This document shows, in pieces, positions 1 through 64,000 of a stretch of 64,000 nucleotides of DNA. Both the position numbers and the translations under genes were made by a program. The notes under the pieces are model-generated. The model searched no databases. It had not been told where the DNA came from and worked only from the letters and a program-made list of their open reading frames with translations. Numbering within the stretch: the first letter of the stretch is position 1; each line of letters starts with the position of its first letter. The stretch comes from Bacillota bacterium (GTDB lineage Bacteria; Bacillota; Sulfobacillia; JACIYH01): assembly GCA_014360055.1 (NCBI GenBank), contig JACIYH010000002.1, positions 38,673-102,672 on the forward strand. Direction: 5' to 3'.

Positions 1-568
1 GCCGGTGCGGGCCAAGGCCCTGCTCGGTTACGTGCCCGACGAGCCCGTGCTGTACGAGAAACTGACCGGGCGGGAGTTCCTGACCTTTATGGCCGACCTG
101 TACCGGGTGGATGGCAGCCGCAGGAACGAGCGCATCCCGGAGTTGCTGGAACTCTTCGGGCTGACCGAACGTGGGGACGACCTCATCCAGTCCTATTCAC
201 GGGGCATGAGGCAGAAGATCGCGGTGGCGGGGGCGCTGGTGCACGAGCCGCGCGTGCTCGTCCTCGATGAACCCACCGTGGGCCTGGACCCGCGTAGCGC
301 CCGTGTGCTCAAGGACGTCCTCCGGGCTCTCACCGGCAGGGGGGTAACCGTCTTCATGTCCACCCACGTGCTGGAGATCGCCGAGCGCATGTGCACGCGG
401 GTTGGTATCATCGACCGGGGTCGCCTCATCGCCTGCGGGACCATGGAGGAACTACGGGCACAGGCCCGGGAGGATTCGGCCACCCTCGAGGACATCTTCC
501 TCAAGCTCACGGGGGGCACCGAGTACGAGGAAGTGATCCGCCTGCTGGGGGAGGAGGCCGCCTCGTGA
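1..568 (+). CDS. ABC transporter ATP-binding protein, 5' end outside window; ABC signature and Walker B region present
   Basis: ORF 5..568 translates to ...SYSRGMRQKIAVAGALVHEPRVLVLDEPTVGLD..., the ABC signature/Walker B/D-loop region; runs in from upstream of the window. Confidence 0.85.
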   Translation, partial: PVRAKALLGYVPDEPVLYEKLTGREFLTFMADLYRVDGSRRNERIPELLELFGLTERGDDLIQSYSRGMRQKIAVAGALVHEPRVLVLDEPTVGLDPRSARVLKDVLRALTGRGVTVFMSTHVLEIAERMCTRVGIIDRGRLIACGTMEELRAQAREDSATLEDIFLKLTGGTEYEEVIRLLGEEAAS

Positions 569-2373
569 GCCGGTTGTTCGTGTGGAAGTTCCGGCTGTTC
601 TGGCGCTCCCTGGCCCGGCGGTCCCACGTGGCGGCGGCCGTCAGCCTCATCCTCGCCTTCTTTGGCCTGGCTTGGATGGTGGTGGTCTTCCTGGGCTCCC
701 GTTCCGTGTTCGCCTGGACGGCGCGGGGCCTGGCGGGGATGCCCCCGGAAGCCGCCGCCAGGATGCCTCCGGAGGCCGCCGCCATGTTCGCCGGTATGGA
801 GGGCCTCCTGCTTTCGGGCATCTACCTGGTGGGGCTGGCGATCTGCCTTTTCACTGCCTTCGGGACCGCCTTCGTGACCATGTACTCGTCTTCAGACCTG
901 CCCCTCCTTTTCTGTGCCCCTCTCACGGTCAGGCAGGTATTCACGGTCAAGTTCGCCGAGATACTGGCGGCCGAGTCCCTATGGGTCATCCTGCTGGTTT
1001 TGCCGGCCACGCTGGGCTACGGGGCGGGCGTGGGTGCCGGCTGGTGGTACTACCCGGCGGCCCTCGTGCTGGCCTTCATCACGGTGTTCCTGCCCGCGGC
1101 GGTGGGCACCTCCCTGAACCTGCTTGCCATGCGCCTCATCCCGCCCTACCGGGTGAAGGAGCTGGGTGCCGCCCTGGGTTCGCTGCTGGGTGCGGCGTTC
1201 TATGCCCTGAGCCAGCTGGGGCCGCGCTATGCGGCGGGCATGAGCCCGCAGGAACTGGCCCACATGGTGGGCCGCTTTCGTCTGGCGGGTGCGGGGTACT
1301 CCCCGGCCTGGTGGCTGGCCGAGGCCGCCCGCACGGCCGCCCGGGGACCGGCGGATGCGTTCCTGGGCTGGTTCGGGCTGGCGGCCGCCTGTTCTCTCGT
1401 GTTCTTCGCCGTATCGTTCGTGCTGGTGCAGGAGGCGTTCTACGGCGGGTGGGCGGGCAGCGGGGAAGTGCGCCGCAGGCAGCGCCGGCGGATCGCCCGC
1501 CAGCGGCGCACGGCCTGCGCGCCGGCCGCCGCACCCGAGACTGCTGGCGGGATGGCCGACACCGGTGTGCGCCGCGCCCCCGGTCCTGCCCCCGCCGCCG
1601 CTGCGACCCGGGCGCAGTTAGCGCACCCCGCGCGCCCGCCGTCGCCAGTGCTGGCGCTCGCGGGCAAGGAAGTGCGCAGTATCGCGCGTGACATGCGGGA
1701 GTGGTCCCAGGCCCTCTACCTGGTGGTGGTGATGGGCGTGGGCCTGGTGGTCCCCTTTGTGAAGGGCGGGAGCACGCGCTTCCTTGCCGGTACGGGCGGG
1801 CTGTACGCCGGCCTGGGAGTCGCCTACCTGATGCTCGGGGGTTTGGCCGGTTACCTGGGCGTGGGAGCCGTGGGTCGCGAGGGTGGGAGCTGGCCCCTCT
1901 TGCGCAGCACTCCGGTGACCGGAGAGGAGATCCTCTGGGGAAAGGCCCTGGGGGTCATGCCCCTGGTGATGGCTCCGGGGCTGGCGCTGACCCCCTTGCT
2001 CGGCCTGGCCCTGGGGGGCGGCATCCGGGCCGTGGCGCTGATGGCCGTATTCGTCCTCGTGGTCGCGCCGGGGTTGGCTTCCCTCAACGTGGCCGCCGGT
2101 GCCCTCCACCCGAACTTCACCGCCCGGGACCCGCGCCAGCGGACCTCGGGCTGGGGGTTCCTGCTGAGCCTTCTTCTGGAAGCCGGCTACGCCGCCGCCC
2201 TGGCAGCGGGTGTCTGGATGATGGCAGCGGGGTCCTGGACCGGGGTGCGCGCCTGGCTGCGGGCGGTGGGGCTGGTGATCGTGCTGGGGTCGAGTGCCTG
2301 TGCAGCGACCGTGCCGGTGGTGCTGGCCGGCCGCCACCTCGATACCCGGGAGCCCGTCTCTTCGCATCAGTAG
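565..2373 (+). CDS. ABC-2 type transporter permease, multi-pass membrane protein
   Basis: GTG at 565 overlaps the upstream stop (GTGA); many hydrophobic segments; Ala/Pro/Arg-rich cytoplasmic loop; in-frame part of track ORF 391..2373. Confidence 0.65.
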   Translation: MSRLFVWKFRLFWRSLARRSHVAAAVSLILAFFGLAWMVVVFLGSRSVFAWTARGLAGMPPEAAARMPPEAAAMFAGMEGLLLSGIYLVGLAICLFTAFGTAFVTMYSSSDLPLLFCAPLTVRQVFTVKFAEILAAESLWVILLVLPATLGYGAGVGAGWWYYPAALVLAFITVFLPAAVGTSLNLLAMRLIPPYRVKELGAALGSLLGAAFYALSQLGPRYAAGMSPQELAHMVGRFRLAGAGYSPAWWLAEAARTAARGPADAFLGWFGLAAACSLVFFAVSFVLVQEAFYGGWAGSGEVRRRQRRRIARQRRTACAPAAAPETAGGMADTGVRRAPGPAPAAAATRAQLAHPARPPSPVLALAGKEVRSIARDMREWSQALYLVVVMGVGLVVPFVKGGSTRFLAGTGGLYAGLGVAYLMLGGLAGYLGVGAVGREGGSWPLLRSTPVTGEEILWGKALGVMPLVMAPGLALTPLLGLALGGGIRAVALMAVFVLVVAPGLASLNVAAGALHPNFTARDPRQRTSGWGFLLSLLLEAGYAAALAAGVWMMAAGSWTGVRAWLRAVGLVIVLGSSACAATVPVVLAGRHLDTREPVSSHQ

Positions 2374-2401
2374 GCCGCGGGCGGGGGCAGGGGGGATAAG
2401 C

Positions 2402-2942
2402 ATGGCAGGAGCATTTGTCGTCATCATCGCGAGCCTGGCGGTCATCTGGGAATGGGGCAGGAGGGACAGCCTTCCCCCGCGTGCGCTGGTCTTTGGCCTG
2501 TCCGTGGGGGCAGCCGGTGGAGTGGTCCAGCACCTCGCTCAGGCACGGGTTTTCCCCGGTCCCGGCCCTAGCTGGGTGCTGGCCGTGGTCGTCTGCGGGT
2601 TGGCGGGAGTGGCCGGCACCATCGCGGCACTCAGGTGCGGCCTTCGGCCGGCGCTGGCACTCGCACGGCCTGGGCCGGCGGCAGTGTGTCGTGCTCTGGG
2701 TGCTGCGGCAGCTCCTGGCAGGCAGGCACGAGCGGGTTTCTGTGGTCGGGGCGTTGCTCCTCAGCGCACTGATTCTTGTGGCCATGCATGGGCGACTCCC
2801 GCCCGGGTACTGGGTTTACGCGACGGGTGGCGGCGTCCTCCTCGGGTTCCTCTTCCTGAGACACGGCATCGAGGCCCCCATGGTGGCGCACTTCCTGGCC
2901 GATCTCTTGTCCTGGGGGCCGGTGGTCATGGGGTGGGTGTAA
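2402..2942 (+). pseudogene. membrane protein with CPBP (CAAX protease)-like C-terminal motif, apparently frameshifted near 2690
   Basis: ATG 2402 with RBS; hydrophobic N-terminal half in frame 2 (2402..about 2690); C-terminal half only in frame 0, ending ...GFLFLRHGIEAPMVAHFLADLLSW (HxxxD-type CPBP motif); both frames stop within 5 nt. Confidence 0.3.
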
Positions 2943-3104
2943 GCTGAAGGAGGAAAAATGGCGTGGGGGTCGAATAGAAAGCTGGGCTGCGATACCAGCC
3001 CTCGCGACAACTGAAGAGCGGGGATGAGGGTTGCGGGAGGCCGGCTCCGGACGGGCCGCAGGCGGGCCGGGCGCAGGGCCGGGGTGGCGGGCGCACCGCA
3101 GCCG

Positions 3105-3295
3105 GACCAACCTCTGGAGAGGCGCGGGTACCCGTGGCAACGGACCAGGAGAGCCTGACTCCATCGTGGCCGGGGCATTCGCCGGGGTACCGCCACCGAA
3201 GGGGCAACTTCGAGGAGAAGGAAACTCTCAGGTGCAAGGACAGGGGAGCTCACTTCTGTGTGGGTTCTCCTGTTCCTGTTTTCGGGCAGGATATA
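3105..3295 (+). ncRNA. glycine riboswitch (one clear aptamer plus terminator-type expression platform) upstream of gcvT
   Basis: CTCTGGAGAG ... CCGCCACCGAAGGGGCAA ... AAACTCTCAGGTGCAAGGACAGGGGAG matches the glycine aptamer core; alternative pairing with downstream CTCCTGT followed by a T-tract. Confidence 0.75.
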
Positions 3296-3411
3296 CCCGG
3301 CGACGGGAGGGTACCGCGGCGCAGGACGATGGGTTCCCGCGAACGGGAGATTACCCGGGGACGGGACATTCCCGGGACGGCGGTCCCGGGCAGGAAAGGA
3401 GGGTGACGGTT

Positions 3412-4524
3412 ATGGGGATGGAGGAACTGAAGAAGACGCCGCTCTATGGCAACCACCTCAAGTACGGCGGCCGGATCATCGACTTCGCGGGATGGGCGCT
3501 GCCCGTGCAGTTCCGCAGCATCATCGAGGAGCACCACCAGGTGCGCAAGGCGGCCGGACTGTTCGATGTGTCGGACATGGGGGAGCTGGACATAAGGGGG
3601 CCGCAGGCCCTGGACCTGTTGCAGTACGCCCTCACCAACGACATGTCGACCGTGGCGGTCAACCAGGTACGGTACTCGCCCATGTGCAACCATCGGGGCG
3701 GTGTGGTGGACGACCTGCTGGTGTACCGGCTGGGCGAGGACCACTACTTCCTGGTGATCAACGCCGCCAACATCGAGAAGGACTACAACTGGGTGAAGGA
3801 ACTCGCGGGCCGCTTCCCGGGGGCGAAGGTGGAGAACGTCTCCGACAAGGTGGCGGAGCTGGCCCTGCAGGGACCCAACTCGGAGGCCATCCTGAGTAGG
3901 CTGACCAGGGCCGACCTTTCGGCCATCCGCTACTACTGGTGCGCCCAGGACGTGGAGGTGGCCGGGGTCAGGTGCATGGTTTCCCGCACCGGGTACACGG
4001 GGGAGGACGGGTTCGAGATCTTCTGTTCGCCCGAGGAAGCCCCCGGCCTGTGGGACACCCTGCTCGAGGAGGGCGACGAGTTGGGGCTGTGGCCGTGCGG
4101 GCTGGGCTGTCGGGACACCCTGCGCTTCGAGGCGGCCATGCCCCTTTACGGCCAGGAGATGGACGACGACACCACGCCCCTGGAGGCGGGACTGGGCAAG
4201 TACGTGAAGTTCGACAAGGGCGACTTCGTGGGCCGGGAGCCCCTGCTGGAGGAGAAGCGCACCGGCCTGCGCAAGAAGCTGGTGGGCCTGGAGATGGTAG
4301 GCCGGGGCATCGCCCGCACCGGCTACCCCGTGCTGAAGGATGGGGAGAAAGTGGGGTACGTGACCACCGGGTCGTACGCCCCCACCCTGGACAAGAACCT
4401 GGCGCTGGCCTTCGTGCCCCCGCAGCTGGCGGAAGTGGGGACCGGCTTGCAGGTGGAGATCCGGGGCAGGGGCGTGGGTGCCCGGGTGGTGAAGACCCCG
4501 TTCTACAGGAGGAGGGATAAGTGA
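3412..4524 (+). CDS. gcvT: aminomethyltransferase, glycine cleavage system T protein
   Basis: [20 protein letters not shown]...; ATG 3412 preceded by AGGAAAGGAGGG; in-frame part of ORF 3031..4524. Confidence 0.95.
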
Positions 4525-4910
4525 TGTATCCTGCGGAGTTCCGTTACACCAAGACCCACGAGTGGGCTAAGGTGGAGGGCGACCTGGCGCGGGTGGGGAT
4601 CACCAACTACGCCCAGGAGCACCTGGGGGACATCGTGTTCGTGGAGTTGCCCGAAGTGGGCCGCCAGGTCAAGCAGGGCGAGGCCTTCGGCGTGGTGGAG
4701 TCGGTGAAGGCGGTGTCGGACTGCTACGCCCCCGTGAGCGGCGAGGTGGTGGAGGTGAACGGAGTACTGGCTGATAAGCCCGAGACCCTCAACCAGGATC
4801 CCCACGGGGAAGGGTGGATGGTGGTAATCCGGATGTCCGATCCGGCCGAACTCGGCAACCTCATGGACGTGGCCGCCTACGAGAAGCACTGCGAGGAGGA
4901 GGCGCACTGA
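4521..4910 (+). CDS. gcvH: glycine cleavage system H protein (lipoyl carrier)
   Basis: 129 aa; lipoyl-lysine motif ESVKAVSD; GTGATG start overlaps the gcvT stop. Confidence 0.95.
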
Positions 4911-6265
4911 TGGACTTCATCCCCAACACGGACCGCAACCGGGAGGCGATGTTGCGGGCCATCGGGGTGGGGTCGCTGGAGGAGCTCTTCGCGGACATCC
5001 CTCCGGAGGCCCGGCTGGACCGTCCCCTGCGGCTGCCGGAGCCCATGGCGGAGCTGGAACTCCAGCAGCACATGCTGGAGCTTGCCGACAAGAACGCCCA
5101 TCTGGGGCACCTGGTGTGCTTCGCGGGGGCGGGCATCTACGACCACTATATCCCCGCCGTGGTCGACCACGTCATCTCGCGCTCGGAGTTCTACACGGCG
5201 TACACGCCGTACCAGCCCGAGGTCAGCCAGGCGGTGCTGCAGTCCATCTTCGAGTACCAGACCATGATCTGTGAGCTCACGGGGATGGACGTTTCCCAGG
5301 CCTCGCACTACGACGGGGCCACCGCCCTGGCGGAGGCGGGGTTGATCGGTTGCAGCACCACGGGGCGGCGGCACATGGTGGTGTCGTCCACGGTGCACCC
5401 CGAGTACCGGCGGGTGCTGCACACTTACGCCGCGGGTGCCGACCTGAAGGTGACGGAGGTCCCCTACCGGGACGGCGTCACCGACCTGGAGGCCCTGGAG
5501 CGGGCGCTGGCACCGGGGGCCGAGGGCGGGGAGCCTGCGTGCCTGCTGGTGCAGCACCCCAACTTCTTCGGCTGCCTGGAGCCCGTGGCCGACATGGCGC
5601 AACTCATCCACGGCCGGGGCGGCCTCTTCGTGGTGGCCGCTTCCCCCATCAGCCTGGGTCTCTTGACTCCGCCCGGGGCCTACGGGGCGGACATGGCGGT
5701 GGGCGAGGGGCAGGCGCTGGGCAACGTGCCGTCCTTCGGGGGTCCCACCTTCGGCTACTTCGCCGTCACCGAGAAGCTGGTGCGCCGGCTCCCCGGCCGG
5801 GTGGTGGGTCAGACCGTAGACTCCCGCGGGCAGAGGGGGTTCGTGCTCACCCTGCAGACCCGGGAGCAGCACATCCGCCGCGAGAAGGCCACCTCCAACA
5901 TCTGCTCCAACGAGGCCCTCAATGCGCTGGCGGCCACCGTGTACCTGGCCACCCTGGGGAAGCGGGGCATCCGGGAGGTGGCCGAACTGTGCCTCAAGAA
6001 GGCCCACTATGCCCGGGATGCCATCGCGGCGCTGCCGGGCTTCTCACCGGCCTTCGGGGCGCCCTTCTTCATGGAGTTCGCCGTGCGCTGCCCCTGCCCG
6101 CCCGCCGAACTGGTGAAGCGGGGGACGGCGAAGGGTATGCTGCCGGGCGTGGCCCTGGGCCGCTTCTATCCGGAACTCGATGACTGCCTGCTGGTGGCGG
6201 TCACCGAGAAGCGGAGCAGGGTCCAGATCGACGCCCTGGCCAAAGTACTGGAGGGATGCGCATGA
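4910..6265 (+). CDS. gcvPA: glycine dehydrogenase (decarboxylating) subunit 1
   Basis: [31 protein letters not shown]...; ATG overlaps the gcvH stop (ATGA). Confidence 0.93.
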
Positions 6266-7725
6266 AGGGCCCGGAACCCCTCATATTCGAGTTGAGTTCG
6301 CCGGGACGGAAGGCATATTCCCTCCCCGCCAGTGACGTGCCGGAGAAGGACATCCGGTCGCTCATACCCGGGGGATTCCTGCGGGAGGGTGAGCCCGACC
6401 TGCCGGAAGTCTCCGAGGTGGACGTGGTCCGGCACTACACCCGCCTGAGCCAGCTCAACCACGGGGTGGACATCGGCTTTTACCCCCTGGGGTCCTGCAC
6501 CATGAAGTACAGCCCCAAGGTGAACGAGTGGGCGGCGCGCCTCCCCGGGTTCGCCTGGCTGCACCCGTACCAGCCGGAGGAGCTGGTCCAGGGCGCCCTG
6601 CAACTCATGTACGAGTTGCAGCAGTACCTGGCCGAGATCGGCGGGGTCGACAAGGTGTCCCTGCAGCCGGCGGCGGGTGCCCACGGGGAACTCACCGGGC
6701 TGCTCATCATCCGCGCCTATCACCGGCACCGGGGGGAACTCGGCCGGGACAAGATCATCGTCCCCGACTCCGCCCACGGCACCAACCCGGCCTCGGCGGC
6801 CATGACGGGGTGCCGAATCGTGGAGGTCAAGTCGGACTCCCGGGGCGGGGTGGACGTGGGCGAACTGGAGAAGGTGCTGGACGAGCGGGTGGCGGCCCTC
6901 ATGCTCACCAACCCCAACACCCTGGGGCTGTTCGACGAGAACATCGTGCGCATCGCCCGCATGGTCCACGACAAGGGAGGGCTCCTGTACTACGACGGGG
7001 CCAATGCCAACGCCATCATGGGCTACTCGCGGCCCGGCGACATGGGCTTCGACGTGGTGCACTTCAACCTCCACAAGACCTTCTCCACGCCCCACGGGGG
7101 CGGCGGCCCCGGGTCGGGGCCGGTGGGGGTGAAGGAGAAACTCATCCCCTTCCTGCCCGTGCCCACGGTGGGGTTCGACGGCGAACGCTACTTCCTGGAG
7201 TACGACCGGCCCCTCACCATCGGGCAGATGAAGGCCTTCTACGGCAACTTCGGGGTGGCGGTGAAGGCCTATGCCTACATCCGCGCCCTGGGGGCGGAGG
7301 GCCTCAAGCGGGTGTCCGAGAACGCGGTGCTCAACGCCAACTACGTCATGCGCAGGCTCCTCGAGTGGTACGACCTCCCCTACGACCGCCACTGCAAGCA
7401 CGAGTTCGTGGTGAACCCGCGCCGCATCAAGGACCGCACCGGGGTGAAAACCCTGGACATCGCCAAGCGGCTGCTGGACTACGGCGTGCACCCGCCCACG
7501 GTGTACTTCCCGCTCATCGTGGACGAGGCCCTCATGATCGAGCCCACCGAGACGGAGAGCCAGGAGGCCCTCGATTACTTCGTCGAGGCCCTGGGGAAGA
7601 TCGCCGAAGAGGCGGAACGGGACCCCGAGAAGGTGAAGACGGCGCCGCACACCACTCCCGTGGGGCGGCTGGATGAGGCGGGGGCGGCGCGCCGTCCGGT
7701 GCTGCGCTGGAGGCGGGGTGCCTGA
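6256..7725 (+). CDS. gcvPB: glycine dehydrogenase (decarboxylating) subunit 2, PLP-dependent
   Basis: 489 aa; [21 protein letters not shown]...; overlaps the gcvPA stop. Confidence 0.93.
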
Positions 7726-7777
7726 TGCCCTTCCTGGCCGTCGGGTCGACCGGTGCCGCCCGGGGGAAGGCTCCCTG

Positions 7778-8734
7778 ATGCCCGCGCCCGCAGCCGTTTC
7801 GGAGAAACTCACCCGTGCCCTGGAGCGGGCGTGGGAGGTGCGGGGGGGCTTCCCCTGTGTCCTGGCGGTGGATCGCCCCCGGGACACGGTGCCGGTGAGC
7901 GTGACGGGCACGGCCTGTGCGTTGAACTGTGCCCACTGCGGCGGCCACTACCTGAAAAACATGCGGGGCCCCGGGGATGTTCCCGTGCCCGGGGCCCCCA
8001 GCTACCTGGTGAGCGGCGGGTGCGACGGTGGCGGGAAGGTGCCACTGCACCGTAACCTGGATTTGCTGGCGCGGCTGCGGGCCACCGGCGCCCGTCTGAA
8101 CCTCCACACCGGCCTGGTGGCCGAGGAGGAAGCGCGGCTCCTGGCCCCCTACGGTGCGGTGGCCTCCCTGGACTGGGCGGTGCACGCTCCTACCGTGCGC
8201 GAGGTGACCGGCCTGGAGGCCGGCCCGGAGGACTACCTGCGCACCTACCGGGCGCTGGCCCGCAACCTGCCGGTCGTCCCCCACATATGTGTGGGACTAC
8301 GCGGCGGGTCCATCCAGGGGGAGTGGGAGGCCATTGAAGCACTGGTGGAACTGGGGCCCGCGGCGGTGGTGTTCCTGGTGTTCATGCCCACCCCCGGCAC
8401 CCGGTACGAGAACTGCGCTCCCCCCGACCCCGAGGCGGTGGCAGTGCTGCTGGCCTACGCTCGCACACGGCTACCGGGGGCGGAGATCGCCCTGGGGTGT
8501 ATGAGGCCGAGGGGTGCTTACCGGCAGCGGCTGGATCCCCTGGCGGTGGCGGCGGGGGTTAACCGTATCGTCATGCCGGCACCTTCCGCCCGGCGGGAGG
8601 CGGTCGCCCGCGGGCTTTCCCTGGTGGAGACGCGGGAATGCTGCGCCCTGGGGACGGTGGCGCCGCCGACGCCGGGGACCGGCACGTCGGACGGGCCGGC
8701 CCAGCCGGGTCGCCGGGGGCGGGTGGCAGGATGA
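7778..8734 (+). CDS. radical SAM protein (CX3CX2C: CALNCAHC) with extra conserved Cys; candidate lipoyl synthase subunit, LipS-like
   Basis: ATG 7778 with RBS GGGGGAAGG; N-terminal CxxxCxxC; sits between gcvPB and a second radical-SAM gene, lipM and lpdA. Confidence 0.75.
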   Translation: MPAPAAVSEKLTRALERAWEVRGGFPCVLAVDRPRDTVPVSVTGTACALNCAHCGGHYLKNMRGPGDVPVPGAPSYLVSGGCDGGGKVPLHRNLDLLARLRATGARLNLHTGLVAEEEARLLAPYGAVASLDWAVHAPTVREVTGLEAGPEDYLRTYRALARNLPVVPHICVGLRGGSIQGEWEAIEALVELGPAAVVFLVFMPTPGTRYENCAPPDPEAVAVLLAYARTRLPGAEIALGCMRPRGAYRQRLDPLAVAAGVNRIVMPAPSARREAVARGLSLVETRECCALGTVAPPTPGTGTSDGPAQPGRRGRVAG

Positions 8735-9816
8735 GGCTGAGGGTGTCGCTGGGCACCGCCCAGGTACTGGGACTGCGCTCGATCAGGCAACCCCATCCCC
8801 CCACCACGGCCTACCTGATGTGGGGGGAGAAGTGCCGCCGTGACTGCGCCTTCTGTGCCCAGGCCCGGGGGTCGGACAGCCGGGCTGACCTGCTCTCGCG
8901 CGTGACCTGGCCGGCCTTCCCCGCGGCGGAGGTGATCTCCCGCCTGAGCGGCTCGGGCGTGCGCAGGGTGTGCGTGCAGGTGGTGGAGCCGGGGTCCCCG
9001 CGGGAGATGGCGGACCTCGTCCTCCTGGTGGGGGAACTGGCCGCCTCGGGGCTGCCGGTATGCGTATCCTGCTTCCTGCCCTCCCTTAAGGTGGCCGAGG
9101 CTCTCCTGCGGGCGGGGGCGGATGGGGTTACCCTGCCCCTGGACGCCGCTTCGCCCGGGGTGTACCAGCTCGTCAAGGGGGGATCGCTGGCGGCGGCGCT
9201 TGCCCACCTGGAGCGAGCGGCGCGGGCCTTCCCCGGGCGCGTGGGTACTCACCTCATCGCGGGACTGGGAGAGAGTGAGGAGGAGATGGTGCTGCTCATC
9301 GGCCGCCTGGTGCAGTTAGGGGTGCGGGTGGGCCTCTTCGCTTTCACCCCGGTGGCGGGGACCCGCATGGCCCATCACCCGCCCCCCTCCCTGGAAAGCT
9401 ACCGGCGGGTGCAGGCCGCCCATTATCTCCTGCGCCGGGGCCTGGCGCGGGCGGAGGAATTCACCTTCGAGGGGGGCAGGCTCACCGGTTTCGGGTCCCG
9501 CTTCCCGCCCGCGCGCCTGCGTGCCCTCCTGGCGGACGGCGAGGCCTTCCGCACCACGGGTTGCCCGGACTGCAACCGTCCCTACTACAACGAGCGCCCC
9601 GGCCAGCCGGTACCCTACAACTACCCCCATCCCCTGGACCCCGGCCAGGCGGAGGGGGAAGTGCAGCGGCTGCTGTCGTCCCTGGAGGCACCCGAGGGAG
9701 GTGCCGGGTCTCCCGTGCAGGGTATGGGGGTAGGCGGGGGCGGCACCGGAGGACCGGGCCGCCGCATGGGCAGCGGCAGCGTGATGGGGGGTAGCGGGAC
9801 TTGCGCTGGCGGCTGA
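8731..9816 (+). CDS. radical SAM protein (CX3CX2C: CRRDCAFC) with C-terminal CxxC and Gly-rich tail; candidate second lipoyl synthase subunit
   Basis: ATG 8731 overlaps the upstream stop (ATGA); MRLRVSLGTAQVLGLRS...WGEKCRRDCAFC...; translationally coupled to the flanking genes. Confidence 0.75.
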   Translation: MRLRVSLGTAQVLGLRSIRQPHPPTTAYLMWGEKCRRDCAFCAQARGSDSRADLLSRVTWPAFPAAEVISRLSGSGVRRVCVQVVEPGSPREMADLVLLVGELAASGLPVCVSCFLPSLKVAEALLRAGADGVTLPLDAASPGVYQLVKGGSLAAALAHLERAARAFPGRVGTHLIAGLGESEEEMVLLIGRLVQLGVRVGLFAFTPVAGTRMAHHPPPSLESYRRVQAAHYLLRRGLARAEEFTFEGGRLTGFGSRFPPARLRALLADGEAFRTTGCPDCNRPYYNERPGQPVPYNYPHPLDPGQAEGEVQRLLSSLEAPEGGAGSPVQGMGVGGGGTGGPGRRMGSGSVMGGSGTCAGG

Positions 9817-10646
9817 TCCGGGACGGATACCATGACGGCGCCACCAACATGGCCGTGGACGAGGCCATCATGCTGGCCCACGCCCGGGGAGAGGTTCCCC
9901 CCACCCTGCGCTTTTACGGCTGGCGGCCGCCCGCCCTGTCGCTGGGTTACGCCCAGAAGGCGGAGCGGGAAGTGGACCTGGAAGCCTGCCGCCGCGCCGG
10001 GGTGGACGTGGTGAGGCGGCCCACGGGCGGGCGGGCGGTGCTGCACGACCGCGAGGTGACCTACAGCGTGGTGATATCCACGGCCCTCTTCCCCGGGAGC
10101 GTGGTGGAAACCTACCGGCGGCTGAGTGCCGGCCTGGTGGAGGGTTTGCGCCTGCTCGGGTTGCAGGCCGAGGTACAGGAGGGGCCGCCCCGGGCGGGGT
10201 TGCGCTCGGCGGCCTGCTTCGACAGCCCTTCCTGGTACGAACTGGTGGTGGAGGGCAAGAAGGTGGTGGGCAGCGCCCAGGTGCGCAGGCTGGGGGTGCT
10301 GCTGCAGCACGGTTCCGTGCCGCTGGAGTTCTCGCCCGCGCAACTGGTTGGCCTGTTACGGCTACCCGCAGGCTGGCGGGCCCGCCTGCAGGAGGACCTG
10401 GCCGCCCACGCCGCCGGCCTGTGCGCCCTGGGGCCTCCCGTCACCTTCGCCGGGGTGTCCGACGCCCTGGCGGAGGGATTCCGGCGGGCCCTGGGCCTGG
10501 AACTCGAAGAACGCGGTCTCACTGCCGACGAGCAGGAAGAGGCCTCCAGGCTGCGGGAGGAGAAATACGCGACCTGGGAATGGAACGTGCTGGGCAAACT
10601 GCAAAGGGAGGATGCTGTCCGTGTACGACATAGTGGTGATCGGTAG
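9801..10646 (+). CDS. lipM: octanoyltransferase / lipoate-protein ligase family protein (LipM/LplA-like)
   Basis: TTG start; MRWRLIRDGYHDGATNMAVDEAIMLAHARGEVPPTLRFYGWRPPALSLGYAQ is close to B. subtilis LipM [22 protein letters not shown]...IRFYGW; 281 aa. Confidence 0.85.
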   Translation: MRWRLIRDGYHDGATNMAVDEAIMLAHARGEVPPTLRFYGWRPPALSLGYAQKAEREVDLEACRRAGVDVVRRPTGGRAVLHDREVTYSVVISTALFPGSVVETYRRLSAGLVEGLRLLGLQAEVQEGPPRAGLRSAACFDSPSWYELVVEGKKVVGSAQVRRLGVLLQHGSVPLEFSPAQLVGLLRLPAGWRARLQEDLAAHAAGLCALGPPVTFAGVSDALAEGFRRALGLELEERGLTADEQEEASRLREEKYATWEWNVLGKLQREDAVRVRHSGDR

Positions 10647-12018
10647 CGGTCCGGGTGGCTACGTGGCCGCCATCCGGGCGGCACAGAAGGGCGCCCGCGT
10701 GGCCGTGGTGGAGCGGCGCGAGGTGGGGGGCACCTGCCTCAACCGCGGCTGCATCCCCACCAAGGCCCTGGTGAGGTCAGCCGAGGTGCTCCAGCTGGTG
10801 CGGCGGGCTGCCGAGTTCGGGGTGAAGGTCTCCGCTCCCGAGATCGACCTTGGCCGCGTCAAGGAACGCCGTTCCCAGGTGGTCAAGCAACTGGTGGACG
10901 GCGTGGAGCGGCTCTTCTCCTCCTGGGGGGTGACCCTTATCAGGGGGACGGCCCGCCTGAGCAGCCCCGGGGTGGTGGAGGTGGACCTGCCGGGGGGCGG
11001 TACGGAGGTCCTGTCGGGCCGGCAGGTGATCATCGCCACCGGTTCGGCGCCGGAACAGCCGCCCGTGCCGCCGGAGGACCTCCGCCTCTGCATGTCTTCC
11101 GACGATGCCCTCGACCCCGACCACGTCCCCGAAAGCATGGTGATCATCGGCGGCGGGGTGCTGGGGGTGGAGTTCGCCTGCCTCTACCGGGCTCTGGGAT
11201 GCAAGGTGGACATGGTGAAGCGCTCGCCCCTCATCCTACCGCCCGTGGACGAGGAACTGTCCCGCCGCATGATGGCCATCCTGCGCCGGCAGGGGATCAC
11301 CGTACACACGGGTATTTACGTGCAGCGGATCCTGGAGCACGACGGCGGGCGCCGGCTGATGGCCAAAGACAAGGAAGGGCGGGAGGTGCACTTCGACGCC
11401 GAGTGCGTCCTGGTGGCCATGGGCAGGGTGCCCGACTTCGGCGGCCTGGACCTGGATGCCCTGGGGGTGAAGTACGACCGCAAGGGCATCAAGGTGGGCG
11501 CGGACATGGCCACGGGCGTGCCGGGCGTCTGGGCCATCGGAGACGTGGTGGGACGCACCTTCCTGGCCTCGGTGGCCTCGGCGGAAGGCCTGGTGGCGGT
11601 GGACAGCATCCTGGGCGAAAGACGCGAGATGGACTACCGCAGCGCCCCCTACTGCGTCTTCTCCCTGCCCGAGATCGCGGGGGTGGGTCTCACGGAAAAG
11701 GCGGCCCGCGAGGCGGGACATCGCGTGAAGGTGGCGCGCTTCCCCTATTCGGCCAACGGGCGCGCCCAGGCCCTGGGCGAAACCGAGGGACTGGTGAAGA
11801 TGGTGGTCGAAGAGGACACCGGGAAAGTGCTGGGCCTGCACATCCTGGGGTACGGTGCGGACCTGCTCGTCCATGAAGGCGCGGTGGCCATCAAGATGGG
11901 GGCCACGGCCCGAGAGGTGGCGGAAATCGCCCACGCCCACCCCACCCTGGCGGAGACCGTGATGGAAGCTGCCGAGGGGGCGGCCGGGCAGTCCATCCAC
12001 CTGGTCAGGCTGCGCTGA
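10612..12018 (+). CDS. lpdA: dihydrolipoyl dehydrogenase (E3 / GCV L-protein)
   Basis: [65 protein letters not shown]; overlaps the lipM 3' end by 35 nt; in-frame part of ORF 10126..12018. Confidence 0.92.
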   Translation: [468 protein letters not shown]

Positions 12019-12142
12019 CCCCCTATGGGGGGAACCCCCCACCGGGCGCCGGCTGGCCCAGGCGGAGGCACCGTAAGGTACCGCTGCCGGCCCCCGCACG
12101 GGGCCGGGTCACCTCAGCGGAGAAAGCTGGGAGGAGGGAGCC

Positions 12143-13213
12143 TTGACGCGTCTTGAGGCGCTGAGGCGGAGCATGGCCGGGGAAGGGGTGGAGTACTTCC
12201 TGGTCACGGGGGCGGCCAACCGCCGCTACCTCTCCGGTTTCACGGGGTCCTCGGGAGTGCTGCTCATTTCCCCCGCGCGTTGCTGGCTGGTTACTGACTT
12301 CCGCTACTACGAGCAGGCCCGCCAGCAGGCCCCGGACTGGGAACTATATCCCCAGAAGGGGAAGCTGAGCGAGGCGCTGGGCGAACTGTTCCGCGAGCAG
12401 GGGATCTGCCGGCTGGGGTTCGAAAAGGACCACATGACGTACGCCCAGTACGAGACCTTAGCCCAACTGGGCCCGGAACTGGTGGGATACAGCGGGCTGG
12501 TGGAGAAGCTCCGCATGACCAAGGACGAGGGGGAGCTCGGCGCCATCAGGCGCGCGGCCGCCCTGGCCGACGAGGCCTTCGCCCACATCCTAACCGTGAT
12601 CCGGCCGGGGGTGCGGGAGGAGGAGGTGGCCCTGGAACTGGAGTATCATATGCGGAGGGCAGGCGCCAGCGCGGCAGCCTTCGACATCATCGTCGCCTCC
12701 GGTCCCCGTTCCGCCCTCCCCCACGGCCGGGCTTCTCCCCGGCGCATCGAGCCCGGTGACTTCGTTACCATGGACCTGGGCTGCGTGGTAGACGGGTATT
12801 GCTCCGACCTCACCCGCACCGTGGTGGTGGGCAGCGCAAATGATGAGCAGAGGAAGGTCTACGACCTGGTGGCCCGGGCCCAGGAGGCCGGCCTGGCCGC
12901 CCTGCGCGCGGGCCGGCGGGGGTCGGAGGTGGACGCGGAGGCCCGGCAGGTGATCGCAGAGGCGGGCCACGCCGACCACTTCGGCCACGGCCTGGGTCAC
13001 GGGGTGGGCCTGGAGGTGCACGAGGCGCCCCGCCTTTCGCCCCAGGCCGCGGGACCGGACGAGCCCGTCCTGGAACCGGGCATGGTCGTCACCGTGGAGC
13101 CGGGGGTATACATACCTGACTGGGGGGGAGTCCGGATCGAAGACCTGGTGGTGGTGCGGGAAGACGGTTGCGAGATCCTTTCCCGGGCGGATAAGCGGCT
13201 CATAGAGCTGTGA
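12143..13213 (+). CDS. Xaa-Pro aminopeptidase/dipeptidase, M24 family (YqhT-like)
   Basis: 356 aa; [13 protein letters not shown] motif; TTG start after GGAGGAGGGAG. Confidence 0.88.
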
Positions 13214-13240
13214 CGGCCGGGTAGCGGGGGGTAATGGAGG

Positions 13241-13798
13241 GTGATTTCGACCAACGACTTCAGGCCCGGGATCACGGTAGAGGTGGACGGGGAAATCTGG
13301 ATGGTGGTGGAGGCCCAGCACGTCAAACCGGGCAAGGGATCGGCCTTCGTGAGGACCCGGCTCAAGAACGTAAAGACCGGTGCGGTGCTCGATCGCACCT
13401 TTCCCGCCGGTGAGCGTTTCCCCCAGGCCCACGTGGAGCGGCGGGAGATGCAGTACCTGTACAGTCTGGGTGATCAGTATTTCTTCATGGACACGGGGAC
13501 CTACGATCAGATCCAGCTGGACAGGGGCCAGCTGGGCGACGCCACCCTGTACATGAAGGAGAACTGTATCGTCTACGTGCTCATGCATGAGGGTACCCCC
13601 ATCGGGGTGGATCTGCCCAATTTCGTGGAACTGGAAGTGGTGGAGACGGAGCCCGGCGTCAAAGGTGATACTGCCACCGGAGGCACCAAGCCCGCCCGGC
13701 TGGAGACGGGGGCGGTGGTGAAAGTCCCCCTCTTTGTCGAGGCGGGGGACGTGATCCGCGTGGACACGCGCACCCATCAGTACCTCGAGCGCGTGTGA
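13241..13798 (+). CDS. efp: translation elongation factor P
   Basis: [47 protein letters not shown]...; GTG start with RBS AATGGAGG. Confidence 0.95.
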
Positions 13799-13884
13799 CG
13801 GGGCTGCGCGGTCTCCCGTGCCGGCGGAGCCCGGCTGGTACAGGGTTGCGGGCCCGTTGAGGCCCGCGGAAGGAGGTGGGCCAG

Positions 13885-14274
13885 GTGGGCGACCTGAGTT
13901 CCCGGGTGGCTTACCTGAAGGGACTGGCAGAGGGGTTGAACCTGGAAGCCGAATCCAAGGAGGGCCGGCTGCTCAAGGCCATCCTGGACGTCCTGGGGGA
14001 GTTCGCCGAGGAAGTGGAAAGCCTGCGCGGCCGCGTCGACGAGCAGGAAGAGTACCTGGAAGACCTGGACGAGGACGTGGCCGAACTCGAGCAGCGCGTG
14101 CTGGAGACCGAAGAGGAAGAAGGGTTTGTGGAGGTGCAGTGCCCCCACTGCGGTGAGACGGTGTCCTTGGCGGAAGAGGAGTTCAGCGAGGAAGGTTCCA
14201 TGCAGCTGCGCTGCCCCAACTGCGGGGAACTCATCTACCGCGACGAGGAAGGGGAGGAAGAAGAGGGCGTATAG
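13885..14274 (+). CDS. acidic zinc-ribbon protein (CPHCGE...CPNCGE), hypothetical
   Basis: Two CxxC pairs; very acidic; GAAGGAGG RBS before GTG 13885; position corresponds to B. subtilis yqhV between efp and spoIIIAA. Confidence 0.6.
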   Translation: MGDLSSRVAYLKGLAEGLNLEAESKEGRLLKAILDVLGEFAEEVESLRGRVDEQEEYLEDLDEDVAELEQRVLETEEEEGFVEVQCPHCGETVSLAEEEFSEEGSMQLRCPNCGELIYRDEEGEEEEGV

Positions 14275-14528
14275 AACCCCCACGGGTGGGAAAGTATAAC
14301 AGCGAGCCCCGCAAGAGCCCCGGAACTTCTCGGGCCCCCCAAGGAAGCTCCCGGGCGGCGGGGCTCTCCGTTTTCGGGCGAGATTGAGATCCACCCCGCC
14401 GCGCCCCGGCTACCCGGCCCGGTCCCGGCTACGCCGGCCCGGCCGACCTTGGGGCGCCCGGTATTGGCTGGGTGTGCAGGAATATAGTGGACAAGGGGGG
14501 GTCATTGCTGGCGAGGGAGCCCGGCCAG

Positions 14529-15584
14529 GTGTGGGGAGACACGTCCGCCCGGCGGGGCTGGCGCGATGACCTGTTGCCACTTCTGGCCGAACCGGTGCGG
14601 GCCGCCCTGCGGTGTCTGGGGGAGGAAACGGCTGGCGGCCTTGAGGAGATCAGGCTGCGCGTGGGGCGTCCCCTGGCGGTGGGGGGCCGGGAGCAGGAGT
14701 ACTTCCTCACCCGGGATGGCCGGCCCACCCTGCGGCCGCAGGAGGCCTACCGGGTGACGCGGGCGGACCTGGAGGCCACCCTGCAACTCCTTTCACGGGG
14801 TTCCCTCTATGCCGTGGAGGAGCAGCTTCGCCAGGGCTACGTGACCGTGGCAGGCGGCCACCGGGTGGGGTTCTGCGGCCGGGCCGTGCTGGAGAACGGC
14901 CGCGTGACGGGCCTGGTTGACATATCGTCACTGAACTTCCGCATATGTCGGGAGGTGCCGGGTGCGGCTGACCCCATCATGCCCTACCTGGTCTCGGAAG
15001 GCCGGGTGCTGGGTGCCCTCATCCTGTCGCCGCCCCTGGCGGGGAAGACCACGGTCCTGCGCGATGCCGTGCGCCAGCTCTCCGACGGGGTACCGCGCCT
15101 GGGCCTGGCGGGGGTGAGGGTGTGCCTGGTGGACGAACGCTCCGAACTGGCGGGGTGCTGGAACGGGGAACCGCAGCGATACGTCGGTCTGCGCACCGAC
15201 GTCCTGGACGGGGTGCCCAAGGCCGCCGGCCTCATGATGGCGGTACGCGCCATGTCTCCCCAGGTCCTCGCTACGGACGAACTCGGGGGTGCGACTGACG
15301 CCGCGGCGGTCGAGGAGGCACTGTACGCAGGCGTGGCCGTGCTGGCCACCGCCCACGCGGCGTCCCTGGCGGAGGCCAGGTCGCGCCCCCACCTGGGGGA
15401 ACTGATCGCACGGGCGGCGTTCCCCCGCATCATCCTGCTCAGCCGGCGGCTGGGACCGGGCACCACGGAAGCGGTGTGGTCGGGCCGGGGGGAAAGTCTC
15501 CTCTCCAGGCCGCTGCCACCCGGACCGGCAACCCCGGGCGCCCGGCGTCCTCCAGGGCATATCCCCCCGGCACCGGCAATATGA
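14529..15584 (+). CDS. spoIIIAA: stage III sporulation protein AA (secretion-type ATPase)
   Basis: LEEIRLRVGRPLAV..., Walker A PPLAGKTT; start set to GTG 14529 (RBS GAGGGAG) by alignment to B. subtilis SpoIIIAA; the ORF extends upstream to 14472; Pro-rich C-terminal tail. Confidence 0.85.
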   Translation: MWGDTSARRGWRDDLLPLLAEPVRAALRCLGEETAGGLEEIRLRVGRPLAVGGREQEYFLTRDGRPTLRPQEAYRVTRADLEATLQLLSRGSLYAVEEQLRQGYVTVAGGHRVGFCGRAVLENGRVTGLVDISSLNFRICREVPGAADPIMPYLVSEGRVLGALILSPPLAGKTTVLRDAVRQLSDGVPRLGLAGVRVCLVDERSELAGCWNGEPQRYVGLRTDVLDGVPKAAGLMMAVRAMSPQVLATDELGGATDAAAVEEALYAGVAVLATAHAASLAEARSRPHLGELIARAAFPRIILLSRRLGPGTTEAVWSGRGESLLSRPLPPGPATPGARRPPGHIPPAPAI

Positions 15585-15603
15585 TGCAGCCAGGAGGGAC
15601 AAG

Positions 15604-16119
15604 GTGCCCGTTAAGCTGGTGGGAGCGGTGCTGGTCCTGGTGGCCGGGGCCGGTCTGGGCTGGGAGATGGCAGGTCGCCTGGCGTGCAGGGTGAGGCAAC
15701 TGCGCTCTCTCGGGGTCTGCCTGCGGGTGCTGGAGAAAGAGGTGGCGGTGGGTGCCGTCCCCCTCCCCGTCGCCCTGGAACGGTCCGCCCGGGTTGCCGA
15801 GCCCGCGGTGGCACGCCTGCTGGGGGAGGCCGCCGCCCTCCTCACCGACGGGAGCGGTCGGACGGCCCAGGAGGCCTGGGAGGAGGCCGTGCGGCGGGCC
15901 CCTCTCTGCCTGCTACCAGGGGACCTGGAGGTACTGCGCGGGCTGGGGGTCACCCTGGGCTCGAGCGGGCGCGCCGACCAGGTGAAGCACATCTCCCTGG
16001 CCCGGGAACAGTTGGCCGCACGGGAGCAGGTGGCGCGGGACGAAGAGCAGCGGCAGGGCCGGCTGTATCGCTACCTCGGTGTCCTCGTGTCCATGGCCCT
16101 GCTCCTCCTGCTCTGGTGA
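15604..16119 (+). CDS. spoIIIAB: stage III sporulation protein AB
   Basis: 171 aa; position and family match. Confidence 0.85.
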   Translation: MPVKLVGAVLVLVAGAGLGWEMAGRLACRVRQLRSLGVCLRVLEKEVAVGAVPLPVALERSARVAEPAVARLLGEAAALLTDGSGRTAQEAWEEAVRRAPLCLLPGDLEVLRGLGVTLGSSGRADQVKHISLAREQLAAREQVARDEEQRQGRLYRYLGVLVSMALLLLLW

Positions 16120-16137
16120 GGGACGGGAGGCAGGAAG

Positions 16138-16332
16138 GTGAACGTAGAGCTGATCTTCAAGATAGCCGGGGTGGGCATCCTGGTCTCGGTCCTCTACACC
16201 GTCCTCAAGCAGGCGGGGAAGGAGGAGCAGGGGCAACTGGTGGCCCTGGCCGGTGTGGTGATCGTCCTCATGATGGTAATCCAGCTGGTGGTGCGCCTCT
16301 TTGAGACCGTCCGCACCATGTTCCGCCTGTAG
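16138..16332 (+). CDS. spoIIIAC: stage III sporulation protein AC
   Basis: 64 aa two-helix membrane protein MNVELIFKIAGVGILVSVLYTVLKQAGKEEQG... Confidence 0.9.
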   Translation: MNVELIFKIAGVGILVSVLYTVLKQAGKEEQGQLVALAGVVIVLMMVIQLVVRLFETVRTMFRL

Positions 16333-16344
16333 TGGGGGTTCGCC

Positions 16345-16743
16345 GTGGAAGTGCTCCAGGTGGTGGGATTCGCGCTGGTGGTCACCGTAATCCTGGTCGT
16401 ATTGCGCCACCAGCGACCCGATATGGCGGTGATGCTATCCCTGGCGGCGGCCGCCGTCATCCTATTCTTCCTGGTAGAGCGGATCTGGCAGGCTATCGAC
16501 CTCCTACAGGACCTGGCCAGCCGTGCCGGCGTCAGGGACAGCTACGTTCAGATCCTGCTGAGGGTGATGGCGATCGCCTACCTGGCGGAACTGGGGAGCC
16601 AGGTGTGCCGCGACGCCGGCGAGGGGGCCATGGCCACCAAGGTGGAGATGGCGGGCAAGCTCCTCATCCTCATCCTGGCCATACCCATCGTGCGGGCGCT
16701 GGCGGACGCCATCCTGGCCGCCATCCCCCTGGCCACCCGGTGA
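16345..16743 (+). CDS. spoIIIAD: stage III sporulation protein AD
   Basis: 132 aa membrane protein; family match. Confidence 0.88.
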   Translation: MEVLQVVGFALVVTVILVVLRHQRPDMAVMLSLAAAAVILFFLVERIWQAIDLLQDLASRAGVRDSYVQILLRVMAIAYLAELGSQVCRDAGEGAMATKVEMAGKLLILILAIPIVRALADAILAAIPLATR

Positions 16744-16760
16744 GGGGAGGACGCGGGGCG

Positions 16761-17987
16761 GTGAACAGGGCAAACCGGGCGGGGTCCACGGGTACGGCGA
16801 AGGCGCCGGCAAAACGCGGCTGGCCGCGGCCGGCGCTGGCCCTTGTGCTGCCGGCGGTGCTCGTCTTCGCGCTGTGCCCCCCGGGGCCCGTGCGCGCCCA
16901 GGATGGCGATCCCCTGCGGGGTGTGGAGGAGCAGTGGGAGGCGGCCCGTACCCCGCAACTGGAGGACCTCCTGCGCCAGATCGAGCAGGAGATGGGGCGT
17001 CCGGGGGCCCTGGATGTGCCCGCCGTAGTCTCCCGGCTGCGGGAAGGGGGTCTCATGGTGGACCTGCCCGCCCTGGGGCAACATCTGGCCCGGGTGCTGT
17101 GGGGGGAGGTTCCCGCCACCGTCTCCCTGCTGGGCAGGCTGGTTCTGCTCGCCCTGGTGGCCGGGCTGCTCGTCCAGCTGGGGGAAGCCTGTGGCGGAGG
17201 GCACGTGGCGAGGGCGGCATACCTGGTGGTGTTCCTGGGATTCATGGCACTGGCTGTATCCAGCTTCGTGGGGGCTTTCGCGGTGGCGCGGGCGGTGGTC
17301 AACAGGCTGGTTTCCCTCATGGTCGCCCTCATCCCCCCCTTCCTCGCCCTCACCGTGGCGGGCGGCACTCCGGCCAGCGCGGGTCTCCTGCACCCCGCCC
17401 TCATGCTGGTGGTGAACGGGGCGGGCATCCTGGGGGCCGTGGTAGCCATGCCCATGCTGTTCGGTTCCGCCCTCATCGAGCTGGTGGACGGGCTGGGGGA
17501 GCGGCGCCGCCTGGAAGGCGTGAGCAGCCTGCTCCGTCAGGCCAGCGTTTGGTCGGTGGGGCTGGGCATGGCTGCCTTCCTGGGTGTGGCCGTGGTCCAG
17601 AACGCGGCCGGCCGGGCCCTGGACGGGGTACTGGTGCGCACTACCAAATTCCTCTCGGGGACCTTCGTGCCCGTGGTGGGCAAGATGTTCTCCGATGCCA
17701 CCGAGGTGGTGTTCGCCTCCACCCGGCTGGTCAAGGCCGGTCTGGGCCTGAGCGGGGTAGTGGCGGTGCTGGCGGTGGTGACCCTGCCCCTGGTGAAGAT
17801 CGTGCTCCTGGTGCTGTGTTTCCGGTTGGCCGGTGCCCTGGTGGCCGCCCTGGATGCCGGACAACTGGCCGGTTGCCTGCGGGGTATCGCGGCGGCGCTG
17901 GGGTGGCTGGGTGTCATAGTGGGGATGGTGGCCCTTTCTTTCCTGGTGTGTATTGCCATCCTGGTGGGGGCGGCGCGCCCCGCCTGA
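16761..17987 (+). CDS. spoIIIAE: stage III sporulation protein AE
   Basis: GTG 16761 after GAGGGGAGGACG; signal sequence plus polytopic membrane protein, 408 aa; in-frame part of ORF 16332..17987. Confidence 0.88.
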   Translation: MNRANRAGSTGTAKAPAKRGWPRPALALVLPAVLVFALCPPGPVRAQDGDPLRGVEEQWEAARTPQLEDLLRQIEQEMGRPGALDVPAVVSRLREGGLMVDLPALGQHLARVLWGEVPATVSLLGRLVLLALVAGLLVQLGEACGGGHVARAAYLVVFLGFMALAVSSFVGAFAVARAVVNRLVSLMVALIPPFLALTVAGGTPASAGLLHPALMLVVNGAGILGAVVAMPMLFGSALIELVDGLGERRRLEGVSSLLRQASVWSVGLGMAAFLGVAVVQNAAGRALDGVLVRTTKFLSGTFVPVVGKMFSDATEVVFASTRLVKAGLGLSGVVAVLAVVTLPLVKIVLLVLCFRLAGALVAALDAGQLAGCLRGIAAALGWLGVIVGMVALSFLVCIAILVGAARPA

Positions 17988-18109
17988 GCCCGGGCGGCTG
18001 GTTGCCCCCCGAAGGCGCATTACCGCGACGTTTCGCAGCAGGCATCGAGAGAAGTGCTGCCGGGCGGGCAGGCGGGTGCGACCCTGACTCAGTGCGGAGG
18101 GGAGAGACG

Positions 18110-18706
18110 GTGACGGCCGTTTGGGCCTGGGTGCGAAGCATCGTCCTGGTCCTCCTGGTGATCCTGGGGGTGGAACTGCTCCTGCCCCGTTCGGCCTTCC
18201 GGCAGTATCTCCGGCTGGTAACCGGCATGATCCTGGTACTTGTGGTGATGGAACCCGTGCTCGCCTGGCTCGGGGGCAGCGCACCTCCGGGGATCGCCGG
18301 GCGGGTCACCTCCGACGTGCTGGGCGGAGGGGGCTCTCCCGTGCCCGCGCCGGGCGGGATCCTGCCCCGAGGGGGCACGGCCCCGTCCTCCCGCCCCTGG
18401 GAGGGGTACCGGGACGGCAGGCTGGCTGGCCGGGTGCAGGCCGCGGTCGAGGGGCAGGTCAGGGAAGCCTTCCGGGAACGCCTGGCCGACGCGGTGAGGA
18501 CGGTGGTCCTGGAGTCGGGGAAGGTGGCGGCTGCCCGGGCGGAGGTGACCCTGGAAGAGGGCGGGCTCGGGATCGCCCGCGTCCGGGTGCTGGTGCGGCC
18601 CCGGTCAGGACAGGGGATAGCCTCTGCCGAGCGTGAGAGTTTGCGGGACCTGGTGGCCTCCTACCTGGGTATATCCCGCCAGTTGGTGACGGTCGGGGAG
18701 GGATAA
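18110..18706 (+). CDS. spoIIIAF: stage III sporulation protein AF
   Basis: GTG 18110 after GGAGGGGAGAG; VTAVWAWVRSIVLVLLVILGVELLLPRSAFRQYL...; 3' portion of long ORF 16874..18706. Confidence 0.85.
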   Translation: MTAVWAWVRSIVLVLLVILGVELLLPRSAFRQYLRLVTGMILVLVVMEPVLAWLGGSAPPGIAGRVTSDVLGGGGSPVPAPGGILPRGGTAPSSRPWEGYRDGRLAGRVQAAVEGQVREAFRERLADAVRTVVLESGKVAAARAEVTLEEGGLGIARVRVLVRPRSGQGIASAERESLRDLVASYLGISRQLVTVGEG

Positions 18707-18708
18707 CC

Positions 18709-19287
18709 TTGCAGACGGGCAATGGCTCTCCGTTCTGGAAGCTGTGGGGGCAGGGCCCGCGGCCCAGCCCGTGGTTGCTGCTGGCCGGCGTGGTGGGAGT
18801 CATCCTCATCTTGGCCGGTTCATGGTTGGGTCAGCGCCAGCCGGAACCGCCCCGGCCGGTCCGGCAGGAAACGGAGGTGATGGCCCCCGCCCCGGCAGGC
18901 GCCGGGCTGACGCCGCGTGACCTGGAGGGAGTGCTTTCGCTGGTCGCGGGGGCGGGTGAGGTGACGGTGAGCATCACCTATCGCTCGGGGCCGCGTCAGG
19001 AGGTGGTGCAGGATGTGTCCCGCACCACCCGCCGCACGGAGGAGAAGGAAGCGGGGGGCACGGTACGGGTTACGGAGGAAGAACAGGAATCCGTGCAGGC
19101 GGTGATGGCCCGCCCGGGGGGTCAGGATGAACCGGTCGTCTCCAGGGAGCAGGCCCCCGAGATCGCCGGTGTGCTGGTGGTGGCCAGCGGGGCCCGCGAT
19201 CCCGCAGTGCGGGAAATGTTGAGCCGGGCCGTACAGACCCTGCTAGGCCTCCCCGCCCACCGGGTGCAGGTGGTACCCGCCCGCTAG
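18709..19287 (+). CDS. spoIIIAG: stage III sporulation protein AG
   Basis: 192 aa; N-terminal TM; conserved C-terminal ...AGVLVVASGARDPAVREMLSRAVQTLLGLPAHRVQVVP. Confidence 0.88.
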   Translation: MQTGNGSPFWKLWGQGPRPSPWLLLAGVVGVILILAGSWLGQRQPEPPRPVRQETEVMAPAPAGAGLTPRDLEGVLSLVAGAGEVTVSITYRSGPRQEVVQDVSRTTRRTEEKEAGGTVRVTEEEQESVQAVMARPGGQDEPVVSREQAPEIAGVLVVASGARDPAVREMLSRAVQTLLGLPAHRVQVVPAR

Positions 19288-19305
19288 GGAAGGGAGTTGG
19301 TAGGC

Positions 19306-19875
19306 ATGCTCACGCGCACGGTGACCTTCCGTACGGTGGGAAGGCGGGAACTGGTGAGGTTCCTGATCCTGCTGGTGGTGCTGGGGCTGCTGGCCCTGGG
19401 AGCGCTGTACCTGCGCAGTCATGGTTACGGCCCCCGCCTGGGAGCGACCCAGGTACCCGGTGGCGCCCCGCCCCCCCCGGAAGAGGGTGAGAGCCGCGAG
19501 GTCATGGCCCAGTTGGTACCCGGGAACTCTCTGGCCGACGCCCGTATGGAGAGGGAACGGGTGCGTGCCCAGCAGATCGAACTCCTCGAGAGGATGATCT
19601 CTGCCCATGACACCGCGCCGGAGATGAAGGCCAGGGCGCAGGAGCAGATGCTGGCCATCATCGCCGCCATGGGCAAGGAAGCCGAGATCGAGGGGATCCT
19701 GAGGTCCAAGGGTTACCGCGACGCCCTGGCCTACGTGCGGGACGGCGCGGTAACCGTGGTGGTACCCGACCCCCTGCAGGGCCCCGACGCGACCCGTATC
19801 GCTGACGCCGTGTGCCGGGTGACGGGGTGCCGCCCCGAGCAGGTGGCCATCGTGGCGCCGGTGGCCGGGCGCTAG
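19306..19875 (+). CDS. spoIIIAH: stage III sporulation protein AH
   Basis: ATG 19306 with RBS GGGAAGGGAG; TM segment plus YscJ-like C-terminal domain. Confidence 0.85.
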   Translation: MLTRTVTFRTVGRRELVRFLILLVVLGLLALGALYLRSHGYGPRLGATQVPGGAPPPPEEGESREVMAQLVPGNSLADARMERERVRAQQIELLERMISAHDTAPEMKARAQEQMLAIIAAMGKEAEIEGILRSKGYRDALAYVRDGAVTVVVPDPLQGPDATRIADAVCRVTGCRPEQVAIVAPVAGR

Positions 19876-20009
19876 TACGGGCGCATTACGGGCGCGGGTA
19901 CGGGCGCGGGGGCGCGCTAGTACCGGCCGGCCTCGCCTGGTGACAAGGAGTGGATGGGGTCCCTGGAGAAGGAACCCGCACATCCACCACCCGAGAGCGA
20001 GGTCAGACC

Positions 20010-21347
20010 GTGCGCAGAGTCCTCATTGCTAACCGGGGCGAGATCGCGGTACGCATCATCCGCGCCTGTCGGGAACTGAACCTGGAAACGGTGGCGGTGT
20101 ATTCCGAGGCGGACGCCGCCTCACTGCATGTGAGGATGGCCGACGAAGCGGTGGCCATCGGGCCGCCCCCCGCCCTGCGTTCCTACCTGAACATACCCAG
20201 GCTGATGCAGGTGGCGGTGGATACCGGATGCGATGCCGTCCATCCCGGATACGGCTTTCTGTCCGAGAACCCGGCCTTCGCCCAGGTGTGCGAGGCCATG
20301 GGGATCACCTTCGTCGGCCCCTCCTCAGCAACACTCCGCCTACTGGGCGACAAGATAGCGGCCCGGGATCTGGCAGCCAGGGCGGGGGTTCCCGTGGTGC
20401 CCGGAAGTGCACGACCCCTGGTCTCCCTGGAGGAAGCCTGCGCGCTGGCGCGCCAGGTGGGGTATCCGGTACTCCTCAAAGCCCTGGCAGGAGGAGGCGG
20501 TCGGGGTATCCGACTGGTGCGGGACGAAGAGGGCCTGCGGCGCCGCTGGGAGCTGGCCGCGGAAGAAGCCCGCACGGCCTTCGGCTCCCCCGAACTGTAC
20601 CTGGAGAAGTACCTCGAGCACCCGCGTCACATAGAGATCCAGGTGTTGGCCGATGCCCGCGGCAACCTGGTACACCTGGGAGAGAGGGACTGCTCGCTGC
20701 AGAGGCGGCGGCAGAAGGTTCTGGAGGAGTGCCCTTCCCCGGCCCTGGATGAGGGGATGCGTCGCACCCTGGCCCGGGCAGCCCTGCGCATCATGCGGGC
20801 CGCCCGTTATCGGGGCGCCGGGACGGTGGAGTTCCTGGTGGCCGGCGACGCTTACTACTTCCTGGAGGTCAACGCGCGCATCCAGGTGGAACACCCGGTG
20901 ACGGAGATGGTGTGGGGAGTGGACCTGGTTCAGGAGCAACTGCGAATCGCGGCCGGACAGCCCCTGCGCTTCTCCCAGGGGGAACTGCGGCCGCGGGGGT
21001 GGGCCCTGGAGATGCGTATCTGTGCCGAGGACCCTGACGAGGACTTCCTCCCCTGCCCGGGTACACTGGTCGCCTACCGGCCTCCCGGGGGCCCGGGGGT
21101 GAGGGTGGACGACGGAGTTTACCCGGGGTGGACCATCCCGCCCCACTACGACTCCCTGCTTGCCAAGCTCACGGTGTGGGGGCCGACCCGGCAGGAGGCA
21201 GTGGCCCGTGCCCGCCGGGCCCTGCTGGAGTATGTGATCGAAGGGGTGCGCACCACCATCCCCCTGCACCTCCGCCTGCTGGACGACCCCTTCTTCCGTC
21301 GGGGGGAGGCCAGCACCGTGTACCTGGACCGCAGCGCCGACCCCTAG
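20010..21347 (+). CDS. accC: biotin carboxylase (acetyl-CoA carboxylase or pyruvate carboxylase subunit A); no adjacent BCCP gene
   Basis: VRRVLIANRGEIAVRIIRACRELNLETVAVYSEADAA...; ATP-grasp; 446 aa from GTG 20010. Confidence 0.92.
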   Translation: MRRVLIANRGEIAVRIIRACRELNLETVAVYSEADAASLHVRMADEAVAIGPPPALRSYLNIPRLMQVAVDTGCDAVHPGYGFLSENPAFAQVCEAMGITFVGPSSATLRLLGDKIAARDLAARAGVPVVPGSARPLVSLEEACALARQVGYPVLLKALAGGGGRGIRLVRDEEGLRRRWELAAEEARTAFGSPELYLEKYLEHPRHIEIQVLADARGNLVHLGERDCSLQRRRQKVLEECPSPALDEGMRRTLARAALRIMRAARYRGAGTVEFLVAGDAYYFLEVNARIQVEHPVTEMVWGVDLVQEQLRIAAGQPLRFSQGELRPRGWALEMRICAEDPDEDFLPCPGTLVAYRPPGGPGVRVDDGVYPGWTIPPHYDSLLAKLTVWGPTRQEAVARARRALLEYVIEGVRTTIPLHLRLLDDPFFRRGEASTVYLDRSADP

Positions 21348-21525
21348 CACCCCCGCCGTCCCCTACCGCCCCGCTCTTCCCATGTGCTCCGGGGGCCGCG
21401 TGCGCGGGCGGCGCCGCAGCGCCTGTGGGGCACGCCGTGCGCCGGCGCCACAGTCCCGCCGGTAGCCGCTCGCGGGGCACCTGTGCTATCATGGGGCGGG
21501 GCGGAAAGCGTACGGGGGGAATGAC

Positions 21526-21906
21526 GTGGCCGAAGGGGACAGGCCGGAAGCCACCATCAGAATTGCCGATGAGGCGGTGGCCACCGTGGCTGCCGTGGCC
21601 GCCACCGGGGTGGAAGGGGTAGCGGGGCTCTCGGCCGGCCTGGTGGGCGACCTCAGTTCGGCCCTGGGACGGCGGGGCGGACCCCGCGGCGTCAGGGTGG
21701 AGGTGGGTGAGCGGGAGGCCGCCGTTGACCTCTACCTGGTGGTCAGGTACGGGGTGCGTATACCCGAGGTGGCCCACCGGGTTCAACAGGCTGTGAAGAA
21801 GGCGGTCGAAGAGATGACCGACCTGAAGGTGGTGGAGGTCAACATCCACGTCCAGGGAGTAGTCTTCCCTCCGGTGCAAAAACCCGAGCGGGAGGGTTCG
21901 CCATGA
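21526..21906 (+). CDS. Asp23/Gls24 family alkaline-shock protein
   Basis: 126 aa; matches the Asp23 family; YqhY position. Confidence 0.85.
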   Translation: MAEGDRPEATIRIADEAVATVAAVAATGVEGVAGLSAGLVGDLSSALGRRGGPRGVRVEVGEREAAVDLYLVVRYGVRIPEVAHRVQQAVKKAVEEMTDLKVVEVNIHVQGVVFPPVQKPEREGSP

Positions 21907-22439
21907 GTCTGGCCGACCGGGTGTTCCTCACGTTTTACAGCCTTTGCCTGGCGGTGCTCTCGCTGTTGGTGGTGGCCATGGCCTCGGGCTGGGAAGGCCC
22001 CCTGTCGGGACTGCAGGCCGGGCTGGCCGACCCTCAGGGGCGGTGGATCCTGGGCATCCTGGGGGTACTGTTCTTTGCCTTTTCCGTGCGTTTCCTCACC
22101 CTGGGGGTGCGCAACCAGCGGGGGGCCAGGAGCGTGGTGCACGAGACCGCCATGGGGGACGTGAGCGTGTCCCTGGGTGCCATCGAGAATCTTGTGCGGC
22201 GGGTCGCCCGCCAGTGCACGGGGGTGCGCGACGTGCGCGGGTGGGTGCGCTACGGGGCAGCCGGCCTCTCCGTCCGCCTCCGGCTCATCGTCAGCCCGGA
22301 CGTCAACATCCCGAAGGCCAGTGAGGAAGTACAGAAGGCGGTGGCGGAGTACGTGCGCGACGTGGTGGGCGTGGGAGTCGCCGAGGTGCGGGTGATGGTG
22401 GAAAACATCGGCACCGAGCCGCGCCGGCGCGTGGAATAG
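21903..22439 (+). CDS. Asp23-associated membrane anchor protein (AmaP-like)
   Basis: 178 aa, N-terminal TM segments; directly downstream of the Asp23 gene. Confidence 0.7.
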   Translation: MSLADRVFLTFYSLCLAVLSLLVVAMASGWEGPLSGLQAGLADPQGRWILGILGVLFFAFSVRFLTLGVRNQRGARSVVHETAMGDVSVSLGAIENLVRRVARQCTGVRDVRGWVRYGAAGLSVRLRLIVSPDVNIPKASEEVQKAVAEYVRDVVGVGVAEVRVMVENIGTEPRRRVE

Positions 22440-22451
22440 GGCGGGTGTGAG

Positions 22452-22697
22452 GTGGCGGAAATGGCTCCCGAGTGGCTGCGGCAGGCCTGGCACATAATCC
22501 AGCCCCACAAGGGAAGGCTGATCGGGGCCGGGTGCGGCCTCACCTTCGCCCTGCTGGTGCACCACTACGGCTTCCTCTGGGCCGTATTCATCGCCATCTG
22601 CACGGGGGCGGGGTACTTCGTGGGGAAGCGTATCGACGAGGACAAGGAGCGCTGGCTGGAGATCCTGGAGAAATACCTGCCCCCGGGAAGGACGTGA
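22452..22697 (+). CDS. small membrane protein, DUF2273-like
   Basis: 81 aa; hydrophobic core GAGCGLTFALLVHHYGFLWAVFIAICTGAGYFVGK. Confidence 0.65.
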   Translation: MAEMAPEWLRQAWHIIQPHKGRLIGAGCGLTFALLVHHYGFLWAVFIAICTGAGYFVGKRIDEDKERWLEILEKYLPPGRT

Positions 22698-22707
22698 ACA
22701 CCGTTAC

Positions 22708-23130
22708 ATGGCGCGGCGCAAGGCACGCGAGGTAGCGCTCAAGGTCCTCTTCCAGATAGATCTGGGCAGGCACACCCTGGAGGGTGCCTGGCCCCTGGCG
22801 GTGGAGGGGGAGGTTCTGCCCGAGGCTTCGGCGTCGTTTGCACGGGAACTGGCTGCAGGGGCAGCTTCCCACCAGGCAGAGATCGACCGCCTCCTCTCGG
22901 AATGCTCCGAGGGGTGGAAGGTGAGCCGCATGGCGGGGGTGGACCGCAACATCCTGCGGCTGGCGGCGTACGAACTGCTCTACCGGCAGGACATCCCCGC
23001 CAGCGCCACCATCAACGAGGCGGTGGAACTGGCCAAGACCTACGGGACGGAAGAGTCGCCTCGCTTCGTGAACGGCGTGCTGGGAGAACTGGCCCGCCGC
23101 CTGGGCAGGGTGGCGGCGCCGGCGGGATGA
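22708..23130 (+). CDS. nusB: transcription antitermination factor NusB
   Basis: 140 aa; MARRKAREVALKVLFQIDLG...ILRLAAYELLY... Confidence 0.93.
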   Translation: MARRKAREVALKVLFQIDLGRHTLEGAWPLAVEGEVLPEASASFARELAAGAASHQAEIDRLLSECSEGWKVSRMAGVDRNILRLAAYELLYRQDIPASATINEAVELAKTYGTEESPRFVNGVLGELARRLGRVAAPAG

Positions 23131-24182
23131 TACAGGGTATTCTGGCGCTGGATACTTCCTGCTACACGACCTCCTGCGCCCTGGTTGAGGTCTCGGGGCG
23201 GGCGCGGGCGGACCTGCGCCTGCCCCTGCCGGTGCCACCGGGCGGCCGGGGGCTGCGCCAGGCGGAAGCGGTGTTCCACCACCTGGTGCAGTTGCCGCGT
23301 CTGGTGGAAGAGGTTATGGGGGTTGCCCGGCGGGAGAACGTGCGCGTGACGGCGGTGGCGGCCAGCACCCGGCCGCGGCCGCCCCGGGATTCCTACCTGC
23401 CCGTGTTCCGGGTGGGTGAGGGGTTCGGCCGCGCAGTGGCGGCCGCACTGGGCGTGCCCTTTGTGGAACTGTCCCACCAGGAGGGCCACCTGGGTGCCGT
23501 GTGGAACCCCGGCCTGCCCGACACCGTGCTGGCCCTGCACGTGTCGGGCGGGACCACCGAGTTGCTGCGCCTGCAGGGTGGAGCGGCCCGGGAAGCCGTG
23601 TCCCTGGGCACCAGCCTGGACCTTCACGCCGGTCAGTTCCTGGACCGGGTGGGAGTGGCCATGGGGTTGCCCTTCCCGGCCGGGGCTCACCTGGACCGCC
23701 TGGCCACGGCGGCATCCGGCGACCGGGAAGCATCCCCGTCGCCGGCCCCGGGCGCCAGCGGGGGTCCCACCTCACCGGGCGGGCAGCCGGGCGGCGTCCC
23801 CGAGGTAGCGATCCCGGTCGCGGTGCGGGGTTACCGGCCCAGCTTCGCCGGACCGGAGGCGGCCGCCCTGCGCCTCATCGCCCAGGGGACGGCGCCCGCC
23901 CTGGTGGCGCGGGCGGCGCTCCTGTGCGTGGCCAGGGCCCTGGAGAAAATGGTTCTGGCCGCCCTGGAAGCGGGCGAACCACCCGTGGTCCTGGTAGTGG
24001 GTGGGGTGGCCGCATCGGCCCTGGTGCGCGACCGCCTGCACCACCGCCTGGGCCACCCGGCCGTGGGGGTGCGCCTGCACTTCCCGCCCCCCGAACTGTG
24101 CACGGACAACGCAGTGGGCGTGGGCCGGTGGGCAGCGGGGAGCCCGGTGCGGAAAGGACTTGATGGGGACGGCGTCGAATAG
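23127..24182 (+). CDS. Kae1/TsaD/YgjD-family protein (t6A synthase family paralog)
   Basis: ILALDTSCYTTSCALVE, HQEGH metal motif, GYRPSFAGPE, VLVVGGVAAS, CTDNAV; SGGH is SGGT here; Pro/Gly-rich insertion; ATG overlaps the nusB stop. Confidence 0.65.
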   Translation: MIQGILALDTSCYTTSCALVEVSGRARADLRLPLPVPPGGRGLRQAEAVFHHLVQLPRLVEEVMGVARRENVRVTAVAASTRPRPPRDSYLPVFRVGEGFGRAVAAALGVPFVELSHQEGHLGAVWNPGLPDTVLALHVSGGTTELLRLQGGAAREAVSLGTSLDLHAGQFLDRVGVAMGLPFPAGAHLDRLATAASGDREASPSPAPGASGGPTSPGGQPGGVPEVAIPVAVRGYRPSFAGPEAAALRLIAQGTAPALVARAALLCVARALEKMVLAALEAGEPPVVLVVGGVAASALVRDRLHHRLGHPAVGVRLHFPPPELCTDNAVGVGRWAAGSPVRKGLDGDGVE

Positions 24183-24266
24183 CGGTGGGGATTGGGGGTG
24201 GCCAACCCCGGCTTTTTTGCGTTACCTTGTGAAGGGTGTAACTGACACAGCGGGAGGGGTGGTTTG

Positions 24267-25109
24267 GTGTTCCGTATTCGGAAGAAGCGCGTGCTGACGC
24301 CGGTCACCGTACTGTTCGAGGTGGAGGCCCCCCTGGTCTGCCGTCACGCCCAACCGGGGCAGTTCGTGATCGTCAGGCTGGGGGAGAAATCCGAGCGCAT
24401 CCCGCTCACCATCATGGAAGCACGGGACGGGGTGCTGAGCATCGTCATCCAGGCGGTGGGCAAGAGCACCCGGGAACTCATCGGCCTGGGCGAGGGTGAC
24501 GCCCTCGCCGACGTGGTGGGTCCCCTGGGTCAGCCCTGCCCCCTGCGTGACAGCGGCACCGTGGCGGTGGTGGGAGGGGGGTTCGGTGTGGCCCCCATCA
24601 TCCCCATCGCGCGCGCCCTGCACGACCGGGGCGTGCACGTGATCGCCATCAACGGGGCGCGCACCGCCGAACTCCTCATCCTGGAGGACGAACTCCGGGC
24701 GGTGAGCGATCGCTACCTGGTATCAACCAATGACGGTTCAAAGGGCGTGCAGGGGATGGTCACGGACGTGCTCAGGCAACTCATCGACCAGGGGGAGCAC
24801 CTGGACGAGGTGATCGCCATCGGTCCCATGGTGATGATGCGGGCGGTGGCGGAGGTGACCAGGCCCCACGGCATCCGCACCCTGGTGAGCCTGGACCCCA
24901 TCATGGTGGACGGCACGGGGATGTGCGGGGTGTGCCGGGTGAGCGTGGGTGGCGAGACGCGCTTTGCCTGTGTGGACGGACCCATCTTCGACGCCCACCA
25001 GGTCGATTTCGATCTGGCCGTGCGCCGGGGACACATGTACGATTCCGAGCAGAAGGTGGCCCTGGAACACTACGAGAAATGCCGCTGCCACGGTGGAGGT
25101 GAGGCCTGA
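24267..25109 (+). CDS. nfnA: NfnA/SudB-type ferredoxin-NADP+ reductase subunit (FAD/[2Fe-2S])
   Basis: MFRIRKKRVLTP... from GTG 24267; C-terminal Cys cluster CGVCRVSVGGETRFACVDGPIF. Confidence 0.85.
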   Translation: MFRIRKKRVLTPVTVLFEVEAPLVCRHAQPGQFVIVRLGEKSERIPLTIMEARDGVLSIVIQAVGKSTRELIGLGEGDALADVVGPLGQPCPLRDSGTVAVVGGGFGVAPIIPIARALHDRGVHVIAINGARTAELLILEDELRAVSDRYLVSTNDGSKGVQGMVTDVLRQLIDQGEHLDEVIAIGPMVMMRAVAEVTRPHGIRTLVSLDPIMVDGTGMCGVCRVSVGGETRFACVDGPIFDAHQVDFDLAVRRGHMYDSEQKVALEHYEKCRCHGGGEA

Positions 25110-26509
25110 TGGCGCTGCGCAAGACCAAGGTACCCATGCCCGAGCAACCTCCCGAGGAACGCATCCGTAATTTTCGCGAGGTGGCACTGGGCCTTACCCC
25201 CGAGCTGGCGCAGGAGGAGGCGGAACGCTGCCTGCAGTGCAAAAATCCCGCGTGCGAGCAAGGGTGTCCGGTCAACGTACGCATCAAGGAGTTCATCGGT
25301 AAGCTCCGCGGGGGCGACCTGGAAGGCGCTTACCGCAGCATCTGGTCGACCAACATCCTGCCTTCTATCTGCGGACGGGTGTGCCCGCAGGAAGAGCAGT
25401 GCGAGAAGTACTGCCTGATGGGCAAGAAGAATGAGCCGGTGGCCATCGGGCGCCTCGAGCGCTACCTGGGCGACTGGGCCCGGGAGCAGGGGTTGACCCT
25501 GGCCGAGAAGGCACCGCCCAACGGCAAGAAGGTGGCGGTGGTGGGTTCGGGACCGGCCGGACTCACCTGCGCCAGTGACCTGGCCCAGAAGGGCTATGAC
25601 GTAACGATATTCGAGGCCCTGCACGTTCCCGGTGGCGTGCTCATGTACGGCATTCCCGAGTTCCGCCTGCCCAAGGCGGTGGTACAGGCGGAGATAGACG
25701 GGCTGCGGCGCCTGGGCGTGGAGATCAGGACGGACGTGGTGGTGGGCAAGACGCTCACCGTGGATGACCTTTTCGCCGACGGTTACCGGGCCGTGTTCTT
25801 GGGCACGGGGGCGGGCCTGCCCAACTTCCTGGGCATCCCGGGCGAGAACCTGTGCGGGGTGTACTCGGCCAACGAGTTCCTCACCCGCATCAACCTCATG
25901 AAGGGGTACCTGTTCCCCGAGTACGACACGCCGGTGAAGTGCGGCCGCCGGGTGGCGGTGGTCGGGGCCGGGAACGTGGCCATGGACGCCGCCCGCTGTG
26001 CCCTGCGGCTGGGCCCGGACAAAGTCTACATCGTTTACCGGCGCACCTGGGACGAGATGCCCGCCCGCCGGGAGGAGATCCACCACGCCAAAGAAGAGGG
26101 CATCGAGTTCCACCTGCTCACCGCCCCCATCGAAATCCTGGGGGACGAACAGGGCTGGGTGAGGGGCATGGTCTGCCAGCGCATGGAGCTGGGTGAGCCC
26201 GATGCCTCCGGGCGCCGGCGGCCGGTACCCATTCCGGGGAGCGAGTACCAGCTGGACGTGGACACGGTCATCGTGGCCATCGGCACCACGCCCAATCCGC
26301 TGGTGGCACGTTCCACCCCCGGGCTCCAGACCACCAGGTGGGGCGGGTTGATCATCGACGAGGAGACGGGCATGACCACCCGGCCGGGGGTGTTCGCCGG
26401 GGGGGACAGCGTGACGGGGGCGGCCACGGTGATCCTGGCCATGGGCGCGGGGCGCCGCGCCGCTGCAGGCATCGATCGCTATCTTTCCGAAGGGGGGAAA
26501 GAGGGATGA
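25109..26509 (+). CDS. nfnB: NfnB/SudA/GltD-type NAD(P)H oxidoreductase subunit (2x[4Fe-4S], FAD)
   Basis: 466 aa; [37 protein letters not shown]; ATG overlaps the nfnA stop. Confidence 0.88.
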
Positions 26510-27360
26510 GTGCACGCATCATCGATGGCAAGGCCGTAGCCGAGGAAGTGCGCGCCGGAGTCCGGGAGGAAGTGGCCCGCCTCAAGCAGCAGGGCATCTT
26601 GCCCGGGCTGGCGGTCATCCTGGTGGGGGACGATCCCGCCTCCAAGACTTACGTGCGCAATAAGGAGCGGGCCAGCAAGGACGCCGGCATCCATTCGGAG
26701 GTATACCGCCTGCCCGCCGACACGCCGGAGCACGAGGTGCTGCGCCTGATCGGCGAACTCAACGCCCGGCCGGAGATCTCGGGCATCCTGCTCCAGCACC
26801 CGGTGCCGGGGCACATTGACGAGCGCCGCTGCTTCGACGCCATCAGCCCGGAAAAGGACGTCGACGGCTTCCACCCCGTGAACCAGGGGCGGTTGCTCAT
26901 CGGCGAGAGGTGCTTCGTCCCCTGCACGCCCCGGGGGATCCTGCACCTGCTCGACCACACCGGGGTGGAACTGAAGGGTAAGCGAGCAGTGGTGGTGGGG
27001 CGGTCCAACATCGTGGGCAAGCCGGTGGCCCTGCTGCTCCTCTCCCGCCACGCCACCGTCACCATCTGCCACTCCCGCACGCAGGACCTGGCTGCGGAAA
27101 CGCGCGCCGCCGACGTGCTGGTGGTGGCCATCGGTAAGGCGCGGGCGGTCCGGGGTGACATGATCAAGCCGGGGGCGGTGGTCATCGACGTGGGGGTGAA
27201 CCCCGAAGACGGCAAGCTGGTGGGTGACGTGGACTTCGAGTCGGCGGTGGAGGTGGCTTCCGCCATCACCCCGGTACCCGGGGGCGTGGGTCCCATGACC
27301 ATCGCCATGCTGCTGCAGAACACCGTGGAGGCGGCCCGGAGGCAGGCCGGCCTGGAGTGA
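26506..27360 (+). CDS. folD: bifunctional methylenetetrahydrofolate dehydrogenase / methenyl-THF cyclohydrolase
   Basis: [23 protein letters not shown]...; ATG 26506 overlaps the nfnB stop; in-frame part of ORF 26338..27360. Confidence 0.93.
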
Positions 27361-27412
27361 GCCGGGTACTCGCGGGGTCAGGCCCCCGCGACGCAGATGC
27401 GGGAGTGAAGTG

Positions 27413-28654
27413 ATGGCCTGGAGGGTTGCGCCCACCAGGGCGGAGAGCAGGGTGTGGCGGGTGAGCGAGATCACCCGCCACATCAGGCAGGTGCTGGAAA
27501 GCGAGGCTCCCCTGCGGGATACCTGGGTGCGCGGGGAGGTGGCAAATTTCAAACGCCACTCCCGCGGCCACCTCTATTTCTCCCTGCGGGACAGCGAGGC
27601 GCGGCTGGCCTGCGTGATGTTCGCCTCGCGAGCCGCCCTGCTGCCCTTCGCCCCCGCCAATGGCATGGCGGTCATCTGCCGGGGATCCATCGGGGTGTTC
27701 GAGCGGGACGGTGTGTACCAGCTTTACGTGGAGGAGATCCAGCCCGATGGGGTGGGCTCTCTCTGGCAGGCCCTGGAGGAACTCAGGCGCCGCCTCGAGC
27801 GGGAGGGCCTTTTTGCGGTTGAACGCAAGCGCCGCCTGCCCCGCGTCCCGCGCCGGGTGGCGGTGATCACCTCGCCCACCGGGGCGGTAATCCGCGACAT
27901 CGTGCGGGTGGCAGGACGGCGTTTCCCCGGCTTCAACCTGCTGCTGGTGCCGGTGCAGGTGCAGGGTATCGACGCGCCCGCCGAGATCGCTGCCGCCCTC
28001 GACCTGGTGAACCGGCATCGCCTGGCCGAGGTGATCATCGTCGCGCGGGGTGGGGGCTCCATGGAGGAACTGTGGACCTTCAACACTGAAGAGGTGGCTC
28101 GCGCCATATTCCGCTCGGCCATCCCCGTGGTCTCGGCGGTGGGGCACGAGTCAGACTTCACCATCGCCGACCTGGTGGCGGACGTGCGGGCGGCTACTCC
28201 CTCCCATGCGGCGGAACTGGTGGTACCCGACCGCAGGTACGAAGAGGGTGTGCTCACCTCCCTGGAGGAGCGTCTGGCCCTCGCCCTGCGCGGGCGCCTG
28301 GAGCGGTGGCGGAGGCGGGTGGAGGATCTGGCCCGGCGTCCCTGCCTGGATCGGCCCGCCGAGATGGTTTGGCAGCGGCGACAGGTCCTGGACGGGCTGG
28401 AGGACAGGCTGGCCCTGGCCGCGGAGAACCGGCTGCGGGCGTACCGCCTCGTGCTGCAGGGTCTGGGCGGGCGGATGGGTGCCCTGGATCCCCGGGCGGT
28501 CCTGGCCAGGGGTTACGCCATCTGCTACCGGCTGCCCGGGCGCCGGGTGGTGGGGAGCGTAGATCAGGTGGCGGTGCGCGACCGGGTGGCAGTGCGGCTC
28601 CGGGACGGAGAACTGGCGTGCACCGTGGAAGGCACGCGGGGGGATGAACGGTGA
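27413..28654 (+). CDS. xseA: exodeoxyribonuclease VII large subunit
   Basis: 414 aa; N-terminal OB fold plus catalytic domain. Confidence 0.92.
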   Translation: MAWRVAPTRAESRVWRVSEITRHIRQVLESEAPLRDTWVRGEVANFKRHSRGHLYFSLRDSEARLACVMFASRAALLPFAPANGMAVICRGSIGVFERDGVYQLYVEEIQPDGVGSLWQALEELRRRLEREGLFAVERKRRLPRVPRRVAVITSPTGAVIRDIVRVAGRRFPGFNLLLVPVQVQGIDAPAEIAAALDLVNRHRLAEVIIVARGGGSMEELWTFNTEEVARAIFRSAIPVVSAVGHESDFTIADLVADVRAATPSHAAELVVPDRRYEEGVLTSLEERLALALRGRLERWRRRVEDLARRPCLDRPAEMVWQRRQVLDGLEDRLALAAENRLRAYRLVLQGLGGRMGALDPRAVLARGYAICYRLPGRRVVGSVDQVAVRDRVAVRLRDGELACTVEGTRGDER

Positions 28655-28956
28655 AGGAGCCTCCCGAACCCAGTTTCGAAGAAGCCCTCGCCCAGCTGGA
28701 GAGCATCGTGCGCACCCTGGAGCAGGGCAACACCGGCCTGGAGGAATCGCTCCGGCTGTTCGAGGAAGGCACCAGGCTCCTCGGCCTCTGCCACCGTCGC
28801 CTGGACGAAGCCGAGGGCCGGGTGGCCAAACTGATAAGGGGGGAAGGAGGGGATGTGCGCGAGGAACCCTGGGCGGAAGGACATGGAAGCAGCCCGGATG
28901 ATGCGGGATTGGCTGGCCCGGGTGGAGCAGCGCCTGGGGGAGGTCCTGCCCGGTGA
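28651..28956 (+). CDS. xseB: exodeoxyribonuclease VII small subunit (C-terminal Gly/Pro extension)
   Basis: EPSFEEALAQLESIVRTLEQGNTGLEESLRLFEEGTRLLGLCHRRLDEAE; the 3' end overlaps the ispA start. Confidence 0.88.
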   Translation: MKEPPEPSFEEALAQLESIVRTLEQGNTGLEESLRLFEEGTRLLGLCHRRLDEAEGRVAKLIRGEGGDVREEPWAEGHGSSPDDAGLAGPGGAAPGGGPAR

Positions 28957-29719
28957 AGGCGGGCAGCCCCGGGAACTGCACGCCGCCATGCGCTATGCCG
29001 TCTTTCCGGGAGGAAAGCGGCTGCGACCCCTGCTGGTGATGGCCGCTGCCCACCTGGGGGAAAGGGCGCCCGAGGCGGTGGACGCCGCCTGCGCGGTGGA
29101 ACTGGTGCACTCCTATTCCCTCGTGCACGACGACCTGCCCTGCATGGACGACGACGACCTGCGCCGGGGGCGCCCGTCCTGTCACCGCGTCTTCGGTCAG
29201 GTGGTGGCCCTCCTGGCCGGAAATGCCCTCCTCTCCCTCGCCTTCGAGGTGCTCGCCTCCTATCCGGGAGATCTCGGCTGCCAGCTGGTGCGCGAGTTGT
29301 CCCGGGCCTGCGGTCCCCAGGGGCTGGCGGGAGGGCAGGTGGGAGATCTCCTCTGGGAGGTCAACGAGGAGAACTACCTGTTCGTCATTGGGGCCAAGAC
29401 GGCCGCCCTCTTCCGGGCCTCCCTGCGCATGGGCGGGCTGGTGGCCGGGCTTGACCCCGCCACCATGGCCGTGCTGGATCGCTGCGGCCTCCACCTGGGG
29501 ATGGCATTTCAGATCAGGGATGACCTGGCGGATCGGCCGGCTGGGGAGGGTCCGGTGGGCATGAACGCGCTGGCGGTATGGGGCGAAGAGGGTGCGCGCG
29601 CCCGCGCGCGTGAAGAAGCGCGCGCGTTGGCCGATGCCGTGCGCTCGTTGGGCGTGAGAAACTCCATGCTGCAGCATATCGCCGAACTGGCGGTCGGCTC
29701 CGACCCGCAGCCTATTTGA
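28853..29719 (+). CDS. ispA: farnesyl diphosphate synthase
   Basis: LVHDDLPCMDDDDLRRGRP (first DDxxD) and FQIRDDLAD (second); start could be 28853, 28883 or 28898. Confidence 0.9.
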   Translation: MCARNPGRKDMEAARMMRDWLARVEQRLGEVLPGEGGQPRELHAAMRYAVFPGGKRLRPLLVMAAAHLGERAPEAVDAACAVELVHSYSLVHDDLPCMDDDDLRRGRPSCHRVFGQVVALLAGNALLSLAFEVLASYPGDLGCQLVRELSRACGPQGLAGGQVGDLLWEVNEENYLFVIGAKTAALFRASLRMGGLVAGLDPATMAVLDRCGLHLGMAFQIRDDLADRPAGEGPVGMNALAVWGEEGARARAREEARALADAVRSLGVRNSMLQHIAELAVGSDPQPI

Positions 29720-30343
29720 TTGGCGGGTGCAGCCGTGTTATATTGATGGTGCACAACTTTTGCGGCAGGTGGCGCAGTATCCTAGTCGGTGCCCCCATCT
29801 CTGAAGACGGGCCTAAAAATCCGTCGCGGGCACATCGATGAAGCCCCTGGTTCTGGCTTGTGACGCCCAGTCGTGGGCCGGGGCTGGGGGAATGGGGAAG
29901 GGGCGATCTACAACGGCATGTAGGCGTAGACCCTATCCCCGCGGAGGCCCGGGTACGCAGGTGAACTCTGCGGCCCGGGGACGACCTGCATTCGGCCGGC
30001 AAGCTGGGTGCAGTGTAGCCCGCCTTGAGTGGGCGGGGAGATGGCAGGTTCAGCTTCTTGCCGGTGGGCCCGCCGGCGGAAGCGGTGCTGCCCGAAACCC
30101 CGTCTGCAAAAGAGGCTAGGAGATGACGGGTGCTGTCGAGGAAAACTCCTAGGCTGTTTCCACCGGGGAGGCCGGGCGGGGATTGCAGTGTGTGCTCAGT
30201 GGTGATCCAGCGCCGTGGTGGGTGACGCCACGGGGCGGGACGTAAAGGGAAACCGCCCGGGCGGCGACGCCCGGGTGTCCCGTAGGGAAAGCCTGCTGGA
30301 CCTAAGCCACAACCTTTACCCGCCCGGTTGCCACCTGCCCACC

Positions 30344-32254
30344 ATGTATTATCCCCCCGAGGGCAGGGCCGTGGGACTGGAAGAGATCAGGGGTCCCCAT
30401 GATCTGAAAAGGCTGAGCGTCGCCGAACTGGAGAAGCTGGCGGAGGAACTCAGGAACCTCATCGTCGAGGTCACCTCGCGCACGGGTGGGCACGTGGGCC
30501 CCAGCCTGGGGGCGGTGGAACTGGCCCTGGCCGTCCATTCAGTTTTTTCGAGCCCGCAGGATGTCATCATATGGGACGTGGGGCATCAGGCGTACGCCCA
30601 CAAGATCCTTACGGGCAGGCGCGCCAGCTTCGATACCCTGCGCCAGCGGGGCGGCATTTCCGGGTATCCCGAGCGCAGCGAGTCGGAGCACGACCACTTC
30701 GGTACCGGCCATGCCTCCACCTCCGTGTCGGCCGCCATGGGGTTCGCCAAGGCCCGGGATCTGCGCCGGGAGACCCGGCAGGTGGTGGCCATCCTGGGGG
30801 ACGGGGCGCTGACGGGTGGGTTGGTCTACGAGGCCATGAACCACGCCGGCCAGGACCGCACCCACCTCATCGTCATCCTCAACGACAATTCCATGTCCAT
30901 TTCCCCCAACGTCGGTGCCCTGGCCCGCTATCTGGCCAGGGTGCGCTCGGCAGCCAGCTACCGGGGCGCCAAGGCACGCATCAAGAGAATCCTGGAACGC
31001 GTGAGCCCGGTGGACCTGGTGGGTGCCATCGAGCGCATCAAGGGCAGCATCAAGTACCTCCTTCTCCCGGGCGTGTTCTTCGAGGCGCTGGGGTTCACCT
31101 ACCTGGGCCCGGTGGACGGCCACGACATCACCGCCCTGCAGGAAGTGCTGCGGCAGGCCCGCGATCTGGACGGCCCCGTGCTGGTGCATGCGGTCACCCG
31201 CAAGGGGCGCGGGTACGAGCCGGCGGAGGCCGAGCCCGGCCTCTTCCACGGGCCGGGGCCGTTCGACCCCCGGACCGGGCGCCTCCACAGGGGCGACGGC
31301 ACCACCTGGAGCCAGGCCTTCGGCGCCATCGCCTGCGACCTGGCTGCCGCCGACCCCCGGGTGGTGGCCATTACGGCGGCCATGCGGGACGGCACGGGGC
31401 TTTCTGAGTTCGCGCGTCGCTTCCCCGACCGCTTCTTTGACGTGGGCATCGCCGAGGGCCATGCCGTCACTTTCGCCGCCGGCCTGGCCGCCGCCGGGAT
31501 GCGGCCCCTGGTGGCCATCTATTCCACGCTCCTGCAGCGGGCGTACGACCAGGTGGTGCACGATGTGGCGCGCCAGGGTCTACCGGTGGTGTTTTGCCTG
31601 GACCGGGCGGGAGTGGTGGGGGAAGACGGTTCCTCCCACCAGGGCCTGTACGACCTGGCCTACCTGCGCCACATCCCGGGCATGACCGTGGCCTGCCCCC
31701 GGGACGTGCCTGACCTGAGGGCCCTCCTCGAGCTGGGGCTGCGCATGGACGGCCCCCTGGCGGTACGCTACCCGCGGGCGGTGACGCCACCGGCGCTAAG
31801 TGGCGAGGGGCGCGGGCCCATCACCCGTGGCCGGGGTGAGTTGCTGCGCGCCGGGAGTGACGTCCTCCTCCTGGCCGTGGGCACCATGGTGGAGGTAGCC
31901 CTCGGGGCGGCCGGACTGCTGGAGAAAGAGGGTATCCGGGCTGCAGTGATCGACGCCCGCTTCGTCAAGCCCCTGGATGAAGCCCTGGTGCTGGCCTGGG
32001 CCGCCCGTACCGGTCACGTGGTCACGGTGGAAGAACACGTGTGCCAGGGGGGCTTCGGAAGCGCCGTGCTGGAGGCAATGGCGGCGGCCGGCCTGCGGGT
32101 GCCGGTGCAGGTGCTGGGGGTCCCGGACGAACACGTGGCCCATGGGTCCCGCCGGGAGTGGCTGGACCATTACCGGCTCACGCCGGCCGGAGTTGCGGAA
32201 GCCGCTCGCAGCCTCGTTTCGCACCGGCAGGCGGCGGCGGGCGGGGAGACCTGA
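30344..32254 (+). CDS. dxs: 1-deoxy-D-xylulose-5-phosphate synthase
   Basis: 636 aa from ATG 30344; TGGHVGPSLGAVELALAVH and GDGALTGG TPP motifs; in-frame part of ORF 30215..32254. Confidence 0.95.
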   Translation: MYYPPEGRAVGLEEIRGPHDLKRLSVAELEKLAEELRNLIVEVTSRTGGHVGPSLGAVELALAVHSVFSSPQDVIIWDVGHQAYAHKILTGRRASFDTLRQRGGISGYPERSESEHDHFGTGHASTSVSAAMGFAKARDLRRETRQVVAILGDGALTGGLVYEAMNHAGQDRTHLIVILNDNSMSISPNVGALARYLARVRSAASYRGAKARIKRILERVSPVDLVGAIERIKGSIKYLLLPGVFFEALGFTYLGPVDGHDITALQEVLRQARDLDGPVLVHAVTRKGRGYEPAEAEPGLFHGPGPFDPRTGRLHRGDGTTWSQAFGAIACDLAAADPRVVAITAAMRDGTGLSEFARRFPDRFFDVGIAEGHAVTFAAGLAAAGMRPLVAIYSTLLQRAYDQVVHDVARQGLPVVFCLDRAGVVGEDGSSHQGLYDLAYLRHIPGMTVACPRDVPDLRALLELGLRMDGPLAVRYPRAVTPPALSGEGRGPITRGRGELLRAGSDVLLLAVGTMVEVALGAAGLLEKEGIRAAVIDARFVKPLDEALVLAWAARTGHVVTVEEHVCQGGFGSAVLEAMAAAGLRVPVQVLGVPDEHVAHGSRREWLDHYRLTPAGVAEAARSLVSHRQAAAGGET

Positions 32255-32255
32255 G

Positions 32256-33155
32256 TTGCGGAAGGTAGGGATTTACCCCAATTTGGAGAAGGCCGGGGCG
32301 CTCCAGGTGACCGCTCGCCTGGTGCCCTGGCTGGAGGACCGGGGGGTGGGAGTGCTGCTCCCCCGGGAAGTGGCCCTCTTGCTGGGGAGGGCGGAACTGG
32401 GCGGGGATGTGCCGGCCTGGGCGCGGGACGCGGAGTTCCTTATAGTTCTGGGCGGCGACGGCACTCTGCTGCAGGCCGCACGGGCGGTCGCCCAGGCGGA
32501 GACGCCTATCCTGGGGGTCAACCTGGGGCACCTGGGTTTCCTCACCGAGGTGGAGGTTCCCCAACTGTGGGAGGTTCTCCCCCGCATCCTGGCGGGGGAG
32601 TACGAAGTCGAGGAGCGCATGATGCTCCAGACCCGGGTGCTGCGGGCGGCGCGCGAAGCGGCGCGGTTCCTGGCCCTCAACGAGGTGGTCGTATCCAAGG
32701 GGGTGTTCGCCCGCCTGATCCAGCTGGAACTGTTCATCGGGGGGCGACCCGTGGAAGAGTACTGGTCCGACGGTCTCATTATCGCCACGCCCACGGGATC
32801 GACCGCCTACTCCCTGTCCGCGGGGGGTCCCATCGTGAGCCCCCAGCTGGAGGTGCTCATCATCACCCCCATCTGCCCCCACACCCTCTATTCCCGCTCC
32901 CTGGTGATCTCCCAGCGGGAGCAGGTGCGCGTGCGCGTGTGGGCCACCCACCGGGAACTCGCCCTCACCATCGACGGGCAGCGGGGCCACCGCCTGGAGC
33001 CGGGGGATGAACTGGAGGTGAGCAAGGCCAGCGAGACCGCCCGGCTGATCCGCCAGAAAGGGTGGAGTTTCTACGAAGTGTTGCGCCGCAAGCTGAAGGA
33101 AGGACCGAAGGGGGGCGGGATGGCAGCAGGAAATGGCGAAAAAGAGAAGAAGTAA
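32256..33155 (+). CDS. nadK: NAD+ kinase
   Basis: TTG 32256 two nt after the dxs stop; GGDGTLL and NEVVV motifs; in-frame part of ORF 31977..33155. Confidence 0.88.
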   Translation: MRKVGIYPNLEKAGALQVTARLVPWLEDRGVGVLLPREVALLLGRAELGGDVPAWARDAEFLIVLGGDGTLLQAARAVAQAETPILGVNLGHLGFLTEVEVPQLWEVLPRILAGEYEVEERMMLQTRVLRAAREAARFLALNEVVVSKGVFARLIQLELFIGGRPVEEYWSDGLIIATPTGSTAYSLSAGGPIVSPQLEVLIITPICPHTLYSRSLVISQREQVRVRVWATHRELALTIDGQRGHRLEPGDELEVSKASETARLIRQKGWSFYEVLRRKLKEGPKGGGMAAGNGEKEKK

Positions 33156-33185
33156 TAGTCCGACCGGGTGAAGTGGGGGTAGGCC

Positions 33186-33638
33186 ATGAAAGCACGGCGC
33201 CAGATGAAGATCCTCGAGATCATCCGGGAACGCCCCGTGGAGACTCAGGAGGAACTGGCCCAGGAACTGCGCAAGCTGGGCATGCCCGTGACCCAGGCCA
33301 CCGTCTCCCGTGACATCAAGGATCTCAACCTGGTCAAGGTGCCAACCGGGGATGGCCGCCAGCGTTATGCTCCGCCGCAGGAGCAGGTGATGGCCGGGTT
33401 CGCGGACAGGCTGCGCAGGGTCCTGCGCGACAGCGTGCTGAGCCTGGAGGCCTCAGAAAACCTCATCGTGGTCAAGTGCCTAAGCGGTACCGCGCCCGCC
33501 GTGGGCGAGGCCCTGGACAACCTGCGCTGGCAGGAGATCGCGGGTACGGTGGCGGGCGACAACACCGTGCTCGTGGTGGTGCGGGGGCGGGAACGGTCCC
33601 AGAGCGTCCTGGAGCGGATGCGGCAGCTGATCGAGTAG
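33186..33638 (+). CDS. argR: arginine repressor
   Basis: 150 aa; winged-helix N-terminus plus oligomerisation domain (GDNTVLVV). Confidence 0.93.
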   Translation: MKARRQMKILEIIRERPVETQEELAQELRKLGMPVTQATVSRDIKDLNLVKVPTGDGRQRYAPPQEQVMAGFADRLRRVLRDSVLSLEASENLIVVKCLSGTAPAVGEALDNLRWQEIAGTVAGDNTVLVVVRGRERSQSVLERMRQLIE

Positions 33639-33649
33639 GAGGACCCCGG

Positions 33650-35365
33650 GTGCTCAGAGAGGTCTACATAGAGAACCTGGCTATCATAGGCCGGGTCCGG
33701 CTCAGCCTGGACGCCGGCCTCAATGTGCTCACCGGAGAAACGGGTGCCGGTAAATCGATGGTCATCGATGCCCTGGAGCTGGCCCTGGGCGGCCGAGCCT
33801 CCCCCGACCTCATCCGGGCCGGTGAGGACCGCCTGGTGGTGGAAGCTCTCTTCCAGGTGGATGCCGCCCGCTATCCACGGGCGGCGGCCGTCCTGGAAGA
33901 GATGGGGCTGACACCGGAGGAACTGGTGGTGAGCCGCGAGGTACAGCGCACAGGGCGTTCCCTCTGCCGCATCAACGGCCGCCCCGCCACCGTGGCCATG
34001 GCGCGCGCGGTCAGCCGCGGGCTGGTAGAACTGCACGGCCAGCACGAGCACCAGGTGTTGCTCGACCGCTCCAGTCATCTGGACTTGCTCGACCTCTTCG
34101 GCGGCCTGGGGGACCTCCGCCAGCGCGTAACGGAGGCCTACCGGCGCTGGCAGCGTATAAGGAAGGAACTGGAGGAGTTGCGTTCGTCGGCCCGGGAGAG
34201 GGCTCGCCGCCTGGACCTCCTGGAGTTCCAGATCAGGGAAATCGACGCTGCGCGCCTGCGCGCGGGCGAAGACGACGAGTTGCGCAGGGAACGGCAGGTC
34301 CTGGCCGCCGCGGAGAAGCTGGCGGGCAGCGCCCGCCAGGCCTACGAACTCCTCTACGGAGGGGCAGAGGACAGTGTCCACGACCGCCTGGCCCGCGCCG
34401 CCGCCCTGCTGGCAGAGGCGGCCCGGGTGGACGAGGGCCTGAACGGCCTGGCGGCGCAGGTGGCGGACCTGCTCGCGGCGGTGGACGAGGTGGCCCGGGA
34501 ACTGGGGGCCTACGCCGACGGCCTGGAGGCGGACCCCGCCCGGCTGGCGCAGGTAGAGGCGCGCCTGGCCGCCATCGACGCCCTGAAGCGCAAGTACGCC
34601 GACACCGTGGCCGGCATACTTGCCTTCCGGGAGGAGGCGGCACGGGAGCGCGAACGGCTGGCCGGAAGTGAGGAATCGGGCCGCGAACTGGAACGTGAAC
34701 TCCAGGAAGTGGAAGTGAGCCTGGCGGCACTGGCCCACGAGCTTTCCACCCGCCGGCTCGCCGCCGCCTCACAGCTGGCCGAACGCGTGACCGGGCACCT
34801 GCGCGAACTGGCAATGGGCTCCGCACGTTTCCTGGTGGACGTGCAGCAGGAGGAAGATGAGGGCGGTCTGGCCTGCGGCGGGCGCAGGCTGGCCGTGGCA
34901 TCCCACGGGGTGGATCGTGTCGAATTCGTCTTTTCTGCCAATCCGGGCGAGCCGGCGCGCGCGCTGGAGAGAGTGGCCTCCGGGGGCGAACTGTCGCGGG
35001 TCATGCTGGCCCTCAAGACCGTCCTGGCTGACCTGGACGGCATACCCACCCTCGTGTTCGATGAAGTGGACGCCGGCATCGGCGGCCACGTGGCGCACGT
35101 GCTGGGTGCCAAGCTCGCGCGCGTCTCGCAGCACCACCAGGTGGTGGTGGTGACCCACCTGGCGCCGGTGGCGGCCTTCGCCGCCCGCCACCTGGTGGTG
35201 GAAAAAAGTGTGAGCGGAGCGCGCACCGATGTGGACGTGCGATCGCTCGACGCCGAAGAAGAACGGCTGCACGAACTGGCGCGCATGCTGGGTGGAGCAG
35301 AGATTACCAGGGAAGCCCTGGAGCACGCCCGGCGCCTGCGCCAGGAAGCGGCCCCGCAGGCATAA
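33650..35365 (+). CDS. recN: DNA repair protein RecN
   Basis: GTG 33650 after GTAGGAGG; VLTGETGAGKSMVIDAL Walker A; long coiled coil; in-frame part of ORF 33476..35365. Confidence 0.93.
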   Translation: MLREVYIENLAIIGRVRLSLDAGLNVLTGETGAGKSMVIDALELALGGRASPDLIRAGEDRLVVEALFQVDAARYPRAAAVLEEMGLTPEELVVSREVQRTGRSLCRINGRPATVAMARAVSRGLVELHGQHEHQVLLDRSSHLDLLDLFGGLGDLRQRVTEAYRRWQRIRKELEELRSSARERARRLDLLEFQIREIDAARLRAGEDDELRRERQVLAAAEKLAGSARQAYELLYGGAEDSVHDRLARAAALLAEAARVDEGLNGLAAQVADLLAAVDEVARELGAYADGLEADPARLAQVEARLAAIDALKRKYADTVAGILAFREEAARERERLAGSEESGRELERELQEVEVSLAALAHELSTRRLAAASQLAERVTGHLRELAMGSARFLVDVQQEEDEGGLACGGRRLAVASHGVDRVEFVFSANPGEPARALERVASGGELSRVMLALKTVLADLDGIPTLVFDEVDAGIGGHVAHVLGAKLARVSQHHQVVVVTHLAPVAAFAARHLVVEKSVSGARTDVDVRSLDAEEERLHELARMLGGAEITREALEHARRLRQEAAPQA

Positions 35366-35456
35366 GCTGTTTTCATAGCGGCTCACGACCGCGGCAACCT
35401 TAAGCCGGACCGGACCCGCGGCGAAGCGGAATCTGCCAGACGGGGAGGTTGCCGCC

Positions 35457-36794
35457 GTGTCGAGACGCGCGTTGTTTTCTTTTAGCCGGTTCGCCCTGGC
35501 GCGAAGGGCCGTGCTGCTATGCATCTTCCTGTGCACGCTGGCCAGCTGGGCGGTTCGCCCCCTGGCCGAACTTCCGGCAGAACTCGAGTTGATGGCCGGC
35601 CAGCCCCACGACCTGCGCCTGCCCCCCGGCATCCAGGGGCACCTTGACCGCCCCGCGCAGGTGCAGTCTCGCACCAGCTACCCGGATCGGCTGACGGAAT
35701 GGCTGGCCGGAGGGGCACGGTTCACGCTCAGCCCCCAGGGGCAGGGCAAGGCCCGGCTCGAGTTCCGGTTGCTGGGCGTCCTTCCCGTGGGCTCGGTAAT
35801 GGTGAGCGTGCTACCCGACACCAGGATCATGGTCGGGGGACACTCCATCGGGGTGGTGGTGTCCAGCCGGGGCGTGCTGGTGACCGACATCAGACCGGTG
35901 CGTACCGCGGCAGGGCTGCGTTCCCCCGCCCAGGAGGCGGGCATCCTGCCGGGTGACCTCATCGTGAGCGCCGGTGGCGTTCCCGTGAGGGACGAAGAGG
36001 ACCTGGCCCGCCGGGTGGAGGAGGCGGGCAGGCAGGGCCAGCCCCTGCTGCTCGAGGTGGAAAGGGACCAGCGTACCTTCACGGTGAGAGTGGCACCGGT
36101 GGCCCTTCCCGACGGCAGCTTTCGCATCGGGCTGGCAGTGCGCGACAGCACGGCCGGCGTGGGTACCCTCACCATGTGGGATCCCACCACCATGCGTTTT
36201 TCCGCCCTGGGACACATGGTCACCGACGCCGACACCGGGCGGCCGGTGCAGCTGGACGAGGGGCGTATCGTGGCGGCGGGTATCCTGGCCGTGCACCAGG
36301 GCCGCAAGGGGCGGCCGGGGGAGAAGGTGGGCGTGTTCCTGCCCGAGCAGGACGTGCTGGGAAGGATCGAAAAAAACACCTCCTGCGGTATCGTGGGCCG
36401 GCTTGAGCGCCCCCTTTCCCACCCGCTCTACCGCGAAGCCATACCCCTGGCGGCAGCGGCCACCGTGCATGAAGGGCCGGCCGAGTTGCTCACGGTGGTG
36501 GACGGCCAGACCATAGAATCGTTCAGCGTCTTCATCCAGAAGGTATGGGCCGACCGGCGTTATGAGGGAAAGGGCCTGGTGGTGAGAATCACGGACCCCC
36601 GCCTCAAGCAGCGCACGGGGGGCATCGTACAGGGGATGAGCGGCAGTCCTCTCATCCAGGACGGTCGCCTGGTGGGAGCGGTCACCCACGTTTTCGTCAA
36701 CGATCCCAGCCGGGGTTATGGCGTGCTGGCACGGTGGATGTGGGAGGAAATGGTGGATGCAGCCACGGTGCGGGCGGGAGGAACAGTCCCCTGA
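35457..36794 (+). CDS. spoIVB: SpoIVB peptidase (S55), sporulation signalling protease with PDZ domain
   Basis: 445 aa; signal/TM then PDZ (ILPGDLIVSAGG) then serine peptidase domain. Confidence 0.9.
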   Translation: MSRRALFSFSRFALARRAVLLCIFLCTLASWAVRPLAELPAELELMAGQPHDLRLPPGIQGHLDRPAQVQSRTSYPDRLTEWLAGGARFTLSPQGQGKARLEFRLLGVLPVGSVMVSVLPDTRIMVGGHSIGVVVSSRGVLVTDIRPVRTAAGLRSPAQEAGILPGDLIVSAGGVPVRDEEDLARRVEEAGRQGQPLLLEVERDQRTFTVRVAPVALPDGSFRIGLAVRDSTAGVGTLTMWDPTTMRFSALGHMVTDADTGRPVQLDEGRIVAAGILAVHQGRKGRPGEKVGVFLPEQDVLGRIEKNTSCGIVGRLERPLSHPLYREAIPLAAAATVHEGPAELLTVVDGQTIESFSVFIQKVWADRRYEGKGLVVRITDPRLKQRTGGIVQGMSGSPLIQDGRLVGAVTHVFVNDPSRGYGVLARWMWEEMVDAATVRAGGTVP

Positions 36795-37020
36795 GGGGGG
36801 CGGGTTGGCATGCCCGCCGCGGCGTCCCCGGGGTACGCCGGCCGGGTGGCCCCCCGCGTGCACGCCTGCCGGGCGGTGGGCAGGCCCCCTGCGGTGGGAT
36901 AGCCCCCTTTCGATCGCTGTCGTTTGATGGCGAAAGGTTTTTCCTGGAATTAGTAGGAATCCCCCCGTCCGGCGGCGAATTTAAGAGGTCGTATGAGCAA
37001 GAGGGAGGGGGGCATCATCT

Positions 37021-37779
37021 GTGGAAAAGGTCAAGGTGCTCATCGCCGACGACAACCGGGAATTATGTGACCTGTTGCGGGAGTACATAGACCAGCAAGA
37101 GGACCTGCAGGTGGTGCGCACCGTGCACAACGGCGCCCAGGTAATGGAGGCCCTCGAGGAGGCCAGGCCCGATGTGGTCCTGCTCGACATCATCATGCCC
37201 CACCTGGACGGGATCGGCGTCCTGGAGAGGATGGCGGAGTTGCCGCGCCGGCCCAAGGTGGTGGTGCTCACCGCCTTCGGCCACGAGCACGTGACGCGGC
37301 GGGCGGCCGAACTGGGGGCCGAGTACTGTGTGCTCAAGCCCTTCGACCTGGACGTGCTTGCCTGCCGCATCCGCGAGGTGGCCCGGGGTGCTCCCGCCCG
37401 CGCCGCCGCACCTCCCGTGCGTACGCGCAACCTGGACGCCGAAGTGACCTCGGTGATCCGCGAGGTGGGCATCCCGGCCCACATCCGGGGCTACAGTTAC
37501 CTGCGGGATGCCATCCTCATGGTGATCGAAGACATGGACCTCATCAACGCGGTGACCAAGAGCCTGTACCCCAGCATCGCCCAGAAGTACCGCACCACCC
37601 CCTCACGGGTTGAGCGCGCCATCCGGCACGCCATCGAGGTGGCGTGGAACCGGGGCAACCTGGAGGCAATTGAGCAGATGTTCGGGTACACGGTCAACCG
37701 CGACAAGGGTAAACCCACCAACGCCGAGTTCATCGCCATGGTTGCCGACCGCATGCGCGTGAGCCTGCGGGCGAGCTAG
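37021..37779 (+). CDS. spo0A: sporulation master response regulator Spo0A
   Basis: 252 aa; receiver domain with [10 protein letters not shown]; hallmark C-terminus ...[21 protein letters not shown]...[11 protein letters not shown]. Confidence 0.97.
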
Positions 37780-37930
37780 GCCCGGCCAAGCAGGGAAAGG
37801 GCGGGGGGGCGGAGAATATCATAGTCGTCCAGACGGCAGGAAGAGGAGCGGATGGGGTTTGCTCCTGATGCTGTTGCCCCTGGTCGCCGCGGTTGCGCCG
37901 GGGTCAGCATATACCACAGGCGCCGTTCCC

Positions 37931-37958
37931 CAAGGGGACGGCTTTAATTTTGGGCGGA
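37931..37958 (+). terminator. hairpin plus T-rich tract after spo0A, just upstream of the first leucine dehydrogenase RBS
   Basis: GCCGTTCCCC aa GGGGACGGC followed by TTTAATTTT. Confidence 0.45.
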
Positions 37959-37967
37959 GGTGGTGAT

Positions 37968-39050
37968 ATGGAGGTTTTTGCAGCCATGGCCCGGGACGGC
38001 CACGAGCAGCTGTGCTTTTGCCGCGAGCCCGTCTCCGGGCTGCGGGCGGTGATTGCCATCCACAACAGCACGCTCGGTCCTGCCCTGGGCGGCTGCCGCA
38101 TGTGGAAGTACGCGCGCGAAGAAGAGGCCATCCGCGACGCCCTCCGGCTGTCGCGCGGCATGACGGAGAAGAACACCGCCGCCGGGCTCAACTACGGCGG
38201 GGGAAAGTGTGTCATCTGGGGTGATCCCGCTCGGGATAAGAGCGAGGCGCTCTTCCGCGCCCTGGGGCGCTTCGTGGAGGGTTTCCGCGGTCGCTTCATC
38301 ACCGGCACCGATGTGGGCACCGTCTCTTCCGACTTCGTGTGGGCCTCCACGGAGACCCTCTACGTGGTGGCCCTGCCCGAGGAATACGGTGGCAGTGGCG
38401 ATACCTCGGTGACGACGGCATTTGCGGTGTGGAAGGGGATGAAGGCGTGCGCCCGCGTCGCCTTCGGCGACGATTCCCTGCGCGGGAGGACGGTGGCCCT
38501 CCAGGGGGTGGGCAAGGTGGGGGCACACCTGGCGCAGCACCTCCACGAAGAAGGGGCCTCCCTGGTGGCGTGCGATGCCAATCCCGACCGGCTGGAGGAG
38601 GTGGCCGCCCGCATCCCCCTGCGCAAAGTGGACCCGGAGGAGATTTTCGACGTCGAGTGTGACATCTTCTCTCCCAACGCCCTCGGCGGAGTGCTGAACG
38701 ACCTCACGGTGCCGCGCCTGCGCTGCCGGGTGGTGGCGGGGGCGGCCAACAACCAGTTGGAGGAACTGCGCCACGGCGACATGCTCAAGGAGCGGGGCAT
38801 CCTCTATGCCCCCGACTTCATCATCAACGCCGGAGGTGTGATCCAGGCGGCGGACGAACTGGAGGGCTACAACCGGGACCGGGCCCTGCGCAAGGCCGCG
38901 GGGATCTACGACCAGCTGCTGGAGGTGTTCCGCATCGCCGCCGAGCAGGATATCTCCCCGGCGCGGGCCGCGTACGTTTACGTGGAACGGAGGCTGCGTT
39001 CCCTGGGGGCCCTGGGGCGCATCCTGGTGCCCCGGGGCGCATCAGACTGA
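37968..39050 (+). CDS. Leu/Val/Phe (Glu/Leu/Phe/Val family) dehydrogenase, paralog 1
   Basis: MEVFAAMARDGHEQLCF...GGCRMWKY...GGGK; ATG with RBS GGCGGAGGTGGTG; in-frame part of ORF 37893..39050. Confidence 0.9.
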   Translation: MEVFAAMARDGHEQLCFCREPVSGLRAVIAIHNSTLGPALGGCRMWKYAREEEAIRDALRLSRGMTEKNTAAGLNYGGGKCVIWGDPARDKSEALFRALGRFVEGFRGRFITGTDVGTVSSDFVWASTETLYVVALPEEYGGSGDTSVTTAFAVWKGMKACARVAFGDDSLRGRTVALQGVGKVGAHLAQHLHEEGASLVACDANPDRLEEVAARIPLRKVDPEEIFDVECDIFSPNALGGVLNDLTVPRLRCRVVAGAANNQLEELRHGDMLKERGILYAPDFIINAGGVIQAADELEGYNRDRALRKAAGIYDQLLEVFRIAAEQDISPARAAYVYVERRLRSLGALGRILVPRGASD

Positions 39051-39062
39051 GGAGGTGCCGCC

Positions 39063-40133
39063 GTGGAAGTATTCAGTTCCATGGACCAGTACGACCACGA
39101 GCAGGTGGTGTTCTGCTACGATGAGGCGTCAGGCCTGAAGAGCATCATTGCCATCCACGACACTTCCCTGGGCCCCGCCCTGGGTGGTTGCCGGATGTGG
39201 CCCTACCGCAGCGAAGAGGAGGCCCTCTGGGACGTGCTGCGCCTCTCCCGGGGGATGACTTATAAGAACGCCGCCATGGGACTGAACCTGGGGGGCGGCA
39301 AGGCGGTCATCCTGGGGGACCCGCGCCGGGATAAGAGCGAGATCCTGCTCAGGGCCTTCGGTCGTTTCGTACACACCCTGGGAGGGCGCTACATCACCGC
39401 CGAGGACGTGGGCACCACCGTGCAGGACATGGCCGTGGTGCGCTATGAAACCCCCTACGTGGCCGGGCTGCTCGAGAAGTCCGGCGACCCCTCCCCCGCC
39501 ACCGCCTTCGGGGTGTGGAGGGGGATCAAGGCGTGCGCCCGCTGGGTGTGGGGGTCCGAATCCCTGCGCGGCCGTACGGTGGCCGTGCAGGGGGTGGGCA
39601 AGGTGGGGTCGGCGCTGGCCCGCCACCTGAGGGATGAGGGTGCTCACCTGGTGATCACCGACGTTGACTCCGAGCGCGCGCAGGGGGTGGGCCGCGAACT
39701 GGGGGCGGAGGTGGTGGAACCAGAGGCCATCTACGACGTCCCCTGCGACATTTTCTCCCCCTGTGCCCTGGGGGCGGTGGTGAACGATGATACCCTGAAG
39801 AGGTTCCGCTGCAAGGTGATCGCCGGGGCGGCCAACAACCAGCTGGCCGAACCCCGCCACGGTCACGCCCTCGAGGAACTGGGCATCCTGTACGCACCCG
39901 ATTTCGTCATCAACGGCGGTGGGGTTACCAACGTGGCCGACGAATTCGAGGAGGGCGGGTACAACCGGGACCGGGCCTTTGCGCGCATCGCCACCATCTA
40001 CGACAAGCTGTGGCGCATCTTTACGGTGGCGCGGGAGGAGAAGATCCCCACCTTCCTTGCCGCCGACCGCGTGGCCGAGGAGCGCATCGCTACCATCCGC
40101 CGGCTGCACCGCATCTACCTTCCGGGGCGGTGA
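39063..40133 (+). CDS. Leu/Val/Phe (Glu/Leu/Phe/Val family) dehydrogenase, paralog 2 (tandem)
   Basis: MEVFSSMDQYDHEQVVF...GGCRMWPY...; colinear with paralog 1. Confidence 0.9.
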   Translation: MEVFSSMDQYDHEQVVFCYDEASGLKSIIAIHDTSLGPALGGCRMWPYRSEEEALWDVLRLSRGMTYKNAAMGLNLGGGKAVILGDPRRDKSEILLRAFGRFVHTLGGRYITAEDVGTTVQDMAVVRYETPYVAGLLEKSGDPSPATAFGVWRGIKACARWVWGSESLRGRTVAVQGVGKVGSALARHLRDEGAHLVITDVDSERAQGVGRELGAEVVEPEAIYDVPCDIFSPCALGAVVNDDTLKRFRCKVIAGAANNQLAEPRHGHALEELGILYAPDFVINGGGVTNVADEFEEGGYNRDRAFARIATIYDKLWRIFTVAREEKIPTFLAADRVAEERIATIRRLHRIYLPGR

Positions 40134-40136
40134 GGG

Positions 40137-40796
40137 ATGGCGGGCGAGCGGGTCACGGTACTCTACGGCCCGTACGGCAGCGGCAAGACCGAGGTCGCGG
40201 TGAACTACGCCGTTTGGCTGGCCGGCCGGGCGGCGGGGGTATGGCTGGCCGACCTGGATCTGGTCACCCCCTACTTCCGGGTGCGTGACCTCCGCGATCG
40301 GGTGGGCCGGCAGGGGGTGAGGGTGGTGGCCCCGGAAGGACCCCCGGGAGAGGGGGACCTCCCCGTGCTGCCCCCCGGTCTGAGCGGGCTCCTGCGCGGC
40401 GACGGGCCGGGCGTCATAGATGTGGGAGGGGGAGACACGGGGGCACGGGTGCTGGGTACCCTCCATACGCTTGCGGGGGACTGCCGCTTGTGGCTGGTGT
40501 TCAACCCCTACCGGCCCGGCTGCAACTCCCCCGCGGGGCTGGTGGACACGGCCCGCCGCATCTCGGCGAGCAGCCGGCTCGGGCCTGCCGGCGTGGTGTC
40601 AAACCCGCACCTGGGTCCCGCCACCACCGTCGCGGTGGTGGCGCGGGGACACGCGGTGGTGGAGCAGGCGGCGGCAAGGCTGGGACTGCCCGTGGTGCTG
40701 CTTACGGCGTTACAGGACATCGCGCCCGCGGTGGAGAAAATGGTGGGCCGGGAAGTATTCCCTCTGCAGCGGTACCTCACGCTACCGTGGGAATGA
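40137..40796 (+). CDS. P-loop NTPase of unknown function (Walker A GPYGSGKT, DxxG-like IDVGGGDTG)
   Basis: 219 aa; ATG directly after the paralog-2 stop; immediately upstream of the oxidoreductase delta-subunit ferredoxin gene in the same frame. Confidence 0.65.
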   Translation: MAGERVTVLYGPYGSGKTEVAVNYAVWLAGRAAGVWLADLDLVTPYFRVRDLRDRVGRQGVRVVAPEGPPGEGDLPVLPPGLSGLLRGDGPGVIDVGGGDTGARVLGTLHTLAGDCRLWLVFNPYRPGCNSPAGLVDTARRISASSRLGPAGVVSNPHLGPATTVAVVARGHAVVEQAAARLGLPVVLLTALQDIAPAVEKMVGREVFPLQRYLTLPWE

Positions 40797-40817
40797 GGTC
40801 CGGGGGAGGCGGTAACT

Positions 40818-41027
40818 ACGGAAAAGAAGGTCGTCTTCGCGGAGGAGAGGTGCAAGGCCTGTGAGCTGTGCGTGCATTTCTGCCCGCAGAAGATCATCCG
40901 GCTGGCTCCCGACCGCATGAACCCGTCCGGGTATCATCCGGCCGAGGTGGTTGAGCAGGAACGGTGTACCAGTTGTCGCATATGCGCGCTCATGTGTCCC
41001 GACGTGGTCATCGAGGTTTACCGGTGA
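40818..41027 (+). CDS. 2-oxoacid:ferredoxin oxidoreductase delta subunit (2x[4Fe-4S] ferredoxin); no canonical start codon, putative ACG start
   Basis: Frame-0 translation (T)EKKVVFAEERCKACELCVHFCPQKIIRLAPDRMNPSGYHPAEVVEQERCTSCRICALMCPDVVIEVYR* has two CxxCxxCxxxCP motifs; GGGGGAGG lies 8 nt before ACG 40818; no ATG/GTG/TTG in frame between the upstream stop (40794-40796) and the first Cys. Confidence 0.6.
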   Translation, partial: TEKKVVFAEERCKACELCVHFCPQKIIRLAPDRMNPSGYHPAEVVEQERCTSCRICALMCPDVVIEVYR

Positions 41028-41036
41028 GGGGGTGGG

Positions 41037-42110
41037 ATGGTGGCGGAGCTATCGCTGATGAAGGGTAACGAGGCCATCGCGGAGGCCGCCATCCGCGCCG
41101 GCTGCCGCTTCTACGCAGGCTATCCCATCACCCCGCAGAACGAGCTCTGCGAGTACATGGCCAGGCGCATGCCGGAGGTGGGCGGTACCTTCATCCAGTC
41201 GGAGTCGGAGGTGGCCGCCATCAACATGGTGTACGGGGCGGGTGCGGCGGGGGCGCGCGCCATGACCTCGTCTTCGTCGCCGGGGATCAGCCTCAAGCAG
41301 GAGGGGATTTCCTACCTCTGCGGCTCCGAGGTCCCGGGGGTGATCGTCAACATGGTGCGAGGCGGGCCAGGCCTGGGCAGCATCCAGCCCGCCCAATCGG
41401 ATTACTTCCAGGCCACCCGCGGAGGAGGGCACGGGGACTACCGCACCATCGTGCTGGGGCCGGGCAGCATACAGGAGGCGGTGGAGTTGACCATGCTCGC
41501 CTTCGAGCTGGCCGACCGCTACCGCAACCCGGTGGTGATCCTGGGAGACGGCATGATGGGGCAGATGATGGAACCGGTTCAGTTCCCGGACGGCCCGCCG
41601 CCGCAGCCGCCCGCCAAGCCCTGGGCCACCACGGGTACCCGCGGGCGGGGCAGCCCCAACATCATCAACTCTCTCTACATCGAAGCGGAACGCTGCGAGC
41701 GCCACAACCAGCGCCTGCAGGAAAAATACCGGCGCATGGAGGAAAACGAGCCGCGCTACGAACTGGTCAATCCGGAGGCGGAGTACTTCCTGGTCGCCTA
41801 CGGGACCAGTTCCCGCATCTGCCGGGCGGTGGTGGGCCGGGCCTCCCGCGATGGCCTGCGGGTGGGAATGATACGGCCCATCACCCTGTGGCCCTTCCCC
41901 CGCGCCGCCTTCGACCGGGTGGTGGAGCGGGCGCGGGCCTTCCTCACCGTGGAGATGTCCGCCGGCCAGATGGTGGAGGATGTGCGGCTGGCGGTGGAGG
42001 GGCGGCGTCCGGTGCACTTCTACGGGCGCACGGGGGGTGTGGTACCCACACCCCAGGAAGTGCTGGCCCGCCTGAAGCTCGTCGTGGAAGGCCGGGGGGG
42101 TGAGTCCTGA
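41037..42110 (+). CDS. 2-oxoacid:ferredoxin oxidoreductase alpha subunit (probably VOR or KOR)
   Basis: 357 aa; MVAELSLMKGNEAIAEAAIRAGCRFYAGYPITPQNEL... Confidence 0.92.
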   Translation: MVAELSLMKGNEAIAEAAIRAGCRFYAGYPITPQNELCEYMARRMPEVGGTFIQSESEVAAINMVYGAGAAGARAMTSSSSPGISLKQEGISYLCGSEVPGVIVNMVRGGPGLGSIQPAQSDYFQATRGGGHGDYRTIVLGPGSIQEAVELTMLAFELADRYRNPVVILGDGMMGQMMEPVQFPDGPPPQPPAKPWATTGTRGRGSPNIINSLYIEAERCERHNQRLQEKYRRMEENEPRYELVNPEAEYFLVAYGTSSRICRAVVGRASRDGLRVGMIRPITLWPFPRAAFDRVVERARAFLTVEMSAGQMVEDVRLAVEGRRPVHFYGRTGGVVPTPQEVLARLKLVVEGRGGES

Positions 42111-42859
42111 TGCAACGCATCTTCGGTCGACCGGCGGCGCTGACCGGTATCCCCTTCCACTACTGCCCCGGGTGCCCCCACGGCATCGTGCACCGGCTGG
42201 TGGCCGAGTGCCTTGACGAACTTGGGGTGTGCGAGCGGGCGGTGGGGATCGCCCCCGTGGGCTGCGCCGTGTTCGCCTACAACTACTTCAACTGCGACAT
42301 GATCCAGGCCGCCCACGGGCGCGCCCCGGCGGTGGCCACCGGTGTAAAGCGGGTGCAGCCCGATGCGGTGGTGTTCACCTACCAGGGGGACGGCGACCTG
42401 GCCGCCATCGGCACCGCGGAAATCGTGCACGCGGCCACGCGCGGGGAACGGATCACGGTGGTGTTCATCAACAACGCCATCTACGGCATGACGGGCGGCC
42501 AGATGGCGCCGACCACCCTGGTGGGACAGGAGACCACCACCACCCCCCGGGGCCGGGACGCCTCCTACCACGGGCACCCGGTGCGGGTTTCGGAGATGCT
42601 GGCCCTGCTGGACGGGGCCGCGTATGTGGCCCGGGTTTCCGTGCACGCTCCCGGCCACGTCAACCGGGCCAAGCGGGCCCTGCGCCGGGCCTTCGAGGTA
42701 CAACTGGAGAACCGGGGCTTCTCCCTGGTGGAAGTGGTATCCGCCTGCCCCACCAACTGGGGCATGACCCCGGTGGAGGCCCTGCGCTGGGTGGAGCAGA
42801 ACATGCTGCCCTACTACCGCCTGGGCGAGTTCAAGGTACCCGGGCAGGGGGAGGCCTGA
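42110..42859 (+). CDS. 2-oxoacid:ferredoxin oxidoreductase beta subunit (TPP-binding)
   Basis: 249 aa; CPGCPHG and GDGDLAAIG TPP motifs; ATG overlaps the alpha-subunit stop. Confidence 0.92.
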   Translation: MQRIFGRPAALTGIPFHYCPGCPHGIVHRLVAECLDELGVCERAVGIAPVGCAVFAYNYFNCDMIQAAHGRAPAVATGVKRVQPDAVVFTYQGDGDLAAIGTAEIVHAATRGERITVVFINNAIYGMTGGQMAPTTLVGQETTTTPRGRDASYHGHPVRVSEMLALLDGAAYVARVSVHAPGHVNRAKRALRRAFEVQLENRGFSLVEVVSACPTNWGMTPVEALRWVEQNMLPYYRLGEFKVPGQGEA

Positions 42860-42862
42860 ACC

Positions 42863-43405
42863 GTGCTGCACGAGGTGCTCATGGCCGGGTTCGGCGGCCA
42901 GGGCGTGATGGCCATGGGTTCCCTGCTGGCCTATGCAGCGATGCTGGAGGGCCGCCACGTCTCCTGGCTCCCCTCCTACGGCCCGGAGATGCGGGGGGGT
43001 ACGGCCAACTGCCACGTGGTCATCTCCGACGAGCCGGTGGCCTGTCCCCTGGTGACCGAGCCCACCGCGGCCATAGTACTGAACCGTCCCTCCCTGGACC
43101 GCTTCGAGAACAGCGTGCGCCCGGGAGGCATCCTCATCTATAACTCATCCCTCATCGACCGGGCGCCCACCCGCACCGACGTACGGGTGGTGGCCGTGCC
43201 CGCCAACCGGATAGCGGAGGAACTGGGTTCCGCGCGGGTGGCCAACATGGTATGCCTGGGGACGTTCCTGGCCCTCACGGGGGCGGTATCGGCCTCGTCG
43301 GTGTCCCAGTCCCTGCGCAAGGCCCTGCCCGTGCACCGCCACGACCTCATCCCCCTCAACGAGGCAGCCCTCGAACGGGGCGCGCAACTCGCCCGCGCCG
43401 GTTGA
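42863..43405 (+). CDS. 2-oxoacid:ferredoxin oxidoreductase gamma subunit
   Basis: 180 aa; MLHEVLMAGFGGQGVMAMGSLLAYAAMLEG... Confidence 0.9.
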   Translation: MLHEVLMAGFGGQGVMAMGSLLAYAAMLEGRHVSWLPSYGPEMRGGTANCHVVISDEPVACPLVTEPTAAIVLNRPSLDRFENSVRPGGILIYNSSLIDRAPTRTDVRVVAVPANRIAEELGSARVANMVCLGTFLALTGAVSASSVSQSLRKALPVHRHDLIPLNEAALERGAQLARAG

Positions 43406-43463
43406 GAAGGACCCCGCCCCTGCTGCTCGAAAACATTAGAGGGGCCGGGGCGGGGAGGAGCCC

Positions 43464-44198
43464 GTGGAAGAGCAGCCGCGCCGCATCATCACGGTGGAAG
43501 AGGTGGAGGACCTCATCCGGCGCCTGCCGGCGGTGCAGGCCGTGCGGGTGGTGGTGTCCGACTGGGGGGCCATCGAAGAAATCCACGTCCTGGCGGGCAA
43601 CGAACGTCCCGCCAAGCAAATCGTGCGCGACGTGGAGTCCTCCCTGATGGCCCGCTGGGGTCTGCTGATAGATCACAAGTGCATAAGCGTAGCCCAACTC
43701 GTCCCCCGGGAGCCGCCTCCCTTGTCCCTTCGCGTCCGTCTGATGGACGTCCAGATACTGAACGACAACATCCGGCACCTTTGCCAGGTGTGGGTGCGGC
43801 TGGGCCTGCTTGACCCCGCCAGTGGCGAGGCGGTTTTCACCTGTGAGGGGACGGGGGAGGGCGGGGAGATGCCCCAGGCCATCTGGTTCGCGGCCGCCAC
43901 TGCCACCATGAATGCCCTGAACGAACTGACCGATCCCGGCTGGGAATTCGCGTGTCAGGGGGTAAGCTGTGTGGAGGTGGGCGGGGAGCAGGTGGCGGTG
44001 GTATCGGTGGGCGTGATCACCCCCCGGGGCGACGAGGAGAGCCTGGCGGGGGCAGCGGTGGTGCGGGGAGAACGGGTGGAAGCCTTCGTGAAGGCCGCCC
44101 TGGCCGCCGTCAACCGCCGTCTGGGGAAAGCCTGTGCCCAGCGGTCGCGCCGCCTGTGGGCCGAGGTGGAGGAAAGGAGCGAAGTCGGTGATGGCTGA
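43464..44198 (+). CDS. hypothetical conserved protein, 244 aa
   Basis: GTG with RBS GGGGAGGAG; no family recognised from the sequence. Confidence 0.55.
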   Translation: MEEQPRRIITVEEVEDLIRRLPAVQAVRVVVSDWGAIEEIHVLAGNERPAKQIVRDVESSLMARWGLLIDHKCISVAQLVPREPPPLSLRVRLMDVQILNDNIRHLCQVWVRLGLLDPASGEAVFTCEGTGEGGEMPQAIWFAAATATMNALNELTDPGWEFACQGVSCVEVGGEQVAVVSVGVITPRGDEESLAGAAVVRGERVEAFVKAALAAVNRRLGKACAQRSRRLWAEVEERSEVGDG

Positions 44199-45006
44199 CG
44201 GCGACGAGGAACGCGAGCCCACCGGCGGAGGACGCCCCTCCGGGGGAGGGTACCCGTCCCAGGCAGGGCACCCGTCCCGGGAAGGGCACCCGTCCGGGGA
44301 CGGGCCGCGTTCCCCCATCCGGAAGGGGGGGAGCCGCATCCGCATCCCCAAGCCACAGATCCCCCTGGTAGAGCCGTATGGAACGGAGGTGCGGGTACGC
44401 CGCCCCGAACCCGGTCAGCCGGTGCGGGTGGTGGGTCCCAGTCCGCGGCCGGTGCTGACCCCCATACCGCGGGCCTCCCGGACCGTATTCCGGGGTAAGC
44501 TCTTGCAGGTACAGGTGGACCGCGTACGCCTGGGCGGACGCACGGTGGAGAGAGAAGTGGTGCACCATCCCGGGGCGGTGGCGGTGGTGGCGGTCACGCC
44601 GGAGCGCGAGGCAATCCTGGTGCGCCAGTACCGCCACCCCGTCCGGGCCCGCCTCTGGGAGATACCCGCCGGTACGCTGGGTCCGGGGGAGAAACCCCTG
44701 GCGGCCGCCCGGCGGGAACTGGAGGAGGAGACGGGTTACCGCGCCGAACGGTGGCTCAAGCTCGCCGAGGTGTATACGACGCCGGGATTCTGTACCGAGA
44801 AGATGGTGATGTACCTTGCGCGTGACCTCCGGGAGGGGGAGGCTTCCCCGGAGGAAGACGAAGACCTGCAGGTCTGCCGGGTCCCCTGGGGCGAGATCCC
44901 GGCGTGGATCCGGAGTGGCCGGCTGCAGGATGCCAAGACCATACTGGGGCTGCTCCTGGCCTTCCCCCACCTGGACGCGGACATACCGGCGGAAGGGGGG
45001 GCATAA
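44191..45006 (+). CDS. NUDIX hydrolase (ADP-ribose pyrophosphatase-like) with low-complexity Gly/Pro/His N-terminal extension
   Basis: Nudix box GEKPLAAARRELEEETGY; ATG 44191 overlaps the upstream stop; the catalytic core starts near residue 100, so the true start could be later. Confidence 0.8.
   Translation: MADGDEEREPTGGGRPSGGGYPSQAGHPSREGHPSGDGPRSPIRKGGSRIRIPKPQIPLVEPYGTEVRVRRPEPGQPVRVVGPSPRPVLTPIPRASRTVFRGKLLQVQVDRVRLGGRTVEREVVHHPGAVAVVAVTPEREAILVRQYRHPVRARLWEIPAGTLGPGEKPLAAARRELEEETGYRAERWLKLAEVYTTPGFCTEKMVMYLARDLREGEASPEEDEDLQVCRVPWGEIPAWIRSGRLQDAKTILGLLLAFPHLDADIPAEGGA
44248..44310 (+). repeat. about 3.5 copies of an 18-bp tandem repeat (GGGCACCCGTCCCGGGAA-like) encoding G-[YH]-P-S-x-x repeats in the NUDIX N-terminus
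   Basis: GGGTACCCGTCCCAGGCA / GGGCACCCGTCCCGGGAA / GGGCACCCGTCCGGGGAC / GGGCCGCGTTCCCC. Confidence 0.8.
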
Positions 45007-45051
45007 CCTCTACTGGATAACGGGGGGAAGGGGTGAGCGGCCACGCGCGCG

Positions 45052-45669
45052 GTGGCCTCTTTCTTCGTCGCTCACCTGCGTCTGGCGGTGCTGGTCCTCG
45101 TCATCTTTGCGCTGGGAGTGGGGATGGGGGCCTGGGCCGTGGGCGCCCTGGACGTCACCCAGCGCACCGAGTTGCTTACATACCTGTGGGAACTGGAACG
45201 GGTGATGGACGCCCGCTCGGGTGCGGCCGCGGGTCCCGAACTCCTGCGGGTCGCGGTCTCCCAGAACCTGCGCACCCTGGCGGCCATCTGGGTGGGGGGA
45301 CTGCTGGTCATCGGCGTCCCCGTGGCCCCCTTCCTGGTCATGGTGCGCGGGTTCGTCATCGGCTTCACCACCGGCTTCCTGGCCAGCGAGGCCGGCTGGA
45401 GGGGGGTCCTCTTCAGCCTGGGGGCTGTGCTTCCCCACAACCTGGTGGCGGTACCCGCCCTGTGGGCGGCGGCGGTGGCCGCCCTCTCCTTCGCCGGCAA
45501 GGCGTGGACGGCCCGCAGGCGCAGGTGGGCGGGGGCTTTCGCGGGCGACGTTGTGGCTTACGTGGGCACCGGTATCGTGATCGCTTCCCTGCTGGGCCTG
45601 GCCAGCCTGGTGGAAGCCTACGTCACGCCCGCCCTCATCAGGTTGCTGGGGGGTCTGGTGAGGGGCTGA
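45052..45669 (+). CDS. spoIIM: stage II sporulation protein M
   Basis: 205 aa polytopic membrane protein; SpoIIM/DUF95 family pattern. Confidence 0.8.
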   Translation: MASFFVAHLRLAVLVLVIFALGVGMGAWAVGALDVTQRTELLTYLWELERVMDARSGAAAGPELLRVAVSQNLRTLAAIWVGGLLVIGVPVAPFLVMVRGFVIGFTTGFLASEAGWRGVLFSLGAVLPHNLVAVPALWAAAVAALSFAGKAWTARRRRWAGAFAGDVVAYVGTGIVIASLLGLASLVEAYVTPALIRLLGGLVRG

Positions 45670-45900
45670 ACCGCTCGCCGCCGGGTGGTCTTCCCGGCCC
45701 CCTGCACCCGCATGCTGGCGCCCGCTTAACCTGGCGCAAAGCCCAGCCAGTACGAAGAACTCCCCCCGGGCGTGAGGATTCGTCTTTGGGGACAGTGCTG
45801 CCCCACCGGCAGCAGGAAATGACGCCGGTGGGGCAGTATCCTTCCTGGGAGGTTCACCATGTGCAACGCCGGCCGGGCGCAACGAGGAGGGGATGCAGGC

Positions 45901-47010
45901 GTGGTAATCGGAGTACCCAGGGAAATCAAGGCCGACGAGAACAGGGTGGCGATCACACCCGCCGGGGTGATGGCTCTGGCCGGGCACGGGCACCGGGTGC
46001 TGGTGCAGTCGGGGGCAGGAGAGGGAAGTGGATTTACGGACGAGGATTTCCGTGCTGCGGGTGCGGTCATGGTCAGTCGGGAGGAAGCGTGGGGCGCGGA
46101 CCTGGTACTCAAGGTAAAGGAACCCCTGGCCGAGGAGTACGGCTTCTTCCGCCCGGGCCAGGTGCTCTTCACCTACCTGCACCTGGCGCCCGAACGCGAA
46201 CTCACCCTCGCCCTGCTCAACAGGGAGGTGGTGGCCATCGCATACGAGACCGTGCAGCTTCCCGATGGCTCTTTGCCCCTGCTCACGCCGATGAGTGAGG
46301 TGGCCGGCCGTATGGCGGTGCAGATCGGGGCCCACTTCCTGGAGAAGCGCCAGGGAGGGCGCGGGGTGCTGCTGGGGGGCGTGCCCGGGGTTCCCCCGGC
46401 CGACGTGGTCATCATCGGTGGAGGCACGGTGGGGACCAATGCCGCCAAGATCGCCCTGGGCATGGGCGCCCGCGTAACCGTGCTGGACATCAGCGCCGAG
46501 CGGCTGCGCTACCTGGACGACCTTTTCGCCGGCCAGGTCACCACCCTCATGTCCAACAGCTACAACATCGCGCAGGCGGTCAGCCGGGCGGACCTGCTGG
46601 TGGGGGCTGTGCTCATCCCGGGCGCACGGGCCCCCCAACTGGTGAGCGAAGACATGGTGAGGACCATGAAGCCGGGCTCGGTGATCGTGGACGTGGCCAT
46701 CGACCAGGGGGGCATCGTGGCCACCATGGACCGGGTGACCACCCATTCCCACCCCACGTTCGTGAAGCACGGCGTCGTGCACTACGCGGTGGCCAACATC
46801 CCCGGGGCGGTGCCCCGCACCTCCACCCTGGCCCTCACCAACGTCACCATGCCCTACGCCCTCCGCCTGGCGGACATGGGGTGGCGGCGGGCCGCGCAGG
46901 AAGATCCCTGCCTGGCGCGCGGGGTGAACGTGTGCCTGGGTCACGTAACCTACCCCGCGGTGGCCGAGGCCCACGGGCTGGCGTGCAAGCCCCTGGCCGA
47001 ACTGCTCTAG
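45901..47010 (+). CDS. ald: alanine dehydrogenase
   Basis: [23 protein letters not shown]...; GTG 45901 after CGAGGAGGGG; Rossmann motif IIGGGTVG; in-frame part of ORF 45859..47010. Confidence 0.93.
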
Positions 47011-47206
47011 CCGGCGGGGGGCGGAGTTAGGGCAGCATGCTCCCGGCCGTTCTCAGCGGCCGGGGAAATACATAACTATGCCTGGGAACCATAAGTATGG
47101 GGGGCGGGTGCTTTTGGCAAAGCAGAAAGGAATCCCCTTGCCCGCGCCGAATACCCAGGAGGCGGCTCCCAGGGGGGCCGGGCTGGCCTGCAGAGGTGGT
47201 AAGGCC

Positions 47207-48097
47207 ATGGCGGCGCCCGACCTGATCGCTCACTTCGTGGACTACCTGCGCAGCGAGAAGGGGCTTTCCCAGAACACGCTGGCTTCCTACGGCTGTGACC
47301 TGGACCAGTACCAGGAGTTCCTGCGCCAGTCGGGCCAGAGCCTGGACACCGCTGGCCGGGCTAGCGTGGTTTCCTACCTGGTATGGCTGCAGAAGCAGGG
47401 CCGGGCCGCGGCCACGGTGGCGCGGCGGCTGGCGGCCCTGCGGGCGTTCTACCAGTTCATGGTACGGGAGCGCTACATGGACAGCGATCCCACCGACAAC
47501 CTGGAGTCGCCCCACCTGGAGCGCAAGCTACCGCGCGTGCTTACCGTGAAGGAAGTGGAGAGGCTGCTGGCGCAGCCCGACCCCAGCACGCCGGCCGGGC
47601 TGCGCGACCGGGCCATGCTGGAACTCCTTTACGCCACCGGCATCCGGGTATCGGAACTGGTCAACCTGCGCCTGGAAGATGTCAACCTGGAGCTGGGTTA
47701 CGTGCGCTGTTTCGGTAAAGGGGGACGGGAGAGGATCATCCCCCTGGGCCGGATGGCGCGCCGGGCCGTGAAGGAATACGTGAACCACGCGCGGCCGCGG
47801 CTGCTTTCCAGCCCGGGCGAACGCATCCTGTTCCTGAATCACCAGGGTGCCCGTCTGACCCGGCAGGGCTTCTGGAAGATCGTCAAGAAGTACGCACAGC
47901 AGGCGGGCATAGACAAGAACATCACACCCCACACCCTCCGCCATTCCTTCGCCACCCACCTCCTTGAGAACGGCGCCGACCTGCGCTCCGTGCAGGAAAT
48001 GCTGGGACATGTGGACATCTCCACCACCCAGATCTACACCCAGGTGACCAAGGGACGGCTGAAGGAGGTATACGCACGCAGTCACCCACGGGCGTGA
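47207..48097 (+). CDS. xerD: site-specific tyrosine recombinase XerD (chromosome dimer resolution)
   Basis: ATG 47207 after GAGGTGGTAAGG; conserved R...HxxR...Y (HTLRHSFATHLL, LGHVDISTTQIYT). Confidence 0.93.
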   Translation: MAAPDLIAHFVDYLRSEKGLSQNTLASYGCDLDQYQEFLRQSGQSLDTAGRASVVSYLVWLQKQGRAAATVARRLAALRAFYQFMVRERYMDSDPTDNLESPHLERKLPRVLTVKEVERLLAQPDPSTPAGLRDRAMLELLYATGIRVSELVNLRLEDVNLELGYVRCFGKGGRERIIPLGRMARRAVKEYVNHARPRLLSSPGERILFLNHQGARLTRQGFWKIVKKYAQQAGIDKNITPHTLRHSFATHLLENGADLRSVQEMLGHVDISTTQIYTQVTKGRLKEVYARSHPRA

Positions 48098-49263
48098 TAC
48101 GGCGGGCCGTGTTGCTGGTGGTCGACGGGCTGGGCGTCGGGGCTCTCCCCGACGCCGACATGTACGGCGACCTGGGCTCCAACACCCTGGGCAACCTGGC
48201 ACGAGCGGCCGGAGGGCTGGATATCCCGCAACTCGGGGCCCTGGGGCTCACCCACTGTACGGTGGTGGTGAACAGTCCCCTCGTGCCCGCCCGGGAACTG
48301 GCGGGTGCCTGGGGGATCATGGCTCCCCTTTCTCCCGGTAAGGAGACCATGATCGGACACTGGGAACTGGCGGGGGTGGTCATCGACCGCCCCCTGGATA
48401 CCTTCCCGCACGGTTTCCCGGCTTGGCTGGTCCGGGAGGTGGAGGGTATCCTGGGCCGCCCCGTGCTGGGCAACGTCCCCGCCTCGGGCACGGAGATCAT
48501 CGCACGGCTGGGCGAGGAACACCTGCGTAGCGGCCGTCCCATCCTGTACACTTCCGCCGACAGCGTACTGCAGGTGGCCGCCCACGAGGAGGTAGTACCT
48601 CCCGACCAGTTGTATGACTGGTGTGCCCGCATCAGAGAGCTGCTGGACTCTTCCCCCCTGCGGGTGGGGCGGGTGATCGCCCGTCCCTTCACCGGGCAGC
48701 ACGGCTCCTTCCGGCGGACACCCGGGCGACACGATTGGGCCCTTCCCCCGCCCGGCCCCACCGTGCTCGATGCCCTGGCGGCGGCGGGCTGTGCCGTGAT
48801 CGGGATCGGCAAAGTGCCCGACATCTACGCCGGGCGCGGTATCACCACCCGGGTGCCCGCGGGCGGCAACCCCCAGATCCTGGCTGCCCTGGAGGGTTCC
48901 TTTTCGCAGCTGGAGCGGGGCCTGATCGTGGCCAACCTGGTGGATTTCGACATGCTTTACGGGCATCGCAACGACGTCCGCGGGTACGCGGCCGCGCTGG
49001 CGACGCTGGATGCCTGGCTGGGTGGCTTCCTGCCCCGCCTGGGGGACGGCGACATGATGGTGATTACCGCCGACCACGGCTGCGATCCCACCACCCCGAG
49101 CACCGACCATTCCCGGGAACTGGTACCGGTGCTGGTGGCCGGACCGGGCTGGAAGGAACGGGGATGTCTGGGGGTCAGACACACCCTGGCCGACGTGGCA
49201 GCCACGCTTGCCTCCCGTTTCGGGTTGTCCTGGTCGCCCCCTGCGGGAGCACGGCCGTTCTGA
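48094..49263 (+). CDS. deoB: phosphopentomutase
   Basis: MIRRAVLLVVDGLGVGALPDADMYGDLGSNTLGN...; GTG overlaps the xerD stop. Confidence 0.92.
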   Translation: MIRRAVLLVVDGLGVGALPDADMYGDLGSNTLGNLARAAGGLDIPQLGALGLTHCTVVVNSPLVPARELAGAWGIMAPLSPGKETMIGHWELAGVVIDRPLDTFPHGFPAWLVREVEGILGRPVLGNVPASGTEIIARLGEEHLRSGRPILYTSADSVLQVAAHEEVVPPDQLYDWCARIRELLDSSPLRVGRVIARPFTGQHGSFRRTPGRHDWALPPPGPTVLDALAAAGCAVIGIGKVPDIYAGRGITTRVPAGGNPQILAALEGSFSQLERGLIVANLVDFDMLYGHRNDVRGYAAALATLDAWLGGFLPRLGDGDMMVITADHGCDPTTPSTDHSRELVPVLVAGPGWKERGCLGVRHTLADVAATLASRFGLSWSPPAGARPF

Positions 49264-49377
49264 CCACCCAGCCGTGCGGGAGTGTCCGCAGCCGTGCGGG
49301 AACAGCCCGGCCGCGCGGGTGTACCGGGCCTTTGCCGCGGGCAAGCTAAGGCAAAAGAGCCCGCGGAGGTGGTGCCA

Positions 49378-50616
49378 TTGCGCGCGCGACCGCGCTTTGG
49401 TGTGATGGTGGTCCTGCTGGTGCTGACGCTCCCGTGCTGGCTGTGTTGGCCCCCCGGCGTGCTGCGGGCCGATGGTCCGCCGGGTGACGAAGACAGCCAG
49501 GCGGCCACCAGCGAGGAACTGGCCGAGGCTACCACCAGGGTGGACTTCCCCCTCAAATCCGAAGCAGCCGTGCTCATGGACGCGGTCACCGGACAGGTGC
49601 TTTACGCCAAAGAACCGCACAAGAAGTGGCCTCCGGCCAGCCTCACCAAGATCCTGACCCTGGCGCTGGCGTGTGAGGCTCTCGAGCAGGGCAAGGTCAA
49701 GCCTGAGGACATTGTGGTGGCCAGCGAAAACGCCTGGGAGATGGGGGGCTCGGAGATCTGGCTGGAGCCGGGCGAAGAGATGCCCCTCTCCGACCTCCTG
49801 CTGGCGGTGGCGGTGGGCTCTGCTAACGATGCCGCCGTGGCGGTGGCGGAGTACCTGGCGGGGTCAGAGGCGAAGTTCGTCGAGTGGATGAACGAGAAGG
49901 CGAGGGCCCTGGGCTGCCAGAATACCCATTTTGCGAACAGCCACGGCCTGGACGAGGAGGGCCACCTCACCACGGCCTATGACCTGGCCCTGATATCCCG
50001 GTATGCCCTCCGGTTTCCCGAGGTGGTCCGGCTTTCCTCCCTGCGGGAGGCCTGGATCAGGCAAAACACCGACAAGAAGAGCTGGCTGGTGAGCCGGAAC
50101 CGGCTGCTCGTCACCTACCCGGGTGCCACCGGGCTCAAGACCGGCCATACCTCCAAGGCCGGCTACTGCCTGGTGGGGTCCGCCAGGAAGGATGACCGGG
50201 AGTTCCTGGCCGTCATCCTGGGGGCCCCCGACCCCGCCACGCGTTTTCGGGAAGCCACGCAACTGCTCAACTACGCCTTCGCCACCTTCACCCCCGTGGT
50301 GGCGGCCCGTCAGGGGGAGGAGGTGGGGAAGGTGAAGGTGACCCGGGGGCGCGAGCGCTGGGTTCCCGCCCTGGCGGGCGCCGACCTGGCCCTCTCGGTG
50401 GAAAAGGATAAGGCCGACCGGGTGGAAAGGGTGGTGCAGCTCCAGCCCCGGGTGAATGCCCCGGTGAAGGCCGGGGACGAACTGGGCAGCATGGCCCTGC
50501 ACCTGGAAGGTCAAGAACTGGCGCGTATCCCGCTGGTGGCCGCGCGCGACGTGCAGAAGAGTACCCTGCTGGGGCTGATGGGGCAGACTATCGCCCGTTT
50601 CTTCTCGCTCCGATAA
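49378..50616 (+). CDS. dacF: D-alanyl-D-alanine carboxypeptidase (DacF/DacB-like, S11)
   Basis: Signal peptide then SLTKILTLALA (SxxK); TTG 49378 after GGAGGTGGTG; ATG 49405 is an alternative start; position upstream of spoIIA as in Bacillus. Confidence 0.88.
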   Translation: MRARPRFGVMVVLLVLTLPCWLCWPPGVLRADGPPGDEDSQAATSEELAEATTRVDFPLKSEAAVLMDAVTGQVLYAKEPHKKWPPASLTKILTLALACEALEQGKVKPEDIVVASENAWEMGGSEIWLEPGEEMPLSDLLLAVAVGSANDAAVAVAEYLAGSEAKFVEWMNEKARALGCQNTHFANSHGLDEEGHLTTAYDLALISRYALRFPEVVRLSSLREAWIRQNTDKKSWLVSRNRLLVTYPGATGLKTGHTSKAGYCLVGSARKDDREFLAVILGAPDPATRFREATQLLNYAFATFTPVVAARQGEEVGKVKVTRGRERWVPALAGADLALSVEKDKADRVERVVQLQPRVNAPVKAGDELGSMALHLEGQELARIPLVAARDVQKSTLLGLMGQTIARFFSLR

Positions 50617-50641
50617 CACCCCAGAGAGGGGCGGTTTCCCT

Positions 50642-50668
50642 GGCCCGGGTCCGGCCCGGGCCTTTTTT
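50642..50668 (+). terminator. rho-independent terminator after dacF
   Basis: GGCCCGGG tccgg CCCGGGCC followed by TTTTTT. Confidence 0.85.
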
Positions 50669-50697
50669 CGTCTGCCGCCCGGGGGGAGGCAGGCACT

Positions 50698-51489
50698 TTG
50701 GATGTGACCACAGGGTTGGGCATGGTGGTGGCCGTTGCTGCGCTGATCGTCTCGGTCTTCATGGAAGGAGGTCACCTGAGTTCTCTCTTCAACCCGTCGG
50801 CGCTGGTCATCATCCTGGGTGGTACCCTGGGAGCCACGGTCATGTCGTATTCCCCCGGGGAACTGGCCCGCGTGCCCTCCCTTCTGGCGGCCGCCTTCTT
50901 CGGACGCGACCCTCCCATGGCGGAGGTGATCGATACCCTGGTGGGATATGCCGAGAAGGCCAGGCGCGAGGGCCTTCTGGTCCTGCAGGAGTACGTGCAC
51001 GAGGGCGACGACCCCTTCCTGGTGCGGGGGCTGAACCTGGTGATCGATGGCGCCGACCCCGAGGCGGTGCGCAGCATCCTTGAGACTGACTTAGCCGTCA
51101 AGGAGAAGGAGTACCAGACCGAGGCCGGCATCTTCGAAACGGCGGGGGGGTACGCCCCCACCATGGGCATCATCGGCACGGTCATGGGCCTGGTGCACGT
51201 GCTGGGGAACCTGCAGGACACCTCCCGCCTGGGCCCGGCCATCGCGGTGGCGTTCCTGGCCACCTTCTACGGCATCGCCTCCGCGAACCTGATCTGGTTG
51301 CCCATCGCCGCCAAGCTCAAGCTTAGGGCGCGGAAGATGGTGGCCCAGAAGGAACTCATGCTGGAGGGCATCCTCTCCATCCAGGCGGGCGAGAATCCGC
51401 GCATGGTGAGGGAGAAGCTGGAGGTGTTCTGGCGCAAGGTGGCCCGGGAGGCACGCACCCGTGCCGTGCAGGGGGAGGAAGCAGCTTGA
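50698..51489 (+). CDS. motA: MotA/TolQ/ExbB-family proton channel (flagellar stator MotA-like)
   Basis: 263 aa; four TM segments; conserved C-terminal TM pair; TTG start after GGGGGGAGG. Confidence 0.85.
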   Translation: MDVTTGLGMVVAVAALIVSVFMEGGHLSSLFNPSALVIILGGTLGATVMSYSPGELARVPSLLAAAFFGRDPPMAEVIDTLVGYAEKARREGLLVLQEYVHEGDDPFLVRGLNLVIDGADPEAVRSILETDLAVKEKEYQTEAGIFETAGGYAPTMGIIGTVMGLVHVLGNLQDTSRLGPAIAVAFLATFYGIASANLIWLPIAAKLKLRARKMVAQKELMLEGILSIQAGENPRMVREKLEVFWRKVAREARTRAVQGEEAA

Positions 51490-52238
51490 GGCGACCCCGG
51501 CGCCCGGCAGGGGAGGGGGAGGGTGGGGGACACGATGCCACCGGGATGATGCGGTGGCTGCTGACCTATGCCGACCTGATCACCCTGCTCATGGCCTTCT
51601 TCATCGTCATGTATGCCATGTCCAGCGTGGACGTGGGCAAGTACCGCTCCCTGGCCCATTCCCTGCGGGGGGCCCTGGCCGGTAACTCCTTCGTGGAGTT
51701 GCCCCTGCAGGGAACCGCCGCCGAACCCTATTCCCTGGAGACGGTGGGCCGGGAGGTGGCAGGCGCACTGGCGGAGATGGGCCTCGAGGGGCAGGGCGCC
51801 GTGTTCCGCACCGAGCGCGGGGTGGTGATCAGCCTGTACGGGGCGGTGCTCTTCGACCTGGGCAAGGCCGACATCCGGCCGGACGCCCTCCCCGTCCTCG
51901 ATCGGGTGGCGGAGGCGCTGGCGCGCGTGCCCAACTACGTGAGCGTGGAGGGGTCGACCGACGACCTGCCCATCAATTCCCTGCTCTTCCCCACCAACTG
52001 GGAACTGTCAGTGCGACGGGCCACCACCGTGGTGCGTTACTTCGTGGAACGCCACGGCCTGGAACCCAGGCGCTTTCTGGCGGTGGGTTACGGGGAGTAT
52101 CAACCCATGTTTCCCAACGACTCGGAGGCCAACCGGGCCCGCAACCGCCGGGTGGATATCGTGCTGCTCGCCCGCTCCCCCTTTCCCCGCACCCGGCCCG
52201 AACCCATCTCGCCCCCTGCGCCGGACAAAGTCCCCTAG
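51486..52238 (+). CDS. motB: MotB/OmpA-family stator protein
   Basis: TM ...LLTYADLITLLMAFFIVMYAM then OmpA-like domain (NRRVDIVLL); the start may be ATG 51546 rather than TTG 51486. Confidence 0.85.
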   Translation: MRRPRRPAGEGEGGGHDATGMMRWLLTYADLITLLMAFFIVMYAMSSVDVGKYRSLAHSLRGALAGNSFVELPLQGTAAEPYSLETVGREVAGALAEMGLEGQGAVFRTERGVVISLYGAVLFDLGKADIRPDALPVLDRVAEALARVPNYVSVEGSTDDLPINSLLFPTNWELSVRRATTVVRYFVERHGLEPRRFLAVGYGEYQPMFPNDSEANRARNRRVDIVLLARSPFPRTRPEPISPPAPDKVP

Positions 52239-52239
52239 C

Positions 52240-52266
52240 AGGAAAAACCTTCCGGAAAGAGAACAT
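52240..52266 (+). promoter_or_regulatory. candidate sigma-H-type promoter for spoIIAA-spoIIAB-sigF (AGGAAAA-N17-GAACAT) at the 3' edge of motB
   Basis: Same spacing as the B. subtilis spoVG sigma-H promoter (AGGATTT-N-GAAT); the spoIIA operon is sigma-H-dependent in Bacillus. Confidence 0.3.
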
Positions 52267-52292
52267 CCCCCGTTCGGGGGGATTTTTCTTTT
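52265..52292 (+). terminator. hairpin plus T-tract after motB, which could instead be a 5'-UTR structure of spoIIAA
   Basis: ATCCCCC gttc GGGGGGAT followed by TTTTTCTTTT; the TTG 52291 start of spoIIAA lies inside the T-tract. Confidence 0.6.
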
Positions 52293-52668
52293 GTCCGTAA
52301 CGGGCTTGCAGGTCGAGCAGGAACTGGTGGGGGAGGTCCTGATCCTGAGATTGTCCGGTGAGCTGGACGTTTACACCGCAGCGACCCTGCGCGAGAAGGC
52401 CGATGCGGCCCTGCGCAGCAGCGGGGCGCGTGCAGTGGTGCTGGCCTGCCGTCACCTGGCTTTCCTCGACAGCACCGGCCTGGGGGTGATCCTGGGCCGC
52501 TTCCGCTGGCTGCAGGAACGGGGAGGGCGCATGGCGCTGGCGGGAGCCACCGGCCGCGTGCGCACCGTGCTGGAAGTGTCCGGGGTGTCTCGACTCATCC
52601 CCGTGTTCGATTCCGAGCGCAAGGCGGTGGCGGCCCTGGGCGGGCAAGCGGGACGGGAGGTGGGGTAA
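52291..52668 (+). CDS. spoIIAA: anti-sigma-F factor antagonist SpoIIAA (STAS domain)
   Basis: ...LDSTGLGVILGRF... phosphorylatable Ser region; the start could be TTG 52291 or TTG 52306. Confidence 0.88.
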   Translation: MSVTGLQVEQELVGEVLILRLSGELDVYTAATLREKADAALRSSGARAVVLACRHLAFLDSTGLGVILGRFRWLQERGGRMALAGATGRVRTVLEVSGVSRLIPVFDSERKAVAALGGQAGREVG

Positions 52669-53094
52669 ATGGAGGGCAACTACCTGCACCTGGAGTTCCC
52701 CTCCCTGCCGCCCAACGTGGGGGTGGTACGGGTGGCGGTGGCCTCCTTCGCCGCCCAGCTGGGCTTCACGTGGGCGGAACTGGAGGAACTGAAGGTGGCG
52801 GTCTCCGAGGCGGTCACCAATGCCGTGGTCCACGCCTATCCCCGCGACCCCGGTCGGGTGCGGGTACGGGTACGCCTGGACGGGGGAGCCCTGGTGGTCG
52901 AGGTGGAGGACGAGGGGGTGGGGATCGCTGACGTGGAGCGTGCCCGCGAGACCAGCTTCACCACCGACCCCGAGCGCATGGGCCTGGGTTTCACCTTCAT
53001 GGAATCCTTTACGGACCATGTGGAGGTATGGTCCGAGCCCGGGCGGGGGACGAGGGTCACTCTCGTCAAGCGCCCCAGCACATCCCGGGAGTGA
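52669..53094 (+). CDS. spoIIAB: anti-sigma-F factor SpoIIAB (serine kinase, GHKL ATPase)
   Basis: 141 aa; N-box AVSEAVTNAVVHAY; G-box region DEGVGI. Confidence 0.92.
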   Translation: MEGNYLHLEFPSLPPNVGVVRVAVASFAAQLGFTWAELEELKVAVSEAVTNAVVHAYPRDPGRVRVRVRLDGGALVVEVEDEGVGIADVERARETSFTTDPERMGLGFTFMESFTDHVEVWSEPGRGTRVTLVKRPSTSRE

Positions 53095-53103
53095 GGCGCG
53101 GCC

Positions 53104-53844
53104 GTGCCGGGCGAAGACGCTGCCGGCCTCGAGAGGCACTTTCCCCTGGTGTGGTCGCTGGTGAACCGCCTGGGGATCAGTGGACCTGACCGTGAGGAGT
53201 TTTTCGCGGCCGGTTGCCTGGGCCTGGTGAAGGCGTGGAAGCGGTACGACCCCCAACTGGGTACCGCCTTTTCTACCTACGCGGTACCGGTCATCCTGGG
53301 GGAGTTGCGCCGCCAGCTGCACCGGTCGCGGGGGGTGAAGGTGCCGCGCCCGGCCCGCGACCTGGCCCTGCGGGCGCGGGAGGTACGTATCCGCCTGGCC
53401 CAGGAAAGGGGTGCCGAACCCACCCTGGCCGAAGTGGCCGCGGCCCTGGGCGTAGGGGTGGCCGACCTGGTGGCGGCTGAGGAAGCCTGCCTGCCCCCCC
53501 GATCCCTGGAGGCGGAGCCTTTCACCGCGGTGGCCGCGGCCACGCGGGACCCGGCCTCGGAGGAGGGCCTCGAACTCGGCCTGGCCCTGGGGCAACTGGA
53601 GCCCCGCGAGCGCGCCATCATCCGGGGGCGTTACTTCGAGGACCTCACCCAGCAGGAGGTGGCTGCGCGCCTCGGTATTTCCCAGTCACAGGTTTCGCGG
53701 CTCGAGCAGAAAGCCCTCGATCGCCTGCGCGAGCTTTTGGGAGGGCATACTCCTGGGCGGCTGCGAGACAAACTAGTAGCCGCAAAGGAGGGCGAGAAAC
53801 ATGCCGGTGGTGAAGGTGCTCGAGCTGGTGGGAAGTTCCCCTAA
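53104..53844 (+). CDS. sigF: RNA polymerase sporulation sigma factor sigma-F
   Basis: 246 aa; region 2 (FSTYAVPVILGELRR) and region 4 HTH (TQQEVAARLGISQSQVSRLEQKAL). Confidence 0.92.
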   Translation: MPGEDAAGLERHFPLVWSLVNRLGISGPDREEFFAAGCLGLVKAWKRYDPQLGTAFSTYAVPVILGELRRQLHRSRGVKVPRPARDLALRAREVRIRLAQERGAEPTLAEVAAALGVGVADLVAAEEACLPPRSLEAEPFTAVAAATRDPASEEGLELGLALGQLEPRERAIIRGRYFEDLTQQEVAARLGISQSQVSRLEQKALDRLRELLGGHTPGRLRDKLVAAKEGEKHAGGEGARAGGKFP

Positions 53845-54031
53845 CAGCTTCCAGGAGGCGGTGCAGAACGCGGTGACGGAAGCTGCCCGCACGGTGGACA
53901 ACATCACCGGGGTCGAGGTGGTCAACTGGACCGCGGAGGTGCAGGGACAGCAGTTGAGCGAGTTCCGCGCCAACGTGAAGGTGGCATTCGTGGTCGACAA
54001 CCAAAAGCGGAAGACGCGGCCGGGGGCCTGA
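53801..54031 (+). CDS. dodecin-family flavin-binding protein
   Basis: 76 aa; MPVVKVLELVGSSPNSFQEAVQNAVTEAARTV...EFRANVKVAF; AAGGAGGG RBS; overlaps the sigF 3' end by 44 nt. Confidence 0.75.
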   Translation: MPVVKVLELVGSSPNSFQEAVQNAVTEAARTVDNITGVEVVNWTAEVQGQQLSEFRANVKVAFVVDNQKRKTRPGA

Positions 54032-54034
54032 GAT

Positions 54035-54490
54035 ATGGCGCCGGCCCGGACTCCTCAGGAGGCTTACCAGCAGACGGCGCGGGCCATGCAACCGCGCCGT
54101 CCCATCCTCAAGAACACGGTACTCGCCTTCCTGGTGGGAGGTCTTATCTGCGCCCTGGCCCAGCTCTTCCTGTCCTACCTCCTGGGGCGCGGTGTACCCC
54201 AGAAGGAGGCGCTGGCGGTCACCTCGGGCTTCATGGTTTTCTGGGGTGCTTTCCTTACCGGGCTGGGGGTGTATGATAACATCGGCCGGGTGGGCGGGAT
54301 GGGTGCGGCCCTCCCCATCACCGGATTTGCCAACTCCATGGTCTCGCCGGCCATAGAGTACAAGCGGGAGGGGTACGTCCTGGGAGTGGGCGCCAAGCTG
54401 TTTACGGTGGCCGGTCCCGTCATCGTGTACGGCCTGGTATCGGCCGTGCTGGTGGTACTGGCCCGGTGGTTGCTTACCGGACGCCCCTGA
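54035..54490 (+). CDS. spoVAC: stage V sporulation protein AC
   Basis: 151 aa membrane protein; family match. Confidence 0.9.
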   Translation: MAPARTPQEAYQQTARAMQPRRPILKNTVLAFLVGGLICALAQLFLSYLLGRGVPQKEALAVTSGFMVFWGAFLTGLGVYDNIGRVGGMGAALPITGFANSMVSPAIEYKREGYVLGVGAKLFTVAGPVIVYGLVSAVLVVLARWLLTGRP

Positions 54491-54526
54491 GGCAGGCATG
54501 GGAGCTTCAGTGAGGAGGATGGTCCA

Positions 54527-55540
54527 TTGCCCAAGCGGCTGGGACAGCAGACGGTGGCCTTTTCGCGGCCTCCCGTCCTCTTGAGCACGGCCAGCGTGGT
54601 GGGCCCCGAAGAGGGCAAAGGCCCCCTGGGCCAGTACTTCGACGTGGTGAAGCAGGACCGCCTGCTCGGACAGAAGTCCTGGGAACTGGCCGAGGAGATG
54701 CTATGCGAAGAGGCCTGCGACCTGGCCATCAAGAAGGTGGGGCTCACCCCCCAGCAGGTGGACTTCTTCCTGGCCGGCGACCTGCTCAACCAGATTATCA
54801 CCGCCAATTTCTCCGCCCGCACCCTGGGTGTTCCCTTCCTGGGACTGTTCGGGGCGTGTTCCACCCTGGCGGAAGGACTTGCCCTGGGCGGGATGCTGCT
54901 CGACGGCGGTTTTGCCAGCACCGTGCTGACCGCCTGCGCCAGTCACCACGACACGGCGGAGAGGCAGTACCGCTACCCCACCGAACTGGGCGTGCAACGG
55001 CCTCCCACCGCCCAGTGGACGGTGACGGGTGCGGGTGCCGTGCTCATGGGGTTATCCGGCCCGGGCCCCGTCCTGACCCATGCCACGGTGGGTAAGGTCA
55101 TATCCATGGGGCTGAAGGATCCCGCCGACCTGGGGTCGGCCATGGCGCCCGCAGCGGCGGAAACCATCTGGCAGCACCTGCAGGACACCGGTCGCCTGCC
55201 CACCGACTACGACCTCATCGCCACCGGGGACCTGGGGGCGGTGGGTCACCCCATCTGCCGCCGCCTGCTGGCCGACCGGGGGCTGGCACTGGGGGAGAAC
55301 TTCACCGATTGTGGGTTGCTCATATACGACCGCAACCGGCAAAACGTGGACGCGGGTGGGTCCGGGTGCGGATGCTCCGCGGTGGTGTTCGCCTCTTACC
55401 TGGTGCCCCGCCTGATAGCGGGGGAAATCAGGAGGCTGCTGCTGGTTCCCACCGGGGCGCTGTTCAGTCCCACCTCGTGGAAGCAGGGACAGGACATACC
55501 TGCCGTTGCCCACGCCGTGGTGGTGGAAACTCCCGCCTGA
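54527..55540 (+). CDS. spoVAD: stage V sporulation protein AD (thiolase-fold DPA-binding protein)
   Basis: 337 aa; TTG start. Confidence 0.9.
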   Translation: MPKRLGQQTVAFSRPPVLLSTASVVGPEEGKGPLGQYFDVVKQDRLLGQKSWELAEEMLCEEACDLAIKKVGLTPQQVDFFLAGDLLNQIITANFSARTLGVPFLGLFGACSTLAEGLALGGMLLDGGFASTVLTACASHHDTAERQYRYPTELGVQRPPTAQWTVTGAGAVLMGLSGPGPVLTHATVGKVISMGLKDPADLGSAMAPAAAETIWQHLQDTGRLPTDYDLIATGDLGAVGHPICRRLLADRGLALGENFTDCGLLIYDRNRQNVDAGGSGCGCSAVVFASYLVPRLIAGEIRRLLLVPTGALFSPTSWKQGQDIPAVAHAVVVETPA

Positions 55541-55623
55541 CCACCAGGGTTCCGGGCCCTCGGTGTCAAACACGCTGTTATGGGAACGGGCGACCTCCCT
55601 CATATTGAGGCGCCCTGGACTAC

Positions 55624-55652
55624 TTGACATCGTAGCAGTTCCTATGTAGTAT
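55624..55652 (+). promoter_or_regulatory. sigma-A-type promoter upstream of the fur/perR-like gene (TTGACA-N17-TAGTAT)
   Basis: Seen directly in the sequence; RBS GAGGGGG 7 nt before ATG 55675. Confidence 0.5.
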
Positions 55653-55674
55653 TGGTTCCGAGGGGGTTAACCTC

Positions 55675-56139
55675 ATGAAGCGTGCGGCAGGGGCGGAACA
55701 CGAGATCCTGCGGTCGGCGGGCCTGCGGGTGACCCCGCAGCGGGTGGCCATCCTGAAGCTGCTGCGGGGCACCCGAGCCCACCCCAGCCCGGAGATGGTG
55801 TACCGGGAACTGAAACCCGCTTACCCGGGGCTCAGTCTCAACACGGTGTACCAGACCCTGCACGCCCTGGAGAAGGCGGGGGTACTCCGGCGCATCAGCA
55901 TGGAGGAGAACGTCTACCGCTTCGACGCCAACGTGGCACCCCACGTGCACCTGGTGTGCCGTGGATGCGGGCGGGTGGACGACTGCAACGGCGACCTGGA
56001 ACCCCTCCTGGAACACCTGGGCCGGGAGGTGGCTGCCCGTTGCGCCTGGGATATCCGGGCCCAGGACTCCTGTTTCTACGGTTACTGCCCCGGCTGCCGC
56101 AGCGAGGGTAAACCCCCCAAACCACGAGAGGAGGTTTGA
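55675..56139 (+). CDS. Fur-family metalloregulator (PerR/Fur-like)
   Basis: 154 aa; HTH ...VTPQRVAILKLL...; C-terminal CxxC...CxxC (CRGCG, CPGC). Confidence 0.9.
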   Translation: MKRAAGAEHEILRSAGLRVTPQRVAILKLLRGTRAHPSPEMVYRELKPAYPGLSLNTVYQTLHALEKAGVLRRISMEENVYRFDANVAPHVHLVCRGCGRVDDCNGDLEPLLEHLGREVAARCAWDIRAQDSCFYGYCPGCRSEGKPPKPREEV

Positions 56140-56142
56140 CCC

Positions 56143-56568
56143 GTGGACCTGATCAACGAGGTGAAGCTGGGGGTAGCCCGGGGTACGGCGGTGGAGGAGG
56201 CAGTGCGGCACAACTTCCGGGGAGAGACCACGGAGGTGGGGCTCTACCTGGCCATGGCCCGCCAGGCCTACCGGGAGGGCTATCCGGAAGTGGGGGAAGT
56301 GCTGGTGCGCATTGCCCGGGAGGAGGCCTGGCACGCAGCCGGCTACGCGGAACTGGCGGGCATGATTTCGGAGTCCACCGCCGAGAACGTCAAGAAGATG
56401 CTGGCCGGCGAGCAGGCCGCCAATCGCGGCAAGCGGGAGGCGGCGGTGAAGGCGAAGGAAGCGGGCGTGGATCCCGCCCACGACTTCTTCGACGAGACCT
56501 CTCGGGACGAGGGCCGTCACGCGCGGGCCCTGAAGGGGCTTCTGGACCGCTACTTCCCCAGCGCCTGA
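56143..56568 (+). CDS. rubrerythrin-family ferritin-like diiron protein (no rubredoxin domain)
   Basis: 141 aa; E...ExxH diiron motifs (EVGLYLAMARQ, EEAWHAAGY, DEGRHARAL). Confidence 0.85.
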   Translation: MDLINEVKLGVARGTAVEEAVRHNFRGETTEVGLYLAMARQAYREGYPEVGEVLVRIAREEAWHAAGYAELAGMISESTAENVKKMLAGEQAANRGKREAAVKAKEAGVDPAHDFFDETSRDEGRHARALKGLLDRYFPSA

Positions 56569-56579
56569 TGTCCCCACGG

Positions 56580-56606
56580 TAGGGGGTCCGCCTGTCGCAC
56601 CCCCTA
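56580..56606. terminator. hairpin between the convergent rubrerythrin and cPGS-like genes
   Basis: TAGGGGGT ccgcctgtcgc ACCCCCTA. Confidence 0.45.
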
Positions 56607-57956
56607 CCTTTTGGCGCCCAGGGGGGTGCCGGCGAGGTGCGCCTCCACGAAGGCCCGCACCACGTCCCCCAGGTCCGGCCTGCCTATCTCCTGTAGTTCG
56701 TACCGTACCCGCAGGGAGGGCTTGTCGATGGTCACCAGCCGCCCCAGGTCGATGGGGGTGGCCACCACCACCAGGTCGGCCGGGGTAGCGTTGATGGTCG
56801 CCTCCAGTTCGTGCACCTGCTGAGGGCTGTAGCCCATGGCGGGCAACACCCGCTCCAGGTGCGGATACCGGCGGTACACCTCGCGGATGCTGCCTTCCGC
56901 ATAGGGCCGCGGGTCGACCAGTTCTGCCGCCCCCCACCGCCGCGCGGCCAGCGTGCCCGCCCCGTAGGGCATCTCGCCGTGGGTCACCGTGGGCCCGTCC
57001 TCGACCACCAGCACGCGGCGACCGCGCACCCGGGCGGAATCCTCGGCAAAGATGGGGGAGGCGGCCTCGATGATGAGGGCGTCGGGGTTGAGGCTGGCCA
57101 CGTTGTCCCGCACCGCCAGCACGTCCTCGGGGCGGGCGGTATCAACCTTGTTGATCACCACCGCGTGCGCCCGGCGCACGTTGGTCTCCCCCGGATGGTA
57201 GGAGATCTCGTGGCCGGCGCGGTGGGGATCCACCACACACACCAGGTAGTCCGGGTAGAAGAAGGGGAGGTCGTTGTTGCCCCCGTCCCAGAGGACAACG
57301 TCGGCTTCTTCCTCGGCCGCCTGCAGGATGCGCCCGTAGTCGGCACCAGCGTATACGATGGCGCCCCGGTCCAGGTGAGGCTCGTACTCTTCCCTCTCCT
57401 CGATGGTGCAACCCTGCTCGTCCAGGTCGCGGTAGGAAGCGAAACGCTGGCACACCTGCCGGCGCAGGTCACCATAGGGCATGGGGTGACGGACCACCAC
57501 CACCCGGTAGCCGGCCTCCCGCAGCAGGCCGACGAGGCGGCGGGAGGTCTGACTCTTGCCGGAGCCCGTGCGGGCAGCCACCACCGCCAGCACGGGACGC
57601 CGGCTGCGCAGCATGGTGCGGTCCGGCCCCAGCAGCCAGAAGTCGGCCCCGCAGGCCAGTACCAGCGAGGCCCGGTGCATCACGTACTGGTGACTGACGT
57701 CGCTGTACGAGAACACCACAGCGTCGGCCGCCAGTTCCCTGATGAGACGGGGGAGTTCGTCCTCGGGATAGATGGGGATGCCCTCGGGGTACAGTTCCCC
57801 CGCCAGTTCGGGCGGATAAGTACGGTTGGCGATGTCGGGAATCTGGGTGGCGGTGAACGCCACCACGCGATAGCGGGGGTCGCGGCGGAAGACGGTGTTG
57901 AAATCGTGGAAGTCGCGACCCGCTGCCCCCATGATGATGACCCTGGTCGGTGGCAC
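56604..57956 (-). CDS. cyclic 2,3-diphosphoglycerate synthetase (cPGS)-like P-loop protein
   Basis: Minus-strand ORF trimmed to GTG 57956 (RBS GGGAGGGAG); VIIMGAAGRDFHDFN..., Walker A AARTGSGKSQT, CTIEEREEYEPH, WDGGNND all match the cPGS family pattern; the only credible minus-strand gene in the window. Confidence 0.7.
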   Translation of the reverse strand: MPPTRVIIMGAAGRDFHDFNTVFRRDPRYRVVAFTATQIPDIANRTYPPELAGELYPEGIPIYPEDELPRLIRELAADAVVFSYSDVSHQYVMHRASLVLACGADFWLLGPDRTMLRSRRPVLAVVAARTGSGKSQTSRRLVGLLREAGYRVVVVRHPMPYGDLRRQVCQRFASYRDLDEQGCTIEEREEYEPHLDRGAIVYAGADYGRILQAAEEEADVVLWDGGNNDLPFFYPDYLVCVVDPHRAGHEISYHPGETNVRRAHAVVINKVDTARPEDVLAVRDNVASLNPDALIIEAASPIFAEDSARVRGRRVLVVEDGPTVTHGEMPYGAGTLAARRWGAAELVDPRPYAEGSIREVYRRYPHLERVLPAMGYSPQQVHELEATINATPADLVVVATPIDLGRLVTIDKPSLRVRYELQEIGRPDLGDVVRAFVEAHLAGTPLGAKR

Positions 57957-58107
57957 GCTTTCTCCCTCCCTAGACTTTATGCAACACTGTATATGCACTG
58001 CCCGTATGATTCTCCCGTTCCCTCCCTGTTTCCTTCTGCACGGCAGGGCGGTCACGCATAGGGAAGGGGAAGGGCGCGGAGAATAGCGCGCGGAGGGAAG
58101 ACGGCAC

Positions 58108-58458
58108 GTGCAGGTACTGGTGGCCTTCCTGGTCGGGGGCTGCCTGTGCGCCCTCGCCCAACTGGTGCTGGACATCGCCAAACTCCAGCCCGCCCACGTC
58201 ATGGTGCTCTTCGTCACCCTGGGCGCCGTGGCCAGCGGGTTAGGGCTGTACGGTTCCCTGGTACGGGTGGCAGGCGCGGGCGCCAGCATCCCGCTGGCAG
58301 GGTTCGGCCACGTGCTGGTACAGGGTATCGCCGAGGACGTAGCCACCAGGGGCGCCATCGGCCTGTTCACGGGCGGGTTCCGGGCTGCCTCTCTGGCCCT
58401 CAGCGCTGCGGTATTCTTCGCCTGGCTGATGAGCGTGCTGTTCAACCCCCGGGGTTAG
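58108..58458 (+). CDS. spoVAE: stage V sporulation protein AE (SpoVAEB-type membrane protein)
   Basis: 116 aa; MQVLVAFLVGGCLCALAQLVLDIAKL... Confidence 0.88.
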   Translation: MQVLVAFLVGGCLCALAQLVLDIAKLQPAHVMVLFVTLGAVASGLGLYGSLVRVAGAGASIPLAGFGHVLVQGIAEDVATRGAIGLFTGGFRAASLALSAAVFFAWLMSVLFNPRG

Positions 58459-58461
58459 GGG

Positions 58462-59940
58462 ATGGACAGGGAGCAAAGGCTGGCGCGCAAGCTGGAAGAT
58501 AACCTCAAGGTCCTGGAGGGGGAACTGGGGGTCGGGGTGAGCTTCGACATCCTGGCCCGGCGGCTCAACATCGCGGGCCGGGATGCCGCCCTGCTGGGCG
58601 TGGACGGCCTGGTCAACGACGCCGTCCTCACCAACATCCTGCGCACCATGCTGCGCCTCAAGCGGGAGGACCTCACCCCCGACGCCATGCGTTCCCTCTT
58701 CCAGGAAGGAATTCCCCACATCGAGGTAAACGCCGTCACCACCTACGGTGCGGTGATCGACCAGGTACTGAGTGGCCCGGTGGTACTGCTGGTGGACGGC
58801 CTGGACACCGCTTTCGCCATTGACGTGCGTACCTACCCGGCCCGCAGCCCCCAGGAGCCGCAGCTGGAGCGGGTGCTCAGGGGTTCGCGGGACGGATTCG
58901 TGGAAACCCTGGTCTTCAACACCGCCCTCATCCGGCGGCGCATCCGCGACCCCCGCCTGCGGGTGGAGCGCTTCCAGGTGGGGCGTCGCTCAAAGACGGA
59001 CGTGGTACTGGTCTACCTTCAGGACGTGGCCAATCCCAAACTGGTAGCCCAGGTACGCGACCAGTTGAAGGAGATCCAGGTGGACGCCATCCCCATGGCG
59101 GAAAAGAGCGTGGAGGAGTACCTGCAGTCCCGGCCCGCACAGTGGTGGAATCCCTTTCCCCTGGTGCGGTACACGGAGCGCCCCGACGTGGCTGCCGTGC
59201 ACCTCTTCGAGGGACACCTGGTGATCCTGGTGGACACTTCTCCGTCCGCCATGATCCTGCCCGTGACCTTTTTCCACCACATCCAGCACGCGGAGGAGTA
59301 CCGGGAAGACGTCTCCGTGGGCACCTACCTGCGCCTGATCCGCTTCCTGGGAATCATGCTCGCGTGGGTGGGACCGCCCCTGTGGGTGGCTCTGGTTCTC
59401 AGCAAGGATCTCCTTCCACCCGCCTGGCAGTTCCTGGGACCCAAGAAACCGGGTACGGTGCCGCTCCCCCTGCAGTTCTTCATCGGGGAAATGGTACTCG
59501 ACCTGGTGCGCCTGGCCCTCATCCATACCCCCGAGCCTGTGTCCACCGCCCTGGGCTTCATCGGTACCGTCCTGCTCGGCCAGATCGCCGCCGAGGTGGG
59601 CCTGCTGGCCAGCGAGACCGTGCTATACGTGGCCCTGGCCGCCCTGGGCGGCTTTGCCACCCCCAGCATGGAGTTCGCCATGGCCGTGCGCCTGATGCGC
59701 CTCCTCCTGCTCGTGGCGACCGCCTTCTTCCGCATTTGGGGGGTGGCGGTGCTGTTCTTCCTCCAGTTTGTCTTCCTCGGGTTCACTCGCTCCTTCGGCG
59801 TCCCCTACCTGTGGCCGCTCATCCCGCCGGATTGGGGCGCCTTCAAGGCGGTCACCCTGCGCCTGCCCACGCCCGCTCGCCACGTGAGGCCGTCCATCCT
59901 GAAGCCCAAAGAGAAAAAGACGTCCCGCCGGCGCGGGTGA
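58462..59940 (+). CDS. spoVAF: spore germination protein, GerA-family A subunit / SpoVAF
   Basis: 492 aa; soluble N-terminal domain plus C-terminal TM bundle; GerAA family pattern. Confidence 0.88.
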   Translation: MDREQRLARKLEDNLKVLEGELGVGVSFDILARRLNIAGRDAALLGVDGLVNDAVLTNILRTMLRLKREDLTPDAMRSLFQEGIPHIEVNAVTTYGAVIDQVLSGPVVLLVDGLDTAFAIDVRTYPARSPQEPQLERVLRGSRDGFVETLVFNTALIRRRIRDPRLRVERFQVGRRSKTDVVLVYLQDVANPKLVAQVRDQLKEIQVDAIPMAEKSVEEYLQSRPAQWWNPFPLVRYTERPDVAAVHLFEGHLVILVDTSPSAMILPVTFFHHIQHAEEYREDVSVGTYLRLIRFLGIMLAWVGPPLWVALVLSKDLLPPAWQFLGPKKPGTVPLPLQFFIGEMVLDLVRLALIHTPEPVSTALGFIGTVLLGQIAAEVGLLASETVLYVALAALGGFATPSMEFAMAVRLMRLLLLVATAFFRIWGVAVLFFLQFVFLGFTRSFGVPYLWPLIPPDWGAFKAVTLRLPTPARHVRPSILKPKEKKTSRRRG

Positions 59941-60024
59941 GACGCCTGCCGCGGCGGTGGAGTTGGGGGCCCGCCCGGTGTCTGCATCAGGGCGGCGTGG
60001 CAACTGGCATGGAAAATACTGGGG

Positions 60025-60053
60025 TTGACGGGGCGTCCTGCGTGTGCTACTAT
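60025..60053 (+). promoter_or_regulatory. sigma-A promoter for lysA (TTGACG-N17-TACTAT with TGn extended -10)
   Basis: Seen directly; lies immediately upstream of the lysine riboswitch. Confidence 0.55.
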
Positions 60054-60077
60054 ATGTTCCAATAGGGCCTCATCTCC

Positions 60078-60268
60078 TCTGGAGGTGAGGTAGAGGCGCG
60101 GTGGGCCATGAGTACCGCCGGGGAGCCCGGCAGGCTGTGATCCGGGGGAAAGGGGCCGCCGCCGAAGTCGCGGGAAGGCCGCTTCCTGCGGCTGGGGTTG
60201 CACCGAACAGGTGCAGCACTGTCACCGGTTGACGTCCCCTGATCACCGGTGGAGCGCTATCTCACGCC
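60078..60268 (+). ncRNA. lysine riboswitch (L-box) controlling lysA, followed by an anti-Shine-Dalgarno hairpin
   Basis: GTAGAGGCGC, GGGGGAAAGGGGCCGCCGCCGAAG, GCACTGTCACCGG, GGTGGAGCGCTATC match the L-box core; downstream CCTTCCTCCC can pair with the GGGGGAAGG RBS of lysA. Confidence 0.85.
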
Positions 60269-60326
60269 AGGGGAGCAGGGTCACCTTTGGGTGCCTTCCT
60301 CCCTTGCCGTGAAGGGGGAAGGTGCT

Positions 60327-61655
60327 TTGCATTTGGGAGAGGTTACGCAGGTAAACTCTCGCGGCTGCCTGGAGATAGGCGGCTGTGAGGCACCGGAGCT
60401 GGCAGGCCGTTACGGCACGCCCCTGTACGTTTACGATGAGGGGGAGATACGCGGGCGGTGCCGTAGCTGGCAGGGTGCCATGCAGCGTTTCTGGCCCGGC
60501 GGGGAGGTCGTTTACGCGGGCAAGGCTTTCCTCACCATGGCCATGGCCGCCCTAGTCCGGCAGGAGGGCCTGGGGCTGGACGTCTGCTCGGGTGGGGAAC
60601 TGTGGACCGCCCTGGCAGCGGGGTTTCCGGCCTCCCGGGTGTATTTCCAGGGCAACGGCAAGTCGCCCGAGGAGTTGCAGCTGGCCGTGGAGAGCGGAGT
60701 GGGGCGGGTGGTGGTGGACAACCACGAGGAACTGGCCCGGCTGGGTCTCCTCTGCACCCGCCTGCAGCGCCGGGCACGCGTGCTGCTGCGCTTTGCACCC
60801 GGGGTGGAGGCGGGTGCCCACGACCACCTGAGCACGGGCACCGTGTACTCCAAGTTCGGTTTCCTGCCCGGCCCCGACCTGGAGCGGGCGGTGCACACCA
60901 CCCGGGAGTCGTCCGGCCTGGAACTGGTGGGTTTGGCCTGCCACGTGGGGTCGCAGATCCCAGACCCGGCACCTTTCTGTGAGGCGGCCCGGGCGGCGGC
61001 GCAGGTGGCGGCCGAGGTGGCGGGTGCCTTCCCCTGGGCGGATGGTTGGGAACTGGACCTGGGGGGCGGGCTGGGTGCACGCTACACCGAGGATGACAAC
61101 CCGGTGGCCCCCTCGCGGTTGCTGGAGGAGGTGGCCGCCCACCTCCGGGAAGCCTGCCGCCACCGGGGTTTACCCCTGCCCCGGCTGGTGGTGGAGCCCG
61201 GACGGTCCATCGTGGCGGAGGCAGCGGTGGCCCTTTACACGGTGCTGGCAGTAAAGCACGTTCCCGGAAGGTCTTACGTGGTGGTGGACGGCGGCCTCCA
61301 TGACAACCCGCGGCCGGCCCTGTACGGGGCCCGCTACCGGGCGTGCCTGGCGGAACGCCCCCACGCCCGCCCGGAGGGCGCCTTCTGGGTGGTGGGCAAG
61401 AACTGCGAGTCGGGCGACGTGCTCGCCCGTGATGTCCCCCTGCCCCTGCCGCGGGCCGGTGAGGTGCTGGCCGTGTTCACCGCGGGAGCCTACCAGTTTG
61501 CCATGGCCTCCAATTACAATCGCCTGCCCCGCCCGGCCGTGGTGTTCGCCCACGGGGGACGGGCCGAACTGGTGGTGGCCCGGGAAACTTACGGTGACTT
61601 GGTGGCACGCGACCGCCTGCCCGGTCGCATGGAGGTTGCGGCCGCCAGCACCTGA
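60327..61655 (+). CDS. lysA: diaminopimelate decarboxylase
   Basis: TTG 60327 6 nt after GGGGGAAGG; ...NSRGCLEIGGCEAPELAGRYGTPLYVYDE... aligns with B. subtilis LysA; in-frame part of ORF 60249..61655. Confidence 0.93.
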   Translation: MHLGEVTQVNSRGCLEIGGCEAPELAGRYGTPLYVYDEGEIRGRCRSWQGAMQRFWPGGEVVYAGKAFLTMAMAALVRQEGLGLDVCSGGELWTALAAGFPASRVYFQGNGKSPEELQLAVESGVGRVVVDNHEELARLGLLCTRLQRRARVLLRFAPGVEAGAHDHLSTGTVYSKFGFLPGPDLERAVHTTRESSGLELVGLACHVGSQIPDPAPFCEAARAAAQVAAEVAGAFPWADGWELDLGGGLGARYTEDDNPVAPSRLLEEVAAHLREACRHRGLPLPRLVVEPGRSIVAEAAVALYTVLAVKHVPGRSYVVVDGGLHDNPRPALYGARYRACLAERPHARPEGAFWVVGKNCESGDVLARDVPLPLPRAGEVLAVFTAGAYQFAMASNYNRLPRPAVVFAHGGRAELVVARETYGDLVARDRLPGRMEVAAAST

Positions 61656-61683
61656 ACGTCTTTCCCATACACCCCTCCTCATA

Positions 61684-61712
61684 CCCCGTCGCGCCTGCGA
61701 CGGGGTCTTTTT
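61684..61712 (+). terminator. rho-independent terminator after lysA
   Basis: CCCCGTCGC gcct GCGACGGGG followed by TCTTTTT. Confidence 0.85.
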
Positions 61713-61734
61713 CGGGGCGGGTTTGTGTGATACT

Positions 61735-61992
61735 ATGGGACCCAGTGAGCGGGGGGGAGTGGACGGGTTGGATCAGGAAAAGATGGTGGGGGACGAGAAG
61801 TTCCTGTTGCTGGACATCGCGTGCGCCCGCTTCGGTCTCCGCCGCAAGCAACTCTTGCAGATCTGCCGGGCCGCCAAGGTGCGCCGCTTCGAGGAACCCG
61901 TGGGACCGGGGCAGGCAGGGAAGCCGCCCACTGCCACCTACGTGAGCGAGTCCGACCTGCGGCGCGCCCTCGAGGGCGGCGGGGAGGGTTAA
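61735..61992 (+). CDS. small hypothetical protein with possible HTH (85 aa; start could be ATG 61783)
   Basis: In-frame tail of ORF 61300..61992: MGPSERGGVDGLDQEKMVGDEKFLLLDIACARFGLRRKQLLQICRAAKVRRFE... Confidence 0.35.
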   Translation: MGPSERGGVDGLDQEKMVGDEKFLLLDIACARFGLRRKQLLQICRAAKVRRFEEPVGPGQAGKPPTATYVSESDLRRALEGGGEG

Positions 61993-61993
61993 G

Positions 61994-62593
61994 TTGTTCG
62001 ATATCTCTCTCATCGTGGGCTTGCCCGCCCTGCTCCTGGCCATATCCGGGCACGAGTACGCGCACGCCCTGGTGGCCGACAGCCTGGGAGACCCCACGCC
62101 GCGCCGCATGGGCCGGCTGACGCTCAATCCCCTGGCCCACCTCGACCCGGTGGGGATCCTGTGTCTCTGGCTCCTGCGCTTCGGCTGGGCCCGGCCGGTA
62201 CAGGTCAACCCCTACTTCTTCCGGGGGAACCGCAGCACGGGACTGCTCCTGGTGGCCCTGGCGGGGCCGGCGGCCAACCTGGTGATGGCCTGGCTGGGTG
62301 TCGCCGCCACCAAGGCGCTGGGCCTGTCCCTCGGGATGGGGGCGTTGCTCCTGCGCACATTTGTCGTATACAACGTGGGCCTGGCCGTGTTCAACCTCAT
62401 CCCCGTGCCGCCCCTGGACGGGTGGCGGGTGCTGGAGAGGTTCGCCCGCGGGGAGTGGGTGGAGACGGCAGAGAGGTACGGCTGGGTATTGCTGCTGGTG
62501 CTGCTGGCCAGCGGGGCCATCGGCCACCTCATGGGTCCCCTGGTTGGCGTCGTCTACCGCCTGCTGGACACCCTGACCTTTTTCCTGGGATAG
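61994..62593 (+). CDS. site-2 protease family (peptidase M50) membrane metalloprotease
   Basis: HEYAHA (HExxH) in a TM segment, NLIPVPPLDG motif; TTG start after GGGGAGGG. Confidence 0.85.
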   Translation: MFDISLIVGLPALLLAISGHEYAHALVADSLGDPTPRRMGRLTLNPLAHLDPVGILCLWLLRFGWARPVQVNPYFFRGNRSTGLLLVALAGPAANLVMAWLGVAATKALGLSLGMGALLLRTFVVYNVGLAVFNLIPVPPLDGWRVLERFARGEWVETAERYGWVLLLVLLASGAIGHLMGPLVGVVYRLLDTLTFFLG

Positions 62594-62621
62594 GGGCGGG
62601 CCGTGCCGGCCCGCCGGGGAG

Positions 62622-63611
62622 GTGAAGCGCGTGCGCATACTGAGCGGGATGCGTCCTACGGGGAAACTCCACCTGGGGAACCTGGTGGGGGCATTGCAAA
62701 ACTGGCTGCGCCTGCAGGAAGAACACCAGTGCTTCTTTCTGGTGGCGGACTGGCACGCCCTCACCACCGGCTACGCCGACACCTCCGCCCTGGCGGCCAA
62801 CGTGCGGGAAGTGGTGCTCGACTACCTGGCCGCAGGACTCGATCCGGCCCGCTCGGTGATCTTCGTGCAGTCCCACGTGGCGGAGCACGCCGAACTGAGC
62901 CTGCTCTTCTCCATGATCACGCCCATCGGCTGGCTGGAGCGGGTTCCCACCTACAAGCAGCAGATGCAGGAGATGCCCGACCGGGACCTCTCCACCCACG
63001 GTTTTCTCGGCTACCCCGTACTGCAGGCAGCTGACATCCTCATCTACAAGGCCGAAGGCGTGCCGGTGGGGGAGGACCAGGTGCCCCACGTGGAGTTGAC
63101 CCGGGAGATCGCCCGCCGCTTCAACCATTTCTACGGGCCCGTCTTCCCGGAACCCCAGGCCCTGCTCAACGTGGTGAAGGTGCTGCCCGGCATCGACGGC
63201 AGGAAGATGTCCAAGTCGTACGGGAACCAGATTAACATCGCCGACCCGCCCGAGGAAATCCGTCGCAAGGTGGCCCAGATGGTCACCGACCCCACCCGCA
63301 TCTACCGCCGGGACCCCGGGCACCCGGAGGAGTGCTCGGTGCACATGTTCTACCGGGTGTTCGCCCCCGAGGTGCAGGACGAGCGGGCCGAGGCCTGCCG
63401 CCAAGCCGCGCGCGGGTGTGTGGAGTGCAAGCGGCTGCTGGGCGACGCCCTGGTGGAGTGGCTGGCCCCCCTGCAGGAGCGGCGCCGCTACTTCGAGGCG
63501 CGCCCCGGCGAGGTGGGGGAGATGCTGCGCGAGGGAGCCGATCGCGCCCGGGAGGTGGCCAGGCTCACCATGGAGGAAGCGCGCCGGGCCGTGGGTATGT
63601 TCCACGCATGA
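62622..63611 (+). CDS. trpS: tryptophan--tRNA ligase
   Basis: 329 aa; HLGN (HIGH) and KMSKS motifs. Confidence 0.95.
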   Translation: MKRVRILSGMRPTGKLHLGNLVGALQNWLRLQEEHQCFFLVADWHALTTGYADTSALAANVREVVLDYLAAGLDPARSVIFVQSHVAEHAELSLLFSMITPIGWLERVPTYKQQMQEMPDRDLSTHGFLGYPVLQAADILIYKAEGVPVGEDQVPHVELTREIARRFNHFYGPVFPEPQALLNVVKVLPGIDGRKMSKSYGNQINIADPPEEIRRKVAQMVTDPTRIYRRDPGHPEECSVHMFYRVFAPEVQDERAEACRQAARGCVECKRLLGDALVEWLAPLQERRRYFEARPGEVGEMLREGADRAREVARLTMEEARRAVGMFHA

Positions 63612-64000
63612 GCTACGCGGTACGCCTGCCCGTGTTCGAAGGTCCCCTGGATCTCCTGCTCTACCTGGTGGAGGCCAATCGGGTGGACGTCTACGACATC
63701 CCGGTGGCCGAAATCGCCGATCAGTACCTGCAGTACCTGGCCGCCCTGTCCGCCATCGACCTGGACGCGGCGGCCGAGTTTGTGCTCATGGCAGCCACCC
63801 TGCTGGAGATCAAGGCCCGCCTGTTGCTGCCGCGCCCTCCCCTGTCCCCGGAAGCGGAGGAGCCTGACCCCCGCCGGGAACTGGTCGAGAGGCTGGTGGT
63901 GTACCGGCAGTTCAAGCGGGCGGCGGCCCACCTGGCAGAACTGATGGAACGCCAGGCTCGCTGTTTCCCCCGCGGGGGCAGGGTGCCCCCCGGGGAGCCC
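63608..64000 (+). CDS. scpA: segregation and condensation protein A, 3' end outside window
   Basis: MSYAVRLPVFEGPLDLLLYLVEANRVDVYDIPVAEIADQYLQYL...; ATG overlaps the trpS stop. Confidence 0.88.
   Translation, partial: MSYAVRLPVFEGPLDLLLYLVEANRVDVYDIPVAEIADQYLQYLAALSAIDLDAAAEFVLMAATLLEIKARLLLPRPPLSPEAEEPDPRRELVERLVVYRQFKRAAAHLAELMERQARCFPRGGRVPPGEP

Follow-up and report, generated by a model that had tools for sequence, protein, structure and literature searches.

Gene content and chromosomal setting

The module lies in an uncultured Bacillota genome, 3' of the gene for the sporulation regulator Spo0A (37021-37779, + strand; TIGR02875, 377 bits), within the 64 kb stretch of DNA that was analysed, referred to here as the window. 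Tightly packed on the + strand, spo0A is followed by two ELFV-family dehydrogenases, a P-loop NTPase, and the delta, alpha, beta, and gamma subunits of a 2-oxoacid:ferredoxin oxidoreductase (OFOR). Open reading frames and profile matches recovered all of the genes named in the preliminary description, although the span it gave (40137-43405) takes in the NTPase and oxidoreductase genes and leaves out the two dehydrogenases, which lie just upstream. The best explanation of the arrangement includes a single co-directional operon running from dehydrogenase 1 to gamma. The module is preceded by dxs-nadK-argR-recN-spoIVB-spo0A and followed by nudix-spoIIM-ald-xerD. Immediately after gamma is a conserved hypothetical protein of 244 aa without a family match (43464-44198, + strand), with homologues at 36-74% identity in six related loci (L001, L003, L005, L013, L018, and L046) and none in the non-Bacillota loci that were compared. 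Because it follows gamma only in spore-forming relatives, this protein is probably part of the sporulation-region backbone rather than a member of the module.

The Bacillus subtilis bkd operon (ptb-bcd-buk-lpdV-bkdAA-bkdAB-bkdB) shares this neighbourhood (recN-spoIVB-spo0A ... nudF-spoIIM-xerD), the first enzyme, as bcd encodes leucine dehydrogenase, and the class of product, branched acyl-CoA. Its E1-E2-E3 complex relies on lipoamide and NAD, and the operon includes ptb, buk, and BkdR with sigma-54, whereas the module would use TPP and Fe-S with ferredoxin and lacks ptb, buk, and BkdR. In the original comparison ptb directly followed spo0A in B. subtilis; the wider synteny from dxs to xerD holds, but yqiG, the mmg operon, and bkdR presumably intervene between those two genes. 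Within the 64 kb window, tblastn returned no ptb or buk homologue and a Pfam scan of the long ORFs no E1 or E2 domain, in agreement with the absence first reported. A single Lpd-like gene (10126-12018) lies beside glycine-cleavage (gcv) genes 27 kb upstream of the module, and the full gene set of a bkd operon of the Bacillus kind (ptb, buk, and the E1 alpha, E1 beta, E2, and E3 components) is not present in the window. The module would be an anaerobe's counterpart of the bkd operon, occupying the equivalent position beside spo0A. In Sporomusa, buk-NTPase is retained at this position. The module had been said to replace the bkd operon, which presupposes a direction of change; the VOR version occupies this place in many anaerobic Bacillota, and an exchange of VOR for the BCKDH complex in aerobic bacilli is no less likely.

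A putative promoter and a structured leader precede the operon

A candidate sigma-H-type promoter (37790-37817, + strand) consists of a -35 box GCAGGGAAA (37790-37798), a 12-nt spacer, and a -10 box GGAGAAT (37811-37817). Both boxes are kept in L001, and the spacer between them is wholly different. The consensus used is what we take to be that of sigma-H, and the promoter is offered as a lead only. The sole GG-N-GC candidate for a sigma-54 promoter has 11-nt rather than 10-nt spacing, and no such promoter was found. A terminator scan, alignment with L001, and folding delimited a conserved structured leader (37826-37955, + strand), which shares conserved blocks with L001, has a minimum free energy of -60.1 kcal/mol (z = -2.28), and adopts a consensus structure of three hairpins with one compensatory pair. 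At its 3' end the scan identified a terminator-like hairpin (37922-37942) followed by a T-run, 25 nt 5' of the dehydrogenase 1 ATG. The leader had no match in Rfam.

Two leucine-dehydrogenase-type genes with different pockets

Dehydrogenase 1 (37968-39050, + strand; Pfam ELFV_dehydrog_N and ELFV_dehydrog) is a leucine-dehydrogenase-like protein of 360 aa (426 bits to the leucine dehydrogenase 6acf) in which the side-chain pocket is altered and enlarged. The ATG at 37968 is its true start, in keeping with the 360-aa protein of relatives, and a TTG at 37893 was rejected. In 1LEH numbering its pocket reads L40, G113, T114, V291, Q293, and A294, which departs from the aliphatic leucine dehydrogenase pocket (L40, A113, V291, V294), and the G113/T114/Q293 signature is common to 7 orthologues. 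Gly113 and Ala294 presumably enlarge the pocket as they do in phenylalanine dehydrogenase. Dehydrogenase 2 (39063-40133, + strand; 356 aa) retains the full leucine dehydrogenase pocket (L40, K68, K80, A113, D115, V291, V294) and matches 6acf with 487 bits and 1leh with 463 bits. The catalytic K80, the carboxylate-binding K68, D115, and the GGGK loop are present in both enzymes, and on pocket residues and structure-sequence matches only dehydrogenase 2 is predicted to be a canonical leucine dehydrogenase. The two genes had been described as tandem paralogs. They are paralogues side by side, but ancient ones with different substrate pockets rather than a recent local duplication, representing two old classes found on either side of buk-ptb in relatives.

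The oxidoreductase is of the VorB type

The alpha subunit (41037-42110, + strand; 357 aa) contains domains I and II (POR_N, PF01855, 169 bits; PFOR_II, PF17147, 81 bits) and belongs to the VorB subfamily, scoring 546 bits against NCBIfam NF005507 (cut-off 399). The runner-up model, PRK08659, gave 320 bits, below its cut-off of 411, and the KOR, POR, and IOR models were far weaker. The GenBank record already names this protein VorB. The beta subunit (42110-42859, + strand; 249 aa) is the TPP-binding component (TPP_enzyme_C, PF02775, 80 bits), and its translation includes GDGD...FINN along with Cys19, Cys22, Cys52, and Cys213 for the proximal [4Fe-4S] cluster. GenBank labels it '2-oxoglutarate oxidoreductase'; its KorB-type NCBIfam matches all fall under their cut-offs, and among solved structures it is closest to the beta subunits of 8ys5 and 6n2n. 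The gamma subunit (42863-43405, + strand; 180 aa) provides domain III (PF01558 POR, 151 bits).

VorB-type activity on branched-chain 2-oxoacids is the best reading of the oxidoreductase, as suggested by its family and by its context in relatives. Its alpha falls in the same NCBIfam subfamily (NF005507) as that of Methanothermobacter VorABC, which we take to be the source of the VorB name; in the methanogen enzyme beta and gamma are fused and it works anabolically. We regard it as unlikely that the oxidoreductase is instead an arylpyruvate, broad-range, or 2-oxoglutarate enzyme with dehydrogenase 1 as a Phe-type or bulky-amino-acid feeder. The closest solved structures are 2-oxoglutarate-type (KOR-type) enzymes, and the enlarged pocket of dehydrogenase 1 also points that way. 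Further support comes from HpdDEFG of Clostridium scatologenes, a hydroxyphenylpyruvate:ferredoxin oxidoreductase of the VOR-like sequence cluster that is specific for hydroxyphenylpyruvate (PMC13285125). Compared by description, HpdDEFG resembles the module in having four separate subunits ordered delta-alpha-beta-gamma, and has adjacent ptb-like and buk-like genes as in the operons of the module's relatives, but it acts on aromatic substrates and lies beside HPA decarboxylase genes (PMC13285125). Against an enzyme of this kind, alpha is above the VorB cut-off and the KOR, POR, and IOR models give it much lower scores, dehydrogenase 2 has the canonical leucine dehydrogenase pocket, and isobutyrate, isovalerate, and propionate are the preferred substrates of the kinases beside the C. 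difficile and C. sporogenes VORs, which belong to the same sequence cluster (PMC13285125).

A branched-chain amino acid route that has lost ptb and buk

It is probable that the operon combines two leucine-dehydrogenase-type enzymes with a VorB-type oxidoreductase for the conversion of branched-chain amino acids to acyl-CoA, with the NTPase as a partner. The NAD-dependent dehydrogenases would deaminate Leu, Ile, and Val to 2-oxoacids, with dehydrogenase 1 probably accepting bulkier side chains, and the four-subunit oxidoreductase would then use CoA, TPP, and three [4Fe-4S] clusters in a reversible reaction yielding branched acyl-CoA, CO2, and reduced ferredoxin. The ferredoxin-linked route proposed in the preliminary description is upheld by the VorB score of 546 bits, the leucine dehydrogenase pocket, and the presence of ptb and buk in relatives. 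L001 has an identical gene order (NTPase identity 67%), L003, L005, L013, and L018 have the order LeuDH-buk-ptb-LeuDH-(buk)-NTPase-delta-alpha-beta-gamma, and operons with the NTPase at 44-45% identity have LeuDH, buk, and ptb around an NTPase-delta-alpha-beta-gamma core. Relatives whose operon includes ptb and buk would obtain ATP and release branched-chain fatty acids. In the host lineage both genes appear to have been lost at this locus from between the two dehydrogenase genes, and the acyl-CoA would more likely be used to prime iso/anteiso fatty acids or by an unlinked enzyme.

In clostridia, VOR together with ptb and buk makes up the oxidative branch of Stickland metabolism, which is well established (PMC6384274, PMC6110889, PMC13285125). 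Like the module, that branch (C. difficile vorCBA with ptb/buk; C. sporogenes VOR) takes 2-oxoacids to acyl-CoA and reduced ferredoxin through a four-part enzyme with the D+E+F+G subunit layout. The module differs in that deamination would take place within the operon, by two NAD-linked leucine dehydrogenase paralogues, in that the locus has neither ptb nor buk, and in the NTPase gene before delta, which these three papers do not mention. Since alpha passes the VorB model and the relatives' operon contains ptb and buk, the module corresponds to the known anaerobic LeuDH-VOR-ptb-buk route minus ptb and buk; the pathway is not new and the module is ordinary.

It seems improbable that the module works in the biosynthetic direction known from methanogens and rumen bacteria, in which reductive carboxylation of branched acyl-CoA is followed by amination to give Val, Leu, and Ile. 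The reaction is reversible, and the NTPase family is present in Ruminococcus flavefaciens (L075), which requires branched-chain fatty acids, both of which count in favour of this direction. However, activation of external fatty acids would require ptb and buk, neither of which is present at the locus, and leucine dehydrogenases are typically catabolic. The precedent on the biosynthetic side is the Methanobacterium VOR, which has been proposed to run in reverse (PMC13285125).

A one-nucleotide insertion separates delta from its start codon

The NTPase and delta genes had been described as tightly packed in the same frame. They do share a frame here, split by the TGA at 40794-40796, but this is the result of a frameshift lesion specific to this genome, a 1-nt insertion, and not a design. 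The ferredoxin-like body of delta (40797-41027, + strand; 2x[4Fe-4S]; Fer4 family and OorD/PorD_KorD matches) contains two CxxCxxCxxxCP motifs, and no ATG, GTG, or TTG is found upstream of the first Cys motif in the delta frame. Seven close relatives were aligned at the delta start (L087-L091, L177, and L178); in these, the ATG of a 77-aa delta overlaps the NTPase stop (ATGA) and delta is in a different frame from the NTPase. The ancestral ATG recognised from these alignments (40793-40795) is still present, overlapping the NTPase stop, but now opens a dead-end frame of 23 codons (40793-40864, + strand). A run of five G (40802-40806, + strand) stands where the seven relatives have four, and this +1 insertion is the sole 1-nt indel across 10.3 kb at 99.1% identity to a relative. 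It is also found in contig L176, which was assembled separately. The extra G parts delta from its ATG, and GenBank consequently lists a truncated product (MBC7338337.1; 40866-41027, 53 aa, CTG start) that retains 6 of 8 Cys, with two cluster ligands missing.

With delta cut off from its start codon, the oxidoreductase of this genome may be impaired or only leakily expressed. More remotely, delta might still be produced if a +1 slip occurs on GGGGG, or if read-through of the TGA joins it to the NTPase as a fusion. Given the frameshift, the operon may not be functional in this genome, and there is a small chance that the frameshift is real and inactivating and that the operon is becoming a pseudogene cluster. 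The extra G in two assemblies, the loss of a canonical start before the first Cys motif, a product short of two cluster ligands, and the earlier loss of ptb and buk are all consistent with decay. On the other hand, both assemblies may derive from a single set of reads, the rest of the module is intact, and 10 kb at 99% identity to relatives with an intact delta contain no further indel that breaks a frame. The lesion also falls in a non-conserved N-terminal extension of delta that is absent from L001, and a +1 slip on the G run would restore exactly the sequence of the relatives.

The NTPase belongs to an undescribed SIMIBI family

The NTPase (40137-40796, + strand; 219 aa) is assigned by motifs and fold to an undescribed SIMIBI family, and it had no match in Pfam or NCBIfam, in line with its initial description as uncharacterised and SIMIBI-like. 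Its motifs are a Walker A GPYGSGKTE, DLDLVTPYFR, DVGGGDTGARV, NPYRP, and a C-terminal LPWE, and it has the Walker A GxxGxGK[ST], Walker B-like hhhhDxxG, and SRP/MinD-like parallel-sheet fold of SIMIBI proteins. The fold is without a close relative; the top structural matches are SRP-family GTPases, with sequence similarity to solved structures limited to the P-loop region. The family comprises about 1,100 to 3,000 clusters, and some members have faint PF01656 or PF10609 matches. Placement in the MinD/ParA/Mrp/NifH group was rejected, as the signature-lysine position (KGGxGK[ST]) is variable (P, L, N, G, H, A, R), as was placement with SRP/FtsY/FlhF or G3E, as there is no [NT]KxD, the equivalent segment is N123-x-x-R126-P127, and the Cys/His metal site of G3E is lacking. 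Unlike the SIMIBI accessory NTPases of metalloenzymes (CooC, HypB and Mrp-type HypB, UreG, NifH, ApbC/Nbp35), the protein has neither the signature lysine of the deviant Walker A nor a CxxC, CxCC, or CPH metal/cluster motif. No conserved Cys or His was found in the family alignment, which suggests that it is neither a cluster carrier nor an electron-transfer ATPase.

Linkage of the NTPase to VorB-type oxidoreductases

Co-occurrence of the NTPase and the oxidoreductase was a check proposed at the outset. The NTPase gene is directly upstream of the delta/VOR genes in 72 of 77 informative genomes from about ten phyla, but it is absent from 35 of 64 informative VorB-type operons chosen by alpha. 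With roughly half of such operons lacking it, the NTPase is not universal. Among the sampled operons no residue tells NTPase-bearing from NTPase-free VorB-type operons, and on a neighbour-joining tree of alpha and beta the NTPase-bearing state is ancestral, with about 9 changes. The NTPase is best explained as a partner that this clade of oxidoreductases conserves but can do without, and not as a redox or catalytic subunit. Most likely it would be an ATP-dependent assembly, maturation, or regulatory factor acting on the oxidoreductase complex. The more specific proposal that it founds a new SIMIBI family, as a dedicated ATP/GTP-dependent assembly/activation factor and "fifth gene" of VorB-type OFORs, is tentative, and we consider it possible but doubtful.

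It could also be that the NTPase is unrelated to the oxidoreductase, being general-purpose or having another target, and that its position is inherited gene order. NTPase-FolC fusions occur at the housekeeping valS-folC site, and other contexts without an OFOR place it beside ThiF and an acyltransferase, beside RsmF, or with buk alone. To these can be added the 35 operons without it and the related enzyme HpdDEFG, which was reconstituted in vitro from subunits made in Escherichia coli without any such NTPase (PMC13285125). We nevertheless judge an unrelated role to be unlikely, as the adjacency persists in 72 genomes while all other flanking genes differ, with the NTPase on the same strand, directly 5' of delta, and overlapping the delta start in close relatives. 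The NTPase is the sole unusual part of the module and its new element, and represents a moderately interesting lead. We know of no OFOR with a described maturation factor. If the NTPase is an assembly factor, the weakly bound subunit that it loads or docks might be beta or delta.

A probable branched-chain catabolic operon follows spo0A

G+C content is about 69% across the entire window, and from 35.4 to 48.1 kb every real gene lies on the + strand. The genes for SpoIVB (35457-36794, +; TIGR02860, 394 bits) and Spo0A (37021-37779, +; TIGR02875, 377 bits) are followed by two genes for proteins with ELFV domains, dehydrogenase 1 (DH1; 37968-39050, +) and dehydrogenase 2 (DH2; 39063-40133, +). 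Next come a gene for a 219-aa P-loop protein with no Pfam or NCBIfam match, referred to here as the NTPase (40137-40796, +), and the genes for four subunits of a 2-oxoacid:ferredoxin oxidoreductase (OFOR): delta (40797-41027, +; 2x[4Fe-4S] frame, Fer4 families), alpha (41037-42110, +; POR_N and PFOR_II), beta (42110-42859, +; TPP_enzyme_C), and gamma (42863-43405, +; POR). Intergenic gaps inside the module are -1 to 12 nt. The gene set that the preliminary description placed downstream of spo0A was confirmed, tightly packed on the + strand; the range given there covers the NTPase and oxidoreductase genes but leaves out both dehydrogenases. In the GenBank record (locus tags H5U04_), the NTPase is "hypothetical" and alpha is a "3-methyl-2-oxobutanoate dehydrogenase subunit VorB". 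A hypothetical protein of 244 aa (43464-44198, +), for which no domain match was found, is encoded after gamma here and in all spore-forming relatives (36-74% identity) and is missing from this position elsewhere among the phyla; it is probably part of the sporulation-region backbone. Next in the window are a Nudix gene, spoIIM, ald, and xerD.

On NCBIfam NF005507, the VorB subfamily model (cut-off 399 bits), alpha reaches 546 bits; its scores on the models for KOR, POR, IOR, and archaeal VOR are far lower and all below the cut-off. Beta, gamma, and delta match generic KorB/OorD-type models, each below its cut-off, and the closest solved structures to the oxidoreductase are 2-oxoglutarate-type enzymes (1yd7, 8ys5, and 6n2n). 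In translation, beta retains the GDGD...NN TPP motif and four Cys, and delta contains two CxxCxxCxxxCP motifs. A 2026 paper grouped four-subunit "cluster 3" OFORs with known VORs (PMC13285125). For the acyl kinases adjoining the cluster 3 OFORs of C. difficile and C. sporogenes, the preferred substrates are isobutyrate, isovalerate, and propionate, whereas HpdDEFG of the same cluster is hydroxyphenylpyruvate-specific (PMC13285125). The preliminary proposal of a branched-chain oxidoreductase is supported by the VorB-type alpha, and specificity for branched-chain substrates is likely, though short of proof. In a Planctomycetia locus, the alpha gene (L059, 1325-2374) is broken by a stop codon. 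The window also encodes an NfnAB/SudAB-like pair (24264-26509, +), consisting of a DHODB-type Fe-S subunit and a GltD-like Fer4_20/Pyr_redox_2 subunit, which fits a ferredoxin-based anaerobic metabolism.

The two dehydrogenases belong to separate classes

DH2 scores 487 and 463 bits against the leucine dehydrogenases 6acf and 1leh, respectively, and DH1 scores 426 and 386 bits; identity between DH1 and DH2 is 57%. Both contain K68, K80, and D115 (1LEH numbering is used throughout). The aliphatic pocket L40/A113/V291/V294 is kept in DH2 and all its orthologues, while G113, T114, and Q293 are common to DH1 and six orthologues, and DH1 of the window also has A294. Gly at the 113-equivalent position is the phenylalanine-dehydrogenase state and makes the pocket larger. 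In relatives, the order is DH1-buk-ptb-DH2, with both classes flanking buk and ptb; DH1 and DH2 are therefore old paralogues juxtaposed by loss of buk-ptb. They do form the adjacent pair noted earlier, but the position of the two classes in relatives rules out a recent local duplication as its origin.

The spacer between spo0A and DH1 (37790-37955, +) is conserved even in L001, a locus from a MAG whose NTPase is 67% identical to that of the window. It contains a candidate sigma-H-like -35/-10 pair, with a spacer between the boxes that is not conserved. Three hairpins follow, the last being a terminator-like stem (37922-37942) with a T-run only 25 nt ahead of the dehydrogenase ATG. The leader has a folding z of -2.28 and one compensatory pair, and no Rfam match was found. 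These features suggest that the leader works as an attenuator or like a riboswitch.

The slot after spo0A is conserved

Upstream of the module, the window contains gcv, M24 peptidase, spoIIIAA, accC, folD, xseA, ispA, dxs, nadK, argR, recN, spoIVB, and spo0A, in that order; the flanks are collinear with the spo0A region of B. subtilis. Gene order from recN to ald is identical in L001. Four loci at 44-45% NTPase identity (L003, L005, L013, and L018) read LeuDH-buk-ptb-LeuDH-(buk-like)-NTPase-delta-alpha-beta-gamma, and in L005 a sigma-54 activator precedes the operon and spoIIM, ald, and xerD follow it. In Sporomusa acidovorans DSM 3132 (L083, 2461-12042), the order is spoIVB-spo0A-buk-NTPase-nudix-TIGR00375-spoIIM-xerD-deoB, so that Negativicutes (L083 and L032) have buk-NTPase at this slot without VOR genes. 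The shared flanks and the Sporomusa buk-NTPase pair indicate that the slot is a long-standing site of branched-chain catabolism in Bacillota, and VOR may well be its older occupant.

LeuDH, VOR, ptb, and buk constitute a known route to branched-chain fatty acids and ATP (PMC6384274, PMC6110889). As the preliminary description stated, the window lacks part of it and the alternative complex as well: neither ptb nor buk occurs anywhere within the 64 kb, and no E1 or E2 was found among the scanned ORFs. Unlike in the B. subtilis bkd region, which has BkdR and sigma-54 promoter features, no BkdR was found upstream of the operon and no sigma-54 promoter, the sole candidate being a GG-N11-GC with the wrong spacing. 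Among the loci, only the L005/L006 type carries a sigma-54 activator. The module is a known type of pathway in a conserved position; this version has lost ptb and buk, and its delta start is damaged. As a pathway it represents textbook amino-acid catabolism of anaerobes, to which little is added, but the slot is a clean case of in-place gene displacement: anaerobes have VOR there, and aerobic bacilli have the BCKDH complex.

Several other elements were found in the window. A glycine riboswitch (3104-3253, +) lies upstream of gcvT, and downstream of gcvT/PA/PB a set of genes (7673-12018, +) comprises two radical-SAM genes (7673-8734 and 8638-9816), an LplA/LipB-type ligase gene (9801-10646, +), and an Lpd-like gene (630 aa, with an N-terminal extension of 160 aa). 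Together they resemble LipS1/LipS2-style lipoate assembly linked to the glycine cleavage system. A full-length ornate large extremophilic (OLE) RNA (29753-30350, +; 468 bits, model positions 1-616) is flanked by an ispA-like gene (28853-29719) and dxs (30215-32254), a location typical for anaerobic extremophile Bacillota. Between spoVA-region genes and gerA is a coding-like 613-aa ORF (56604-58445, -; GC3 0.85) with no Pfam match, and a lysine riboswitch (60083-60267, +) lies upstream of a diaminopimelate/ornithine decarboxylase-family gene (60249-61655).

An extra G displaces the delta start

Seven close relatives (L087-L091, L177, and L178; 87-99% nucleotide identity) encode a delta of 77 aa (MRSGEAVTTEKKVVF...) whose ATG shares bases with the NTPase stop (ATGA). 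At 40802-40806 the window reads GGGGG, one G more than the GGGG of these relatives, and a neighboring T-to-C change is separate and synonymous, as shown by L177. As a result, the ATG at 40793 opens a 23-codon dead end, and the delta body lies in the NTPase frame behind a TGA, with no ATG, GTG, or TTG before its first Cys motif. The truncated public annotation (MBC7338337.1), 53 aa from a CTG at 40866 and two Cys ligands short, is explained by this single insertion and calls for caution when metabolism is reconstructed from this MAG. A 3-nt in-frame indel in the N-terminus of SpoIVB (35486 region) distinguishes the window from L087.

The same insertion occurs in L176, a separately assembled contig (SRR11866716) that is 99.6% identical to the window (16 mismatches, 0 gaps) and on which no delta gene was called. 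This recurrence makes the insertion probably real in that population. An assembler-specific homopolymer error is not supported as the sole explanation, since the extra G is the lone 1-nt indel in 10.3 kb (99.1% identity) and is present in a second assembly, although both assemblies may derive from one read set. The lesion falls in an N-terminal extension of delta that is absent in L001. Speculatively, if tRNA-Gly slipped by +1 within the G run, the product would match the delta sequence of the relatives exactly. The same-frame packing of NTPase and delta pointed out earlier is present in the window but is caused by the insertion. Neither recoding of the TGA nor a designed fusion of NTPase and ferredoxin was kept as the default reading, given the other frame and ATGA overlap in the seven relatives, and no natural NTPase-Fer4 fusion was found among the 150 best family representatives.

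The NTPase represents an undescribed family linked to VOR operons

Word-indexed searches identified 73 homologues of the NTPase, almost all without a name, and a profile search identified 3033 clusters at 50% identity (1122 at E<=1e-30), mostly stand-alone proteins of 215-260 aa. The Walker A motif is invariant (G11-x2-G14-S-G16-K17-T-E), as are D39-x-D41-x3-P45-x2-R48, D95-x-G97-G98-x3-G102, N123-x2-R126-P, N156, and T163. AF2 models the protein with confidence (pLDDT 84.8, pTM 0.86), sequence similarity to solved structures ends past the P-loop region, and the MinD signature lysine and NKxD motif are both absent. It is therefore a SIMIBI-class protein outside every described family, in agreement with the preliminary description. 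Because the family alignment contains no conserved Cys (nor any conserved His), a role in carrying Fe-S clusters or as an electron-transfer ATPase, as for Mrp-, NifH-, or HgdC-like proteins, is ruled out.

When one genome per species was scanned, at least 594 carriers were recorded, and 80 loci were retained for analysis. By record title, these included Atribacterota, many Bacillota, Chloroflexota, Desulfobacterota, Myxococcota, Acidobacteriota, Thermotogota, Planctomycetota, Ignavibacteria, and others. VOR genes were directly downstream on the same strand in 72 of 77 informative loci (median HSP gap about 60 nt), and among the 80, buk lies just upstream in 24, while ptb is present in 21 and LeuDH in 9. 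Since buk and the NTPase coexist in those 24 loci, the NTPase is not a stand-in for buk. Within Desulfosarcina, the only further theme in common was an aminotransferase behind gamma. Co-occurrence, raised in the preliminary description, holds from the NTPase side but only in part from the other: among 80 metagenome loci chosen by alpha subunit, the NTPase was present in 29 and absent in 35, with 16 too short to judge. In a neighbor-joining tree of alpha and beta, the NTPase-bearing state is inferred as ancestral, with about nine changes and two larger clades without the NTPase. No residue separates NTPase-bearing from NTPase-less VorB-type operons, and no other gene takes its upstream place in the latter.

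The contexts of some family members are at odds with a role restricted to VOR. Four clusters located at the housekeeping valS-folC site, with no OFOR nearby, are FolC-NTPase fusions of about 670 aa (proteins P0114, P0119, P0129, and P0144; loci L092, L174, and L175), in which full-length FolC (Mur_ligase_M/C and FOL3_C) precedes the NTPase. One member lies between a ThiF-family E1-like gene and a PlsC-type acyltransferase without an OFOR (L030, 5232-7464), in a locus adjoining a type I CRISPR-Cas cluster; another locus reads unknown gene-NTPase-RsmF, and the buk-NTPase pair of Negativicutes is a further mismatch. Reconstitution of OFORs of this type is reported to be difficult, with beta weakly bound. 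Chemical reconstitution gave active HpdDEFG in the absence of any NTPase-like protein, although binding of its beta was weak (PMC13285125). The leading reading, at about even odds, is that the NTPase is a conserved, dispensable accessory protein in assembly, maturation, or regulation rather than a redox partner. That it is functionally unrelated to the oxidoreductase seems unlikely, and the remaining probability falls to other, unnamed roles.

Full-text literature searches returned no report of an OFOR-linked ATPase, and the NTPase family with its tight VorB-operon linkage is the sole feature of the module beyond existing family models and the searchable literature. Genes of this unmodelled family (about 1,100 clusters at E<=1e-30) immediately precede delta in VOR-type operons from about ten phyla, whose carriers are anaerobes of gut, rumen, digesters, and sediment. 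If the NTPase is a dedicated helper, it would be of practical use in OFOR expression, for example for CO2-fixing reverse reactions, and for work on gut branched-chain fatty acids.

Follow-up and report, generated by a model that had tools for sequence, protein, structure and literature searches.

The spoVA genes of the 64-kb window (the whole stretch of DNA analysed here) are interrupted between spoVAD and spoVAEb by about 2.6 kb of unrelated genes (2,567 bp from the stop of spoVAD to the start of spoVAE). This raises the question of what the intervening genes encode, how they came to lie there, and whether they have any part in sporulation. A first, sequence-only reading had described the gap as filled by a Fur/PerR-rubrerythrin pair and a P-loop gene on the opposite strand; its open reading frames and family assignments hold, and the gap contains these three genes. 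The features are as follows.

53745..53775, plus strand: P1, a forespore-type (sigma-G/F-like) motif, GCATA-N19-CAAACTA, inside the 3' end of sigF
53801..54031, plus strand: dodecin gene, first in the spoVA unit (PF07311, 86 bits)
54035..54490, plus strand: spoVAC (PF03862, 128 bits; TIGR02838, 169.8, above the cutoff of 164)
54527..55540, plus strand: spoVAD (PF07451, 492 bits; NF006160, 498.8, above the cutoff of 402)
55624..55652, plus strand: sigma-A-like promoter of perR-rbr, TTGACA-17-TAGTAT, 10 of 12 consensus positions
55675..56139, plus strand: PerR-like Fur-family regulator, 154 aa (PF01475, 89 bits)
56143..56568, plus strand: rubredoxin-less rubrerythrin ("erythrin", sulerythrin-like), 141 aa (PF02915, 53.6 bits)
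56578..56608, no strand assigned: hairpin where rbr and arcE converge, between their stops; GC-rich stem of 10 bp, then TTTT on the plus strand
56604..57956, minus strand: arcE-family gene for a 450-aa arginine synthetase homolog, starting with GTG behind a GGGAGGG ribosome-binding site
57974..58012, no strand assigned: candidate arcE operator/promoter block with TGCA repeats, conserved in the related loci L081 and L084
58037..58071, no strand assigned: junction (blastn) at which the relatives' ~1.3-kb threonine-synthase-like gene and its leader are missing from the window
58056..58085, plus strand: P2, a forespore-type motif, GCATA-N18-GAGAATA, 22 nt before the spoVAE start
58108..58458, plus strand: spoVAEb (PF03862, 103 bits; TIGR02839, 127.5, just below the cutoff of 131.1)
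58462..59940, plus strand: spoVAF, GerA family (PF03323, 505 bits)
60025..60267, plus strand: lysA sigma-A-like promoter (60025-60053) and lysine riboswitch (60083-60267; RF00168)

The locus is probably best read as an old, clade-specific island, in which a peroxide-stress pair, perR-rbr, and an arcE-family gene lie between two units of spoVA.

The minus-strand gene is the key to this reading. Its product has no Pfam or NCBIfam family that we could find, and databases label it "GTPase" or "cyclic 2,3-diphosphoglycerate synthase", because cyclic 2,3-diphosphoglycerate synthetase (cPGS) is the closest among solved structures. At the level of both sequence and fold, however, it is a member of the family of arginine synthetase, ArcE (TK2200), from Thermococcus kodakarensis (Michimori, Yokooji & Atomi, PNAS 2024; PMC11032458). 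ArcE catalyzes the reaction Arg + ADP + Pi <-> Cit + NH3 + ATP and thus makes ATP by substrate-level phosphorylation; its homologs, which occur near arcB/arcC and whose range includes Bacillota, Chloroflexi and a small number of eukaryotes, have been called "putative GTPase", resemble LpxK (4EHY) and have low similarity to cPGS (PMC11032458). The view that cPGS-like proteins of bacteria are essentially uncharacterised has accordingly been out of date since 2024, when the family was identified as arginine synthetase. The link to the characterised TK2200 runs via archaeal homologs named by genus in that study, where the carriers of arcE include Hyperthermus and Pyrodictium (PMC11032458): alignment of the window protein with its Hyperthermus butylicus homolog covers 438 aa with a single gap and gives 48% identity. 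All four peptide blocks quoted in the sequence-only reading are present in the 450-aa product and conserved in the Hyperthermus protein. The family is large (at least 8,000 matches, 66-72% identity across phyla; 693 clusters at 50% identity with E < 1e-30), and in an alignment of 41 sequences from multiple phyla, the window protein keeps every one of the 127 invariant columns.

Gene neighbourhoods point in the same direction. Among 87 family loci, carbamate kinase lies on the same strand within ~1.1 kb in 16 (one anomalous match excepted), ornithine carbamoyltransferase (OTC) within 1 kb in seven, and arginyl-tRNA synthetase directly upstream in 16; one or another of the three adjoins the gene in 34, in members 59-67% identical to the window protein. 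Several loci have the order arcE-arcC-arcB, and in one protein carbamate kinase is fused to ArcE (TIGR00746, 337 bits). In a haloarchaeon, the gene for a homolog of 59% identity and an annotated arcC are oriented divergently. The literature searched holds one biochemically assayed family member, which is archaeal, and no bacterial one. The product encoded in the window is thus most likely an arginine synthetase as judged from its sequence, a two-domain P-loop enzyme that would interconvert arginine, ADP and phosphate with citrulline, NH3 and ATP.

The two plus-strand genes would form an ordinary peroxide-stress pair, i.e., a PerR-type metal-dependent repressor co-transcribed with a diiron rubrerythrin of the peroxide reductase type. 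The best NCBIfam models for the regulator are PerR types (133.9 bits, below the cutoff of 180), and among solved structures B. subtilis PerR comes closest (2FE3, E 2.5e-19); H37, D85, H91, H93, D104 and both CxxC pairs are conserved in the alignment of the two. The rubrerythrin gene starts 4 nt after perR; its best solved relative is sulerythrin (E 1e-10), and the diiron pattern E28...E61xxH64...E90...E123xxH126 can be read from the translation. The predicted sigma-A-type promoter of the pair is supported: two such sites are seen in 10 kb, where 0.8 are expected, and hexamers and spacing of the candidate at 55624-55652 are the same in L081 and weaker in L084. No PerR box was recognised in the perR promoter. 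Transcription would run from this promoter to the strong hairpin behind rbr (inverted repeat I11 in the repeat scan), which folds with -28.4 kcal/mol on the plus strand (z -3.1) and -35.0 kcal/mol on the minus strand (z -4.5); none of 200 shuffles folds equally well, and the hairpin is likely a bidirectional terminator.

The spoVA genes themselves appear to work as two units, dodecin-spoVAC-spoVAD from P1 and spoVAEb-spoVAF from P2. P1, 26 nt before the dodecin start, is the only match to GHATR-N17-19-CAHWHTA in the window (0.11 expected by chance), and L081 and L084 have both of its hexamer-like elements unchanged, with a different spacer. The textbook spacer of such promoters is 17-18 nt; P1, with its 19 nt, is one nucleotide longer and lies in coding sequence, so it is treated as a prediction only. 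Among 80 other loci, 23 likewise have dodecin in this position. The earlier proposal that spoVAE has a promoter of its own near 58060-58107 is plausible: relaxed matching over both strands of the 64 kb yields only P2 and one further site, upstream of spoIIIAA (0.34 expected), and the two elements of P2 are again identical in L081 and L084 with differing spacers. In these two loci, the threonine-synthase-like (thrC-like) gene ends with a stop codon that overlaps the motif. The -10 element of P2, GAGAATA, is two positions off CAHWHTA. Downstream, lysA has its own promoter and a lysine riboswitch (109.9 bits; gathering score 30), and is therefore a separate unit. Upstream of arcE, the conserved block contains an imperfect palindrome (TATGCA-N4-TGTATA at 57978-57993), which is perfect in L081 and L084 (TATGCA-N4-TGCATA), and no sigma-factor consensus, ARG box or PerR box could be fitted there by eye.

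No convincing terminator was found 3' of spoVAD (z -1.6), and the dodecin-spoVAC-spoVAD transcript may read through into perR-rbr as far as the strong hairpin. It is conceivable, though unlikely, that the island belongs to the forespore programme, with perR-rbr co-expressed with spoVAC and spoVAD for peroxide protection and ArcE making ATP for germination from spore arginine. The location of the island between two forespore-type motifs is conserved, free arginine is present in dormant Bacillus spores and regarded as a potential energy reserve (PMC5574573), and substrate-level phosphorylation by ArcE would yield the ATP (PMC11032458). However, no forespore-type motif was found upstream of arcE, and the perR-rbr pair is equipped with a separate promoter of sigma-A type. 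Rbr can be replaced, as in L084, the thrC-like gene can be lost, and sporulation genes are linked to arcE in none of the 87 other loci; location by itself is weak evidence.

Another question is whether the arcE-family gene has kept its substrate. No arcB or arcC was found near the window copy within the 64 kb, nor within 10 kb in relatives, and in the clade the gene is paired with a threonine-synthase-like PLP enzyme (NF006050, 306-313 bits, above the cutoff of 303); a shifted substrate is therefore possible, i.e., an ArcE-like paralog that phosphorylates the ureido or guanidino group of another compound, with the PLP enzyme and a carbamoyltransferase as partners, outside the arginine synthetase pathway. 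Relatives of 78-88% identity retain arcE and the thrC-like gene as a divergent pair. In both L084 and L174, arcE is flanked by a PuuR-like HTH-cupin regulator, and in L174, a 78% relative, the ORF after the PLP gene has a putative carbamoyltransferase-like N-terminus. Against this stand the 59-68% identity to members of arcE-arcC-arcB clusters and of all other context classes, a level at which no separate subfamily emerges, and the complete set of invariant columns. Moreover, the window lacks the thrC-like gene and keeps arcE: blastn homology to L084 ends at 58036 and restarts at 58072, and homology to L081 restarts at 58056. The two genes are therefore separable, and a shifted substrate is improbable compared with ordinary ArcE activity.

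The arrangement had been called unusual, and the comparison bears this out: spoVAE directly follows spoVAD in 79 of 80 spoVAD loci from other Firmicutes, so that the insertion is derived, and none of the 80 has a Fur, Rbr or P-loop gene between the two. Relatives with a P-loop protein of 86-88% identity also carry the Fur and P-loop genes between spoVAD and spoVAE, together with the additional thrC-like gene. For a strain with a 99%-identical P-loop protein, three independent metagenome assemblies give the same order as the window, which excludes an assembly artefact. The arcE-family gene had also been noted as the sole minus-strand gene in 64 kb; none other was identified, as the remaining long minus-strand ORFs have no Pfam matches and the ambiguous stretches are plus-strand genes (recN, spoIIIAE, TsaD-like, Asp23). 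This lone orientation hinted at a recent horizontal insertion or mobile-element cargo. In another lineage (L044), the spoVAD|spoVAE junction was indeed hit by an IS110 element, and the content of the island varies, with an HTH-cupin regulator in place of Rbr in L084 and the thrC-like gene present in some relatives and absent in others. A recent event is nevertheless very unlikely. Composition revealed no deviation: the three genes have a GC content of 0.675-0.689 (window mean 0.685), a GC3 of 0.83-0.88 (0.852) and codon-usage z-scores of +0.5 to +1.5. No transposase, integrase or flanking repeat was found at the island, which every relative sampled carries, to as low as ~80% nucleotide identity; its spread throughout the clade refutes a recent event. 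The nearest relatives share the arrangement and the product belongs to a family of known function, which, together with the only remote similarity to cPGS, speaks in part against the sequence-only reading. The island is an old, clade-specific three-gene insertion, a lineage-specific quirk of gene order and not a new system.

That the gene encodes a genuine cPGS, which makes cyclic 2,3-diphosphoglycerate (cDPG) as a thermoprotectant, is extremely improbable, given 14-16% identity to solved cPGS (TM-score 0.43-0.49), a single-sequence search that reaches only E 0.016 over 110 residues, recurrent neighbours (arcC, arcB, argS) that are not glycolytic or 2-phosphoglycerate kinase genes, and the position of cPGS homologs as outgroup to ArcE (PMC11032458). 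Similarity to cPGS is hence present, but only remote. The peptide blocks that had been taken as cPGS hallmarks are absent from cPGS where alignable: of GSGKSQT only the GK[ST] core is shared, and WDGGNND aligns with (L/M)EGSGA(T/A). The ligands K145/R146, which bind 2,3-DPG in cPGS (PMC10690619), align to the family-invariant T130/G131 when anchored on Walker A GK[ST]. The family also spans Chloroflexi, WOR-3, haloarchaea and eukaryote-like sequences, whereas cDPG is reported only from hyperthermophilic methanogens (PMC10690619). A thermoprotectant module was rejected, as the protein lacks the substrate-binding P-loop residues of cPGS.

Compared with the spoVA operons of Bacillus and Clostridia, the window has the same order (spoIIAA-AB-sigF, spoVAC-AD...AEb-AF, lysA) and forespore-type promoter motifs, but its operon is broken between AD and AEb, and the downstream half carries its own conserved promoter-like motif. 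The Bacillus operon comprises spoVAA-AF followed by lysA, that of Clostridia spoVAC-AD-AE; we know of no other instance of perR-rubrerythrin inside spoVA. PerR-rubrerythrin gene pairs are familiar from anaerobic Firmicutes, as in the operons of Clostridium acetobutylicum and C. difficile, and here, too, perR lies directly 5' of a rubrerythrin-type gene. The regulator shares Fur-family fold, PerR ligands and Cys4 zinc site with B. subtilis PerR (2FE3), although it stays below the NCBIfam equivalog cutoff. Like sulerythrin of Sulfurisphaera (Sulfolobus) tokodaii (1J30), the rubrerythrin has ~141-144 aa and consists of the diiron four-helix-bundle domain only, with two ExxH motifs; in contrast, it is bacterial and predicted to be co-transcribed with perR, and only the first half (residues 13-71) aligns confidently. 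From cPGS of Methanothermus fervidus (8ORK/8ORU; PMC10690619), the arcE-family protein differs in gene neighbourhoods and taxonomic range. With ArcE (TK2200) it shares size (~440-450 aa), the two-domain LpxK/cPGS-like P-loop fold, the database labels "GTPase"/"cPGS", a broad distribution including Bacillota and, at the family level, the neighbourhood of carbamate kinase and ornithine carbamoyltransferase. Unlike TK2200, the window copy is bacterial, has no adjoining arcB or arcC, and lies inside a spoVA set beside perR-rbr, to which relatives add the threonine-synthase-like gene.

Between the spoVAD stop (55540) and the spoVAE start (58108) of the window lie 2,567 bp that interrupt the spoVA genes. 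This island consists of a PerR-erythrin pair and a bacterial homolog of arginine synthetase (ArcE), a recently described enzyme; the pair and the homolog are both of known kinds. Its unusual features are limited to its location inside the very stable spoVAC-AD-AE unit, and to the uncoupling of arcE from arcB and arcC, the genes for ornithine carbamoyltransferase (OTC) and carbamate kinase (CK). From 52.3 kb onward, in a window of 68.8% G+C, the gene order is spoIIAA, spoIIAB, sigF, dodecin, spoVAC, spoVAD, a Fur-family gene, a rubrerythrin-domain gene (rbr), a P-loop gene on the minus strand, spoVAEb, spoVAF and lysA, in agreement with the sequence-only reading, which had described the spoVA genes as split by a Fur/rubrerythrin pair and an opposite-strand P-loop gene. 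The P-loop gene (56604-57956, minus strand) starts with GTG at 57956, preceded 7 nt ahead by GGGAGGG, and homologs share this start position. As had been proposed, it is the only minus-strand gene identifiable in the 64 kb: the other long minus-strand ORFs of the window gave no Pfam hits and have the base composition of antisense frames, and two ambiguous minus-strand stretches were rejected as genes, with spoIIIAE and a TsaD-like gene located there on the plus strand.

The stability of the interrupted unit was assessed in 80 spoVAD loci from one-genome-per-species collections, onto each of which the window proteins were mapped. The best SpoVAD match in the species-representative collection is 63%, the window's own species being absent from that set. 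In 79 of the 80 loci, spoVAE follows spoVAD directly, with a gap of ~10-130 bp, so that the arrangement had rightly been called unusual; none of the 80 carries a Fur, Rbr or P-loop gene at this junction. The exception is L044, a locus from a Peptococcaceae MAG (10666-12530), where an IS110-family transposase (PF01548 and PF02371) occupies the junction on the opposite strand. Although very stable elsewhere, the spoVAC-AD-AE unit can therefore be split, with a conserved forespore-type promoter-like motif for each half. In the same region, a dodecin gene (PF07311; 53801-54031, plus strand) stands between the sigF and spoVAC genes, with a 44-nt overlap with the 3' end of sigF. Of the 80 spoVAD loci from other Firmicutes, 23 have a dodecin match at the equivalent position, suggesting a conserved, as yet unexplained association of dodecin with the spoVA unit.

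The 450-aa product of the P-loop gene belongs to a very large, highly conserved family (at least 8,000 hits; 693 clusters with E < 1e-30 after clustering at 50%), with identities of 66-72% across Chloroflexota, WOR-3, Hydrothermae and Bacillota, and its members are named "GTPase" or "cyclic 2,3-diphosphoglycerate synthase" in their source records. The characterized arginine synthetase, ArcE (TK2200) of Thermococcus kodakarensis, catalyzes the reversible reaction of arginine, ADP and Pi to citrulline, NH3 and ATP (PMC11032458). Its homologs are annotated as hypothetical proteins or "putative GTPase", have an LpxK (4EHY)-like core and are often encoded near arcB/arcC (PMC11032458). Archaeal carriers of arcE are Thermococcales, Desulfurococcales (Hyperthermus, Pyrodictium) and Thermoproteales; others include many bacteria, among them Bacillota, Chloroflexi and Synechocystis, and a few eukaryotes (PMC11032458). 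The link to the window protein runs through the archaeal homologs. A Hyperthermus butylicus protein (P0296) matches it with 48% identity (E 3e-149) in an alignment that spans 438 of the 450 aa and has a single gap, and a Thermoproteota member (P0133) is 49% identical; a search seeded with a Thermoproteota member recovers proteins of Hyperthermus butylicus, Pyrodictium occultum and Ignisphaera. Cluster look-ups for ten distant family representatives returned no Thermococcales names. Family members are also found in other forms: among the proteins P0127, P0142 and P0248 there are eukaryotic-looking members with long low-complexity inserts (655 and 651 aa), and one of the three (806 aa) contains an intein bearing a LAGLIDADG domain.

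Gene neighborhoods were surveyed in 87 loci with a family member, onto which reference proteins were mapped. In 16 loci there is a CK gene on the same strand, at a distance of up to ~1.1 kb except for one anomalous hit, and four of these 16 form arcE-arcC-arcB runs in which CK starts 3 nt downstream and is followed by OTC. OTC lies at most 1 kb away in 7/87 loci, the arginyl-tRNA synthetase gene (argS) is immediately 5' in 16/87, and an acetylornithine-aminotransferase-family gene is immediately 5' in 4/87 (with a hit in five). Moreover, a fusion of CK to an ArcE-type part exists (P0123; CK part TIGR00746, 337 bits). This arginine-gene signature matches an arginine synthetase. With 59-68% identity between the surveyed members and the window protein, a separate subfamily is not evident, and none of the 87 loci has Fur, Rbr or spoVA genes beside the family member. 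A copy on a haloarchaeal megaplasmid (L175; NZ_CP147842.1, 108706-110046) is 59% identical and divergent from an annotated arcC; its record reads "cyclic 2,3-diphosphoglycerate synthase", a case of a misleading label. Membership of the window protein in the ArcE family, with an indirect last step to TK2200, is highly probable.

The sequence-only reading had assigned the protein to the cyclic 2,3-diphosphoglycerate synthetases (cPGS), whose product is cDPG, on the basis of four peptide blocks. All four are indeed present in the 450-aa product, and all four are kept in the Hyperthermus ArcE-family protein. As cPGS hallmarks, the blocks did not hold up: the counterpart of WDGGNND in solved cPGS is LEGSGAT (9sxb) or MEGSGAA (8ORU), that of GSGKSQT is RVGKTAI and RIGKTAV, with only GK[ST] in common, and the other two fall within regions that HMMER could not align to solved cPGS. 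The two kinds of protein have a common fold, with 14-16% identity in structural alignments. Searched as a single sequence against PDB sequences (phmmer), the window protein reaches E 0.016 to cPGS 9sxb over residues 213-322 only, and a profile of 41 family sequences reaches E 1.3e-8 and 2.9e-6 against cPGS chains over ~110 residues of the same segment; the proposed profile search thus finds characterized cPGS only remotely similar, below family level. In cPGS, binding of 2,3-DPG is assigned to K145 and R146 of the P-loop (PMC10690619). The equivalent positions are T130 and G131 in the window protein, invariant in its family, in an alignment whose flanks are of low confidence and whose Walker A GK[ST] anchor is unambiguous. 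ArcE and cPGS are of low similarity, and cPGS serves as outgroup to ArcE (PMC11032458). On these alignments, the 450-aa protein is not a cPGS, and cDPG-based thermoprotection is very unlikely. Against Pfam and NCBIfam the protein gives sub-threshold P-loop hits only and no informative family, which means that the misleading cPGS label will keep spreading; on bacterial family members, this label should not count as evidence for cDPG thermoprotection. A literature search for "COG2403" found nothing. Two early ideas were discarded: a G3E metallochaperone (weak cobW/MeaB hits) on the fold and neighborhood results, and a novel acyl or homoserine kinase (PTA_PTB and thrC neighbors) because CK, OTC and argS dominate the neighborhoods instead.

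PerR-erythrin pairs are a common module in anaerobic Firmicutes. The Fur-family protein of the island (PF01475, 89 bits) scores below the cutoffs of the PerR-type NCBIfam models (NF052545, 133.9 with a cutoff of 180; NF047406, 84 with a cutoff of 200), which nevertheless score higher than any Fur, Zur or Irr model. Among solved structures, the best relative is PerR of B. subtilis (2FE3, E 2.5e-19), and the alignment conserves both CxxC pairs (Cys4 zinc site) as well as H37, D85, H91, H93 and D104, which we take to be the PerR regulatory ligands. The rbr gene starts 4 nt after the perR-like gene and encodes a protein of 141 aa with a diiron four-helix-bundle domain (PF02915, 53.6 bits, cutoff 22.8). 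Its translation shows the erythrin diiron pattern E...ExxH...E...ExxH, including E61xxH64 and E123xxH126, and ends after the bundle with no C-terminal rubredoxin domain (NF045767, 43 with a cutoff of 200); its closest solved relative is the rubredoxin-less sulerythrin. The pair has a predicted sigma-A-type promoter of its own, as previously noted (TTGACA-17-TAGTAT, 22 nt upstream of perR, conserved in L081, a close relative's locus with the island). No PerR/Fur-type 7-1-7 box was recognized by eye in 55541-55674 or in a three-way alignment. The convergent stops of rbr and arcE are separated by a 10-bp GC-rich hairpin with TTTT after it, which folds at -28.4 kcal/mol on one strand (z -3.1) and at -35.0 kcal/mol on the other (z -4.5). 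Neither the hairpin downstream of spoVAD (z -1.6) nor that downstream of spoVAF (z 0.0) is significant. Read-through from spoVAD into perR-rbr is therefore possible.

Close relatives were located by searching with the P-loop protein. A strain with a 99% identical P-loop protein has the exact gene order of the window in each of three independent assemblies, and the island also lies between spoVAD and spoVAE in lineages with 86% and 88% identical P-loop proteins (L081, L084). In the latter, a further gene (~415 aa) lies immediately 5' of spoVAE and is oriented divergently from the P-loop gene; it passes the NCBIfam threonine synthase model NF006050 (306-313 bits, cutoff 303).

Genes for threonine-synthase-like (thrC-like) PLP enzymes in relatives of the window
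L081, 8497-9744: thrC-like gene
L084, 8582-9841: thrC-like gene
L174, 139-1398: thrC-like gene of the 78% relative, for which only Pfam PALP was checked

All relatives sampled (78-88% identity) have the divergent thrC-like/arcE pair, the window lineage being the one exception. There, blastn and a five-way alignment reveal the 150-bp arcE-spoVAE spacer as a composite of both ends of the relatives' region, from which ~1.3 kb, comprising the thrC-like gene plus leader, is cleanly absent (junction 58037-58071). Other parts of the region vary as well: a PuuR-like HTH-cupin regulator takes the place of the rubrerythrin in L084, and L174 has a MobA-like gene and a PuuR-like regulator on one side and, following the thrC-like gene on the other, an ORF beginning LKTDVFKGRDFISELEYTKEELETILDVAFQLK, whose first 47 residues look like the N-terminus of a carbamoyltransferase, making it a candidate for such an enzyme.

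Recent horizontal transfer of the island, at which the sequence-only reading had hinted, found no sign in its favor. GC is flat across the island, and its three genes (GC 0.675-0.689, GC3 0.83-0.88) are close to the window means (0.685 and 0.852). Judged by the codon usage of the other 45 genes, all three have an average or better synonymous-codon likelihood (z +0.5, +1.5 and +1.1), and no mobile-element genes, IS or direct-repeat signatures were found flanking the island.

How the separated spoVA genes may be expressed was addressed with promoter patterns. The sigma-G pattern in its strict form (spacer 17-18 nt) matches nowhere in the window, and relaxed forms were needed; with both strands counted, the window has just two matches to the relaxed sigma-G-type pattern, against 0.34 expected.

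Promoter-like motifs and RNA element at the spoVA locus
58056-58085: GCATA-N18-GAGAATA, relaxed sigma-G-type match 22 nt before spoVAE
53745-53775: GCATA-N19-CAAACTA, before dodecin-spoVAC, inside the coding end of sigF
60025-60267, plus strand: sigma-A-like promoter of lysA (TTGACG-17-TACTAT with TG) and lysine riboswitch (RF00168, 109.9 bits)

The motif before spoVAE is identical in L081 and L084, where it has different spacers and coincides in part with the thrC-like stop codon, and the motif before dodecin-spoVAC is likewise conserved with a divergent spacer. As consensus-level promoter predictions, these motifs support a two-unit arrangement of the spoVA genes. The window's other relaxed match (GTATA-N18-AAGTATA, 14269-14298, plus strand) lies ~90 nt before spoIIIAA (14388-15584), a gene of a mother-cell sigma-E operon in Bacillus. 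The mechanical ORF start of lysA (60249) overlaps the aptamer, placing the true start further downstream; the lysA product of locus L171 is 391 aa by the gene caller. Elsewhere in the window, a glycine riboswitch aptamer (3104-3253, plus strand; RF00504, 44.9 bits) occupies the 5' end of ORF frame 3028-4524, and a full-length OLE (Ornate Large Extremophilic) RNA (29753-30350, plus strand; RF01071, 468 bits) lies immediately before dxs (ORF 30206-32254), with no obvious OapA-like partner ORF between the two.

The surroundings of this arcE copy differ from the arginine-gene signature of the family: tblastn found no OTC, CK or arginyl-tRNA synthetase genes in the 64-kb window or in the 19-21-kb loci of the relatives, and the conserved partner of arcE in this clade is the divergent thrC-like gene. 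Upstream of arcE, a block is conserved:

57974-58012 of the window, and approximately 9945-9985 of L081 and L084: block with three TGCA units (39 nt in the window)

It contains the palindrome TATGCA-N4-TGCATA, perfect in the relatives and with one mismatch in the window, and is a candidate operator. By eye, no sigma-A, sigma-E, sigma-K or sigma-F/G consensus and no ARG or PerR box could be fitted upstream of arcE. An argR gene (33183-33638, plus strand; PF01316 and PF02863) lies immediately 5' of recN (33314-35365), an order also found in Bacillus. ArgR is potentially relevant to arcE regulation, with no ARG box recognized near arcE.

That the placement of the island in a forespore operon is adaptive appears unlikely, a forespore role being suggested by position only. 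In such a scenario, the spoVAC/AD promoter would supply the forespore with a peroxide-reducing erythrin through read-through, and arginine, free or released from SASPs, would serve ArcE in the dormant or germinating spore as a source of ATP by substrate-level phosphorylation; together with OTC and carbamate kinase, each arginine could give up to 2 ATP. Bacillus spores contain arginine (PMC5574573). If true, arginine would be a spore energy reserve besides 3-phosphoglycerate, and if arcE or rbr is expressed in the forespore, this locus would offer a direct test of that idea. In this clade, ArcE might also be the partner of the threonine-synthase-like enzyme in an undescribed route. Adjacency to arcB/arcC is not a requirement for arcE, TK2200, TK0871 and TK2158 being dispersed (PMC11032458), and a bacterial ArcE homolog that is uncoupled from arcB/arcC and paired with a thrC-like gene would provide a useful test case for the role of ArcE in bacteria.
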